From contig CM059432.1 of NCBI GenBank assembly GCA_030390025.1, forward strand, positions 60,762,001-60,826,000: a stretch of 64,000 nt of DNA, written 5' to 3'. Shown here piece after piece: positions 1-64,000 of the stretch (position 1 is the stretch's first letter; each line of letters starts with the position of its first letter). The notes beneath the pieces are model-generated. The model searched no databases, was not told where the DNA came from, and saw nothing but the letters and a program-made list of their open reading frames with translations. The position numbers and the translations under genes were made by a program. The DNA comes from Squalus acanthias (Eukaryota).

Positions 1-190
1 CAATAAGTTGGAGGTTTATGTTTTGCACTGCCTTTAATGGCAGCTTTCAGGAGTCATAAAAATTTAAGACCTGAAGTCGTCGAAGGTGCAAGGTTCACTC
101 ACTTATATTGTTGGGAGTAAGGCAAAGGCCTCCGACACCAAAATATCTGCAAGACCAACATGTTTGTCTTTTGACCTATTTATACTCCTT

Positions 191-936
191 GGCCCAGAAA
201 TTCCGTTCGCAGCCCTCTGGGCTGCGATTCGGAAAAATCTCCGCTTGGACCGGAGGGCTCCTGGGATGCGCACACTTCCGTTGCTAAGCCTCTTCAATCT
301 GCCGGTGTGCAGGGCACGCGTATCCCAGGGGCGTAGCTAGTTCGCAGCATCCCTGGGATCACGTGGGCCATGGGGAGCCAATCAGAGCAGGGAATCTCCA
401 TTCATAGATTTGACAGGAAGACCTGTCAAATCTATGAATAGAGATCAGCCCCAAAACATAAGTAAAACTTCAAATAATTTTTTTTTTAATCACATTTTTA
501 AAATGACTATAAATTACATAAATTAACTATTTTAAACAAAAATTAAAATTTTTGAAAAAAATAATTAAAGTTTTTAACGAGGCTAAAAATAAACTTACCT
601 TTCTTTAAAGTATTTTAAAATGTAAATCAGTGGAAACATTTTTTTTTTACTTTTTTGAACTATTAGCCTGCTAAAAGCAGGCCTTGCGCCTGCTTTTCTA
701 GGCGCAGCTGTTCCCGACTTACCTGGACTCAAGCCAGTGTGGGAAAAAACGGAAGTTTCTAACGTACGCGCTGCCTATCCGGCGCAGGCGTTTGTCCAGT
801 CAAGCCCTTTCTGCAGAGAACGGAAGTGCTGGTTTCCAGCGCATGCGCAGTTGCATGCGTAAAACCGGCACTTCCGTTGGCCCTACAGGTGAGTACACAG
901 CGCGTACACACCCGTAGGGAACGGAATTTCTAGGCC
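191..936. mobile_element. Non-autonomous DNA transposon (MITE-like)
   Basis: Terminal inverted repeats GGCCCAGAAATTCCGTT / AACGGAATTTCTAGGCC; GC-rich arms around an AT-rich core. Confidence 0.75.
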
Positions 937-2632
937 AATGGTTTCAATGGCCTTCCCTGGTAGCTTGTTCCACAACTCTAATATTAATAGTAGTAGTGTC
1001 CTTCAATCTTGTATGACGAGCGCAAACAGCAGTTGTCCAAAAACAAACCCTGCATCCCAGAGCTTTTTCTTCATTTGTCATTATCTTCTGCTTTCTATTG
1101 CCAAGTCAGAATTTAGTCCCGCTGATTTTCTTCCCCCAGAAATCACAAACCTTTGCACAGTTGGTCAATTGACCTGTTAGACAAGAGAATTAAATTGTAA
1201 GCCTCCTGTGCACAAGTTCAGTACCTGTTATGAAGGTATTTTTTGACAGCAGTATCAAACAACAGCTATCAAAACAGTCATCCAGAGGCACAGAGCCCAG
1301 CTTTACATTGCCTTTCATCACTGAATAAAATATTTACCACTGTGGCATACTGCTTAGCATCAATATAAATAGCAAAAATAAAATCTTTTATAGATCTGCA
1401 GTACCATCTGATCTAGTTATCTGATTTTTACCTTTTGGTGTGAACTATTCCTTTACTGCTCTGAATGTATTCCCTTGTTATCAAGATGAACCAACATGGT
1501 TCAAATTTATTTCACCTTTCTTCATATATTTCTTTATTTGCAGCAATAGTGGTTATTTTACTCAATGGACTAGTGATTTCAATATGTAGTTTCTTACGCT
1601 CGTAGTCATAATATTCTGCTCAGGTTGTCTCTCCTCAGTCTCCCGTTCTGGAATGTCAGGAAGCCATTGTGGGCTGCATGTAGGCCCCACTAAAAAGAAT
1701 TTAAACAACAATTGATTGCCGTTCAAATAATGGCCCACATTTAGGGAGTGGCTTTCAAATGAAGGCTGAGGCACCAAGGGCTTCGGTCAGAGGGGCCTCT
1801 TTCAATCCTGTCGGAGAGGCAAGGAGCTGCTCTGAAGTCCAGATAGGTAGGTAGGGTGGGCATCCCTGCAGCACTGCTACCTCATATTTAAATGACCTTG
1901 TCCCCAGATTTGGAATGGGGTCATGGTAGTGAAAAGTGGTGACCAAACGTTCTGCCCCTCTGCACTTCCAATGGTACAATAGTGCCACTAGAATTTCTGG
2001 GCTTATGTCTTTAATTTTGTAAATCATCATTCTTGAAATGTATTTATAATCATCATATTGGTACTTTGCAGTTTGTTCTTGATTTATTCTGCCGTAGTTA
2101 CTTAGTAGGGTGATTTACCATAGAAGCAGTAAGTGCTTCAGCACCCTGAGGAATAAAGAGTAGGAGTACAAGTGTCAAGACACATTTTATTCCAATCATC
2201 TATCCCTGTTGCAGGATATGTGGCAGATGATACATCAGCACGAACAGAAACTTTGCATATCTTCTGGGGATTCTACAGGCCACACATTTAGCCCAGCTCA
2301 ACTTCCTAACAAAGAGAAAACCTAAACTCTAAACTGCTTTTGGATTAAGATCGCAGTTTTCGCTTAATACATAAACAAATCTACATTAAACTTTAATGTG
2401 GCTTAGGCCAGTAAGTAGCCCAAGGATAGGTCTATCACCCACTGATACAGGTGTTCTGAAACCCTTTGAAAAGCTGCAGTACTTTGTGGGATTAATTAAC
2501 AATCTCTTCACAAATGACAGATCAGCATAAAATCGAAACGTGTGTAATGTTATCAAATCTCAGAAATGTACACAAAAGCAGAACACATCCATCCAAACTG
2601 GATAAAGTAATGGCTGTGTATATAAACACCAA

Positions 2633-3285
2633 GGAGGAAAAATTTGGTGGCGCCCCCATTGGGGCGCTAACTTCGCCAGGGCGCTACTTTTAGCTCCCCG
2701 GAAAAGTTAGCGCCCCTGCGCTGTAACTTCAGTGGTAGCACCCCAAGCAGGAGGCAGGGCGCTACCGGAAGCGCTCCCCCTCCTTCCTGGGGCGCTACCA
2801 TTGAATATCGCGGTGCTACCGGTGCGCCGCGGTATTGCAGGCCTCCCCTTCTGATTAAAGGCACACACCGGGGCCCTGTTGGACCACTGGGGAGCTGGGT
2901 GCCGGGAAAACAGCCCGGCATTCAAGAGTAGTGCCAGGCTGACCAATTGCGGCCGGCACCCCGCATAAAAAAGCAAAAGGGGGCAGGTGCTGGCAGGCGA
3001 CCAAAAGAAAATGGACGGCCTGCACCTACCCTTTAATTTGCGCCGTCACAGCCGCAAAAACGCCACCCTGACACCATTGGAATATCGCCGGTAGTAGGTC
3101 AGGGGCACGATCGAAGTTTACGGCCAGGGCGCTGCGCACAGAGGTGCAGCGCTGCGGGGCATTAGCGCCGCCACTAACCTCCCGCTGAATTTCGCGGGAG
3201 GCGTTAGCGGCGCCTTGCCCAGGCGCTAGGGGCTTTGCGCCCCATTAGCGCCCCCCAGGGGCACAAGCAACCCAATTTTTCCCCC
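2633..3285. mobile_element. GC-rich MITE with 3-bp TSD (PIF/Harbinger-like)
   Basis: TIRs GGAGGAAAAATT / AATTTTTCCCCC, flanked by a CAA duplication. Homologous to 22804-23575 and 12423-13095. Confidence 0.8.
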
Positions 3286-4501
3286 CAAGTATTGGAACAC
3301 AGCTAGTTTATAATGGTTTCAAAATCTCTGCACAAAATACATTTTGTTCTCATATTTAAAGATTATTATGTAAAACAGTATGTGCAGACAAACAAAAAAA
3401 AATAAAAACTGTAAAATAGGAATAGGTAACAAAATATAGAACAATAGGATTCTGTAAAATATCAGTAAAGTGAGCATAATGTTCTGTGCCTCATTCATTG
3501 CTTTTCCTCACTTCCAGTCTTGGAGGATTTTAGAGAATTCTGGTGCTGAAAACTACAATTATGTTGTTTATTTAAGTCATAAATCTTGCTGAAAACCCCA
3601 AAAGTGCAACAAAAAAAACCCAGCGTATCTAAAGGTAATCTATCATCATCATTTATTAATGCAATTTCTAATTTTGCAAAGTTATGAGAAACATTTTTCT
3701 CACTTTTTGCAAATGGTGTTCCAATCTGCTCTAGCCTCAGCAGTTGTGATTAGTGGTGTTTGTGATTCTGTGATATTACTGTGTCTGTGTTTAGAAAAAG
3801 AAGTTACTGCCGGGCTGAGATTCATGCACTAGTATATAAGCAACTCAAAAACAGAAAAGATATTTCCCCATTGTTCCTTAAAAAAAAAAGACCAATTTTA
3901 TGAATACACACTTCAGGCACAGAGCCATAGCTGCTGGGAGAAAATAATGTGGAATTGTGTTTTTATTCCATCATGTTATGGGATTTTTGCTGCTATTTTC
4001 TGGATTGAATTCTCCAATTTTGTCCATTTTTCTGTTGAAACTAAATCAGTAGCCTTGATTATTATTATATGTTCTTTTATGTATATACTCTAAAGCCTGG
4101 ATGCGCAACAAGATTGTACATAACATGTACCAGGCTGGAGGCAGGTGCCCGGCATTTAACAGCAGTGCGGAGAGGGGAGGCGATCATGGTGTTTGCAGTA
4201 TTAGAGAGGGGTTCCTGGGTTTTGATGGCACTGGGAGAGGGGTGTCTTGGAGTTTGGCAGAATTGGGGAAGGGTTCCCAGAGTTTGCCAGCATTGCAACA
4301 TGAACCGATACTTGCTTTCATCGGAAACATTTTTTTGCTTAAAATAATTCCTGAAATTTACTTCCCTTATCCACATAGCTCCATTAATTTGAATGTTTTC
4401 AATAGGAAAGTCAAAATAAAGCACAGCTGTCTGTAATTAGTCGTTGTCTTTATGAAATGTTTATACTTTACAACTAAAAAATAAAGTTTTTCAGGTAGAC
4501 A

Positions 4502-5300
4502 ATAACTTGCATTTAAATAGCACTCCTGTCGTTCGAAAGATATTTCAGATTTTAAATTGTGCAGAAGAAAAACTATTGAGAGGGAGAGAAGAGCAGGACA
4601 ATGGAATTAAGGGATGGGCCAAAAAAGCAGAGGAGAAACATTTTGAGAAGACTTTTGAAAACAGAAAAGTTAGAGGCATAGCAGAGGGATTTGGGGAGGC
4701 AGTTCCAGAGGTAGGGGCATGGTGCCTAAAAGAATGGCCATCAATAGTGGAGCATAGAGGATGGGGGTGCAGCAAGTTGACCAATGTCAGAAGAGTGAAT
4801 GGTGTGAGCAGGATATAAGGGTGAAGGAGGTCACTGAAGTAAACTGTGGCAAAGCATTTGAATGCAAGGACAAAGATTTTGAAATTGATATGGAGCAGCA
4901 CAGGGAGCCATTGGAGCCTGGCAAGAACTGAGGTGATGAAAGTGTCAGGCTTTGAGCAAGTGCATGCAGCGGCTTTCTGAATGAGTTGTAATTTATGGAG
5001 AGTGGAAGTGAGAAGGCTGGCTAGCCGAGCATTAGAAAGGGCAAGATTTGAGATGATAAAGGCATGGACTGGAGTCTTGGGAGCAGTGCGGGAGAGGTAG
5101 GGGTGAAAGTGGGAGATGTTTCAGATGTGGAAAAGAGCAGTCTTGAGATGTGCAGAAGAAAATTAAGCTCCTGTTCAAGCAATACACCAAGGTTACAAAC
5201 TGATAGACTTTGCCTGAAGTAGCAATCAGGATTTAAGGAACATAAGAGCTGATGGGAGGCATAAAGGATGGCTTCAGTTCTTTATTGAGTTGGAGGAAAT
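4502..5300 (-). mobile_element. Degenerate L2-type LINE 3' end
   Basis: ORF 4545-4901 reads INFKIFVLAFK...YFSDLLHPY, resembling the L2 ORF2 C-terminus. The tail ACTTGCATTTA.ATAGC is shared with the Deu-SINE at 10061. Confidence 0.6.
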
Positions 5301-5816
5301 TTCAACTTCTTGCTTAAAGTTCAGAGGTCGAGGCTGCCTGTTGGTCTAAAGACAAAGATGGCTTTATTTCACAAGAGCAATGTTGCTTTTCTTCATCACT
5401 CAGCTCTGGTACAGCTACCCTTTTAACTTCATCATCAATTGCTTTGTCCATCTCTGCTCTTTCATTCCTTTCCCTTGGCATCTCACTTTTTCATCCCCTA
5501 CTTAACTTCTTTATTTTCTTGTTCCCACTTTTTAGTCTCCTTGGTTTCTTCCTTCTCTTTCCTCCTTGATTTCCCTTTGATGCACTACAGTGTATGCCAC
5601 AGTTCTTATTCTTTAAAGAATATTATTCTGTCCCACTCTGCTATAGATTTTATCCTACAATATTTTCTCTTAGCTGTAATGTTTTCCTTTCTTGAATTTA
5701 TTTTGAATTTCATAGAGTTGTGGCTTTGTCCTTTCTTTCTTTCCCACTCCTTTTTTTTAACCTTTTCCTTTTTTCATCCTTTTCTTATATTAGTTTGTTT
5801 TAATTCTTTTCATAAG

Positions 5817-6056
5817 TTAATTGGCAAAAGAACCAGAGGGGAGGTGAGGATATTTTTTTAGGCAGCAAGTTGTTATGATCTGGAATTCACTGCCTGAAAG
5901 TGTGGTGGAAGCAATAGTAGCTTTCAAAGGTGAATTGTATATATAAAGAAACATTTGCAGGGCTATGGGGAAAGAACAGGGGAGTGGGACTAATTGGATA
6001 GCTCTTTCAAAGAGCCGACATAGGCACGATGGGCTGAATGGCCTCCTGTGCTGTAT
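5817..6056 (+). mobile_element. CR1 LINE 3' fragment
   Basis: WNSLPE-coding segment and the GGGCTGAATGGCCTCCTGTGCTG 3' tail typical of CR1. Confidence 0.8.
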
Positions 6057-7959
6057 AATTCTTTTCTTTCTTGCAGCAATTGCACTCCCTTGTGACAAGT
6101 GGCAGAGCAGCACTGAGCTGCCACATGGGTGGGGGGGCATATTTCAATATGTTTTTGCTATACAAATCTTATTTTGGACATTAGAAATTTCAGTTACAGA
6201 GAAAAAAAGTCAAAAAAAGAATCAGCAAGTGTTTGGAGTGATTTTATTTTATTCATAGATTCTCCTGGTTCTTCAGGATTGGTTGTTCTTAGTAGTGCCT
6301 CATTGGTAGTTTTCTAGTTGCTTTCCACACTTCTGATTTGTGCATTCCCTACCTTCTCAATTCTGAGTTACTGTAATTATATTTGAAGCCAATCGACACA
6401 AGAGTGTGATGCCCAAAGTGTGATGATTGCATGATGTGTGCCCAGACATGTATTTGTGATATTATATAAATAGGTATAGATATATAGTTACAGATATATA
6501 GACAGAGTTATCTCTTTCTCATTTATAATTTTCACCTTAGAAAATGGTTTGTAAAATTTCCTAAACTACTACAAAAAGGGAGATTTATGTTCCCTCTCTG
6601 TATATTCTTCCCTACATTAGTAAACGTTATATTGTCACTTCAGTGAAAATCCATTAACAGACTTTAACAAATATTGGTAAATTACATTCTGTTGTCAGAT
6701 ACTTGTTTGCTTTGGAACTGTTCACATGTCAGTGCAATAAGTGACAAACTCTTTAATGGATTTTTGGATGGTACATTGCATTGGTGATCCACAACTGAGA
6801 TTCTCAGTGAGATTCCCATTTCAGCCATACCATAATGGGGAGTTAGTGAGCAGAATACCAGCACATTATCAATAGGAAGGTGAGAAAATCAGATGGCTGC
6901 CTGCTAGCTACAGACTGACATTGGTAGGTGTCTTGGACCAGGTTAGTCATCCTACCTCTAGGCTGGAGATGATGTAAAATGATGCAAAAAAATGTAAGGC
7001 AACATTCCAAAAAAAAGTTCAAAAAATTTGTGCAGAATTTTTATCAAATTGGAGATCATCTCATTAGTATCACAAAACAGCATGTTGAGACCCATCATCT
7101 TGTTCACTCGTGTCTCTAAACATTTTGTCCTTGAAACCTACTTTCTTCCCTCAATAGCACAAATATCTAATCAAACTCTGGTTACTTTCAGAAATGGTTA
7201 TACAGCGAGCACCGTGCATATCCCAGCTGGAATCTGGTGCAGCTTCAGTGGAGACCTAATTCAGCAACTTATTTTAACTATAAAACTTTTATTTGCACAG
7301 CAGAGCACTTGGTCTTATTTTTTTTACAATATGAAAAAAAACATTGGCTCCTTAAATATGCAAATTTGGGTCCTACGCTGATTGTAGAATCCTGAGTGTG
7401 AAATTCAGGTACAAATGGACAGAGTTTGCTCCACTTAGTTGTACCAGATGTTGAGTGGCCTAACCAGCGATCATTAAAGGGCTGCTCAAATAAAGGTCCA
7501 GAAAATTTTCAGTTTTTATTTTTGTGGGCTCAAGAGAAACAGAAATGCCCCACAAAAAAACTCCATACCACTGCCGGTGCATTAAAGGCTGCCCCTTGTA
7601 ATCACCTTCGCTCCCTCCCCCCAGACCTGGTGTAGGAGCCAGCTGATTACCGTCCGGAAATGCAGGAGGGCAGCATTTAAATGAGCCCCAATACTGAATT
7701 TGGCTCAGCTCACTTGCTATTTCCCTTGGCTTTTGCTAGAATCGCACTGTGCTTCTGTCGCCAATATTATAAAGTGAGCACTGCAGAGACGGTTATTATG
7801 CGCTGACAAAAAAAAAAATCAGCATTTAAAGGAGACTGGTGATTTTGGTTGTAAATTAGATCAGCAACTTCTTGTTATTATTTCTTGATAGGTTATTTTG
7901 TAGGTTTGGGCTAAGAATTTTGGCTCAGATATTTTTAGTTGCTGCAATTATAATTTGCA

Positions 7960-8600
7960 AAGTGGGCATTTCAATGGAGCTCCCATTATTTCTGTGTTAT
8001 TTTGAAGAAGAGGAGGAGGAAAGGAACTATTCCAGGCAAATGAGGCTCCTGTTGAGATGGACAACCCACACCCATTGTTACCCAAAGACGCCCCCACATA
8101 TCACCTATCTTGGCAGGTCTGAGGAAAACTGTCTTTGCAGGTTACACTTCACTTGAGCAGCAATGTCAGAGTTGGGCTGTCTGCTGGAAACAATCTCCAC
8201 CACAGGAGTGGCAATGCCAGTAGCTATCAAGGTCACCATGTCCTATACTTTTATGTTCTGGCTCATTCCAAGCTGTCACATCAGCAACATCAGTCAATCT
8301 GCAGTTCACAGATATATCAAGCAGTTCGACAGGGCAAACAATTTCTTCACTTTCCCTTTAGTCAAACCAGAGCAGAATGAGAGGGTACATTTTTTTTCGG
8401 ATAGCAGGATTCCCCACAAAATCAAGGGAGTCATTGATGGCAACAATGTGGCCCAATGAGGTCCTGCACACAATTCTTTTATCTTCATTAACCACAAATG
8501 TTTAACATACAGATCATCTATGGCCATCAATGTAGGATCATGCAAGAGAGAGAGAAAATGAATATCCACTTCCCAGCAAACACTCCTGACACCTTTTTAA
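7960..8600 (+). pseudogene. Degraded PIF/Harbinger (HARBI1-like DDE) transposase remnant
   Basis: Fragments TYLGRSEENCLCRLHF, AMPVAIKVT, ISQSAVHRYIKQ, FFTFP and KGVIDG follow the Harbinger transposase motif order, with frameshifts and stops. Confidence 0.7.
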
Positions 8601-10060
8601 AGGAGTCACAGTGCCAGGATTAGTAAAGCCATCACTATCTGTTTTTGCACTTGTACTCTCTCCTGTAACTCACCCACTGGGGTGGTCATACCTCTGCTGA
8701 TACTTGGAGCAGAAGGCATGAGTGATGTAGGATGGTGTGAACTGCTATCTTCTTTGGAGGCACCGCTTCGTATGGCACAACTATACAAAGTGAAGAGCAA
8801 CATATGTTAGAATGTAGCTGCATGACACCCTTTCAAATATTTATCACATAAAAGTAGACTCTGTCATATGGGATTGCGGGGCAGCAAGTGAGGAGGTTGA
8901 GAAGGAAGAACTTGAAAAGAATGGTATTCGCTCTGGAAAAGGCCTCCAACTTCACCCTCCTCTGTTCTCCCTCTGCTTTCTGGTCTAAGGATCTTTAAGG
9001 TAACATCTGCAAATGCACTCATGGGTTTAATGTTCCTCATCCCTTCTGTATGTTATGCAAGCAGAGAAATAGAATACCAACATATGAAAATATCAGGTAG
9101 GAAAAGACCAGATGGTCCGTTTGGTTTGTCCCGCACATGCCTTATGCAGGAGAGGAGGAGAAAAAGTACATAGATCTGTATCTGCAGCCTTCATTGCACA
9201 GTTGATTTGTACAAAAAAAATAATTACAGGTGAAGGAAGGAATTTATTCAAAAACAAATTGTCGTTTCTTTTTGTCTTTACCCTATTTATTTTGTCGTGG
9301 GAAATTAAACGAAAAATTATGCCGCTTATGTTGAAAAAATTAAGGATTATCCTCTATGAAAAGATTATTATAAAGCAGACCGAGGAAAAGGTCAAACAGA
9401 TTTTTGCCAAAAAGGTTCTTAAAGGAACAACTGCCCATTTTGATTTCCTCTTCTGGATATGCTACCTTGTCTGCGGCATGCAGAATATACAGTACCCTTT
9501 AGCAATGTCATGATGAAGACTGTGGAAAAAAGATGTATTCCTTATCAGTTTGAAAACAGAGCGAAGGCATGATACCCATGATAGGAAGTTAATACCCACC
9601 AAGGAAGTACTTGTCTGACTTCACTGGAGCTCATTTATTTCACAACTTACTGAGAAAATGGAGGACGGACAGGTATCTGTAGAGATGATCTGCAAAAGGG
9701 AATGTTTTAAAAATAAGATATCACTCACTATCTGGCCTACACCTAAGGAAAAGTAGTTGCCTCTCACATGCAGTGTCCTACAGTTACCTTCTTATTTAAC
9801 ACAACAGACTTATTATCCATAATTAAATTATACAATTGGGTATACCCAGTAAATTTCAATAAAATAATTAAATAGATTTTCAGACATATTAGGGCAGATT
9901 TTCAAACCAGTCATTCATATCCTTTAGATGTATAGTCGGCTTAACCAATCAGAAAATTAGACCACTCTTTATTACACTAGTTCTCCGCTCATTTTTCACC
10001 TCACCTGATCCGATCTGGCACCATAACTTCTAATGGGTGCAGGAAACATGAGTTTTGAAA

Positions 10061-10428
10061 AAGAAAGAAAGACTTGCATTTATATAGCGCCTTTCACGAC
10101 CACCGGACGTCTCAAAGCGCTTTACAGCCAGTGAAGTACTTTTTGAAGTGTAGTCACTGTTATAATGTGGGAAACGCGGCAGCCAATTTGCACACAGCAA
10201 GCTCCCACAAACAGCAATGTGATAATGACCAGATAATCTGTTTATTTTGTTATGTTGGTTGAAGGATAAGTATTGGCCAGGACACCGGGGATAACTCCCC
10301 TGCTCTTCTTCGAAATAGTGCCATGGGATCTTTTACGTCCACCTGCGAGAGCAGACAGGGCCTCGGTTTAACGTCTCATCCGAAAGACGGCACCTCCGAT
10401 AGTGCAGCACACCCTCAGCTCTGCACTG
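10061..10428 (-). mobile_element. Deu-domain SINE (SacSINE1/AmnSINE-related), 5' truncated
   Basis: The reverse complement contains GGAGGTGCCGTCTTTCGGATGAGACGTTAAACCGAGGCCC...GTAAAAGATCCCATGGCACTATTTCGAAGAAGAGCAGGGG (Deu core) and a TGCAAGTCTTTCTTTC tail. Confidence 0.85.
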
Positions 10429-11924
10429 AGGATGGATGCATATAAGTGATGGCAAAAATAACAAATGGACATGATTTTCCATAATTTCTACTAATTTAGT
10501 GCTGTTTTGATTACCTACCCATATAAACTGGGTGTTCAGGGATACAGGGTGCTGAGCAGTGTATGGAAGTAGGTTTAAAGAGCCCAGTAAGAAGAATTAT
10601 CAGGCAATTCTCAATAGTTTTTCTTTGTTGTTTTTTCTATTATCCCTTAGATGTTCCAAAACCTTTGCGACAATTGCCATGGTGCAGTCTTTTTTCACAA
10701 CAGCTGACAAAGTGATGCGGTGGTTTTTCCCCATGGGAACCCCCCACGTCTGAGAGAAAAGAACAATCATTGAGGGAAGTCAAGCATTTCAAGCTGCACC
10801 ACATGCACTCAACACAGGATAATTTATGGTCAGAGGCACACTCACCTCCTTTTATTACTGTGAAAATGTGCCCACTGCATCAACATTCCTGCCTACATCT
10901 TTCCCATGACTTCAACTGATATGCTATCACCTACAGTACATTCCCTTTTCAATACATGTCACAAACCTCCTATTCATGGTACCTGATGAAACCACCTCTC
11001 AAGCATTAGCAGCAGCATTCTGCACATATAACTTTAGTGCAACCATAACGTTAATAACTAGACAATGTGTGGCTCTACTGTTTTCTACTACATGCTCACC
11101 TTGGTGACAGTGTATGATGTAAATGCTCTTAAACCTAGCTTTGTGCTTATTTTAGATCATGTCTCAGTGGCAGGAATATATGAGGTGGTCAGTTGCTATA
11201 TGTGAGTAGGAGCCTCTTGGGATTGAAGTGACCCTTGCTTCCTGGCATCAGAGTCCTGAGACTGACCTATTGCACGCTGTGGCTCTTCCACTATGCGTGA
11301 GCAGCTGAGCCCAGTATGGTTTCTTCCACTGTGCACACATCAGAGGGGACTGGCAGGAGCGTCCAGATATGCTGACATCCTGGGATACAACACCATCATC
11401 CATTCCCATTCCAGCCATAACTTGCTGGCGGGCAGCAAGGCCACTGGTCTAAGTGACAGCAGACGTAGTGGTACCAGTGAGATCAGTGAAGCTCTCTCTC
11501 AGGGTTATCTGTAACTGATCCACAATCATGTCAAAGCTGGAAGAGATAACTCGTTTCAATCTGGCAGCCCAGCTCTCTATGGTAGCAGACCGTGGAAAAA
11601 GCTCCAACTGCCCTTAGGTGCTCCAATGCCAAGTTGCCATGCATTCCATTGTGAACTGTAATGTTGCAAAACCATCCTGAAAGGCAGCTGAGTAGACTCC
11701 TATACCCAAGCCACTATCTGTGGCACTTTCCCCGATACCTGTACTAATCCTTGATGCTCAAAGGCATCCTTCTTTTAGAAGCAGATACCATGAGGTCCGG
11801 ACCCTCATCTCAGCGGCTGAGGCAGGATGCAAGTTGGCACTCCAGACAGCAAGTCCCTCTGTCTCCAGTGCACGTTCCGTTTTTACACAGGCCTGACTGC
11901 TATTGTTGAACTGATGCCTTGTTG

Positions 11925-12412
11925 CGATGCTTTGGTGAGACCACACCTGGAGTACTGTGTACAGTTTTTGTCTCCATACCTAACGAAGGATATACCTGCC
12001 TTTGAGGCGTTGCAACGAAGGTTCACTAGATTGGTTCCTGGGATGAGAGGCTGGTCTTATGAGGAGAGATTGAGGGGATTGGCCCTATACTCTCTGGAGT
12101 TTATAAGAATGAGAAGTGATCTCATTGAAACATACAAGATTCTGAGAGGGCTTGTCAGGGTTGATGCTGAGAGGCTGTTTCCCCTGGCTGGAGATGAGGA
12201 GAAACTTCTTCACTCAGAGGTTTCTGAATCTTTGGAATTGTTTAGTATAGTCAAGACTGAGATCACTAGAATTTTTCACTCTAAGGGAATCAAGTGATAT
12301 GGGGATCTGGCGGGAAAGTGGAGCGAATGTCGAAGATCAGCCATGATCTTATTGAATGGCGGAGCAGGTTCAAGGGGCCGTGTGGCCTACTCCTGCTCCT
12401 ATTTCTTATGTT
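11925..12412 (+). mobile_element. CR1 LINE 3' fragment
   Basis: LVRPHLEYCVQF...RRFTRLVPG plus a CR1 3' tail. Confidence 0.9.
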
Positions 12413-12422
12413 CTTATACTAT

Positions 12423-13095
12423 GGGGGAGAAATTCCCCTCCTTTGCGCCTCCTGTGGGGCGCGCTAATGGGGCGCAAAGGCCTTTTCGACCAGGCGTGGC
12501 ACTGACCTTGCCTCCTGCCAAATTTGACGTGAGGTTAGCGGTGGTACTACGGGGTTGTGCCCCGATCTCCTGCGCCCGGAGATCATGATGTCATCTCCGG
12601 GCGCATCCCCCTGGTAGCGCCCCGGCACAAAAATTCCCCTTCGCCCTCTGCAGCAGCGCCGGGCGATGGCAGCGACTGCTGCAGGGGACGTGAGCAGGGC
12701 AGCCGGCCGCAAGCGGGGCGCTATTTAAAGTTGAGGTGGCTGGCCACCTTGAAAAAAATGTCGGATTTTAAAAAAAACTTTTTTTTTGTGCCTCCGGACG
12801 CGGGATCCGTGCCGCAATTGGTCAGCCCGGCACTCTGCTTGAGCGCTGGGATGATCGCGTGCGCCCCACCCCCCTTCCCGGTGGTCCAGGTAAGTTAAAA
12901 AAAAACTGCAGAGTTTTAATTCCCTTTAATTCAGGGAAGAGCCCCAGCAACGCGGCAGCGCTACACCTGTGTCGCGCTGCTGAGCCGTGCGCCCCGGGTC
13001 ATGAACTTCCCCCCCCCCCCCTCTTGCGCTCCAAGAAGGAAGCGGAGCGCTTGATTTAGCACTCCACTTCCCTCTTGGAGCAAAAATGGGAATTT
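12423..13095. mobile_element. GC-rich MITE, same family as 2633-3285, inverted orientation
   Basis: GGGGGAGAAATT terminus; the GGGGCGCTAATGGGGCGCAAAG arm is the reverse complement of the ends of the other copies. Confidence 0.7.
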
Positions 13096-14330
13096 CAGAG
13101 AGGCTGGAAGAGGTTAGCGCCTGGCTCTATATGGCTCACCCAAAGTGTACCCTTCTAGATCACTTTTCTAAATCCACCAGGATGGGTGTACCTGATGAGC
13201 TTGTATTTAGGAGGGAGGAAGGAGTGAATGACACTGTGTGCTGTGGAGTGTTGGCATGGCTGATATACTGAAAATGAAAGAACAGAAAGGAAAAGAACTT
13301 GCATTTATATAACGCCTTTCACGACCTCGGTACTGTGCTGACTCATGGCTTACCTTCAGGCATACCTAGAGAAAGAGAAGAGGAAGACAGGCTATAATGG
13401 CATCGTAATGAACAGCCTTCACATACCGCTATCGCTCAAAGGATTGACATGATAAATGGCTTTAGTTGACACTTTGCTTTGAATGAGAGAATAGGATGAG
13501 GAAGAAGAGCAGCAAAAGTTGCTAATGAACACTTAACTGGCAGAAAACCCCCTACTTCCTCATCTACATCAGTCTCTATGGCTTCACTTCCCAGAACCTT
13601 GAAGGTTTCTTACACATATGGGCCAGTGGTGTGAAATTAGGGGGTTCTCCTCCAAGAACGGATCTCTCATAGGCATTATGGGTAGTCTTCTCCTGCAACA
13701 AGAGTCAAGAGAATTTCCAATTGTTAATTGTGAATTAACACCTAAATGTCAGCATGCAGCCTATATTTGGTGTGATGTTATGTACATGTAACATTGAGCT
13801 ACATTAGGTGGGAGGATTCTTTTCATCTGGCTGCTTGCAAGGCTATGAGTGAATAAACACGTTCAGCTGAGGATTGGGGTGTAGAGGGCACCCCGCTGTC
13901 TCATGGACATTTATTGTAAGATTTGAGGAGGAGAGTAATTTAAGTGCCATAAATGCTTACTAAACTAGTAATAGAAGGCTATGGTGGTTTCTCCTTTCTT
14001 GGCTCCTTTCTTGAACTTTCTTCTGCACTGCTTCCATATATGTGGTGTTTTGGAGGAGACGTTGAACAGGTAGTGACTGCCTCACATTTGACCTTGATGC
14101 ACTCCACACCGCGAGAAAAATCCTAACAGCTCCATAAAAGATCCAGGCCGTGCGTGACCTGCTGCACTCTTTACAGATGTACTTTTACGTAGAAGCTTGC
14201 TCTTTCCCGAATTTAAAAAAAATCTGGATTGCTGCTCTGTTAAGCTGCTGCGGACCTCTAAATCCTGCAGCAGTGCACGAAATTTCCACCCCCAGTGAGT
14301 AAGCTGCCAATCACAGGTGACTCCACACTA

Positions 14331-16104
14331 AAGCTGAATTTTGCCAGCGCTCAGAGGGCGGGTTTGGAGGCGGGTCCGCTGTCAAAATCAAAAAGATTGA
14401 CAGTGGGCCGGTATCCCGCTCTGAACCCGCCTCCTTGTCAGTTTCCCAAGTGCCATTTCTGCCTGCGCTTTGCAGACACGGCACTAAGCAGCAGGTCATT
14501 CAATTGTGCTAGTTAGGAGGGTGTTTAACGTACTTAAATCCCAATTTTCCCAGTTCCAAAGCATTTTGCCAAGTTTTCCACAAGGTTCCCGTCGCTCGGG
14601 GATCACGCCAGGTAAGTATGTCGGGTTCTGAATAACTCTTCATTTCTTTCAATAGGTGACAGCTGCAAAAGTGGTTTAAAAACCTGCCATTTTACGGCTG
14701 GTCAGTTTCCAATCTCAGAAGCTTCAGCCTTCAGTATTTGGAACCCACTTTTGAGCTTTATGCACTTTTGAAGTGTTTCGAGTAATCGCTCTATCCACTG
14801 TCATCTCCTTGGAACAACCTATCTCAACATTGACAGATTACTTCTGTCATCTCGACCTCACCTACCATCTATTCCATCAGCATCGGTACCCTTGAAAAAA
14901 TTTGACCCTGATCCTCAAAATCCCAAAACGATCAGCCCCAACACCAGCATCACCGGGACACACCAGCAGCACCAACATCCACACCAACCTTCTCCGCAGT
15001 CAACTGATGCTGCTCTAGACACAGGGCATCATCACCCAAGCACATTTCTGCCCGGGACGCCAGCGACAGACTCACCATGGCCAGATTTACTTCACTTGAC
15101 ACTGTACACCCTGGCTGCCACATGATGCACCAGGTTGGCACCACCCAACACCATAAAGCATCCCTACAATATCTAAGCCATTCCTTTCACACTCATCAAC
15201 ATTGCGGGGGGTACTGTTATGTCTCACCATTCACTGCAACTCACTAAGACACTTTCAAAGGTGCACACAAATCTGTCCAAGAACGCAAAGTGTTAAAAAT
15301 AAAGATTTCAATGTTTGACAGCACATTACCAGAAACTTCACATGAACATTAGGTAAACCACCCAGGTGCCTACCCTTGTGTGTTGTTAGTTGCTATCCTT
15401 GTAGTAGGATGAGGGTGAGTGTGAGGGGTGACTAGTGAGATGGGGAAGCGATAATGTAGATAGAGAGGGATGGGTGGAGGTGCAAGGTAAGTTGGTGTGA
15501 GTAAAGATGTGCAGGAGTAGGGTAGGGAAGGCAAGGTGATCGGGATATGATGAGTGGCACAGCAGGATGAGGTTGAGTGTGGCTTGGCAGTAACGTTTCG
15601 TGATCTACTGAGATCATTGAAAGGTTTGCACCACTGTAGCCTGGTCCTCTTGACGACATCCCTGCTTGTGTCCTCCTGTGCAATATGCAACCAGGCTGCG
15701 TTGGTGTCATGGGGAGGTGTCTTCCGCCCATGGGAAGGGAAGAGGACCTCCCTGCGTGCTGTGACTCCCTCCATAAGCAGATGGAGGGAGTCATGGGAGA
15801 GCCTGGGTGCAGCCGTGCACCTTTGTGCAGTGTTTGCAGCACCTCAGTGCTGTAGAATACTGACAGCAGAACATGTCAATCAATTTGGTCATGGCCCCTT
15901 TAAGGAAACCGGTTGATGACATGTCATCAAATGACGTAATCAGACCCACTTCCTATTAGTTGGCCGGGAACCTCGCAGGGCGGGCTTAACGAGGCCCATC
16001 ATCGGAATATCTTGCTGTAGGCCGGGATCGAGACAGATACGAGGTCACCACATGCCACCGATGTCGCCCGCCCCGGACCCGCCGAGGTTGGAAAAATCCA
16101 GCCC
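14331..16104 (-). mobile_element. Non-autonomous Harbinger element with a Myb/SANT-like exon (copy A)
   Basis: Right end AAAATCCAGCCC. Minus-strand ORF MEGVTARREVLFP...AAWLHIA...RTRLQWCKPFNDL (trihelix/Myb-like). Collinear with copies B and C. Confidence 0.8.
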
Positions 16105-16522
16105 ATCATATTTAAATTAGGCTGACCCTGGAAATACACCTTGTGTCAGCACAATGCAGGTCAGGTAGGCGCAATTTATGCAAAACCGGATAGGATTGAA
16201 TCCTATTGCCATTGGTTTACAGAGCTAAATGACTCCACTATGCTGTTGGGAAGATTTCTGTTTGCAAGCCAGTTTGATCAGATTATTTTGGGAGGTGGTT
16301 GGGGGGCAGGGTGTTCAATATTGATTTGTACCTGAGGCAAATTCACTAGCTACAATCTCTATGCCAAACAGTTTAATCAATCATGGCTGCTTGCTGCATA
16401 TAGTGTGTATACAGTTCTGTAGAAAATTAGAAACTTTTGTTCACAATTGATGGAGTAACATATTTCTACAATATAAGGTTTATTTCATTCTATCTCTCAT
16501 GCTGCGATTACCTTGTTTTCAG

Positions 16523-16619
16523 GTTGGGTGTGATGGGATTTCTCGCCTCAGCGCTTCAGCCCTGAATAATGAATTCTTTGCTTACGCGGCACAAGGTTGG
16601 AAGGAACGATTAGCAGAAG
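16523..16619 (+). CDS. ASXL3: ASXL3 internal exon (97 nt), ASXH/DEUBAD domain
   Basis: Splice sites ttttcAG|GTTGGG...GCAGAAG|GTataa. Translates [32 protein letters not shown](G); [13 protein letters not shown] is the ASXL3-type DEUBAD motif. Upstream exons lie outside the window. Confidence 0.95.
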
Positions 16620-19582
16620 GTATAATTCATTCATCAATACATCTAATTCTTTGATATACAAACAGAATTTTGAATTTTATGCTTTTCTTAAACTGGGAAT
16701 CATTACTTATTGTCTCGTCTGTGTGCATGTTTCTGTGTCTTCCTCAACATTCCTTCCTTTGAATAGTAAAACTATTTGGGCATTCACAGCATTGTTACTG
16801 TAGCTTTCGTCACCCTCTAGCTAGCAGCCAGGCAGCCAGGGTGAGTGCAAGAGAACCCTGCTTACTGGCCTCATAAGCAGAGCTCATATTCACAGCACTT
16901 CCAAGTAATGCACACAGTGTGCAATTGTCATTGAATTTCAGGCACTGCTGTTCAATAAAAGTTAATGTGAATGTCAATATAAAATCTGCATTATTGTCCA
17001 CTAAGCAGTTTATTGAAGACTCTTCACAAACACATCATGCTGTCAATTTGAACATTGTCTCAGCTAGCTTTCCAACCCATAATGATAGTAGTGTAGAGGA
17101 AATCTTTCCCACACTGTCACAAATCACTACCTTCTTTTAGAATAAATATCAGTTGTAAATAAAGTCTGTGAAAAGTTGAATCCCAAAGACATGGGCTTGT
17201 CATAACTTAAACCTCAGGTACACTCAACATTCATTCATTTTTATAGTAGGGGATAAACACAATTATGGATTTAGAACTTACTGAATGAAATATGAGCGCT
17301 GAACACATGAGAATTATTTTCTGGTGGGGTGGGGGGTCTAAGGCCAACCCCAGAAATGTTTGATTTTATTTTGTGCATCTTCTGACACTTTAGAGTGTAT
17401 GTAATTCTATCTTTTAAGCCAAAAATAATTTCTCCTGAAAGGGTTACAAATATTTTAAATATGAAAATAGAATATTACTTCAATACAGATTTGCTGTGTC
17501 TAGTAAATATGACCCCAGATACATCATGTTAATTTATAAACTGAAATCTTTACAACACTCCTACAATACTCCTAAGCAGCAGTGCATTTTATGGGCACAA
17601 AATAAAACTGGCATTTGACCAGCCCAGAGGCAGGCGCAGTAATTAGATGAATTGAAAGTTCACTGATATAACTATTTTAAACAAAAAATATATATTTTTA
17701 AGTGGCTTCAGGAGGGATAAGGATGAATCAATATCACTGAAACAAAACCCTACAGCCAAGTCACACCCAAACCGTAACCTGCCTTTTCCTCTTTTATGCT
17801 AATCAACCCAGCTGTGCATTTCAAACATTTTCGAACACATGCAGCTAGAAATTAGCATTGGTGATAATAGCAGGTGAATGCTTAACACGCTTGTATGATA
17901 TCCCTCAGTCCTTTATTTTAACGGAGGTGTTTACCTATTTAAAATACATGGTTAATACCCTTCATTAAAATAGAGGCAGAGGAATATCATTCAAATGCGT
18001 TATGCTTATTTCTTGTATTGAATATAAAAACTATTGCACACTGCAATCATTTTTTTTTAAATACTAAAATGAACCTAAACACGGTTTGCAGGAATGGGAG
18101 CAGAATTTTGTGCTCTCTGGTGGACCTGACTGACAGGCTGGAGTTTCCAATCCATTATTCTCTTATTGATTATCGTATTTCGTCGTGGATGTTGACCACT
18201 CTGCAGACCATCAGGGCTCATTCACAAATTTTTGCACAGTAACAATGAGACCTTCTGTAAGCAAACTGAAAACCACTCTCAAAGTTACAGAACCTAACCA
18301 GGCATTGCAACTCATCACAAACAGGCAAACTATCTGCATCATATGTCATAACAGTGCACTGTGGTAAAATCCTAAATATAGGGATCTCAGTGTAGTTCTT
18401 TAAATTAAGCAAAACTCATCACTATTCCAACCCACTCCTTATTTTATTTTCACACCCTAGCAATTCTGCAAGTGCCATGAGAGAAATGCTTGCACAAAGC
18501 CATTTCATGTATTCACAGCACAACCTCTCAATCTCAAAAAAGATTCTGTAACCAATCATGAAGAAAATAATCCTTCACAAAAGACAATTGTTGGGAATGC
18601 ACAAGAAAGTTTCTTTGAGAAAAATGATTTTTTTTTAAAAGCTGAATTTTAGCAGTAGATATATAAGAATATATATATATATAACTTCTTCAAGGACAAA
18701 CAATGAACACACCTATAACTGTAACTCTGGGAAAACATCAGCTCATCTGAAAACATTTTGCCTCAAATTCATGCACAAATAACAGTGGAAGACAGTAACT
18801 TCCAATCGATTGCTTCTAACAGCCTTCAGTCTCACCATCCAACCAATCTGATTGGTTGATGCTGGCAATTTCCAATCCCAGTAAAAAAAAATCTTGTAAA
18901 CTATTGACAAGCTGACACATGGATTAAAACGCTGTTGGCCTTAAAAGCTGAGGGTTGGCATATATGTAAATGTAAAGAACAAGAGGAGTCCTACAAGTTG
19001 ATTCTGATAGTGGTTGGAAGACTGTAATAGTATTCTTACTATACTTTGCCATTTAAAAGTGTACCTGACTAACTTTCTACAGTGACTAAGTACAGAATTT
19101 TATTTGTTGCATTTGACATTGACATTGAACACTTCAATTGACATCTGCTTGAGAACAAAGTTTCGGTGATCGAGCGGGTGAAGCCCGGCCAAAATTCCCC
19201 CCCTAAAATTTATAAAAGCCACTGTACAAAATGCTAGATGTAATCTGGTTGCTGATAGTTTGAAAATACTGGCAGCAGCCGGTTCAGATTTTCAAAGCAG
19301 ATGGCACCTATGGTAGTGACAATGGACAGTTTTAACCTGAGGGCAGAGAGCAGATTGGGCGTCAAACCCCATGATGTTTTTGACGTGAAGTCGGGCCATT
19401 TTAACTCCTGGTCCTCATTGTAATAAGATTAACAGGCTGGCCTCTCAATCGCATGGCGATTCGGCCAGCCCGCCCGCATCACACGTGCAAATTCCAGAGT
19501 GACTGCTGATGGTTCCTTAAAATGGTGAATCATCTCTCAAAGTGAGGTTTCCTTCCCTGCCTGTATTTATCTTTCAACAACC

Positions 19583-20820
19583 GTGGCACACATTTCCAGG
19601 AGACCGATGAGTCTCGCTTTCAAATGCATCCCTGGATGTCCTAGTGGAGAAAATGCGAGCCAGCAGGGAGGTATTCCTTCCCAGCACCTGCAGGAGCATC
19701 TCCAAGGCCACTGTCAAACAGGCCTGGACAGAGGTGGCTGACAGGATCAGTGCCACCAGCATCACTTCCAGGACCTGTGTACAATGGAGAAAGAGGTTCA
19801 ATGACCTCACAAGAGCAGCAAGGGTAAGTACAGCTCTTCATCTCTTCATCTCTCTCAACAACACTGTCAACACTTACTCATCCTCTCCCCCACCTCTCTC
19901 AACAATTTCCTCTGCCATCACATCCTTCAACATATAATCACACTGCAACACCTCTCTTTCTCATTCCAAGCACACTCATTTCTTCCTTTCCTCTCTTCAC
20001 ACCACATACTAACCCCATTCTCTTCTTACATTCTATCACTTGCAGAAACACCAACTCATCCCACCACTCCTTCCTTACTTCACATCATTCAGCATAACTC
20101 CATCTGGCTTCTTCTCCAACTAACACATTCCCTATATGCACAAGCCCCATACATCTCCACTTAGTAACACTCTCCCCAACTTTTTGTAAGACAAGACTGA
20201 GCATAATGCAATGAAGAGGAGTAAGACCGGGGGAGGAGTACCTATGATCATAGCCCTCACCCAATCAGAGCAGGAAGCCATAGGGATTACTGTCCCAGGC
20301 AGAATCATGAGTATTGGGGAAGGAGAGGTTGGTGGCTTACCTCAACAGGGTGTCTGCATATTACTTTTAGCCATTCATTCACCTCAACAAATAGGCAGCA
20401 ACCTTCACAGCTTTAATCTGCATTCTCAAGACTATCACCTGAAAATGTTAAGTTTCTATCTGCCGTCCTAATTTTTGTCCGTTTTCTCTTCTAGGTCCTT
20501 CTCAGCATTAGGATGCTCCAACACAAGAAGATACCTTGAAGGAGGACAATCCTCCTGAAAATGCACCATCACACACTCCATCCCTACCAGGCACCAGCTC
20601 AGACATTGTCACTCCATCTAGGGTAGATAGTGAGCTAGAGGTGTTAGCACATGGTGAAACATGCAGCTACAGTGGAAAACAGCAGCTATTGGTGGCTGCG
20701 ACAGCCCAGGAGAGAGCTCGCCGGAGGGCAAGGTCCTCTCCGAGCTCTGCTGAGAATGATGGAGATGAGCACTTTAGGGGCCCAGCCATGAAAAGAAAAC
20801 TGCTGACATTACACAACAGT
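19583..20820 (+). pseudogene. Harbinger-type Myb/SANT-like (MSANTD/NAIF1-like) gene remnant with 3 exons
   Basis: Exon 1 ...DVLVEKMRASREVFLP...QAWTEVADRISA...RTCVQWRKRFNDLTRAAR|gtaagt (ends 19823). Exon 2 about 20190-20349, DKTEHNAMKRSKTGGG, with a mutated acceptor. Exon 3 from about 20495. Cut off by a CR1. Confidence 0.7.
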
Positions 20821-21345
20821 TCTGGTCTCCATATTATAAAAAGGATATAGAGGCACTGGAGAAGGTGCAAAAAACATTTACTAGAATGATACCAGAACTG
20901 GGGTTATACCTATTAGGAAAGATTGAACAGGTTGGGGCTCTTTTTTCTAGGAAAGAGAAGACTGAGGGGTGACCTGATAGAGGTCTTTAAGATTATGAAA
21001 TGGTTTGATAGGGTATACGTAGAGAAGATGTTTCCACTTGCGGACAAGACCAGACTGGAGGCCATAAATATAAGATAGTTACTAATAAATCCAATAGGGA
21101 ATTCAGGAGAAACGTCTTTACCCAGAGAGTGGTTAGAATGTGGAACTCCCTACCAGAAGGAATAGTTGAGACAAATAGTGTAGATGCATTTAAGGGGAAG
21201 CTAGATAAACACAGAATAGAAGGATATGTTGATGGGGTTAGGTGAAGAAAGGTGGGAGGAGGCTTGTGTGGAGCATAAACACTGGCATGGACCTGTTGAT
21301 CCAAATGGCCTGTTTATGTGCTGTAAATACTATGTAATACTATAT
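20821..21345 (+). mobile_element. CR1 LINE 3' fragment
   Basis: WSPYYKKDIEALEKVQK...FTQRVVRMWNSLP followed by a 3' tail. Confidence 0.85.
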
Positions 21346-22803
21346 AATTTTCATTTTTTATTTTTTATTCATTCATGGGATGTGGGCGTCGCTGGCAAAC
21401 CCAGCATTTATTGCCCATCCCTAATTGCCCTTGAGAAGGTGGAAGATCCAGAATTTTGTCCCAGCAATGATGAAGGAATGGCGATATATTTCCAAGTCAA
21501 GATGGTGTGTGACTTGGAGGGAAACTAGGAGGTGGTGGTGTTCCCATAAGCCTGCTGCCCTTGTCCTTCCAGGTGGAAGAGGTCAGGAAATTCCACCCCA
21601 TGGTACTAACATCTGCTCTTTGCTCCATGTGTCTGTTTTTGTAACTGGCACCTTATAAACATGCAGTGCTAATCTATGCTGTTTGCTTCCAGTTCCTGAC
21701 TATAATTGCCAGGAGGTGGGGGCAAAGGTCACTGTGCAGCGACATGTGTTAACACACTCTTGACTTTCAATCTTGATTCACATTATTAAACCTGGAATCT
21801 CTCTAAAACAGGTTGTCCATGAATCTCTTTAGGCTTGTATTCCCTGGAATGTAGAAGGTTAAGGAGTGATTTGATTGAGGTTTTTAGGATTTTGAAAGGA
21901 ATTGATAGGGTAGATTGAGAGAAACTTTTTCTGCTGGTGGGGGAGTCGAAGACAAGGGGACTAAACCTTAAAATCAGAGCCAGGCCATTCAGGAGAAAAG
22001 TTAGGAAACACTTAGAATCATAGAAATTTACAGCACAAAAGGAGGCCATTCGGCCCATCGTGTCTGTGCCAGTCAAAAAAGAGCTATCCAGCCTAATCAT
22101 ACTTTCCAGCTCTTGGTCCGTAGCCTTGCAGGTTACAGCACTTCAAGTGCATGTCCAAATATTTTTTAAAGGCTGCGAGTGCTGCCAATGAAGTTGAAGT
22201 AGTTGCACATGCGCATTCTAAGTGTTTTTTGGTTGTTCGCTTCGTGAATCACAGGTTCTGGGGGAAAAAAGCCGGGAACAGAACGGGCTCTGGGTCTTCG
22301 GGACTGTAGGAAAAAAAGCCAGGAAGGGAGCAGGCTCCATCAGTCCGTTTTTTAAATGTGACGAGGGTTTCTGCCTCTACCACCCTTTCAGGCAGTGCGT
22401 TCCAGACCCCCACCACCCTCTGGGTGAAAAAAGTTCTCCTCAACTACCCTTTAATTCTTCTACCAATTACTTTAAATCTATGCCCCCTGGTTATTGACCT
22501 CTCTGCTAAGGGAAATAGGTCCTTCCTATCCACTATCTAGGCCCCTCATAATTTTATACACCTCAATTAAGTCTCCCTCAGCCTCCTCTGTTCCAAAGAA
22601 AATATCCCAAGCCTATCCAATCATTCCTCATAGCTAAAATTCTCCAGTCTTGGCAACATCCTCGTAAATCGCTTCTGTACTCGATCGAGTGCAATCACAT
22701 CTTTCCTGTAATCTGGTGACCAGAACTGTACGCAGTACTCTAGCTGTGGCCTAACTGGTGTTTTATACAGTTCTAGCATAACCTCCCTGCTCTTATATTC
22801 TAT

Positions 22804-23575
22804 GGGGTAAAAATTGAGTCGCGCCCCATTTGGGGCGCTAACCTCGCCGGGGCGCGACTTTTAGCGCCCCGAAAAAATTAGCGGCCCCGCGCCGGAACTT
22901 CAGTGGTTGCGCCCCAAGAGGGAAGCGGGGCGCCACTGGAAGCACCCCGCATCCCTCTTGGGGCGCTGCGAGGGAATATCCTGGCGCTACGTGCCGCAGC
23001 GCCAGGCGCTGCGGCACGTCGCGCCGCGGTATTGCAGGCCTTCCTCCCCTTCTTAAAGGGGAGGGACCCTGCGCAGCGCGAACCGGGGCCCAGCTGGGCT
23101 CCCAGGGATCGGGAGTGCCGGCAAAAGAGCCCGGCACTCAAGAGAAGTGCCGGGCTCTTGGAGCGCAGCCGGCACTTCACGGTGGGGGGGCTTCACGGGG
23201 GCCGGGGACAGCAACGGGGGCAGGTGCTGGCAGGCGGCCAGCAACAAAAATGGCCGCCTGCCACCTCCCCTTTAAATATCGCCGCCCCGGCCGCACGTAC
23301 GCCTACCTGAACCCGTCGGACATAGCGTCTGGCGGTAAATCAGGGGGTGCGACTGAAGATCGCGGCTGGAGCGCGAGCAGGGTGCTGCGCACGGCGATGA
23401 CGTCATCGCCGGCGGCGCAGCGCCACAGGGCGCTACCGGCTGGCGCCGCCGCTAACCTCCCGCTGAATTTTACGGGAGGCGTGGGCGGCGCTGCGCCCGG
23501 GCGTTAGCTGCTTTACGCCCCATTAGCGCCCTCTTAAGGCGCTAACGGGAGGCGCAAGCAGCTGAATTTTTCCCC
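22804..23575. mobile_element. GC-rich MITE nested in CR1, TAT target duplication
   Basis: ttc-TAT|GGGGTAAAAATT...AATTTTTCCCC|TAT-gccttgg. Removing the element restores the CR1 sequence. Confidence 0.88.
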
Positions 23576-24674
23576 TATGCCTTGGCTAATAAAGGCAAGT
23601 ATCCCATATGCCTTCTTAACCACCTTATCTACCTGTCCTGCTACCTTCAGGGATCTTTGGACATGCACTTCAAGGTCTCTCTGTTCCTCTACATTTCTCA
23701 GTATCCAACCATTTATTGTGTATTCCCTTGCCTTGTTAGCCCTCCCCAAATGCATTACCTCACACTTCTCTGGATTGAATTCCATTTGCCACTTTTCTGC
23801 CCACCCGACCAGTCCATTGATAGCTTCCTGAAGTCTACAACTATCTTCCTCACTATCAACCACACGGCCAATTTTTGTATCATCAGCAAACTTCTTAATC
23901 ATGCCCCCTACATTGAAGTCCAAATCATTGATATATACCACAAAAAGCTGGGGACCTAGTACTAAGCGATGTGGAATGCCACTGGAAACAGCCTTCCAGT
24001 CACAAAAACACCAGTCGACCATTACCCTTTGCTTCCTGACACTGAGACAATTTTGGATCCAACTTGCCATTTTCCCTTGGATCCCATGGGCTTTTACTTT
24101 TTTGACCAACCTGCCATGTGGGACCTTGTCAACGGCCTTGCTAAAATCCATGTAGACTACATCAAATGCAGTACCCTCATTGACCCTCCTTGTTACCTCC
24201 TCAAAAAATTCAATCAAGTTAGTCAGACATGACCTTCCCTTAACAAATCCATGCTAACTGTCCTTGATTAATCTGTGCCTTTCTAAATGATGATTAATAC
24301 TGTCCCTCATAATTTTTTCCAATAGTTTTCCCACCACCGAGGTTAGACTGACTAGCCTGTAGTACTCAGTCTATCTCTTTCTCCGTTATTAAACAATGGC
24401 ACAATGTTAGTAGTCCTCCAGTCCTCTGGAACCACACCTGTAGCCAGAGTGGATTGGAAAATGATGGTCAGAGCCTCCGCTATTTCCTCCCTTGCTTCTC
24501 TTAACAGCCTGGGATACATTTCATCCGGGCCTGGCGATTTATCTACTTTCAAAGATGCTAAACCTCTTACTATTTCCTTTCTCTCTCTATGTTTATCCTA
24601 ACTAATATTTCACACTCCTCCTTCTGAACTACAATGTCTGCATTGTCACTCTCTTCTGTGAAGACAGACCCAAA

Positions 24675-26460
24675 GGCCCTGAATTTTCCGGGAGAAGGTC
24701 AGTGATCGGTGGCGGGTCGGGTGGGAAAGTATTTTTTTTCACAGCGGGTCAGGATCCCATTGTGAACCCGCTGCCACGTGCTTTTACCAATGTCGGGTCT
24801 GACAGCGCTGAGCAGATGCAACACGCAGCGGCGGGGGACCCCAATTAATTTCATTATGTCCTTGTTTAGACATCATTAAGAATATACATATTAGCTTACC
24901 TTTTGATTTTACATGCTCGCCCACAGGGTCCTCGCTGCTCAGGGATCACGTCTGTTAAGCTGAGGCGGGAGATGAATTGCCATTGAATCTGCTGATTACT
25001 TGACAGCTTGAAATGTGCTATAAAAGCTCATACCTCACAGCTGTTCACTTTCCAAGCTCAGAAGCTGTTGCTCACTGCATTTGGAAGACAGATTGAGCTT
25101 TATGCAGATTGCAAATGTTTGGAGCAAACTCTCTATCCAGTGTCACCTCATTGGAACAACCTTTCTCACCATTGACAGAATGCTTCTGTCAACTCAACTT
25201 CACCTGCCATCTATTCCATCAACATGGGTGCCCTTTATACTCGCTCACCTTGGTCCTCATATTCCCACCACGATCAGCCCCAACACCAGCAGCACCAGGC
25301 ACACTAGCAGCACCAACAACAACACCAACCTTCTCCGCAATCAACTGATGCTACACAGGACAGAGGGTCAGCACCCGACCACATTGCTGCCCGGGAGGCC
25401 ACGGTTGGGCTCCCCATGGCCAGATTTGCTTCACTTGACACTGTACACCATGGCTGCCACATGATGCGCCAGGTTGACACCACCCCACACCAACACCATA
25501 AAGCATCACTACAAACCCAAGCCATTCCTTTCACACTCATCACCATTGGGGGGTGGTTCCGTTATGTCTCACCATTCACTGCAACTCACTAAGCCACTTC
25601 CAAAGGTGCACACAAATCTGTCCAAGAACGCGAAGTGTCGAAAATAAAGGTTTCAATGTTTGACACCACATTAACAGAAACTTTATATGAACATTGGATA
25701 AAACACCCAAGTGCCTACCCCTGTCTGTTGTTAGTTGGTATGATTGCACTAGGATGCGGGTGAGTGTGAGGGGTGGCTAGTGAGATGGGGATGTGATAAT
25801 ATAGATAGAGAAGGATGGGTGGAGGTGCAAGGTAAGTTGGTGTGAGTAAGGATGTGCAGGAGTAGGGTAGGGAAGGCAGAGTGATGGGGATGTGATGAGT
25901 GGCACAGCAGGATGAGGCTGAGTGTGGCTTTGTAGTAACGTTTCGTGATCCACTGAGATCATTGAAAGGTTTACTCCACTGCAGCCTGGTCCTCCTGACA
26001 ACATCCCTATTTGTGCCCTCCTCTGCAATGTGCAACCAGGTTGCATTGGTCTCCTGGGGAGGTCTCTTCCACCCATTGGAAGGGAAGAGAACCTCTCTGC
26101 GTGCTGTGACTCCCTCCATAAGCATATGGAGGGAGTCATGGGAGAGCCTGGGTGCAGCCGTGCACCTCTGTGCAGTCATTGTCAGTGTTTGCAGCACCTC
26201 AATGCTGTAGAATACTGACAGCTCAAATGTCAAAGTAAATTTGTGCAAGGTCCCGTTAAGGAAACCGGCTGATGACGCGTCATCAAATGACGTCATCAGA
26301 CCTGCTTCCTTCAATTGGCTGGGAAACTCGCTGGGTGGGCTTAACAAGCCCAATCAGGGTAAAAGTCATGTCAGAGGCCAGGATGGAGCCAGCAGCGAGG
26401 CCGCGACCTGCCACTGACCTCGCCCACCATGGACCCGCCCAGCTAGGGGAAATCATGGAC
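24675..26460 (-). mobile_element. Non-autonomous Harbinger element with a Myb/SANT-like exon (copy B), nested in CR1
   Basis: ORF 25715-26353 with AAPRLSHDSLHMLMEGVTARREVLFP...W...FNDL. Collinear with 14331-16104. Confidence 0.8.
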
Positions 26461-27311
26461 TTTTTCTTTGTGGGAACATATTTGCTCTGAACCCTCACTG
26501 TCTCCTCCTTGAATACCTCCCACTGCTCTGACACTGACTTACCTTCAAGTAGCTGTTTCCAGTCCACTTTTGCTAAATCACATCTCAGCTTAGTAAAATT
26601 GGCCTTTCCCCAATCGAGAACTTTTACACCTGGTCCATCTTTGTCCTTTTCCATAACTATGATAAATCTAACTGAATTATGATCACTACCACCAAAATGC
26701 TCTCCCACTGATTCCCCTTCCACCTGCCCAGCTTCATTCCATAAAACTAAGTCCAGAACTGTCCCCTCTCTTGTTGGGCTTGTTACGTACTGAATGCATT
26801 TTAAGAATTCTGAGCTCTCTATTCCTTCTGCACTAATTCTACCCCAGTTAATATTAAGGTAGTTGAAATCCCCTACTATTACTGCCCTATTGTTTTTGCG
26901 CTACTCAGAAATTTGCCTGCATATTTGCTCTTCTATCTCCCTCTGACCCTCTTCACAGAAGTGGTAAAAGTGTGGAACTCTCTCCCACAAAAAGCAGTAG
27001 ATGCTAACTCAATTAATAATTTTAAACCTGAGATCGATAGATTTTTGCTAGCCAAGGTATTAAGGGATATGGAGTCAAGTCAGGTGAATGGAGTTAGGAT
27101 AAAGATCGGCCATGATCTCATTGAATGGCAGAACAGGCTCGAGGGGCTGAATGGCCTACTCCTGTTCCTATCTTCCTATTTAGGATCCTCAGGCAGGAAC
27201 TAAATTATGGCGCACTGCAACAGTAACAAAATATTTATATTAAATGTTAAATTTACACATTCTAACAAAGATGATGCTATTTTTATTTCATACCCTGTAA
27301 ACTTTGTGCAG

Positions 27312-27417
27312 GTGAATTTACTCCTGAAATGCAGTTACGTATTCGACAAGAGATTGAAAAGGAGAAAAAGGTAGAACACTGGAAGGAAAAATTCTTTGAA
27401 CAATATTATGGAGAAAA
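27312..27417 (+). CDS. ASXL3: ASXL3 internal exon (106 nt), end of DEUBAD domain
   Basis: Splice sites tgtgcAG|GTGAATTT...GGAGAAAA|GTaagc. Translates (G)[34 protein letters not shown](K). Phase 1 in, phase 2 out, consistent with the neighbouring exons. Confidence 0.96.
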
Positions 27418-27687
27418 GTAAGCACTTTAGTAGTTCTTTAATATTGCAGCTGATCCCCTTTTCATTTTGAGCTGTGGTTTTATTTTTCCATGTTTGGAGT
27501 GTACTACAACAAGCTTAGCATCTTCTGTGTCTTCTGTTTCACCTGTTTTTATTTTATTTTTTTACTTATGTAACATTCCCCGATTGTTATCCTCTGTTAC
27601 TCGGTCGAGCAACTACTGCTGAATCGGTGGGCCATCTGCTTTCTGACCCGGGCCAATCCCTCTTTTGGTCAGTCACACGGTACTGTT

Positions 27688-30600
27688 TAGAATCATAGAA
27701 TGGTTACAGCACGGAAGGAGGCCATTTGGCCTGTCGAGCCCATGCCAGCTCTCTGCAAGAGCACTTCAGCTAGTCCCAATCCCTGCCCTTTCCCCGTAGC
27801 CCTGCAAATTTTTTTCCTTCAGGTACTTATCCAACTCCTTTTTGAAAACCGTGATTGAGTCTGCCTCCACCACCCTTTCAGGCAGTGCATTCCAGATCCT
27901 AACCACTCGCTGAGTAAAAATGTTTTTCCTCATGTTGCCTTTGGACCTTCTGCCAATCACTTTAAATTTGTGTCCTCTGGTTCTCGACACTTCTGCAATG
28001 GGAACAGTTTCTCTCTATCTACACTGTCCAGACCCCTCATGATTTTGAACACCTCTATCAAATCTGCTCTCAATCTTCTCTGCTCTAAGAAGAACAACCC
28101 CAGCTTCTCCAGTCTATCAACGTAACTGAAGTCCTTCATCCCTGGAATCATTCTGGTAAATCTTTTCTGCACCCTCTCTAAGGCCTTCACATCCTTCCTA
28201 AATTGCGGTGCCCAGAATTGGACACAGTACTCCAGTTCAGGCCGAACCAGTGGTTTATACAGGTTCATCAGAATTTCCACGCTTTTGTACTCTCTACCTC
28301 TATTCATGGAGCCCAGGATCCCGTAAGCTTTTTTAACTGCTTTCTCAACCTGCCCTGTCACCTTCAACGATTTGTGCACACATACCCCTAGGTCTTTCTG
28401 TTCATGCACCCCCTTTAGGATTGTACCTTTTAGTTTATATTTTCTCTCTTCATTCTTTCTACCAAAATGTATCACTTTGCACTTTTCTGCATTAAATTTC
28501 ATCTGCCACGTGTCCACCCATTCCACCAGCCTGTCTACATCCCCTTGAAGTCTATCACTCTCCTTCTCACTGTTCACTGTAAGTTTTGTGTCATCTGCAA
28601 ATTTTGAAATTGTGCCCTGTATACCCAAGTCCAAGTCATTAATATATATCAAGAAAAGCAGTGGTCCTAGAACCGACCCCTGGGGAACACCTTCAGTCCG
28701 AAAAACAACCGTTCACCACTACTCTCTGTTTCCTGTCACTTAGCCAATTTGGTATCCATGTTGCCACTGTCCCTTTTATTCCATAGGCTTCAACTTTGCT
28801 GGCAAGCCTATTATGTGGCACTTTGTTGAACGCCTTTTGGAAATGCATGCACACCACGTCAACCACATTGCCCTCATCAACCCCTCTCTGTTACCTCATC
28901 AAAAAACTCGATCAAGTTGGCAAAGTGTCAAGTTGTATTCAAAACTGGCTCGGAGACAGGAAGCAGAGGGTAATGGTTGATGGGTGTTTTTGTGACTGGA
29001 AGGCTGTTTCCAGTGGGGTTCTGCAGGGCTCAGTACTAGGTCCCTCGCTTTTTGTGGTATATATCAATGATCTTGACTTGAATATAGGGGGTATGATTAA
29101 GAAGTTTGCAGATGATACTAAAATCGGCTGTGTGGTTGATACTGAAGAAGGAAGCTGTAAACTGCAGGAAGATATCAATAAATTGGTCAGGTGGGCAGAA
29201 CAGTGGCAAATGGAATTCAATCCGGAGGAGTGTGAGGTAATGCATTTGGGGAGGGCTAACAAGGAAAGGGAATACACATTAAATGGTAGGACACTGAGTA
29301 GTGTAGAGGAACAAAGGGACCTTGGAGTGCATGTCCACAGATCCCTGAAGGTAGCAGGCCAAGTAGATAAGGTGGTTAAGAAGGAATACGGAATGCTTGC
29401 CTTTATTAGCCGTGGCATAGAATACAAGAGCAGGGGGGTTATGCTTCAACTGTATAAAACACTAGTTAGGCCTCAGCTAGAGTACTGCGTGCAGTTCTGG
29501 TCACCACATTACAGGAAAGATGTGATTGCATGAGAGAGGGTACAGAGGAGATTTACAAGGATGTTGCCGGGAGTAGAGAATCTTAGCTATGAGGAAAGAC
29601 TGGATAGGCTGGGTCTGTTTTCCTTGGAACAGAGGAGGCTGAGGGGAGACCTTATTGAGGTGTATAAAATTATGAGGGGCATAGATAAAGTGGATACAGA
29701 GGGCCTATTTCCCTTAGCAGAGGGGTCAAAAACCAGGGGGCACAGATTTAAAGTAATTGGTGGAAGGTTTAGAGGGGATTTGAGGGGAAATTTCTTCACC
29801 CAGAGGGTTGTGGGGGTCTGGAACTCACTGCCTGAAAGGGTGGTAGAGGCAGGAACCCTAACCACATTTAAAAAGTACTTGGATGTGCACTTGGGATGCT
29901 CTAACCTGCAGGGCTACGGACCAAGAGCTGGGAAGTGGGATTAGGCTGGATAGCTCTTTGTTGGCCGGCGCGGACACGATGGGCCAAAATGGCCTCCTTC
30001 CATGCTGTAACTTTCTATGATTCTATGAAACACGATTTGCCTTTAACAAATCCGTGCTGGCTTTCCTTAATTAATCAACAATTGTCCAAGTGACTGTTAA
30101 TTTTGTCCCTGATTATTGTTTCTAAAAGCTCCACTCCCGAGGTTAAACTGACTGGCCTGTACTTGCTGGGTTTATCTTTACACCCTTTTTTGAACAAGGG
30201 TGTGACATTTGCAATTCTCCAGTCCTCTGGCACCACCCCCAGTTCTAAGGAGGATTGGAATATTATGGCCAATACCTCTGCGATTTCTTCCTTCACTTCC
30301 CTCAGCGTCCTAGGATGCATCTCATCTGGTCCTAGTGACTTATCTACTTTAAGTACAGCCAGCCTTTCTAGTACCTCCTCTTAATCAATTTTTATCCCAT
30401 CCAGTATCTCCTCTACCTCCTCCTTCATATGTCTATGGCAGTATCTTCTTCCTTGGTGAAGACAGATGCAAAGTACTCATTTAGTACCTCAGCCATACCC
30501 TCTGCCTCCATGCGTCGGTCTCCTTTTTGGTCCCTAATCGGCCCCATCCCTCCTCTTACCACCTGTTTAATATTTATATGCCTATAGAAGACTTTTGGAT

Positions 30601-33113
30601 TCCCTTTTATGTTAGCTGCCATTCTATGCTCATACCCTTCTTTGCCCCTCTTATTTTCTTTTTCACTTCTCTGAACTTTCTATATTTAGCCTTATTCTCA
30701 GATGTATTCTCGACCTGACATCTGTCATACGCGCTCTTTTTCTGCTTCATCTTACTCTCTATCTCTTTCGTCATCCAGGGAGCTCTGACTTTAGTTGCCC
30801 TACCTTTCTCCTAGTGGGAATGTACCTTGACTGTACCTGAACTATTTCCTCTTTAAAGGCAGCCCATTGTTCCATTACAGTTTTGCCTGAAAATCTTTGA
30901 TTCCAGTTTACCCGGGCCAGATCCATTCTCATCCCACTGAAATTGGCCTTCCTCCAATTAAGTATTTTTACTCTAGATTGCTCCCTGTCCTTTTTCATAG
31001 CTAATTTAAACCTTATGATACTATGATCACTGTTCCCTAAATGTTCACCTACTGACACTTGCTCCACTTGACCTACCTCATTCCCCAGAACCAGATCCAG
31101 CAATGCCTCCTTTCTCATTGGGCCGGATACATACCGATCAAGAAAGTTCTCCTGAACACACTTAAGAAATTCTTCCCCATCTCTGCCCTTTACACTATTA
31201 CTATCCCAGTATATATTAGGATAGTTGAAGTCCCCCATTATCACTACTCTATAGTTCTTGCATTTCTCTGTAATTTCTCTGCACATTTGCTCCTCTACAT
31301 CTTTCCCACTAGTTGGTGGCCTATAGAATACACCTAGTAGTGTAATGGCACCTCTAGTATTTCTTAACTCTAGCCAAATAGATTCTGTCCTTGACCCCAC
31401 CAGGACATTCTCCCTCTCCAGCACTGTAACATTCTCCTTAACGAATACTGCCACACCACCTCCTATCTTTCCTTCCCTAGCTTTCCTGAACACCTTATAT
31501 CCAGGAATATTTAATACTCAATCCTGTCCTTTTTTGAGCCAGGTCTCCGTTATTGCTATGACATCGTATTCCCATGTGGCTATTTGCGCCTGCAGCTCAC
31601 CAACCTTGTTTACTATGCTTCGCGTGTTCACATACATACACTGCAAACCTATATTACACCATGCTGTGTTCTCTCTTAGTCTGACCCCACCTAATACCTT
31701 ACTATTTCTTGCTTTAGTGCTATCCGTCTCTCCCTATCCTTTGTGCCATTTGTTTCTCCTTTCTAATGCCACATCCTGGTGCCCATCCCCCTGCCAACTT
31801 AATTTAAACCCTCCCCAACAGCACTAGCAAACCTCCCCGCAAGGATATTTGTACCAGCTCTGTTGAGGTGCAACCTGTCCGGCCTGTACAGGTCCCACCT
31901 CCCCCAGAACCGGCCCCAATGCCCCAGGAATCTGAAGCCCTCCCTCCTGCTCCATCTCTCTAGCCATGCATTCATCTGCTCTATCCTTCTATTTCTATAC
32001 TCTCTCGCACTGGGAGTAATCCAGATATTACTACCTTTGAGGTCCTGCTTTTTAATCTCTTTCCTAGCTCCCTGAAATCTGCCTGCAAGACCTCATCCCT
32101 CTTTCTACCTATGTCGTTGGTACCAATATGGATCACGACCTCTGGCTGTTCATCCTCCCTCCTCAGAATGTTCTGCAGCCGCTCAGTAACATCCTTGACC
32201 CTGGCACCAGGGAGGCAACATACCATCCTGGAATCACGTCTGCAGCCGCAGAAACGCCTGCCTGCTCCCCTAACTATCGAATCCCCTACCACTATTGCTT
32301 TCCCTATCTTACTCCTCCCCCCCCCTGTACAGCTGAGCCACCCGTGGTGGCATAGACTTGGCTCTGGCTGTACTCCCCAGAGTAACCATCGCCCTTACCA
32401 GTACTCAGAACAGAATACTGCTTGGAGAGCGAGATGCACTCAGGGGACTCCTGCACTACCTGCCTGGTCCTCCTCTTCTGTCTGGCGGTCACCCATTCCC
32501 TCTCTGCCTGCACACTCCTTAGCTGCGGGGTGACCACCTCCTGAAATGTGCTATCCACGTAGCTCTCAGCCTCGCGGATGCACCGCAGTAATGCCAACTG
32601 CTGCTCAAGCTCCGAAACCCGGAGCTCAAGCTCCTCCAGTTGACGACATTTCCTCCACACGTGGTTGTCCAGGACATGGGAAGCATCCTGGATTTCCCAC
32701 ATGGCACAGGATGCGCATTCTGCGGGACTGAGCTGTCCTGCCATGTCTTTATTTATTCAACTATTAACTAACTTTACAGAAACTTAAGACTAAGATGTAC
32801 CTAATTCAAGTTATTAATATAATATATTATTAACAGTTACTAATTTAATATACTATTAACAGTTACTAATCTCCAAGCTCCTGCTTTATCCCTAACCAGC
32901 TATTTAACCCTGGCCCCTAACTTGAAGAGCCCCTCTCCGACCGCGCTGTTTAGCAGAACTTAGCAGAAATAGACTTAAAACTTAAAAAAAACACTCACCA
33001 GCTACTCACCAATCAGCTCCTTCCCTTGTGCTGACATCACTTTAGGTTTTTTACTCTGACGTCACTCTTTCAAATTCTGCCTGTGTTGAGTTACTCCGCT
33101 CTCACCGCACTCT
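27688..33113 (-). mobile_element. Near full-length CR1 LINE: 5' UTR, ORF1 (zinc finger/leucine zipper and SGNH esterase), ORF2 (APE endonuclease and RT); decayed
   Basis: ORF1 has CASCAMW..RKCRQLEELELRVSELE and GDSIVRG...HIGTND. ORF2 has YRPP, MGDFNYP, LDLVL, SDH and KFADDTK. TAGAATCATAGAAT tail. Confidence 0.93.
28919..30027 (+). mobile_element. 5'-truncated CR1 nested in the minus-strand CR1
   Basis: RT ORFs 28796-29533 and 29561-29944; (TTCTATGA)2 tail. The host CR1 resumes at AAACACGATTTGCC. Confidence 0.9.
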
Positions 33114-34243
33114 TTATCCCTGCTTAGCTCTCGATCCGCTTCCGCTCAGGTCCGCTCCTTCTGGTCTCGGGCCTGCCCTCGCCATGCTTATTATCCCCGC
33201 TCAGCTCTCGATCCGCTCCCTCTCAGGTCCGCTCCTTCTGGTCTCGTGCCTGCCCTCGCCATGCTTATTATCCCCGCTCAGCTCTCGATCCGCTCCCTCT
33301 CAGGTCCGCTCCTTCTGGTCTCGGGCCTGCCCTCGCCATGCTTATTATCCCCGCTCAGCTCTCGATCCGCTCCCGCTCAGGTCCGCTCCTTCTGGTCTCG
33401 GGCCTGCCCTCGCCATGCTTATTATCCCCGCTCAGCTCTCGATCCGCTCCCTCTCAGGTCCGCTCCTTCTGGTCTCGGGCCTGCCCTCGCCATGCTTATT
33501 ATCCCCGCTCAGCTCTCGATCCGCTCCCTCTCAGGTCCGCTCCTTCTGGTCTCGGGCCTGCCCTCGCCATGCTTATTATCCCCGCTCAGCTCTCGATCCG
33601 CTCCCGCTCAGGTCCGCTCCTTCTGGTCTCGGGCCTGCCCTCGCCATGCTTATTATCCCCGCTCAGCTCTCGATCCGCTCCCTCTCAGGTCCGCTCCTTC
33701 TGGTCTCGGGCCTGCCCTCGCCATGCTTATTATCCCCGCTCAGCTCTCGATCCACTCCCTCTCAGGTCCGCTCCTTCTGGTCTCGGGCCTGCCCTCGCCA
33801 TGCTTATTATCCCCGCTCAGCTCTCGATCCGCTCCCACTCAGGTCCGCTCCTTCTGGTCTCGGGCCTGCCCTCGCCATGCTTATTATCCCCGCTCAGCTC
33901 TCGATCCGCTCCCTCTCAGGTCCGCTCCTTCTGGTCTCGGACCTGCCCTCGCCATGCTTATTATCCCCGCTCAGCTCTCGATCCGCTCCCGCTCAGGTCC
34001 GCTCCTTCTGGTCTCGGGCCTGCCCTCGCCATGCTTATTATCCCCGCTCAGCTCTCGATCCGCTCCCGCTCAGGTCCGCTCCTTCTGGTCTCGGGCCTGC
34101 CCTCGCCATGCTTATTATCCCCGCTCAGCTCTCGATCCGCTCCCGCTCAGGTCCGCTCCTTCTGGTCTCGGGCCTGCCCTCGCCATGCTTATTATCCCCA
34201 CTCAGCTCTCGATCCGCTCCCTCTCAGGTCCGCTCCTTCTGGT
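33114..34243. repeat. 77-bp GC-rich tandem repeat, about 14.5 near-identical copies
   Basis: Unit CTCAGCTCTCGATCCGCTCCC(T/G)CTCAGGTCCGCTCCTTCTGGTCTCGGGCCTGCCCTCGCCATGCTTATTATCCCCG; ATGs recur at 33184, 33261 and 33338. Confidence 0.97.
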
Positions 34244-34558
34244 AGATAAACCTCAGTTGATTTTCACTGCTGCTCACAGAGAGATGCTGCAGCGTCCATT
34301 CAGTGTCTTCCTGCCTACTGCGGTTCACATCAAGAATTACCCTCCCCCACTCTGCGGAACTAAGTGTTAATGTTCCAGCACACAGTGCCACCGTGCTGCC
34401 CCTTCCCATTACACACTTTATTATTATTTTTTGTACATTTTAACGTATTCTGGTAAACCTTTGTCTGCGGATAATCTTCTGTTTTTGTCTCAAGACACTA
34501 ATAATGAAGCTGCTTTCTATGTTACAATTGTTACATCCACCTCTTCTGTGGTATTCAG

Positions 34559-35663
34559 GTTGGGTATAACACAAGAAGAAGCTATGAAGCTGGAATCAGT
34601 AAAAGATTCTTTTGAAAATCAAGACAGCCATTCACTTTCAGCACAACACATCATATCAGGGCCCTGTCAGATCACATCTGGTAGTAAACGTGAAAACAAA
34701 GGAAATCTTGTGCCTTATACAGATCTAAAGCAAACACAATTAATCATACAGCAAATCCCAACCAAAGAACCATCCAAAACTGCGAAAGAGGAGGATATAC
34801 TAATATCCTTGTGCTCAGACATTACCTCAGACGAATCTGTTATTCAGGAAGAGATAGCAGAAGAAGTTGAACCGAATATTTGTGGAAGTCATGATGAAAA
34901 CAAACCTCCTGAGTCTAATACCTCTGACATTGATCAGTCTTGCCTGCGTAGCCCTGAAAAGGCAGAACAAGAGATATCGGCAGATGACTTGAAGCCTGTT
35001 CTCATTACACAAAGTATCAAGGAGTTTGAGTCCCAATCTGAGCACACTGTAGATCCACAGACGCCTTCCCCGGGGATATCTAGCATTTCTTTCCAACTAC
35101 TTACTTCCACTTCTACACCTTCTCAACTTTCTGATTCCTTTGATGCATCTAACAGTGACATATGTGAGCCGGCGCCTAACACAAGTAATGAGGAGAGTAC
35201 CCTAGAGCAGTGTAGTGCCCCTATGTGCTCAGAATCTTCATCTTATTGTGAGGAGCTTGAGGCTGTTACGAATAACCCCGATTCTCCAGAGGGAAATACA
35301 CAGTGCACATCTCAGCAACCACATACCACTGCATGCTCTGAAACCTCCGTACTGTCTGAGCTTTCTGAAACTGAGAACAAAGACCCTGAAAACCAACCAA
35401 GGACATTGCAGTACATCTCTCAGCCACTGCCACGGACATCCACACCCTCAGACTCTTTCACATCATCTTCCGAGGGAGTTAGAAATGACAACAAAGACCT
35501 TGAGTTACAAAAGAGAAAACCATTAGAACAGCACGTTCTGGAGATCTGTCACGAGAAAAGGCCTAGAATTGAAAATGACCAGTCCTTTCGGACTCTACCC
35601 AGCAGGTCTCAAAGTGAAAAAGAGATGCCTACAAAAGAAGAGCCAAAGGTCCCACCTATCAAG
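34559..35663 (+). CDS. ASXL3: ASXL3 penultimate coding exon (1105 nt), Ser/Glu/Pro-rich, ending KRPRIENDQSFR...KEEPKVPPIK
   Basis: Acceptor attcAG|GTTGGGT gives (K)LGITQEEAMKL; donor ATCAAG|GTacat. Lies inside ORF 34431-35816. EEPKVPPIK begins the ASXM1 region. Confidence 0.93.
35583..35591 (+). promoter_or_regulatory. Candidate +1 programmed ribosomal frameshift site UCC_UUU_CGG
   Basis: In-frame codons S-F-R (CAG TCC TTT CGG). It sits in the same QSFR context as the ASXL1 UCC_UUU_CGU site and is a one-base variant of the influenza PA-X shift site. Confidence 0.7.
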
Positions 35664-38600
35664 GTACATTACATAGAAAAAAATAAGCCAAAGTGTAACC
35701 TAGATACTTTTATTATATTTCTAGACAGTAATTGTTTTTATACTCACAATAAGTCAAACTGCATTAGTTTACCTTTATATCTCCTTGGATTTACACCTGC
35801 GCCTTTGCCCTGGTAGCCTATTTGAGATTTTTTTTTTTGTGAAGAAAATGTTATCATAAGTGATAAAACAAAAATAAAAGTTTTTTTCAAATCAAATCAC
35901 CAGTAAGTATCTAAAAATTCTTAATATTATCAATACAGTCTACAGCGTTTTATCTGGACCACATTATCAGATTGCATTCATTGAAGATGGTATTTAAGGG
36001 ACTTTTACTCAGAAAAAAACTCTGATAGCTAAGGCCTAAACACCAGAGTTTAATTAACTGTGTGCTCCAACATCTGACTTTATTCAATAATAGAAATAAA
36101 TGTATCATAAGTGAGAATTGGCATCCACAAAATATTGTACAGATGTATTAATTGTCTTGTAATGAGCATGACAGTCAAGTTCAATTTAATTATTTTTGAG
36201 AAAGTTCTCAACTATCATTTAGATAATGGTTTTGAAGAGTATTTAATGAGGCAATGCTGTATCAGTTTGACGAGTAGACAGAGAAGCCTTTCTGAGTACT
36301 ATTAGCTTATTCTATAAAAGTGAATTAGTTGTCCGGTATGAATAATTGCTACAATATATGACAAGACGGGGACAATTTTTGAAAAATGTATAAATATTAA
36401 CATAAAACTGTAGCAATTCATCAGACACGAACTGGACCAAGATTAACAGCTGAAGTGGTGTCTGTCATAGGGTTTCCACCTGCCCAGTTTTTCACTGGCA
36501 CAGCTATTGTTTTGAAGTTGCTGCGGCTTGCTAGTTGAAAGTTTTAGCTGGCGGTACAGTCGACATTTTTTGTAACATTGCATATTTTTTTAATAAGGCT
36601 GCTATGTGGTGGTCAAGCCTGTCAACAGTGGCAATTTCAAAATCCGTGAAGACCACTGCAGAACAAAAAAAGAATTTTCACAGTTAATTGGAGGTTCAGT
36701 TCTACAGCCAATAAGATAAAGTACCAGCAGAGGCCCCCTGTTTTATTTACTTGAAGTCTCTTTGCAAATTTTACCCGGTAATCTCCTGGAATCGGGCATT
36801 GCTGGTAGCAACCCTTTGCGCTTTAAATTTCCCGCCGCGGCAGCAGTCACCCCACTCCGTGACGTCACCGACTGCCACCGCAGAAAAGCCTCCAGCTAGA
36901 GTGAACAGGGACTAGGGGCAGGGTATTGAGGCTCGGGAGTGGCGATTGGGTGGTGGGGTGGGGGTGACTAAAAAAAATAATAAAGAGAGTGAAGATGAAT
37001 TATGAGAGTAAACTAGCAAGAAATATTAAAACAGATAGTAAGAGCTTCTACAGGTATATAAAAGAGAGTAGCTAAAGTAAACGTTGGTTCCTCAGAGGAT
37101 GAGACTAGGGAATTAATAATAGGGAACGGGGAAATAGCAGAGACTCTGAACAAATATTTTGTATCTGTCTTCACAGTAGAAGACACTAACAACATCCCAA
37201 TAATGGGCAATCAAGGGGCCACAGGGAGGGGGGAACTCACCTTGCATACTTACCACTCCACACTTGCACCCATCACTCATCTCTACACCTTACTTCCAGG
37301 TGCCTCCGACCACCGCAGACCTCCTCCACGTCTCCTCCAACCCGGCGGGGTTCTCCGAGGTCAGGAAGCCTTCACCTGTGATGGTAAAATGGCACTAATC
37401 CTTTTTTATGCCTGTTAACAGGCAGTTAAAAGGATTAAATGCCTTTCCCGCCTCCAGGAGATGGGACCCGAAGCTGCACATCTTCCTGCCTCCTGGCAAA
37501 AGGGCACGGAGGCGGGATGGGGGCAGCTTTGCCATCCGCCCCCACTTTCTCCGAATTTACCAGCTGTCCTGCCTCCATGAGGCTTGGAAAATCCAGCCCA
37601 TAGAGTACAAAAGTGTGGAAATTAAGATGAACCTGTATAAAACACTGGTTCGGCCCCAACTGGAATACTGTGTCCAATTCTGGGCACCACACTTTAGGAA
37701 GGATGTGAAGGTCTTAGAGAGGGTGCAGAAAAGATTTACGAGAATGATTCCAGGAATGAGGGACTTCAGTTAGGATGATAGACTGGAGAAGCTGGGGTTG
37801 TTCTCCTTGGAGCAGCGAAGATTGAGAGGAGATTTGATAGAGGTATTCAAAATAATGGGGGGTCTGGACAGTGTAGATAGAGGGAAACTGTTCCCTTTGG
37901 CAGAAGGGTCGAGAACCAGAGGACACAGATTTAAGGTGATTGGCAGAAGAACCAAAGACGACGTAAGAAAAATCTTTTTTATGCAGCGAGTGGTTAAGAT
38001 CTGGAATGCACTGCCTGAAAGGATGGTGGAGGCAGATTCAATCACTGCTTTCAAAAGGGAGTTGGATAAGTATCTGCAGGAAAGAAATTTGCAGGGCTAC
38101 GGGGAAAGGGCAGGGGTGTGGGACTAGCTGAAGTGCTCTAGCGGAGAGCCGGCACAGGCTCGAAGGGTCGAATGGCCGCCTTCCGTGCTGTAACTAACTA
38201 AAGACAATCACTATCACTAAGGAAAAAGTACTTGGTAAAATAATGGGACTAAAAGACGACAAGTCCCCTGGACCAGATGGCCTGCATCCCAGGGTCTTAA
38301 AAGAAGTGGCTGCAGAGATAGTGGATGCATTGGTTGCAAAATACCAAAATTCCCTGGACTCTGGAGAGGTCCCAGCGGATTGGAAAACCGCAAATGTAAC
38401 ACCCCTATTTAAGAAAGGAGGGAGACAGAAAGCAGGAAACTATAGACCAGTCAGCCTAACACCTGTCGTTGGGAAAATGCTGGAGTCCTTCATTAAGGAA
38501 GCAGTAGCAGGGAATTTGGAAAATTATAATGCAGTCAAGCAGAGTCAGCATGGTTTTATAAAAGGGAAATCATGTTTAACAAATTTGCTGGAGTTCTTTG

Positions 38601-41600
38601 AGGATGTAACAAGCAGGGTGGACAAAGGTGAGCCAGTGGATGTGGTGTATTTGGATTTCCAGAAGGCATTCGATGAAGTGCCACATAAAAAGGTTACTGC
38701 ATAAGATAAGAGCTCACGGAGTTGGGGGTAATATATTAGCATGGATAGATAATTGGCTAACTAACAGAAAGCAGAGAGTCGGGATAAATGGGTCATTTTC
38801 CGGTTGGCAAATGGTAACTAGTGGGGTGCCACAGGGATCGGTGCTGGGGACTCAACTATTTACAATCTACATTAATGACTTGGATGAAGGGACCGAGTGT
38901 AAGGTAGCCAAGTTTGCAGATGATACAAAGATGGGTGGGAAAGCAAGTTGTGCAGAGGACTCAAAGAATCTGCAAAGGAATATAGACAGGCTAAGTGAGT
39001 GGGCAAATATTTGGCAGATGGAGTATAATGTGGGAAAGTGCGAGGTTATACACTTTGGCAGGAAAAATAAAAAAGCAAATTATTATTTAAATAGAGATTA
39101 CAAAATGCTACAGTTCAGAGGGACCTGGGGGTCCTTGTGCATGAAACACAAAAAGTTAGCATGCAGGTACAGCAAGTAATCAAAAAGACAAATGGAATGT
39201 TGGCCTTTATTGCAAGGGGGTTGGAGTATAAAAGCAGGGAAGTCCTGCTACAACTGTACAGGGCATTGGTGAGACCACACCTTGAGTACTGCGTACAGTT
39301 TTGGTCTCCTTATTTAAGGAAGGATTGGAGGCAGTTCAGAGACGATTCACTAGGTTAATTCCAGAGATGAGGGGGTTGACGTATGAGGAAAGGTTGAGCA
39401 GGTTGGGCCTATACTCATTGGAATTTAGAAGAATGAGAGGTGATCTTATTGAAACATATAAGATACTGAGGGGGCTCGACAAGGTAGATGCAGAGAGGAT
39501 GTTTCCCCTCGTGGGGAAATCTAGAACGCGGGGGCATAGTTTCAGAATAAAGGGTCGCCCTTATAGAACTGAGATGAGGAGGAATTTCTTCTCTCAGAGG
39601 GTCATAAATCTGTGGAATTCTCTGCCCCAAAGAGCCGTGGAGGCTGGGTCATTAAATACATTTAACGTGGAGATAGACAGATTTTTGCAAGGTAAGGGAG
39701 TGAAGGGTTATGGGGAGTGGGCAGGGAAGTGGCTTTGAGCCCAAGATCAGCCATGATCTTATTGAATGGCGGAGCAGGATCGAGGGGCCAAGTGGCCTAT
39801 TCCTGCTCCTATTTCTTATAATAATTGGTGCTGAGCTTAGTTTAGGAAGCTGTGTCCTGTGAGAAGTGCCCCAAACACCAAGCCCGCTGCCCTTTGTGCG
39901 GTCTCTCGGTTTGGTTCAGCTCTGACTGAGGCTCCCAGTTCAGAGTTGTCACCTTCACACAGATCTTGAGTCCAAACCAGAGTCCAAGGAGATAGGGAGA
40001 GAGATCGGGCCTATTAAAAGTGGCATTGACTGGGGAGCCTGGCTGCACCTTGTGCAGTGCAGGGGGATTCTGGCTGTCACTACAGGGTGAATATCAGCAG
40101 GTTATAGGATTACTGCTAGTAACACTTAGGATATTGGGGTGTTACACCTATTACTGCCAGTGACATATAGACTATCAGTGAGTAATTGTACTGCTGTTGG
40201 TTAATCTCAGTGTTGCCAATATTACTATTAGTTTTTGGTGCAATTTCAGTGAGTTTCTGTGGGCTGGATTTTGATGGGGTCAGCGGGCGCTATCGGTGGC
40301 GGGTCGGGTGGCAAAATGTTTTTTTTCCCCAGCGGGTCGGGACCCCGCTGTGAACCCGCCGCCACGTGCCTTCACCAAATGTTGGGTCTGTCAGCGCTGA
40401 GCGGACCCGACACATAGCGGCGGGTTCACAGCGGGGGACCCAATTCTGGCAATTAGTGGCTTGTTTAGAGCCACTTAAGAATGAATTTCAGCTCACCTTC
40501 TGCATTTGACAGTCCGCCCACGGGGTCCACGCTGGTTGTGGACCACGTCTGTCAAGCTGAGGCGGGAGTTCTTTGGCCATTAAATTGGCTGTTGCGTTGA
40601 CAGCTTCAAATGTACAGTAAAAGATCCCACCTTACAGAGATATCTTCCCTCAGCCACAAACTCTTCCTCACTGCATTTCCACAACAGATTCACCATTCTG
40701 CAAGTCTTTACACAAGTCTCCATCCGTCTGACCTCATTACCTCTCCCACCATTGACAGATCGCTTCTGCCATCTCTACCTCACCTGCCATCTATTCCATC
40801 AGCATGGGTGCCCTTTATACTCTCTCACCTTGGTCCTCAGAATCCCACCACGATCAGCTCCAACACCAGCAGCACCAGGTACACCAGCAGCACCAACAAC
40901 AACACCACCAACTTTCTCCGCAATCACCTGATGCTGCACAGGACAGAGGGCATCAGCACCCGACCACATTGCTGCCCGGGAGGCCAGGGATGGCCTCACC
41001 ATGGCCAGATTTACTTTACTTGATGCTGTACACCCTGACTGCCACATGATGTGCCAGGCTGGCACCACCCAACACCAACACCATAAAGCATCCCTACAAT
41101 GCCCAAGCCATTCCTTTCACACACCTCACCATTGCGGGGGGGTACAGTTATGTCTCACCATTCACTGCAACTCACTAAGCCACTTCCAAGGGTGCACACA
41201 AATCTGTCCAAGAACACAAAGTGTTCAAAATATAGGTTTCAATGCTTGACACCACATTAACAGAAACTTTACATGAACATTGGATAAAACACCCAAGTGC
41301 CTACCCTTGTGTGTTGTTAGTTGGTATGATTGCACTAGGATGAGGGTGAGTGTGAGGGGTGGCTAGTGAGATGGGGATGTGATAATGTAGATAGAGAGAG
41401 GGATGGGTGGAGGTGCAAGGTAAGTTGGTGTGAGTAAGGATTTGCAGGAGTAGGGTAGGGAAGACAGAGTGATGGGGATGTGATGAGAGGCACAGCAGGA
41501 TGAGGTTGAGTGTGGCTTTGCAGTAACGTTTTGTGATCTACTGAAATCATTGAATCGTTTGCGGCACTGCAGCCTGGTCTTCCTGAACACATCCCTGCTT

Positions 41601-44600
41601 GTGCCCTCCTCTGCAATGTGGAACGAGGCTGCGTTGATCTCCTGGAGGGGTCTCTTCCGTCCATGGGAAGGGAAGAGAACCTCCCTGTGTGCTGTGACTC
41701 CCTCCATAAGCATATGGAGGGAATCATGGGAGAGCCTGGGTGCAGCCGTGCACCTTTGTGCAGTGCTTGTCAGTGTTTGCAGCACCTCAATGCTGTAGAA
41801 CACTGACAGCACAAATCTCAAAATAAATTTGGCCATGGACCCTTTAAGGAAACCGGTTGATGACGCGTCATAAAATGACGACACCAGGCCCGCTTCCTCT
41901 AATTGGCCGGGAAGCGCGCTGGGCGGGCTTAACAAGCCCAATCTAGGGAAATGAATTTCAGAGGCCGGGATGGATACAGCAGCAAGGTTCGTAAAATCAC
42001 GGCCTATAAGTTAGTAGTGGAATCAAAGTTCCTTCCACCTCTGGTTTCCCTCTACGAATCGCTCCCCCACCTTTGATTTCAACTCTTTGCTGCCCTTGGT
42101 TTCCCTTCGTCGCCTGCTCATGGGTGGCTTCCTGGTTCTCAGAACATCTCACATAACAGCTGCTGGCACGAAACTACAAGCAGATATTCAACTGCAGGGT
42201 GCCCATTTGCACAACCTTTATAACATAAAGGCAGTAACATTTGCAGGTGTCATGTGATCAGATGTCATTTGATCAAACAAACCTCCAGGAATCCCTCCAA
42301 CCAAAATTGGCAACCCTACGCCAGTTGCAAATTCTGGCAATTCATGATTCTTTTTCCCCTCTGTTTTTGAAAGTTCATTTTTCTACTGTTTTTTGATGTT
42401 CTTTCTGTAATGCAAACAACTTTTGGACCAAGAGTGAATTCAGTGTGTCTATTCAGGCCTCTGCTAATTTCAACCTCTGATCATCCGTTAAGGGTGTGAT
42501 AAAGTGTTGTTGGTTGGGTTTTCTTCTCTGGATGGCCTGGCTGAGACTGAGACTCATGGAGGCAATAAACCTATATTATGTGTCCAAAGTGTTACAGGGT
42601 TTAGGAGCCCTGTATTATCTGGTGCTGAGGCCCGATGTCTCCAACATGTGCTATGTGTGCATGCTGGAGCAACATGTAGCACATTGGAAACCCACAAAAG
42701 AAATGTATGCAAGTGTCATAAAGGCCTCAATGTTTATGGAAATTAGGAGCCTTGCCATAATGTGGCTGGAGCTCCTGAGAAGCACTCCAGACAGTCAGAG
42801 CCCATTTAGAATGGGGACTTCAGGCAAGGCCTGTTAAAACATTTTGAACTTGCCTCCTGGGTGGCCGCCTTCTTCCAATGGGGCTGCACGTCATTTTCAA
42901 ACCTTGCCTCTTTAGCCACCCAAAAAGCTTTAGCAAAGAGCCGGCACAGATACAATGGGCCAACTGGCCTCCTTCAGTGGTGTGAGCTTCTATGATTTGA
43001 TGCTGCCACTATCTGCAACACACTCACTATCTGCATTATCACCAGCTTTCAACTCTATCATTTCTTTATCTATGTAATTTTAAAAAACCTGCAAATTGCC
43101 TTGGGGTTGGCTAGTAAAATTTGATCCAAGGCTTTGCATGCACAAAATGAAATAAATAAATTGTACTGCTTACACTTAGTAGCTAATTAAATAAATGTAA
43201 ATCTGTATTTATGCTCTAGTTCCAGGTTTGTAAAAGATTGATTCGGTTCAGATCAGGAAGGTCCAATGTGGCAGAATTAAATTACAACCCTGTCATGCTA
43301 AACTGGATCCATCCTGTCCCACTTCAAAGCAGAATAACAATTTCATATCAAGAAGTAGGAGTTTGCACTCTAAACTGTCACTGGAGTTATTAATCCCACA
43401 CTGTCCACACAAGAATGTAAATAAGGCTTTGGAACAAAGACAAATGGTTCAAAGAAACTGAAGACAAAGAAACAAAAAGCAAAAAAAAATCAGATGCTGA
43501 GCTGACGTTGAAAATCTGTATAAAAAAAAAATAGAAAATGCTGGAAGCACTCACATACATACTTGCACAGACATACATGCACAGGCATATACGCACAGAC
43601 ATACAGATGCACACTCATACACTCATACACACACACAAGGAAATAGAATGATATTGACACGAGACAGCAGGAGACATAATGAGAGAAATTAAAGACACGG
43701 GCCATAATTTTCATCTTCATTGCTTGGGTGATAATCTGGTGGAGCGCATCACTCATCCATTATAGAACTTGCCCATGTTTCATTCTAATGCACTCAATGG
43801 AATGAAAATGAGGTGAGTTCTATAATGGGCGGGCAACCCACACTACCAGTTTGCCATCTGAGCAGTGAAGATGAAAATTACCCCCATTTATGAGATACAG
43901 AAGAACGTGTGAATTGCTGAGGTGGTGGAGACAAAGGAAAAAGTAAAATATAAAAGAATAAAATGAAGTTAGAACAAATGTACACAAAGTGAAGTGTTAT
44001 TTTAGAATGTTGATGGGTGGCTCAATGGATAATGCAGTGAGATGGCAGAGCATGCTTTATTCTCTACTTATGCAGTGCTTATACTGTCTTGAGCAAGAGT
44101 GTAATGGAATGATTTTATGTTCAGTCCCAGTTCTACACAATTGTCACCAGTTATATGGTGTAAAATTGCGCAGCTTAAAAAGCATTCACTGTCTCCGTGC
44201 GCCATAGTGATGTTGTATGCAATAATGATGTTGTGGTGCTTTATATAGTTCAGTACTTCTACTGCCTTCTTTGTCAGAGACACTTGGCACCAATATTTAC
44301 TGGGGCGTACCTCGTGAGCAGAGATTGGGGGGTGTGGTTGCTCGGGGAATTTTGGCCGCATGCTGTGGAGTTTTGACTCCACGTCGTGTGTTTTTTTTTT
44401 CATGCAGGTTCCCCACCCGGAAGCCAGCCTGATTGAGAGGCTTGGCTCCCTGTCGGGCGGGGAACGCTCCAGAGGAGGCCGCAGCCCAGGAGGAGGTAGG
44501 GAGCCTGCAGTTGGGTTAGTAGGAGCGAGGAGGGGGGTTCCAGAACTTTGAGGGGAGGGTGAAACGATCCCTGGGGAGGGATCTGATCTGGGGGGGGGGC

Positions 44601-47600
44601 GGTGTTGGTCACCGATCCCGTGGGGGGTTGTGGGGGTCCGCTGGCGAGCAGGGAAGCAGGTAAGCTTGGTGGGTTGGGAGGAAGCACTCCTGCTCCTCTT
44701 GCCCCACAAGCAGTGCTCTAAAGGCACTTAACCTTTTCCACGAAGCAGTCCTCACCTCCCTTTAGCTGTCAGGTTTCCCAGCCAGGGTTAAACCTGGAAG
44801 ACAGGTTAAATATGAGGCTCGCAGCCTCATTATAATATTTAAATGGGAGCCAGTTGAAGGTGGTTTGGGGTTGGGTTAAAGATTTTAAAAATTCTTACAT
44901 CCCACCCGACCCCAACCCACCCATTTTTTGGGTTAAAATAACCCTGATTGTGATTTTGTTGCTCCAAAGGCAATAGTTTAGATACTGAGCATCATACATT
45001 TAAAAAAATACATGAAACAACGAGAGAGGTGCATCCAGAAATCTGCCTACGAGTATATACTGCATCCACATTCAAGTATATACTGCATCCACATTCAAGG
45101 AAAAATTTGTATATTGGTCTGCTGGAGAACCAGTTTAGACCACATGAGAAAGAGACTATGGGGGTGCAATGCAATTCACGGGAAAAACAAGCTGCTTCAG
45201 TTTCTAGTATACAGTATAATGGGAATCAGTTACCAATTGTCAATATATTCAGAATAACTAGTTATTGATTTGTAGACAGTGAGGACCTACTTCTGTTTTG
45301 TCATCCGAGCTGGTCACTAATCTTGTTACCAGCTTTGGTCAGAACAGAATAGTTCCTATGGGTGGCGGGGTGGGTGGTGGTTGTGAAGGGCGGCTTGTAC
45401 ACCCGCTGTTTGGAAATTCAAGAACTGGTTTTCCAGATTTGGCAAGACAACTCGATGAAGTGTTAGCTATGTCTAAATGGGTAAGAAACTGAGTTATCTA
45501 TCCTCTTTTGTCAACTGGATTCAAGCTGGTTAACAAATGATCGATTCTGCTTCTCACTTACTCTTTCTGATATCGTCAAATGATCTTTGGGTCTCTTTCC
45601 AGTTTTCTACCTCTTAATTTTTCTGTAAATGTCTATTGATTTCTTTCTGTGTCTCTCTTTTTCTGTTTACTTTGTGCACCTGTTTCATCTTCCTGTGCAG
45701 TTTGTTGTTTACTCTTTAGATTTCTCATGCAGTGTGTACAGCATGAAGTGATAAACTGCTTTCTATTTGCTGTTTTGTTGGTCTTGGCTGTTAAAGTGAC
45801 GGATTAGCAGAGAAGCTGAAGTAGTACATGCTCCTGAGCTTTTAAAAAAGAAAGTATGACTTTTAAAATGTCTTCTTTAAAAAGCATTTGACAAATCATT
45901 CTTTTGTCTGTAAAGGGAGAGAATAATTTTTCAACAGTATGATGCCACATGCAAACAATCATTTCTTTTTCTTTCTTTACCAATTCTCTCCAGCAGTTTT
46001 CTCCCCCTTCTCCTCTCCTGATAAGATTAACGGTCTGACTTCCCTTCAGTATTTGTCCATTGTGCCACACTATTCATGTGTCAATCTTGACAGACTAGGG
46101 CCGACTTTCCTTTTTGTTCCACCTGGGGAATGCTGAGCACCCAGTGAAGAGGAAATGGGCGTCGAGACTTATGGGGTTCATTTTCAACTTTGCCGCCTGG
46201 GCAGTAACCTGGAGCAACGAATTGCCTGCTCGTTGTAGAACCTAACATCAATGGAATAAAAATTGGGTGGGGGATCCATTCCATCAGGTTACCATCCACG
46301 CAACTAAGTTCAAAACTACCCCATTGCATCAGGTTTTCACCCCGACTACACCCTGTTGGGGAGGGTTTAAACTAATTTGACAGGGGGATGGGCACCAGGA
46401 TGTAACATTAGAAAGGGGAAATAAAGTGCTCAAAGGATTGGGAGAGGCAAAGAGCACTAAAGTAAGAAATAGTAAGGTATTAGGGGGTGTCAAACTAAGA
46501 GAGAATACAGGATGGTCTAAGATGGGTTTACAGTGGATGTATGTGAACGCATGAAGCGTAGTAAACAAGGTAAGTGAGCTGCAGGCACAAATAGCCTCAT
46601 GGGAATACGAGGTTGTGGCAATAACTGAGACCTGGCTCAAAAAAGGGCAGGATGGGGTATTAAATATTCCTGGTTATAAAGTGTTCAGGAAAGATAGGAG
46701 GTGGTGTGGCAGTATTGGTCAAGGAGAATGTTACAGTGCTGGAGAGGGAGGATGTCCTGGAGGGGTCAAGGACAGAATCTATATGGCTAGAGTTAAGAAA
46801 TAATAGAGGTGCCATTACAGTACTAGGTGTATTCTACAGACCACCAAATAGTGGGAAAGATATGGAGGAGCAAATGTGCAGAGAAATTACAGAGAGGTGC
46901 AAGAACTATAGAGTAGTAATAATGGGGGGACTTCAACTATCCTAATATAAACTGGGATAGTAATAGTATTAAGGGGAGAGAAGGGGAAGAATTTCTGAAG
47001 TGTGTTCAGGAGAACTTTCTTGCTTAGTGTGTTTACAGCCCGACGAGGGAGGAGGCATTGCTGGATCTGGTTCTGGGGAATGAGGTAGGTCAAGTGGAGC
47101 AAGTGTCAGTAGGTGAACATTTAGGGAACAGTGATCATCGTATCATAAGGTTTAGATTAGCTATGGAAAAGGACAGGGAGCAATCTAGAGTAAAAATGTT
47201 TAACCGGGGAAGGCCAATTTCAGTGGGATGAGAATGGATCTGGCCCGGGTAAACTGGAATCAAAGATTGGCAGGCAAAACTGTAATGGAACAATGGGCTG
47301 CCTTTAAAGAGGAAATAGTTCAGGTACAGTCAAGGTACATTCCCACTAGGGGGAAAGGCAGGGCAACTAAAGTCAGGGCTCCCTGGATGACGAAAGAGAT
47401 AGAGAATATCATGAAGCAGAAAAAGAGCACGTATGACAGATGTCAGGTTGCAAATACATCTGAGAATCAGGCTATATATAGAAAGGTCAGAGGAGAAGTG
47501 AAAAAGAAAATAAGAGGGGAAAAGAGAGGGTATGAGAATAGAATGGCAGCTAACATAAAAGGTAATCCAAAAGTCTTCTATAGGAATATAAATAGTAAAA

Positions 47601-50600
47601 GGGTAGTAAGAGGAGGGGTGGGGCCGATTAGGGACCAAAAAGGAGACCTATGCATGGAGGCAGAGGGTATGGCTGAGGTACTAAATGAGTACTTTGCATC
47701 TGTCTTCACCAAGGAAGAGGATGCTGCCATAGACATAGTAAAGGAGGAGGTAGCGGAGATACTTGATAGCAGTATTAGAAAGGCTGGCTGTACTTAAAGT
47801 AGATAAGTCACCAGGAGCGGATGGGATGCATCCTAGGATGCTGAAGGAATTGAGGGAGGTACTGGCCATAATATTCCAATCCTCCTTAGAAATGGGAGTG
47901 GTGCCAGAAGACTGGAGAATTGCAAATGTTACACCATTGTTCAAAAAAGGGTGTAAAGATAAACCCAGCAACTACAGGCCAGCCAGTTTAACCTCGGTAG
48001 TGGGGAAGCTTTTAGAAACAGTAATCAGGGACAAAATTAACAGTCACTTGGGCAAATATGGATTAATTAAGGAAAGCCAGCACGGATTTGTTAAAGGCAA
48101 ATCGTGTTTAACTAACTTGATTGAGTTCTTTGATGAGATAACACGGATGTTTGATGAGGGTAATGCGATTGACATAGTGTACATGGATTTCCAAAAGGTG
48201 TTCGACAAAGTGCCACATAATAGGCTTGCCACCAGAGTTGAAGCCCATGGAATAAAAGAAACAGTGGCAGCATGGATATGGAATTGGCTAAGTGATAGGA
48301 AGCAGAGAGAAGTGGTGAATGGTTGTTTTTCGGACTGGAGGAAGGTATAAAGTGGTGTTCCCCAGGGGTCAGTTCTAGGATCACAGCTTTTCTTGATATA
48401 TATTAATGACTCAGATGTGGGTGTACAGGGCACAATTTCAAAATTTGCAGATGACACAAAACGTGGAAGTATAGTGAACAGTGAGGAGGAGAGTGATAGA
48501 TTTCAGGAAGACATAGACAGGCTGGTGAAATGGGTGGACACATGGCAGATGAAATTTAACGCAGAAAAGTGTGAAGTGATACATTTTGGTAGAAAGAATG
48601 AGGAGAGGACATGTAAACTAAATGGTACAACCCAGAAGAGGGTGCACGAACAGAGAGACCTAGGGGTATGTGCACAAATCGTTGAAGGTGGCAGGGCAGG
48701 TTGAGAAAGCAGTTAAAAAGGCTTATGGGATCCTGGGCTTCATGAATAGAGCTATAGAGTACAAAAGCGTGGAAATTATGATGAACCTGTATAAAACACT
48801 GGTTCAGCCCCAACTGGAGTACGGTGTCCAATTCTGGGCACCACACTTTAGGAAGGATGTGAAGGCCTTAGAGAGGGTGCAGAAAAGATTTACAAGAATG
48901 ATTCCAGGAATGAGGGACTTCAGTTACGTTGATAGACTGGAGAAGCTGGGGTTGTTTTCCTTGGAGCAGCGAAGATTGAGAGGAGATTTGATAGAGGTAT
49001 TCAAAATCATGAGGGGTCTGGACAGAGTAGATAGAGGGAAACTGTTCCCATTGACGGCAGGGTCGAGAACCAGAGGACACAGATTTAAGGTGATTGGCAA
49101 AAGAACCAAAGGCGACGTAAAAAAAAACTTTTTTATGCAGCGAGTGGTTAAGATCTGGAATGCACTGCCTGAAAGGGTGGTGGAGGCAGACTCAATCACG
49201 GCTTTCAAAAGGGAGTTAGATAAGTATCTGAAGGAAAGAAATTTGCAGGTCTACGGGGAAAGGGCGGGGGAGTGGGACTAGCTGAAGTGCTCTTGCAGAG
49301 AGCCGGCACGGGCTCGACGGGTCAAATGGCCTCCTTCTGTGCTGTAACCATTCTATGATTTTACACCACCCCAGGGTTTCTGGGGCTTCCCCGACTAAAT
49401 GTAATTGTGCCTGCGCCTGCAATAAGTACAGACCCAACATAAGCGTCTAAAAGAGGCATTTAAGCTGTGACGCAAAAAGATTAAACACACTGGTGGTAAT
49501 TTTGACTTTTGCCGATAGTGTAAAACGTGCCACCCATTAAATACTTCTCCCGATTTTATTTCCCATTGAAGTTACGCACTGAGTTGCCAATCTCAGCCAT
49601 GTCTTTATTGAAGATGAGAAGTCGCACAACACCAGGTTATAGTCCAACAGATTTATTTAATTTTACAAGCTTTCGGAGCAGTTCGCTCCTTCGTCAGGTA
49701 AGTTTAGCAGTGAGAGAATCTCCCAGAATTCACAATTTAAACACAGACAAAATATATTCAAATCTTTCCCACATCAAAGAGCATAGCCAAGACAATGAGA
49801 TGTGTCCCAGGGGGTCCAACGTGTCAAACCACCTGCTGGCTGCATATCCTGTCAATCTGTGTAGGTTCTTGTGTTAGCCTTTTTTTAAAAAAAACACCTG
49901 GGAAGACCTGCCATGATGTCAAGCCACGTTCTGTATCGTGACATGAACCCGATATCGCGATTGAGGCCCTCCTCATGAGTGCGGAACTTGGCTATCAGTT
50001 TCTGCTCTATGATTTTGCGCTGTCGTGTATTTCGAAGGCCGCCTTGGAGAACGCTTACCCGCATATCCGAGGCTGAATGCCCCTGGCTGCTGAAGTGTTC
50101 CCCGACTGGGAGGCAACCCTCCTGCCTGGCGATTGTTGCGCGGTGTCCGTTCATACGTTGTCTCAGTGTCTGCATGGTCTCGCCGATGTACCATGCTCTG
50201 GAGCATCCTTTACTGCAACGTATCAGGTAGACAACGTTGGCCGAGTCACATGAGTATGTACCGTGTACCTGGTGGGTAGTGTCCTCACGTGTGATGATGG
50301 TATCTGTGTCCATGATTTGGCATGTCTTGCAGAGGTTGCCGTGGCAGGGTTGTGTGGTGTCTTGGTTGCTGTTCGCCTGAAAGATGGGTAATCTGCTGCG
50401 AACGATGGTACTTTTGAGGTTAGGCGGCTGCTTGAAGGCGAGTAGTGGAGGCGTGGGGATGGCCTTAGCAAGGTGTTCGTCGTCATCGATGACATGTTGA
50501 AGGCTGCGAAGAACATGGCGTAGTTTTTCCGCTCCGGGGAAGTACTGGACGACGTAGGGTACTCTGTTGGTTGTGTCCCGTGTTCGTCTTCTGAGGAGGT

Positions 50601-52665
50601 CTATGCGGTTTTTCGCTGTGGCCCGTCGGAACTGTTGATCGACGATCCAAGGCGGCCTTCGAAATACACGACAGCGCAAAATCATAGAGCAGAAACTGAT
50701 AGCCAAGTTCCGCACTCATGAGGAGGGCCTCAATCGCGATATCGGGTTCATGTCACGATACAGAACGTGGCTTGACATCATGGCAGGTCTTCCCAGGTGT
50801 TTTTTTTAAAAAAAGGCTAACACAAGAACCTACACAGATTGACAGGATATGCAGCCAGCAGGTGGTTTGACACGTTGGACCCCCTGGAACACATCTCATT
50901 GTCTTGGCTATGCTCTTTGATGTGGGAAAGATTTGAATATATTTTGTCTGTGTTTAAATTGTGAATTCTGGGAGATTCTCTCACTGCTAAACTTACCTGA
51001 CGAAGGAGCGAACTGCTCCGAAAGCTTGTAAAATTAAATAAATCTGTTGGACTATAACCTGGTGTTGTGCGACTTCTCATTTTTGTCCACCCCAGTCCAA
51101 CGCCGGCATCTCCACATCATGACCTTTATTGAAGATGCCAGACAAAGGTCAAATGCTTTCCTTCACGAAGGCAGGGGGGAAAAGTGATAATGAAAGCGAC
51201 TTCTTGTCCTTGGATGATTTCTATCTGCATTCCCCTCTCCCACCTCCATTGGATTACTTGCCCTCCTTTCTTCCCTCAGCCAGCCCAAAATTGGGTCTTG
51301 GATCTCATTTCAATAATTTAGCTGACGTGTCTCCAGAGGCAGCTCACCTCGGACCAGACCCCTCTGGGAAGCAGCCCCATTTAAACCCACCCTATGCCTA
51401 CAGTCCTTTAGTTAATTTATGATGCATCTCACAATGTCACCCTTGACACCATTAACTTAATTTTAGCACAAAGTGCTTTGTGGCACTTTATTGGAACCTT
51501 TTTCAAAATCTAAGTAGTTGACATCTCCCTGATCTATCTTTCGATTGACTTCTTCAAAAAACTGGATCAGGTTTATGGAACATGACCTCCCATTTTTTGA
51601 AGCCAGATTGAGTATCTCTTACCAATCCCGGGCGTTCTAGGTGACTATTAATAGTATCCCTAATGATGCTTTCCATTAATTTCCCTACTACTGAGGTTAA
51701 ACTCACTGGTCTTTCCATCGAGTTTATAGTCCCATTCTTCCCAAAATGTCACTAAAATGAATGAAAGGTAAATCGTCGACAGTGCACCCATAACCTGATT
51801 GTGGACTCAGTGGGAGAGGCTCCCTGCTGGTGCGGACAGATGTAAGATCACCCCATATATGCACCTGTTCTTGGCTTCGCTTCCCATATTTATTCTCCCT
51901 CCCGCAAACAGAAATTAACATGTTACTATTACAATAAGCAGCATCTAAATTTCATATAAAACTATTAACTACCCTTTGTGCCTGATCTCATGAGCTAATG
52001 AACTTATCAGAGTGTTTACACTGGAAAGCAAAGACGATTAAAACATGAACAGCATTGAAGGGTTAACTGTAAAATTGATATTCCTGTAGACAGCATTTGT
52101 TACAGAATAGCCATAACGACTCCTCAAGCAATGCCAGAATCCAAGCTTTGTTTTTTAAATAAAGCAACATGAAAATCTGCTGCTCTATTACCAAAATTGT
52201 GTAAGAAATGTAAGCAAATGTAGAGTATTGTAATGCTCTTTAAATAAATAATCTAATACAAATAACGGGATCGACGGATCTATTCTGATTTCTCAGTGTA
52301 TTTGCATGGATCTAATTATGGTGCTTTTCTTTAACAGATTCACTTGTCAAGGATCAAACTTCCTTTTGTCATCAAGAGTCAGCCATCCTACCAAATTTGT
52401 CCAAAGGCATCCTCCAGTGCGGTACCGGGTGGAGGAAGAAACACTGGTGCAAGGACCCTTGCAGATATCAAGGCCAGAGCACAGCAGGCTAGAGCTCAGA
52501 GGGAGGCAGCAGCAGCAGCAGCAGCAGCTGGCGCAGTGGGAGACGGCGGGATCGGCAATACAGGATCAACTGGAGGACAGACCAGAACATTGGCAGATAT
52601 TAAAGCACAAACAAAGGCAAAGTTACTTGCGAAACATCAGGCAAGAACACAATTACTGCAATTAG
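35590..52665 (+). CDS. Overlapping +1 transframe (TF) ORF, spliced 35590-35663 + 52338-52665, 133 codons, ending EHNYCN*
   Basis: Translated by hand with no stop: [51 protein letters not shown]...QQQQQQQ...[17 protein letters not shown] is at 52645-52656 and TAG at 52663-52665. Confidence 0.75.
36975..39820 (+). mobile_element. CR1 LINE ORF2 (36975-37237 and 38199-39820), split by a composite insertion
   Basis: LNKYFVSVFT, DKSPGPDGLHPRVLKE, YLDFQKAFD, KFADDTK and a 3' tail. GGGGAACT and AAAGACAATCAC rejoin across the insert. Confidence 0.88.
37238..38198 (+). mobile_element. Composite insert: Harbinger-type end fragment (to 37599) fused to a CR1 3' end (37600-38195)
   Basis: AAAATCCAGCCC terminus followed directly by CR1 IEYKSVE...; AACT on both flanks. 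Confidence 0.7.
40261..42004 (-). mobile_element. Non-autonomous Harbinger element with a Myb/SANT-like exon (copy C)
   Basis: Termini GGGCTGGATTTT...AAAATCACGGCC, with TGT/TAT flanks. ORF 41363-41941 contains RLQCRKRFNDF. Confidence 0.82.
43699..43885. mobile_element. Short palindromic MITE
   Basis: Inverted ends TAATTTTCATCTTCATTGCT / AGCAGTGAAGATGAAAATTA and internal CATTATAGAACT / AGTTCTATAATG. Confidence 0.7.
46354..49361 (+). mobile_element. CR1 LINE ORF2 (endonuclease and RT), same subfamily as 27688-33113, opposite orientation
   Basis: AITETWL, YRPP, DKSPG, YMDFQKVFDKVPH and KFADDTK. The translations are nearly the same as those of the minus-strand copy. Confidence 0.93.
49614..51123 (-). 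mobile_element. Penelope-like retroelement (GIY-YIG endonuclease 3' part) with inverted pseudo-LTRs and a 14-bp TSD
   Basis: ORF 49885-50715 has NVVYLIRC...YIGET...LRQRMNGH...EQKLI...GLN. Inverted arms 49614-50048 and 50646-51080. CTTTATTGAAGATG occurs at 49603-49616 and 51124-51137. Confidence 0.93.
50995..51030 (+). ncRNA. Minimal hammerhead-ribozyme-like motif in the Penelope pLTR (inverted copy at about 49664-49699)
   Basis: CUGACGA-A-GGAGC(GAACU)GCUCC-GAAA-GCUU: conserved core boxes, stem II and a palindromic AAGCUU in the stem III region. Confidence 0.65.
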
Positions 52666-55600
52666 ATGATCAGCCCTCTTGTAAACAAGGCAGGGCTGCA
52701 GTAGGAGATGTGCAGGATACCAGTGTTTCAAAGAGTGAAGAGACTGTTAAAGCAGATCATATCCCTTACCTAAATACCTTCATAACGTGCCGTACTGAAA
52801 GTGCCCCCATGCTAAAAGTTGATGATAATGTCACTGTGTCAGATTACACCACCAATAGTGCTATGCCTTACTCTCCTGATAATGCTGCAGTGGCAAACTC
52901 TGCTCACAGTAGCACAGCACCCAGCTGTGTTGATAATGCTGCAATACTACACTGCACTGACAATATTGCAGTGCCAAGCTCTGTTAGTTTTGTTATGTCC
53001 ACCTCTACTAACAATATTACTGTGCCCAGCTCTAGCGTCGAGGAACAGCATCCTCACAATATCACTAAAGAGAAGTGTGCTAACAGTACTGGCATGTCAA
53101 GGTGTGCTGACAGGAATTCCATATCAAGCAGTGCTGCCAATAACACAATGCCAAGTTGCACTAATGAAATTACTGTACCAAGTTCTAATGATTTTGGTAA
53201 TAATACAGTCTCTCCATGTTCTGCAGACATTGTTTCCAAAACTCATACTGCACATAATACATCCATGCAATGCTGGCCTGAGAGTATTGTCCTGGCAGGG
53301 TATTGCACCAGAACCAGCTCTTCTGATAACATTTCTACTCCAAACTCTGGTAATGACATTACCATTCTAAGCAGTAATGAAAATGAAGCTGATAGCTATG
53401 ATGATGCCTTTGGGCATCACTCTACTGATAACACCACTTTGCCCAGCTGTGTTGCCAGTACAGACATTTTGAGTTTCGATAATACTGTTGTTTTGAATTC
53501 TGCCAGCAATATCAACATGCCAACCAACTTCAGTGTTACAACCATCCCAAATTCTGCAGACCTGTCACTAGATCTGGGCTCTGCTACAGTAAATGAGATA
53601 AAAATTGGTGCTGCAAGTGCCCAGCTGTTGAGCTCTTTGAAACCTCTTATCAGTACTGAAGGACCCTCTAATCCTCATGTGGGTTACACTGTGGCTGATT
53701 CACATACAATGCTAGGAACTTACTTTTCAAATTTTGGTATGAACTCCCAGGCGGAAATGGTTAAAACAGAAAATGCCTTGAACCATAAAGTGCATTCTCA
53801 GGAATTTGTCAGTAACTGGGCTGAACCAGACAGTGATAATCGATTACAAAACAGTGGCAGAAGCAGTGATTCTCAGGTACTAGCAGAACAAGAGAATGCC
53901 AGTCTACTGCTACCCTCTAAAGACTCACAAGAACCTACACTCCGACATGAAACAACAGACACTGCTGGTCTACAGTTTGAACTTACTGACCCGCAGCATC
54001 ATTGTTTTACAGTTAAAAACTCAACAGATTTGGAAGGAATGGTTAGTAATAACCAGGACCAAAATGTCTCAAACCAAAGTAAATCAAGTTATCATGTTGG
54101 TGAAGAAACGCAAAGTATCAGTGAGCTAGTGAGCTACAGTAGCGAAAGCCACAGCTTGAATAACCATAAAGAGTATGATGATGGTACAGTGAAGAGTGAC
54201 AAATTGGACACTTATACAAACCCTGAAGAATCCACAGACACAAAAGAAAGAAAATTGGAGTCTCTTAGCATTTCTGCCGAGGAGAAAGCTGACCAGTCCA
54301 GACAAAAGGAAAAATACTTGTCCAATGCACATGGCTCTGAAACTAAACAAGGAGAGTATCAGGAAAAGCGTGATGCTACAGAAAATGCAATTCACCCTCA
54401 AATCATTCCAGTAGTGGGCAATTTCCAAACAAAAACCGCTAAAACACCTTTTGGTACAAACCAGTCTGAGACCTTCACATTAGCAGCTGTGGAAAACCAA
54501 GAAAAAGTTCCTGCTCCGGGAAGCGCTAATCGTCATCTTTCATCAGTCGAAGCCAATAACCCTCTTGTGACACAGTTGCTGCAAGGCAACTTGCCTTTGG
54601 AGAAAGTGCTGCCTCAGCTTCGGTCAGGTGCCAGGCTTGAAATCAATAGGCTTCCTTTGCCCTCTCGCGGTTCTGTTGAATCCAAAGTGACTGCTGCTGA
54701 TAAAGATGTCGCCATTAACATTCCTCAGGCCTCGAAGGGGCATACTTGGGGAACAGTATGGCAGATTCAGTGCAAAACTCGTGACATGCAAGTAAGCAAG
54801 AGGCAGGCTAAGTCAATAGGGGAACAGTCACAAAGTAGGTTTAAGCAAGCAAAGCAGTTCACTGCCGTAGGAGTAAAAATGTGGGCACAGACTCCACTCG
54901 ACATAGATCAGATCAATCAGGGGAACGGCAGACATTATTTAAACAGGAGTGGATAAACAAGACTTTCATTCAGCACAAAGTCGCTGAAAGTCCAGAGTTT
55001 AAAGAGCACAAGAGACCTTTGCCTGCATGTAGTTTTGAGCAGAATCTGTTGACCAGCAGTGACAGCTTGACTGTTGCAGCCCCTATCTCACAGAGACAGC
55101 ACACTCACCAAAAGTCTGTTACTTTGAGAGGATTGGCTGAAGCAGAAGCCTCACTGCAAGCTGCCTCACTGCAAGCTACCCCACCAGCCACACTGGACTA
55201 TGCCACTCCAAATGCATTAACATTCAACCGACATCTAGAGGGAAGCAGCCCAGCATTTAACTCGACAGCACAAGTGGATACATCAGCGGACACAGATCAG
55301 GAAAGCACAGAAACTGTTTTTTCAAACAGTCTTAAAATTAAGCAAACTGATACCAGCTGCAGAGCAACACAAACTGTCCAGAATAAATCTGTAAAACATC
55401 TTGCTTCACTAAGTGAACGCGAAGTGCCTCCTGATCAAAACCGAGGATCAGTTACTATGGAAACCAATAAAAGAATGAGTTTGCTTGCTACAACTGACAG
55501 CTGTAGTAGTATTAAAATGGAGCAGTTTTCTGTTGATGATGGCCTAAACCATAGCTGTGCAGTGGATCTCAAAGATATTTCAAGTGTTCATTATGAAACA

Positions 55601-56050
55601 AAAGAACAGGTAAAGGATTTTGGACCAACAATGGATGTCTTTTTAGGTAAAATAGTAAATGAATCTGACTTTTCTTCTCATCTGCCCTCTGAGTCTAGTA
55701 AACCAGCTTCGCAGCTTGCTACTCAGAAACTTCTACAGCAGCAGCAACTCTATGGAAATTATTCCACTTTACATTTCAGTGGCACTAATTTGAAACGAGC
55801 CGCTTCTGTTATTGAACAGTCCATTGGTAGTTTTTTGGGAAGTGGTGGAAACAGCGCTATTACTTTGTCTAACCAGAACACTTCCATTCCAGCTCATAAA
55901 TTTTCTGACAATAGTGGTGGTGAAGAACTAGAGTTGAAATGCTCTTGCAGGCTTAAAGCCATGATTATGTGTAAAGGATGTGGAGCTTTCTGCCACGATG
56001 ACTGCATAGGGCCTTCAAAATTATGTGTAGCCTGCTTAGTAGTACGATAG
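52338..56050 (+). CDS. ASXL3: ASXL3 last coding exon (ASXM1, ASXM2, C-terminal PHD finger), with one frame break at about 54845-54956
   Basis: Acceptor ttaacAG|ATTCAC, then [40 protein letters not shown], the second [21 protein letters not shown] typical of ASXL3, and [27 protein letters not shown] second frame (54881-56050) carries FKQEWINK and [41 protein letters not shown]. Confidence 0.95.
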
Positions 56051-56642
56051 AGGATGCCTCACCAAAAGGATTATTTCCACTTGATGCATAGTACAGGAAT
56101 AGGAAGGTTTTATCAATACTTGATTATGCTAAAGAATCTTGAAGGGTGTCATGTTAACCCTTTGAGAACTGTGCTACTGTATGTCACCAAATTCCAAGAT
56201 TACAGTGTTTACTCCAATAACACTCCGGATTAATAAATATAACGCAGTTCCCTATGTTTACCAAATTCTACTTTTGAAGAGTTAGCATTAGATGTTTATA
56301 GATAATTGCAGTATGTTGGTATGTCAAGCACCTCTCGGTGAATTGGTAGGGGAAGAGGGTTGTGCTAGCAATTCCACACAGTATGGTCCCAGGAAGGCGA
56401 GCAGGCGAGCCACCCTCACTTCCTAGCAACAGGTTATAGGGCATTACTGGCAGAGCCAGGAGAGCAAGTGGTCTGTCTGCTTTCTCAGCGAGATGGCAAT
56501 TGAACAATTTAGAGAGAGCAACCCAAAAACAACACGAAATGGAGAGCAAAAAAAATTATAAGAAGTCTTTTATTCTAGATATGATATAATGCAAAATACT
56601 TTACTTTGAAAGGGTATTCTGCTTTTTCTTGGGTTCTTAGAT

Positions 56643-57408
56643 TAGGGTGACCATATGTCTCCATTTTCCAGGGACAGTCCCCAGATGAGGGACTGTGTTC
56701 CCAGGCAAACAACGTCCCTGGAAGAGTCCCCAGTTCAGGAAACTCGTCCCCGAATACACATTAGGTTCAAATTAGGAGCCACGTGACCCTGAGCTGCCCT
56801 GCGGTCGGTTAATAAAGTGTGCGGGGCTGTGCGGCGGAGCGGGTTCCGATTGGTGGGAGGGATGTCAATCTCCTGTTTTCAGCCAGTAGAAGGAGTGGAC
56901 TCAGTGAGGGACTTTAATTTATGCAGAGATCACGCTCTGTGGCCACAGTACGCATGCTCTGCGCCCCCACCCCCACTCCCGAACCCCCAACTCCGCCCAC
57001 CAAATGCCCGGATAGTCCTATAAAATTCGGTTGAAGAGAAATCGGCCCCGGAGCCAAACGAGTAATGGGGGGCCGCTGGTAACCGGACTAATGAGCGGCG
57101 GCTGGAGCGGGTCATGTGGATGACCCGAGAGCCGGATCAGAGCACACTCCGGAGCCTCGGATGGTGTGGGTGAGTGTCGGGCTGTGCGGAGGGGTAGGAG
57201 CCGGTGATTGCAGCCGGCAGAAGCTGTGAACTTCGGCTGAATTATTCAGGCGGAAAGTTCTGCCGTTGCTTTTTGCAGATACAATTTGCATCAAAATAAC
57301 AAAAAAAATTCCTCGCTACGCTGCACAACCTACAGTTTCGGTCCTGGCTACTTTGCTGTGCTCCCACCCTGTGTCCTCGGATTCGGTTTAGAAAATATGG
57401 TCACCCTA
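56643..57408. mobile_element. hAT (Blackjack-like) non-autonomous element in the 3' UTR
   Basis: TIR TAGGGTGACCATAT / ATATGGTCACCCTA; 8-bp TSD TCTTAGAT / TATTAGAT (7 of 8 match). Confidence 0.88.
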
Positions 57409-58729
57409 TATTAGATACTTTGCAAATAGTTCTTTAAGACACATTTTAATCATTTATAGATTGGTATATATAATTTTTTTAAACTTTTTTTGTAGGATTG
57501 GAGAGAATCCTACCAGAGAATTTCAAAATCCTACAGGGTTTTTTTTTTGCAAAGGTCTATCATTATTTTTTATTGCTTAGAAGCAGACTAATCAACAATT
57601 ATGTTAATTATGTGCCATAATAATGAATGCACAACCTTTGCATACTCCAGGTGCTGAAACACTAAAGCCAGCTAAAACAGAGAAACTATATAAGCTATAT
57701 AAAAGGAAAGCATGGTTAAATCTTAGCACTATTTTTTAAGTTTTATAACAGTAGATTTTATAGTCTTGTAATGAATTCTGCACCAGGATCTTGAAAGTTA
57801 GCACATCTGGACTGAGACACAATGTGAATTTGTTTAGATGTATTGTTTTTCTGTGTAGTTTTGTCACTACAATAGAATTACTTCTCTCTCTGAGTCTTCA
57901 TCAGTGTTGGGAATTTTTATCCTTTTAAAAGCACTGATATTTTACACAAGCTGCTTCTGGGGCTGGTTTAGCCCCAAATTGTATCACTGTACTGTAATTA
58001 TTCTGGCAATGTTAGATAAAACAGGGAATGATATTGTTACAGTGCATGAATGTTACAACCAAATGAGTGTAGTGGTATAAATCTTGTTTGATTAGGCACA
58101 TCATTCAAGTATTACACATATAAATGGGGGAAAAATTTAATTGTAGAAGTGGATAAAAAGCAGCATCTACACTATTTTTAGAGGAATAGAGTAGTCTGCT
58201 TTTATTTAAAATATTATACCTATTAACTTTGCCCATCCATATTTGTTATCTTTTTGATTCACCTTCAGCATGTGATAGCACTTTGTAAGAGTAAGCAGTG
58301 AACGCAACAAATGTAGAATTGATTAAATTGGTAGTTTGCGGTATACATATTAGTTAATGCAATATGGTCAGATTTCGCAAATGTTTTGATCTTGTGTAAA
58401 CAAGTCCATGTGTTGCACAGGAACACAGGGGTGTGAAACAAGATCTCACAGGAAATTGGTGCTGCTGGTCTAGTTTGCTAGTATTTGTACAAGCACTGGA
58501 AGCTTGGAACTGAATAGATTACCAGTGCGCACATTACTTATAATTTCCAGGATCTTTATAGTAGCGTAACAGTGCACTTCTCATCTGATATGATAGCACC
58601 TTATTTGCTGCTATCACAAACCATCTTGAAAGAAATAACCTTTCATTATTAGGAATTTTCAAAGGCTATTGAGAATTTGTAGAAAGACTGCAGTGCTATA
58701 TTACGAACATAGGTTCTGGGTTTTTTTTT

Positions 58730-59117
58730 TATCCCTTTTCTCCCCCCCTCCCCAGAATGGAGTAACTCATAACTGGATTATGACTTCACGACACTGACAG
58801 TTCTCCAACTGCCCAATCTTCATGGGTGAACCTGGACTGTGAATGCCAGCATGGAGTGTGGGGTCACAACAAAGTCTATTTCTGATCTCATCCAATTATC
58901 CACACACATACTTTCCAGCAGAGGTTACTAGATAGAAGTCAGGAGCAGAAACCCAAGTTAATGTTCCCCCCTCCAGCTCAGGGCACTGAGGCCAAATCTA
59001 GTGCTTCGACTGCCACCCTTACTGACATCAGTTAACAGGACACAGATCAGGAATCAAGCTTAGCACCTTCATGGTCTGTGTGACTCAGCACTTATCAACT
59101 GATCTGTCAGGAGAGCT
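58730..59117 (-). mobile_element. Old tRNA-derived SINE-like repeat
   Basis: T-tract at the left end. The reverse complement starts GCTCTCCTGACAGATCAGTTG...CAGACCATGAAGGTGCTAAGCTTGATTCC (degenerate A and B boxes). Confidence 0.45.
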
Positions 59118-60076
59118 CAAGAGTTCAGTAGTTTCATAGTTCCAGTATATTTTTATTGACAGTATGCAAGTTATAAAAACTTAAACTGAGTACAAAACTT
59201 CAATCATATAGCAGGCCAATCTAGTATACCTAGAGTGAGTGGAGTCAGTACATTAGTACAGTAGTTTAATACATCAATGTCCCAATCCAGTTACAGGAGT
59301 CTCCCTTGTACCATGCATCCAGGAAAGGCAAGAGGAAATGCACCAAAGACAGTTTAATCTTTTCTCATCAGGTAGAATGCATTTTTTATGAACACCAATT
59401 ACATACCCAAGAAGTAAGCTACTCAAGATTGGTGTCATCTCTGTTCACATGAGGCCATCCTTTATATGCTTTTTCAGCTGGATAATATTTGCTTACATGC
59501 CACTATTAATGCTAACAATGGTATCTGGATCTGCTGGTCAAGACTAAAAGGTGCTGCAGGGCCTCTCAAAATTGAAAGAACTAAATGAATTAACATGCAC
59601 CCCCATCACCTTGACAATGCTAACATATACTACTTTGTCTTATACCATCCAATACGGTGTGCTTGGAATGTAGCAACAGTTTTCCTAAATTTAACTTATA
59701 TAACGTGAAGCCTGGCAATTGCCCATGGTATTTTGAACAGCTTTACAAATGTATCTCTGTTGCTTGTGATCAATTTTAATGCATGGGTTTGTTATCCATG
59801 GTTGCCTGAGAGATTGTGTGTATGAATGATTACCTTGTCCAAGAGTAATAAAATAGTGTCCAGATTATAATTATTACATCCATTGTGCTAGTAAGGTTCT
59901 TAGAGTCAGATAGATTTAGTTCCTCAAATGCCCCTAGCAAAAGATCAACACCAATTATCCTCAGGACTGTGTCTCTCTTGTAAAAGAAAGAAAGTACTGT
60001 AAAATGGGTTTTTAATGTGGATTTGTTTTTATGTTTTTCATCTTTTGGTGCAAAAAAAATCCATGGCTAAAATTTT

Positions 60077-60082
60077 AATAAA
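60077..60082 (+). terminator. Candidate polyadenylation signal AATAAA
   Basis: AATAAA preceded by a U/GU-rich tract (about 60005-60050). Other AATAAA hexamers occur in the UTR, so this one is not unique. Confidence 0.45.
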
Positions 60083-62445
60083 CACATTTTACAAAACTTT
60101 CAGAAACTATTACAGAATGAGATCTCAAGAGTGCTTGTGCTCTGAACCATAAATATGACAGTAAGCACAAGTTGCTAACATTGATGAATAGTGAGATGAA
60201 TACAGATACAGTATCATTTAACACCAATGACCAGTATTAATCTAATGAAAATAATAGTAAGATATGGTAGATAGCTAGATTTTAAAGTCTTCAGTGTGAG
60301 ATTTGATGCAATTTTGCTTAATTCAAATTATTGGATATAAATAATTTTTGGATAATAATTGGATATAAATATTTTTAGCATAAAATTGACTGAATTATTG
60401 AAAGTACACTGTAATTCCACAGCATTCCTATTACAAAAAAATTGCAAAGCCTCTCAATGAAGGAAATCTTGAATTTGAATGCCAGTTGAGGCATGGGTTC
60501 AAACTTGTGGCTTCCTGTCCGAGTCAAATGCTGCAACTACTGGGTCCCATGAGTTTTAGTTTCAGAAGCTTCCGAACCATCGCATCAACAGATGTTTTTT
60601 TTTTAAGTTATGGAATTGACAAGTAGATTTCTAAAAAAAAGGTAGTAAACACCCAAAAAGGAATATTGCATTCTAAATAAATTATTAGCTTCAAAGTCTG
60701 TGAATTGTACAAGTGCTACTATGTATCTGTGCATCCATTTCTTCAACTTGAAAAGGAAATAAGACTGAATTACTTGTATATATAATCTTTTCATGTAACT
60801 AGCACCATTCTAATTACTTCAGAAATTAATTTAAAGCTTATGAAGGTGATCAAATATCTGATTCAATACAGATCTATCAGCACATATTCTTAATATTTAA
60901 AACTAAGTTCAATTCAAAGGAAAAATGTAAAGGGTGTTGGGAATGGGACTAAGTGGATAACTTTTTAGCTGTTTCAGAGAGCCAGAATAGGCACGATGGG
61001 CCAATTAGCCTCCTTTAGTGCTTTAGATTTTTACGATTATATGTATAAATTGAGTAATCCTTACTTCTTGACTTTCATTATGGTTTATGACCCTGTTAAA
61101 GTGATAAACAAAAGTGGTTCACCTGTGGCCCTCAGATTTTAACGTGACTGATAACCTTCAACTGGTGTGCACTTGCACTGCGTGCCATCTCTGGGTTTTT
61201 TATTTCAACCATTCATCAACTGTTGCTGGTTGTTATGTAAACAGATGCTTTCCTTAAATTATTATTCATTAATAGGATCTCATTGATCCAGACTTTATTT
61301 ATGTTAATAAATATGATTTCAAATGTCTGCTCTCATACAACCATACCACATGTACTAAAATAATCATTTTGTTCTGTTTTCTTTTCTCTGTTCTTCTACC
61401 ATCTACCAAAGAAAAGATAAATTGAATCAGGTGACACAAGTTCAGAAATGGTTTACAAAGTCCTCTAAAGAGGCAGCAGATTTTCTTTTAGGTGCATTTC
61501 TATTATTTAACATGTATTGCCGACCATTGACTGACAGAACAAGTCCTATTCAGTCTTCATGAGTAAACCAAAAGTGTTTATTTTGTTATAAATTCAGGGA
61601 ATTACGTTTTACAATTGTGTGTTATATTTTTGTTTTAAAAGTCACATAAATGACTTTCCACTAGGTCGTAAACTTAAACAAAATTCTTGTGAACGTGCTT
61701 TCTGTATTTTTCCTGATTAAAAATGTACTAAAAGATGATTTGTATGAACGCATCTTTTGTAGTAAGAGGAAGAGGTCCTTTAAAACTCTTCAGAAGACAC
61801 TTCTTCTCATCCTGAGACACTGATTATTAATAAATTGAACATTATTGCGCCGTAACTTGTTGGAAGTGCAAGCTGATAACGGTGTGGCAAGGGCAACAGG
61901 TCACTGTGGGGAAATATTAACTTAAAATTAAGAAACTTAAATTTAATAATGTCCAATATCTTTAAATTTCATTCAGTAATACTAAAGTTGTTGCTTGGTG
62001 AACTTAAACAGCTGTCGGTGGAAAGGGTTAACTCCTTTGCAGGTTTTTAAGAAGGTGGAGCGACACATTGTCAGGGGCACGCAATTGCGTCACTTCACAT
62101 TAAAAAAATGTTTACTTTCCCGATCGAAAAAGACAGTTGTGTTCTCACAATTTAATAGGTTTGTTACCCTTAATAATTCCAATCTAATTCAGACCAATAT
62201 TTTATTAACTAAACACGAACAGAAGAGATAAAACAAAACAAAATAGCACATGCTTGCAGAAAACAGTAAATTATGTCATATTTCTTATTGCCTTTCTTCA
62301 GATGCCTTTCCAAAATACTGTAAAAACATTGAATACAACTGGAGAAAAATTAGTTTTTCACATTTAAACAAATCAAATCAAACTGCTTTGGAAGATTTCA
62401 CCATAGCAACCACAACTCCAAGGTTAACTCTTAGACTGAAACTTA

Positions 62446-63102
62446 GGCCTTGATTTTGCCAGGCCCGAGGAGGCGGGAATGGAGGCATGTGGGGTATTAA
62501 AATTGCAAAAAATGGCGGGCGGGCCCGAACTCACCTCCATCCCACCTCCGAGCAATTTTTCCAAATGCGTGGTTTCTGATCCCGTCTCCATGAGGCGGGA
62601 TAGGCACTTAAGGCCCTTAACAACCACTTAATTGCCTCTATAATCCCATTTTGAGAGGCCTTTCTGATTTTAACACTTGATGCATGCCTCCTCTGAAACA
62701 CGACGGTGAAACCTGGCGGTAGCACACTTGGATTGCTGACTATCAGCTGCAGCTCCACCATTAAAAAGGAGATTTGATCAATCATCATTCTGGTGGTGGC
62801 GAAAAAAATCTGGGAGCAGACTTAGGTCTCCTGCTGCTCATTTTGCCTCCAGGTCCCTCTCACAGCAAAGGCCAAAAGGTTGGCAGTCTTTGCAGACCTT
62901 AAATGCAGCAGCAATGATGACATCATCAGAGGCGACTTTCAGACTGAAAAAAATAATTGGGTCATGGGTTCCCACATGCTGGAACTTAATTGCCCAATTA
63001 GGGGAAAATCGAATAATTCTCCCACATCCAATTGGAGTCGGGTGGCTAACACGAAAAGCGGATGACACGACCCCAGCCCGCCCCAATGACAAAATCGAGC
63101 CC
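62446..63102. mobile_element. Harbinger-type MITE
   Basis: Ends GGCCTTGATTTTG / CAAAATCGAGCCC, flanked by TTA and TAA (TWA-type target). Confidence 0.78.
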
Positions 63103-63378
63103 TAATCTTTTGTTAAACAAACTTTTTGTTCTCCGTTTTTACATACCAGCTTAACTTAAATTGTAGTTCAAAGTTTTTTTTCTAATTCTGTTATTTGCAC
63201 ATTCTTAAAACTTCCAAAATCCACGACAAGACAAAAGGGTTAAACGCTTTTAACACAGAGAAGTGGGTGGAGCTAAAACACACATAACAGACACTTTTTG
63301 TTTTAAAGACAGACTTTCAGAGAAAAGGAATACTGTAACATCTTAAACATTCATGGTCAGGAAAACTTTAACACACAC

Positions 63379-64000
63379 GGCTGGATTTTGATACTGGGGC
63401 GGGTTGGAGTCGTGTCATCCACTTTTCATGTTATCTACCCGACTGCAATTGGATGTGGGAGATTGATGCAATTTTCACCTAATTGGGCAATTGAGTTCCA
63501 GCATGTGCGAACCCATGACCCAATTAGTGTTTTCAGTCTGAAAGTCGCCTCTGATGATGCCATCATTGCTGCTGCATTGAAGGTCTGCAAAGACTGCCTG
63601 GGCTTTGCTGTGAGAGGACCTGGATGCAAAATGAGAAGCAGCAGCCCTAAGTCTGCTCCCAGATATTTTTGCACCACCACTCCCAGATCAGTCTCCCATC
63701 CACCACCACTCCCAGATCAGTCTCCCAGCCAGCCAAATGTGCTCCCGCCAGGTTTCACATTCGTGGTTCAGAACAGGCATGCTTCACGTAGAAAAAGGGT
63801 TAAAATCACAAAGGCCTTTCAAAATGGCATGATAGAGGCAATTTAGTGCTTGTTAAGGGCCTTAACAGCCTATCCCGCCTCTTAGAGGCGAGACGGAGTC
63901 GGGACCAGCAGACACAATTTAATGAAAATTGTGTGGAGTTGGGATGGAGGCGGGCCAGTTTTCGCAATTTTAACCCCCCACACACCTCCAAACCCACCTC
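63379..64000. mobile_element. Second copy of the same MITE family, inverted relative to 62446-63102, running off the window
   Basis: GGCTGGATTTTG start. TCAGTCTGAAAGTCGCCTCTGATGATG is the reverse complement of 62921-62947. Confidence 0.8.

Follow-up and report, generated by a model that had tools for sequence, protein, structure and literature searches.

To our knowledge, only a handful of conserved frameshifts have been described for the nuclear genes of vertebrates. The closest described systems are the transframe (TF) products of ASXL1 and ASXL2, for which the published clade medians range from 126 to 163 codons (PMC5644247). The accessible text of that work describes ASXL3 as having neither a conserved +1 ORF nor an EHxY motif, gives a CGG codon in the ghostshark ASXL1 site, places the entry to ASXL2-TF within the last exon, at the −2 site RG_GUC_UCU, and reports teleosts to be without the ASXL2-TF that other vertebrates kept (PMC5644247). 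Outside the family, PLEKHM2 shows 1.1–1.3% +1 shifting at UCC_UUU_CGG, confirmed by mass spectrometry, and the accessible text of the same paper calls the ASXL1 frameshift unvalidated and bioinformatic only (PMC11451614). In influenza PA-X, P-site slippage on UUU_C is favoured, CGG halves the efficiency and alteration of UCC lowers shifting without abolishing it (PMC3498833). For both PLEKHM2 and PA-X, P-site slippage on UUU_C with an efficiency of about 1% and no required RNA structure is proposed; both are conserved and have been shown by reporter assay and mass spectrometry, whereas in the same sources the ASXL TFs are known from sequence alone.

The window analysed here, 64,000 nucleotides of Squalus acanthias DNA (assembly GCA_030390025.1, contig CM059432.1, positions 60,762,001–60,826,000), carries on its + strand a gene with both a DEUBAD motif and a terminal PHD finger. 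Two exons covering part (16481–16621) and the end (27299–27418) of the BAP1-binding DEUBAD/ASXH region are delimited by tblastn match extents rather than exact exon ends, and their PF13919 E values of 0.0018 and 0.00021 are below the cut-off for these fragments. The penultimate coding exon (34559–35663, acceptor and donor both read) is large, acidic and of ASXL3 type, with 90% identity to the protein of a relative, P0002, and is followed by a last intron of 16.7 kb (35664–52337, GT..AG) with retroelement fragments; the full-length ASXL3 ends with the PHD finger and stop at 55934–56050 (PF13922, E = 9e-22). The GT–AG junction 35663|52338 (donor 35663|35664, acceptor 52337|52338) yields a continuous zero frame and is backed by the relatives' proteins (PPIKIHLSRIK) and by a contig of sequencing run X7, in which a loose end before 52336 matches the end of the upstream exon.

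[quoted passage not shown] After a stop at 35524–35526 the +1 frame is open through the remainder of the exon (35527–35663), across the splice and along 52338–52665, where it overlaps zero-frame ASXM1, until the TAG at 52663–52665 in the last exon. It comprises 154 codons from stop to stop, 133 of which follow a UUU-to-UUC slip, with the C-terminal end RQEHNYCN. Its EHNY (52645–52656) matches the [D/E]HxY consensus of the HCF-1-binding motif as given in PMC5644247 and lies over zero-frame RTQLL. An earlier sequence-only reading of this DNA had described the site, splice, both ORF lengths and the terminal EHNY, all of which proved exact on re-reading. In the zero frame, the second RTL box lies within 52338–52665, the MLL3/4-binding helix may be placed at about 52437–52499 by analogy with PMC11161652, and a putative BRD4 ET-binding motif, placed by analogy with PMC13021927, spans the junction 35663/52338. 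No stimulatory RNA structure was predicted 3′ of the shift site (z +0.5 to +0.7).

Judged by tree and best matches, the gene is ASXL3, as first proposed. In a search of proteins longer than 1527 residues, the best matches are cartilaginous-fish ASXL3 (93% for Heptranchias and Pristiophorus), and all 120 matches listed have motifs of the ASXL3 type, and the majority carry the name ASXL3. In a tree built from conserved blocks (32 rows) the gene falls within the ASXL3 clade with support of 96/93, and a placement with ASXL1 is rejected (p-AU 0.0076), ASXL1 and ASXL3 being the closest pair. The genome holds three ASXL matches, of which ASXL1 and ASXL2 are separate loci, both with their published TF: at the ASXL1 locus (C11), UCC_UUU_CGG is accompanied by a TF of 156 codons that closes with EHSY...SKVL, the ASXL2 locus (C9) has a G_GUC_UCU site and EHNY, and both TFs resemble the respective Callorhinchus rows in the accessible part of the PMC5644247 supplement. 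The possibility that the ghostshark 'ASXL1' with CGG (Dinan 2017) is actually ASXL3 was rejected, as the C11 gene matches the ghostshark ASXL1 TF row. Relative to the proteins of seven relatives, the last exon is short of one base near 54911–54912 (region 54905–54956), and the assembled zero frame ends at 54954–54956, upstream of the PHD finger. An assembly error is suspected, since the seven relatives read through and the protein is 91% identical to P0002 past the break; no second copy of the break region was found in the assembly.

Comparison of the three paralogues indicates that the ASXL3 +1 ORF is homologous to the ASXL1 and ASXL2 TFs, as had been claimed: within this genome, the TF peptides of all three genes can be aligned over the stretch between the site and EH[NS]Y, and UUU_CGG stands at one homologous position in each. 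Like ASXL1-TF as described in PMC5644247, it has UCC_UUU_CGN at the homologous position, with CGG as in ghostshark ASXL1, a +1 ORF that extends past the last splice and has EH[N/S]Y close to its end, a last-exon stop and no 3′ RNA structure; it has 133 codons, compared with 156 in the genome's own ASXL1. Unlike ASXL1-TF, the ASXL3 site is patchy across relatives rather than invariant, and significant synonymous constraint was not seen. The homologous +1 ORF and EHNY are common to ASXL2-TF, whereas the published −2 site in the last exon (PMC5644247) is absent from ASXL3. The shark ASXL2 also has UUA_UUU_CGG (TTA TTT CGG) at the ASXL1/ASXL3 position, and its +1 frame is open through G_GUC_UCU to EHNY, with 211 codons from stop to stop. 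The ASXL3 nonamer is identical to those of PLEKHM2 (PMC11451614) and of the genome's own ASXL1, and near-identical to that of PA-X (PMC3498833). No report of an ASXL3 TF was found in the literature searched, with subscription journals mostly outside its scope; relative to that literature the instance is new, as had been supposed, and its kind, an ASXL TF, is already known.

The locus thus has the in-frame homologous site, an ORF of 133 codons (about 125–165 expected) ending in the last exon and the EH[N/S]Y of a TF, and its anatomy, read from the sequence, is that of ASXL1-TF, but the conservation of site and open frame across orthologues that marks a maintained TF failed to appear. The relatives' sites were compared as protein, and S-F-R is not necessarily UCC_UUU_CGN at the codon level. 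Besides S. acanthias, S-F-R is present in ASXL3 of four of the 20 named cartilaginous-fish species (a chimaera, a sawshark and two catsharks), with S-F-Q in five, P-F-Q or P-L-Q in four and T-I-S or S-I-S in all seven rays and skates; S-F-Q may keep some weak slippage on UUU_C. In ASXL1, all 15 cartilaginous-fish rows and all 120 matches overall have S-F-R, and the Fisher p of 2e-6 for 4/20 versus 15/15 overstates the contrast because the species share ancestry. Over the 20 residues from the site onward, 16 columns are invariant in ASXL1 (15 rows) versus two in ASXL3 (20 rows). Mapped onto a general-knowledge species tree, the site shows at least three changes, or six when losses alone are allowed; parsimony does not fix the root state and permits a regain of S-F-R. 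The earlier suggestion of loss in mammals was right as to loss and too narrow in extent: 104 of 105 bony-vertebrate ASXL3 rows are without F[RQ] near the site, the exception being a frog with a shortened segment. A +1 [DE]HxY is compatible with the protein in 19 of the 20 cartilaginous fishes, but also in 73 of the 105 bony-vertebrate rows, and at the protein level no zero-frame residue pair forcing a +1 stop was found in the 20 species. ASXL2 has xFR at the homologous place in 12 of 12 anchored cartilaginous-fish species (two skates being without anchor) and, again at the protein level, in coelacanth, sturgeons, several amphibians and most birds, with none in 17 named teleost rows; human ASXL2 reads CCA UUU CAG at this place. 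The chimaera has S-F-R in ASXL1, ASXL2 and ASXL3, and ASXL3 S-F-R is common to S. acanthias and Callorhinchus, across the deepest split.

DNA from relatives was compared over 52280–53020 for four of 22 listed runs (X5, X6, X7 and X13). X7, the sole divergent DNA compared, is represented by a single contig of depth 10 spanning 52336–52995 and has 15 listed changes in the TF part, among them G52549T, which creates TGA in the +1 frame 32 codons upstream of EHNY; 52640–52669, containing EHNY and TAG, are unchanged. All seven of its zero-frame changes, including G>V at the G52549T codon, are present in a named horn-shark protein, P0004, which reads S-F-Q at the site. In the X7/P0004 lineage the TF is therefore broken twice, yet EHNY persists, and because X7 keeps the EHNY codons behind a stop, the presence of EHNY is no evidence of function. 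X5, X6 and X13 gave partial cover, with 40 of 47 difference rows listed in the comparison and the repeat 52497–52539 left out, so that +1 stops in X6 and X13 are possible, and X5 is identical to the window over 52571–52765, too close to be informative. Reduced synonymous variation in the overlap, another expectation of the earlier reading, was not detectable: the synonymous difference between the window and X7 is 7 of 69 sites (0.10) in the TF part and 10 of 65 (0.15) downstream (p = 0.44, one pair with low power). The lower value in the TF part is in the direction of constraint and is not significant. The sequence-only reading had itself named shift-site loss, EHNY loss and +1 stops in close relatives as counting against a maintained system; the site residues are lost in 16 of 20 cartilaginous fishes and X7 has a +1 stop, but EHNY is kept, and a maintained TF in ASXL3 could not be upheld.

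The likelihood that these features arose or survived without selection was estimated in two ways. When synonymous codons were resampled for the same protein from the gene's own codon usage (200,000 draws), the site, the open frame and [DE]HxY appeared with probabilities of 0.029, 0.014 and 0.054, and all three jointly with about 1e-5. The forward simulation left the +1 frame unselected, with assumed values of kappa 3, CpG 4–8× and omega 0.03/0.5, the window standing in for the ancestor. Of the fourfold sites compared between paralogues outside the TF, 7 of 12 in the PHD and 9 of 15 in ASXM2 are different, which by a hand Jukes–Cantor estimate corresponds to about 0.6 changes per site per branch; over such a branch the three parts together persist neutrally with a simulated probability of at most 0.001, from which we infer that the ASXL3 TF was inherited and selected for long after duplication. 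Since the shark root, about 0.08 per branch is estimated from the synonymous difference between the window and X7, and at this rate the whole system survives neutrally with a probability of 0.18–0.24 (about 20% since the shark root), falling to 0.05–0.07 at 0.15 per branch and to below 0.01 at 0.3. The TF most likely predates the ASXL duplications, in agreement with the earlier proposal, since all three paralogues keep UUU_CGG at one homologous place, and the +1 site looks like the ancestral entry. Among 60 loci drawn from a metagenome PHD scan, the five invertebrate-like Asx loci with clear RTL boxes had neither a +1 [DE]HxY nor an in-frame UUU_CG nearby, and a teleost-like ASXL1 locus (L009) with EHNY and S-F-R served as positive control; the remaining loci offered no anchor that could be used. 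A metagenome scan with the ASXM1 region gave 596 pattern matches, none of them confirmed, the 108 last-exon residues of the TF peptide matched only two unrelated repeat proteins among 1.84 billion cluster representatives, and the peptide matched no Pfam family above the cut-off.

Taken together, the ASXL3 TF is probably a decaying relic of an ancestral transframe system of the ASXL family, one passed down from the common precursor gene of ASXL1, ASXL2 and ASXL3. Selection would have held it into early cartilaginous fishes and then relaxed, the TF would have gone from bony vertebrates and rays and eroded in most sharks, and the S. acanthias copy would be intact mainly through slow sequence change in sharks. 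Against a relic, loss in relatives is not loss of function here, as teleosts lost an ASXL2-TF that other vertebrates kept (PMC5644247); S-F-R is kept in five cartilaginous fishes including S. acanthias; +1 [DE]HxY is compatible in nearly all of them, though in most bony rows too; and the DNA evidence for loss is one divergent sequence, X7, itself outside the S-F-R lineages. A functional TF restricted to some lineages, selected in those of S. acanthias, the catsharks and the chimaera and lost several times elsewhere, is less probable than a relic and on the whole doubtful: three intact parts, a site identical to that of ASXL1 in the same genome, S-F-R on both sides of the deepest split, the low neutral survival at the two higher rates and the identity of X5, though too close to inform, speak for it, but up to six independent losses would be needed, the ASXL3 residues just after the site vary freely, unlike those of ASXL1, and X7 keeps its EHNY codons unchanged behind a stop.

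The other readings have a lower probability still, even when combined. Entry into the +1 frame by alternative splicing or from an AUG instead of frameshifting is improbable. A possible 3′ splice site (52277–52296, AG at 52295–52296) has 12 of 17 pyrimidines, where the normal acceptor has 11, and its use would carry the zero frame over into the +1 frame, open from 52252. No contig of the four runs compared reaches it, the sole contig that crosses the start of the exon is spliced at the normal junction, none of 272 proteins compared ends in a TF-type EH[NS]Y tail and the slip site would be left unexplained; the sole +1-frame AUG (35575–35577), 8 nt upstream of the shift site, is preceded by about 2 kb of coding sequence. 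Coincidence imposed by zero-frame constraint, with xFR and RTQLL as protein motifs and the site regained by a Q-to-R change, would fit the unfixed root state, the wide occurrence of xF[RQ] in ASXL2 and the conservation of RAHL in bony ASXL3, but is very improbable given the joint resampling value and S-F-R in all three chimaera paralogues. Least credible is that the finding is known or moot because the gene is broken or is an ASXL1 copy under the wrong label: ghostshark ASXL1 has the same CGG site (Dinan 2017, PMC5644247), ASXL1 and ASXL3 are the closest pair and in the assembly the zero frame ends short of the PHD finger, but the tree rejects ASXL1, C11 already accounts for the ghostshark row and the protein continues to resemble P0002 beyond the break.

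Whether relic or not, by analogy with PLEKHM2 and PA-X about 1% of ribosomes would slip +1 at UCC_UUU_CGG without an RNA stimulator, and S. acanthias ASXL3 probably still does so. Decay of the TF transcript is not expected because the TF stop lies in the last exon, following the argument of PMC5644247. The predicted product of about 840 residues (the site being residue 710 in P0002) would retain DEUBAD and end in the candidate HCF-1 motif EHNY, without the BRD4 motif, MLL3/4 motif, ASXM2 and PHD, and would serve as a BAP1 adaptor in which a link to HCF-1 takes the place of those to BRD4 and MLL3/4. The BRD4 ET-binding motif is LKIQL in human ASXL3 (PMC13021927), with IKIHL as its S. acanthias counterpart, and the MLL3/4-binding helix is taken from PMC11161652. 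The likening of the product to ASXL3 truncation alleles in the sequence-only reading is loose, as the shift lies upstream of both motifs and the ASXL1 truncations 1–591 and 1–645 retain BRD4 binding (PMC13021927).

In conclusion, the presence of this site and motif in a third paralogue would make the system older than the ASXL duplications, and an ancestral +1 site would explain why ASXL1 and ASXL2 share an ORF despite different shift sites. We put forward tentatively, and as an unlikely proposal in its entirety, that a +1 UUU_CGN shift into an HCF-1-binding tail was ancestral to all three vertebrate ASXL genes, that an ASXL3-TF under selection is still produced in some cartilaginous fishes and that the TF of ASXL2 can be entered at two sites, an old +1 and a later −2, in sharks and in several further lineages outside teleosts and mammals; if true, the type of shift would have changed within one gene family. 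X7 cautions that an intact-looking motif in slowly evolving sharks is weak evidence of function, and the intact and broken shark ASXL3 copies would form a natural series for learning which bases matter. The lasting value of the locus would lie in the dating of the TF and in the UUU_CG position common to all three paralogues.

At the position of the ASXL1 and ASXL3 shift site, the penultimate exon of shark ASXL2 (locus L005, G000:C9, minus strand) reads TTA TTT CGG, and the +1 frame is open from this site to EHNY, 185 codons in all. TTA TTT CGG may provide a second, +1 entry to the TF, upstream of the published −2 site. At the protein level, xFR is present at the shift position in many non-teleost ASXL2 proteins and in none of the 17 named teleost rows. 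The ASXL1 locus of the same genome (L004, G000:C11, minus strand) carries UCC_UUU_CGG together with a 156-codon TF with EHSY. In the sample of the 2017 study (PMC5644247), the CGG form of the ASXL1 site was confined to the ghostshark; given the shark ASXL1 site, this form is not peculiar to the ghostshark.

The invertebrate-like Asx loci (L015, L017, L025, L050 and L062) each contain two to four RTLAQIK boxes and share GGQTRTLA, which matches the second box of shark ASXL3; no +1 HCF-1 motif was found near the RTLAQIK boxes of these five loci.

Within ASXL3, the segment 52246–52337 contains a pair of CTAAT motifs that resemble branch points. Both have a pyrimidine run and then CAG downstream of them, and splicing at the CAG after the upstream motif would lead into the TF frame. 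The annotated Mobula ASXL3 protein (P0013) carries ∼107 inserted residues whose position coincides with the last splice junction; they may represent an additional exon in the annotation. The coding last exon of the shark ASXL3 gene contains degenerate 36-nt repeats (52897–53454, four copies listed) in a Ser/Thr/Asn-rich stretch, and a one-base frame break at 54905–54956, likely an assembly error, through which the assembled zero frame loses the PHD. In the last intron, a perfect 438-nt inverted repeat (49611–51083) flanks a minus-strand ORF (49885–50715) that we take to resemble the GIY-YIG endonuclease of a Penelope-type element, the whole probably being a young insertion. A tandem array of a 77-nt unit (33114–34243; 14.7 copies, 98% matches) lies shortly upstream of the penultimate exon.

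Domain mapping reported in PMC8225741 identified residues 600–700 of ASXL1 as crucial for HCF-1 binding. As the end of the human ASXL1 TF frame overlaps the stretch encoding these residues, the TF product might, speculatively, contribute to the binding mapped there.
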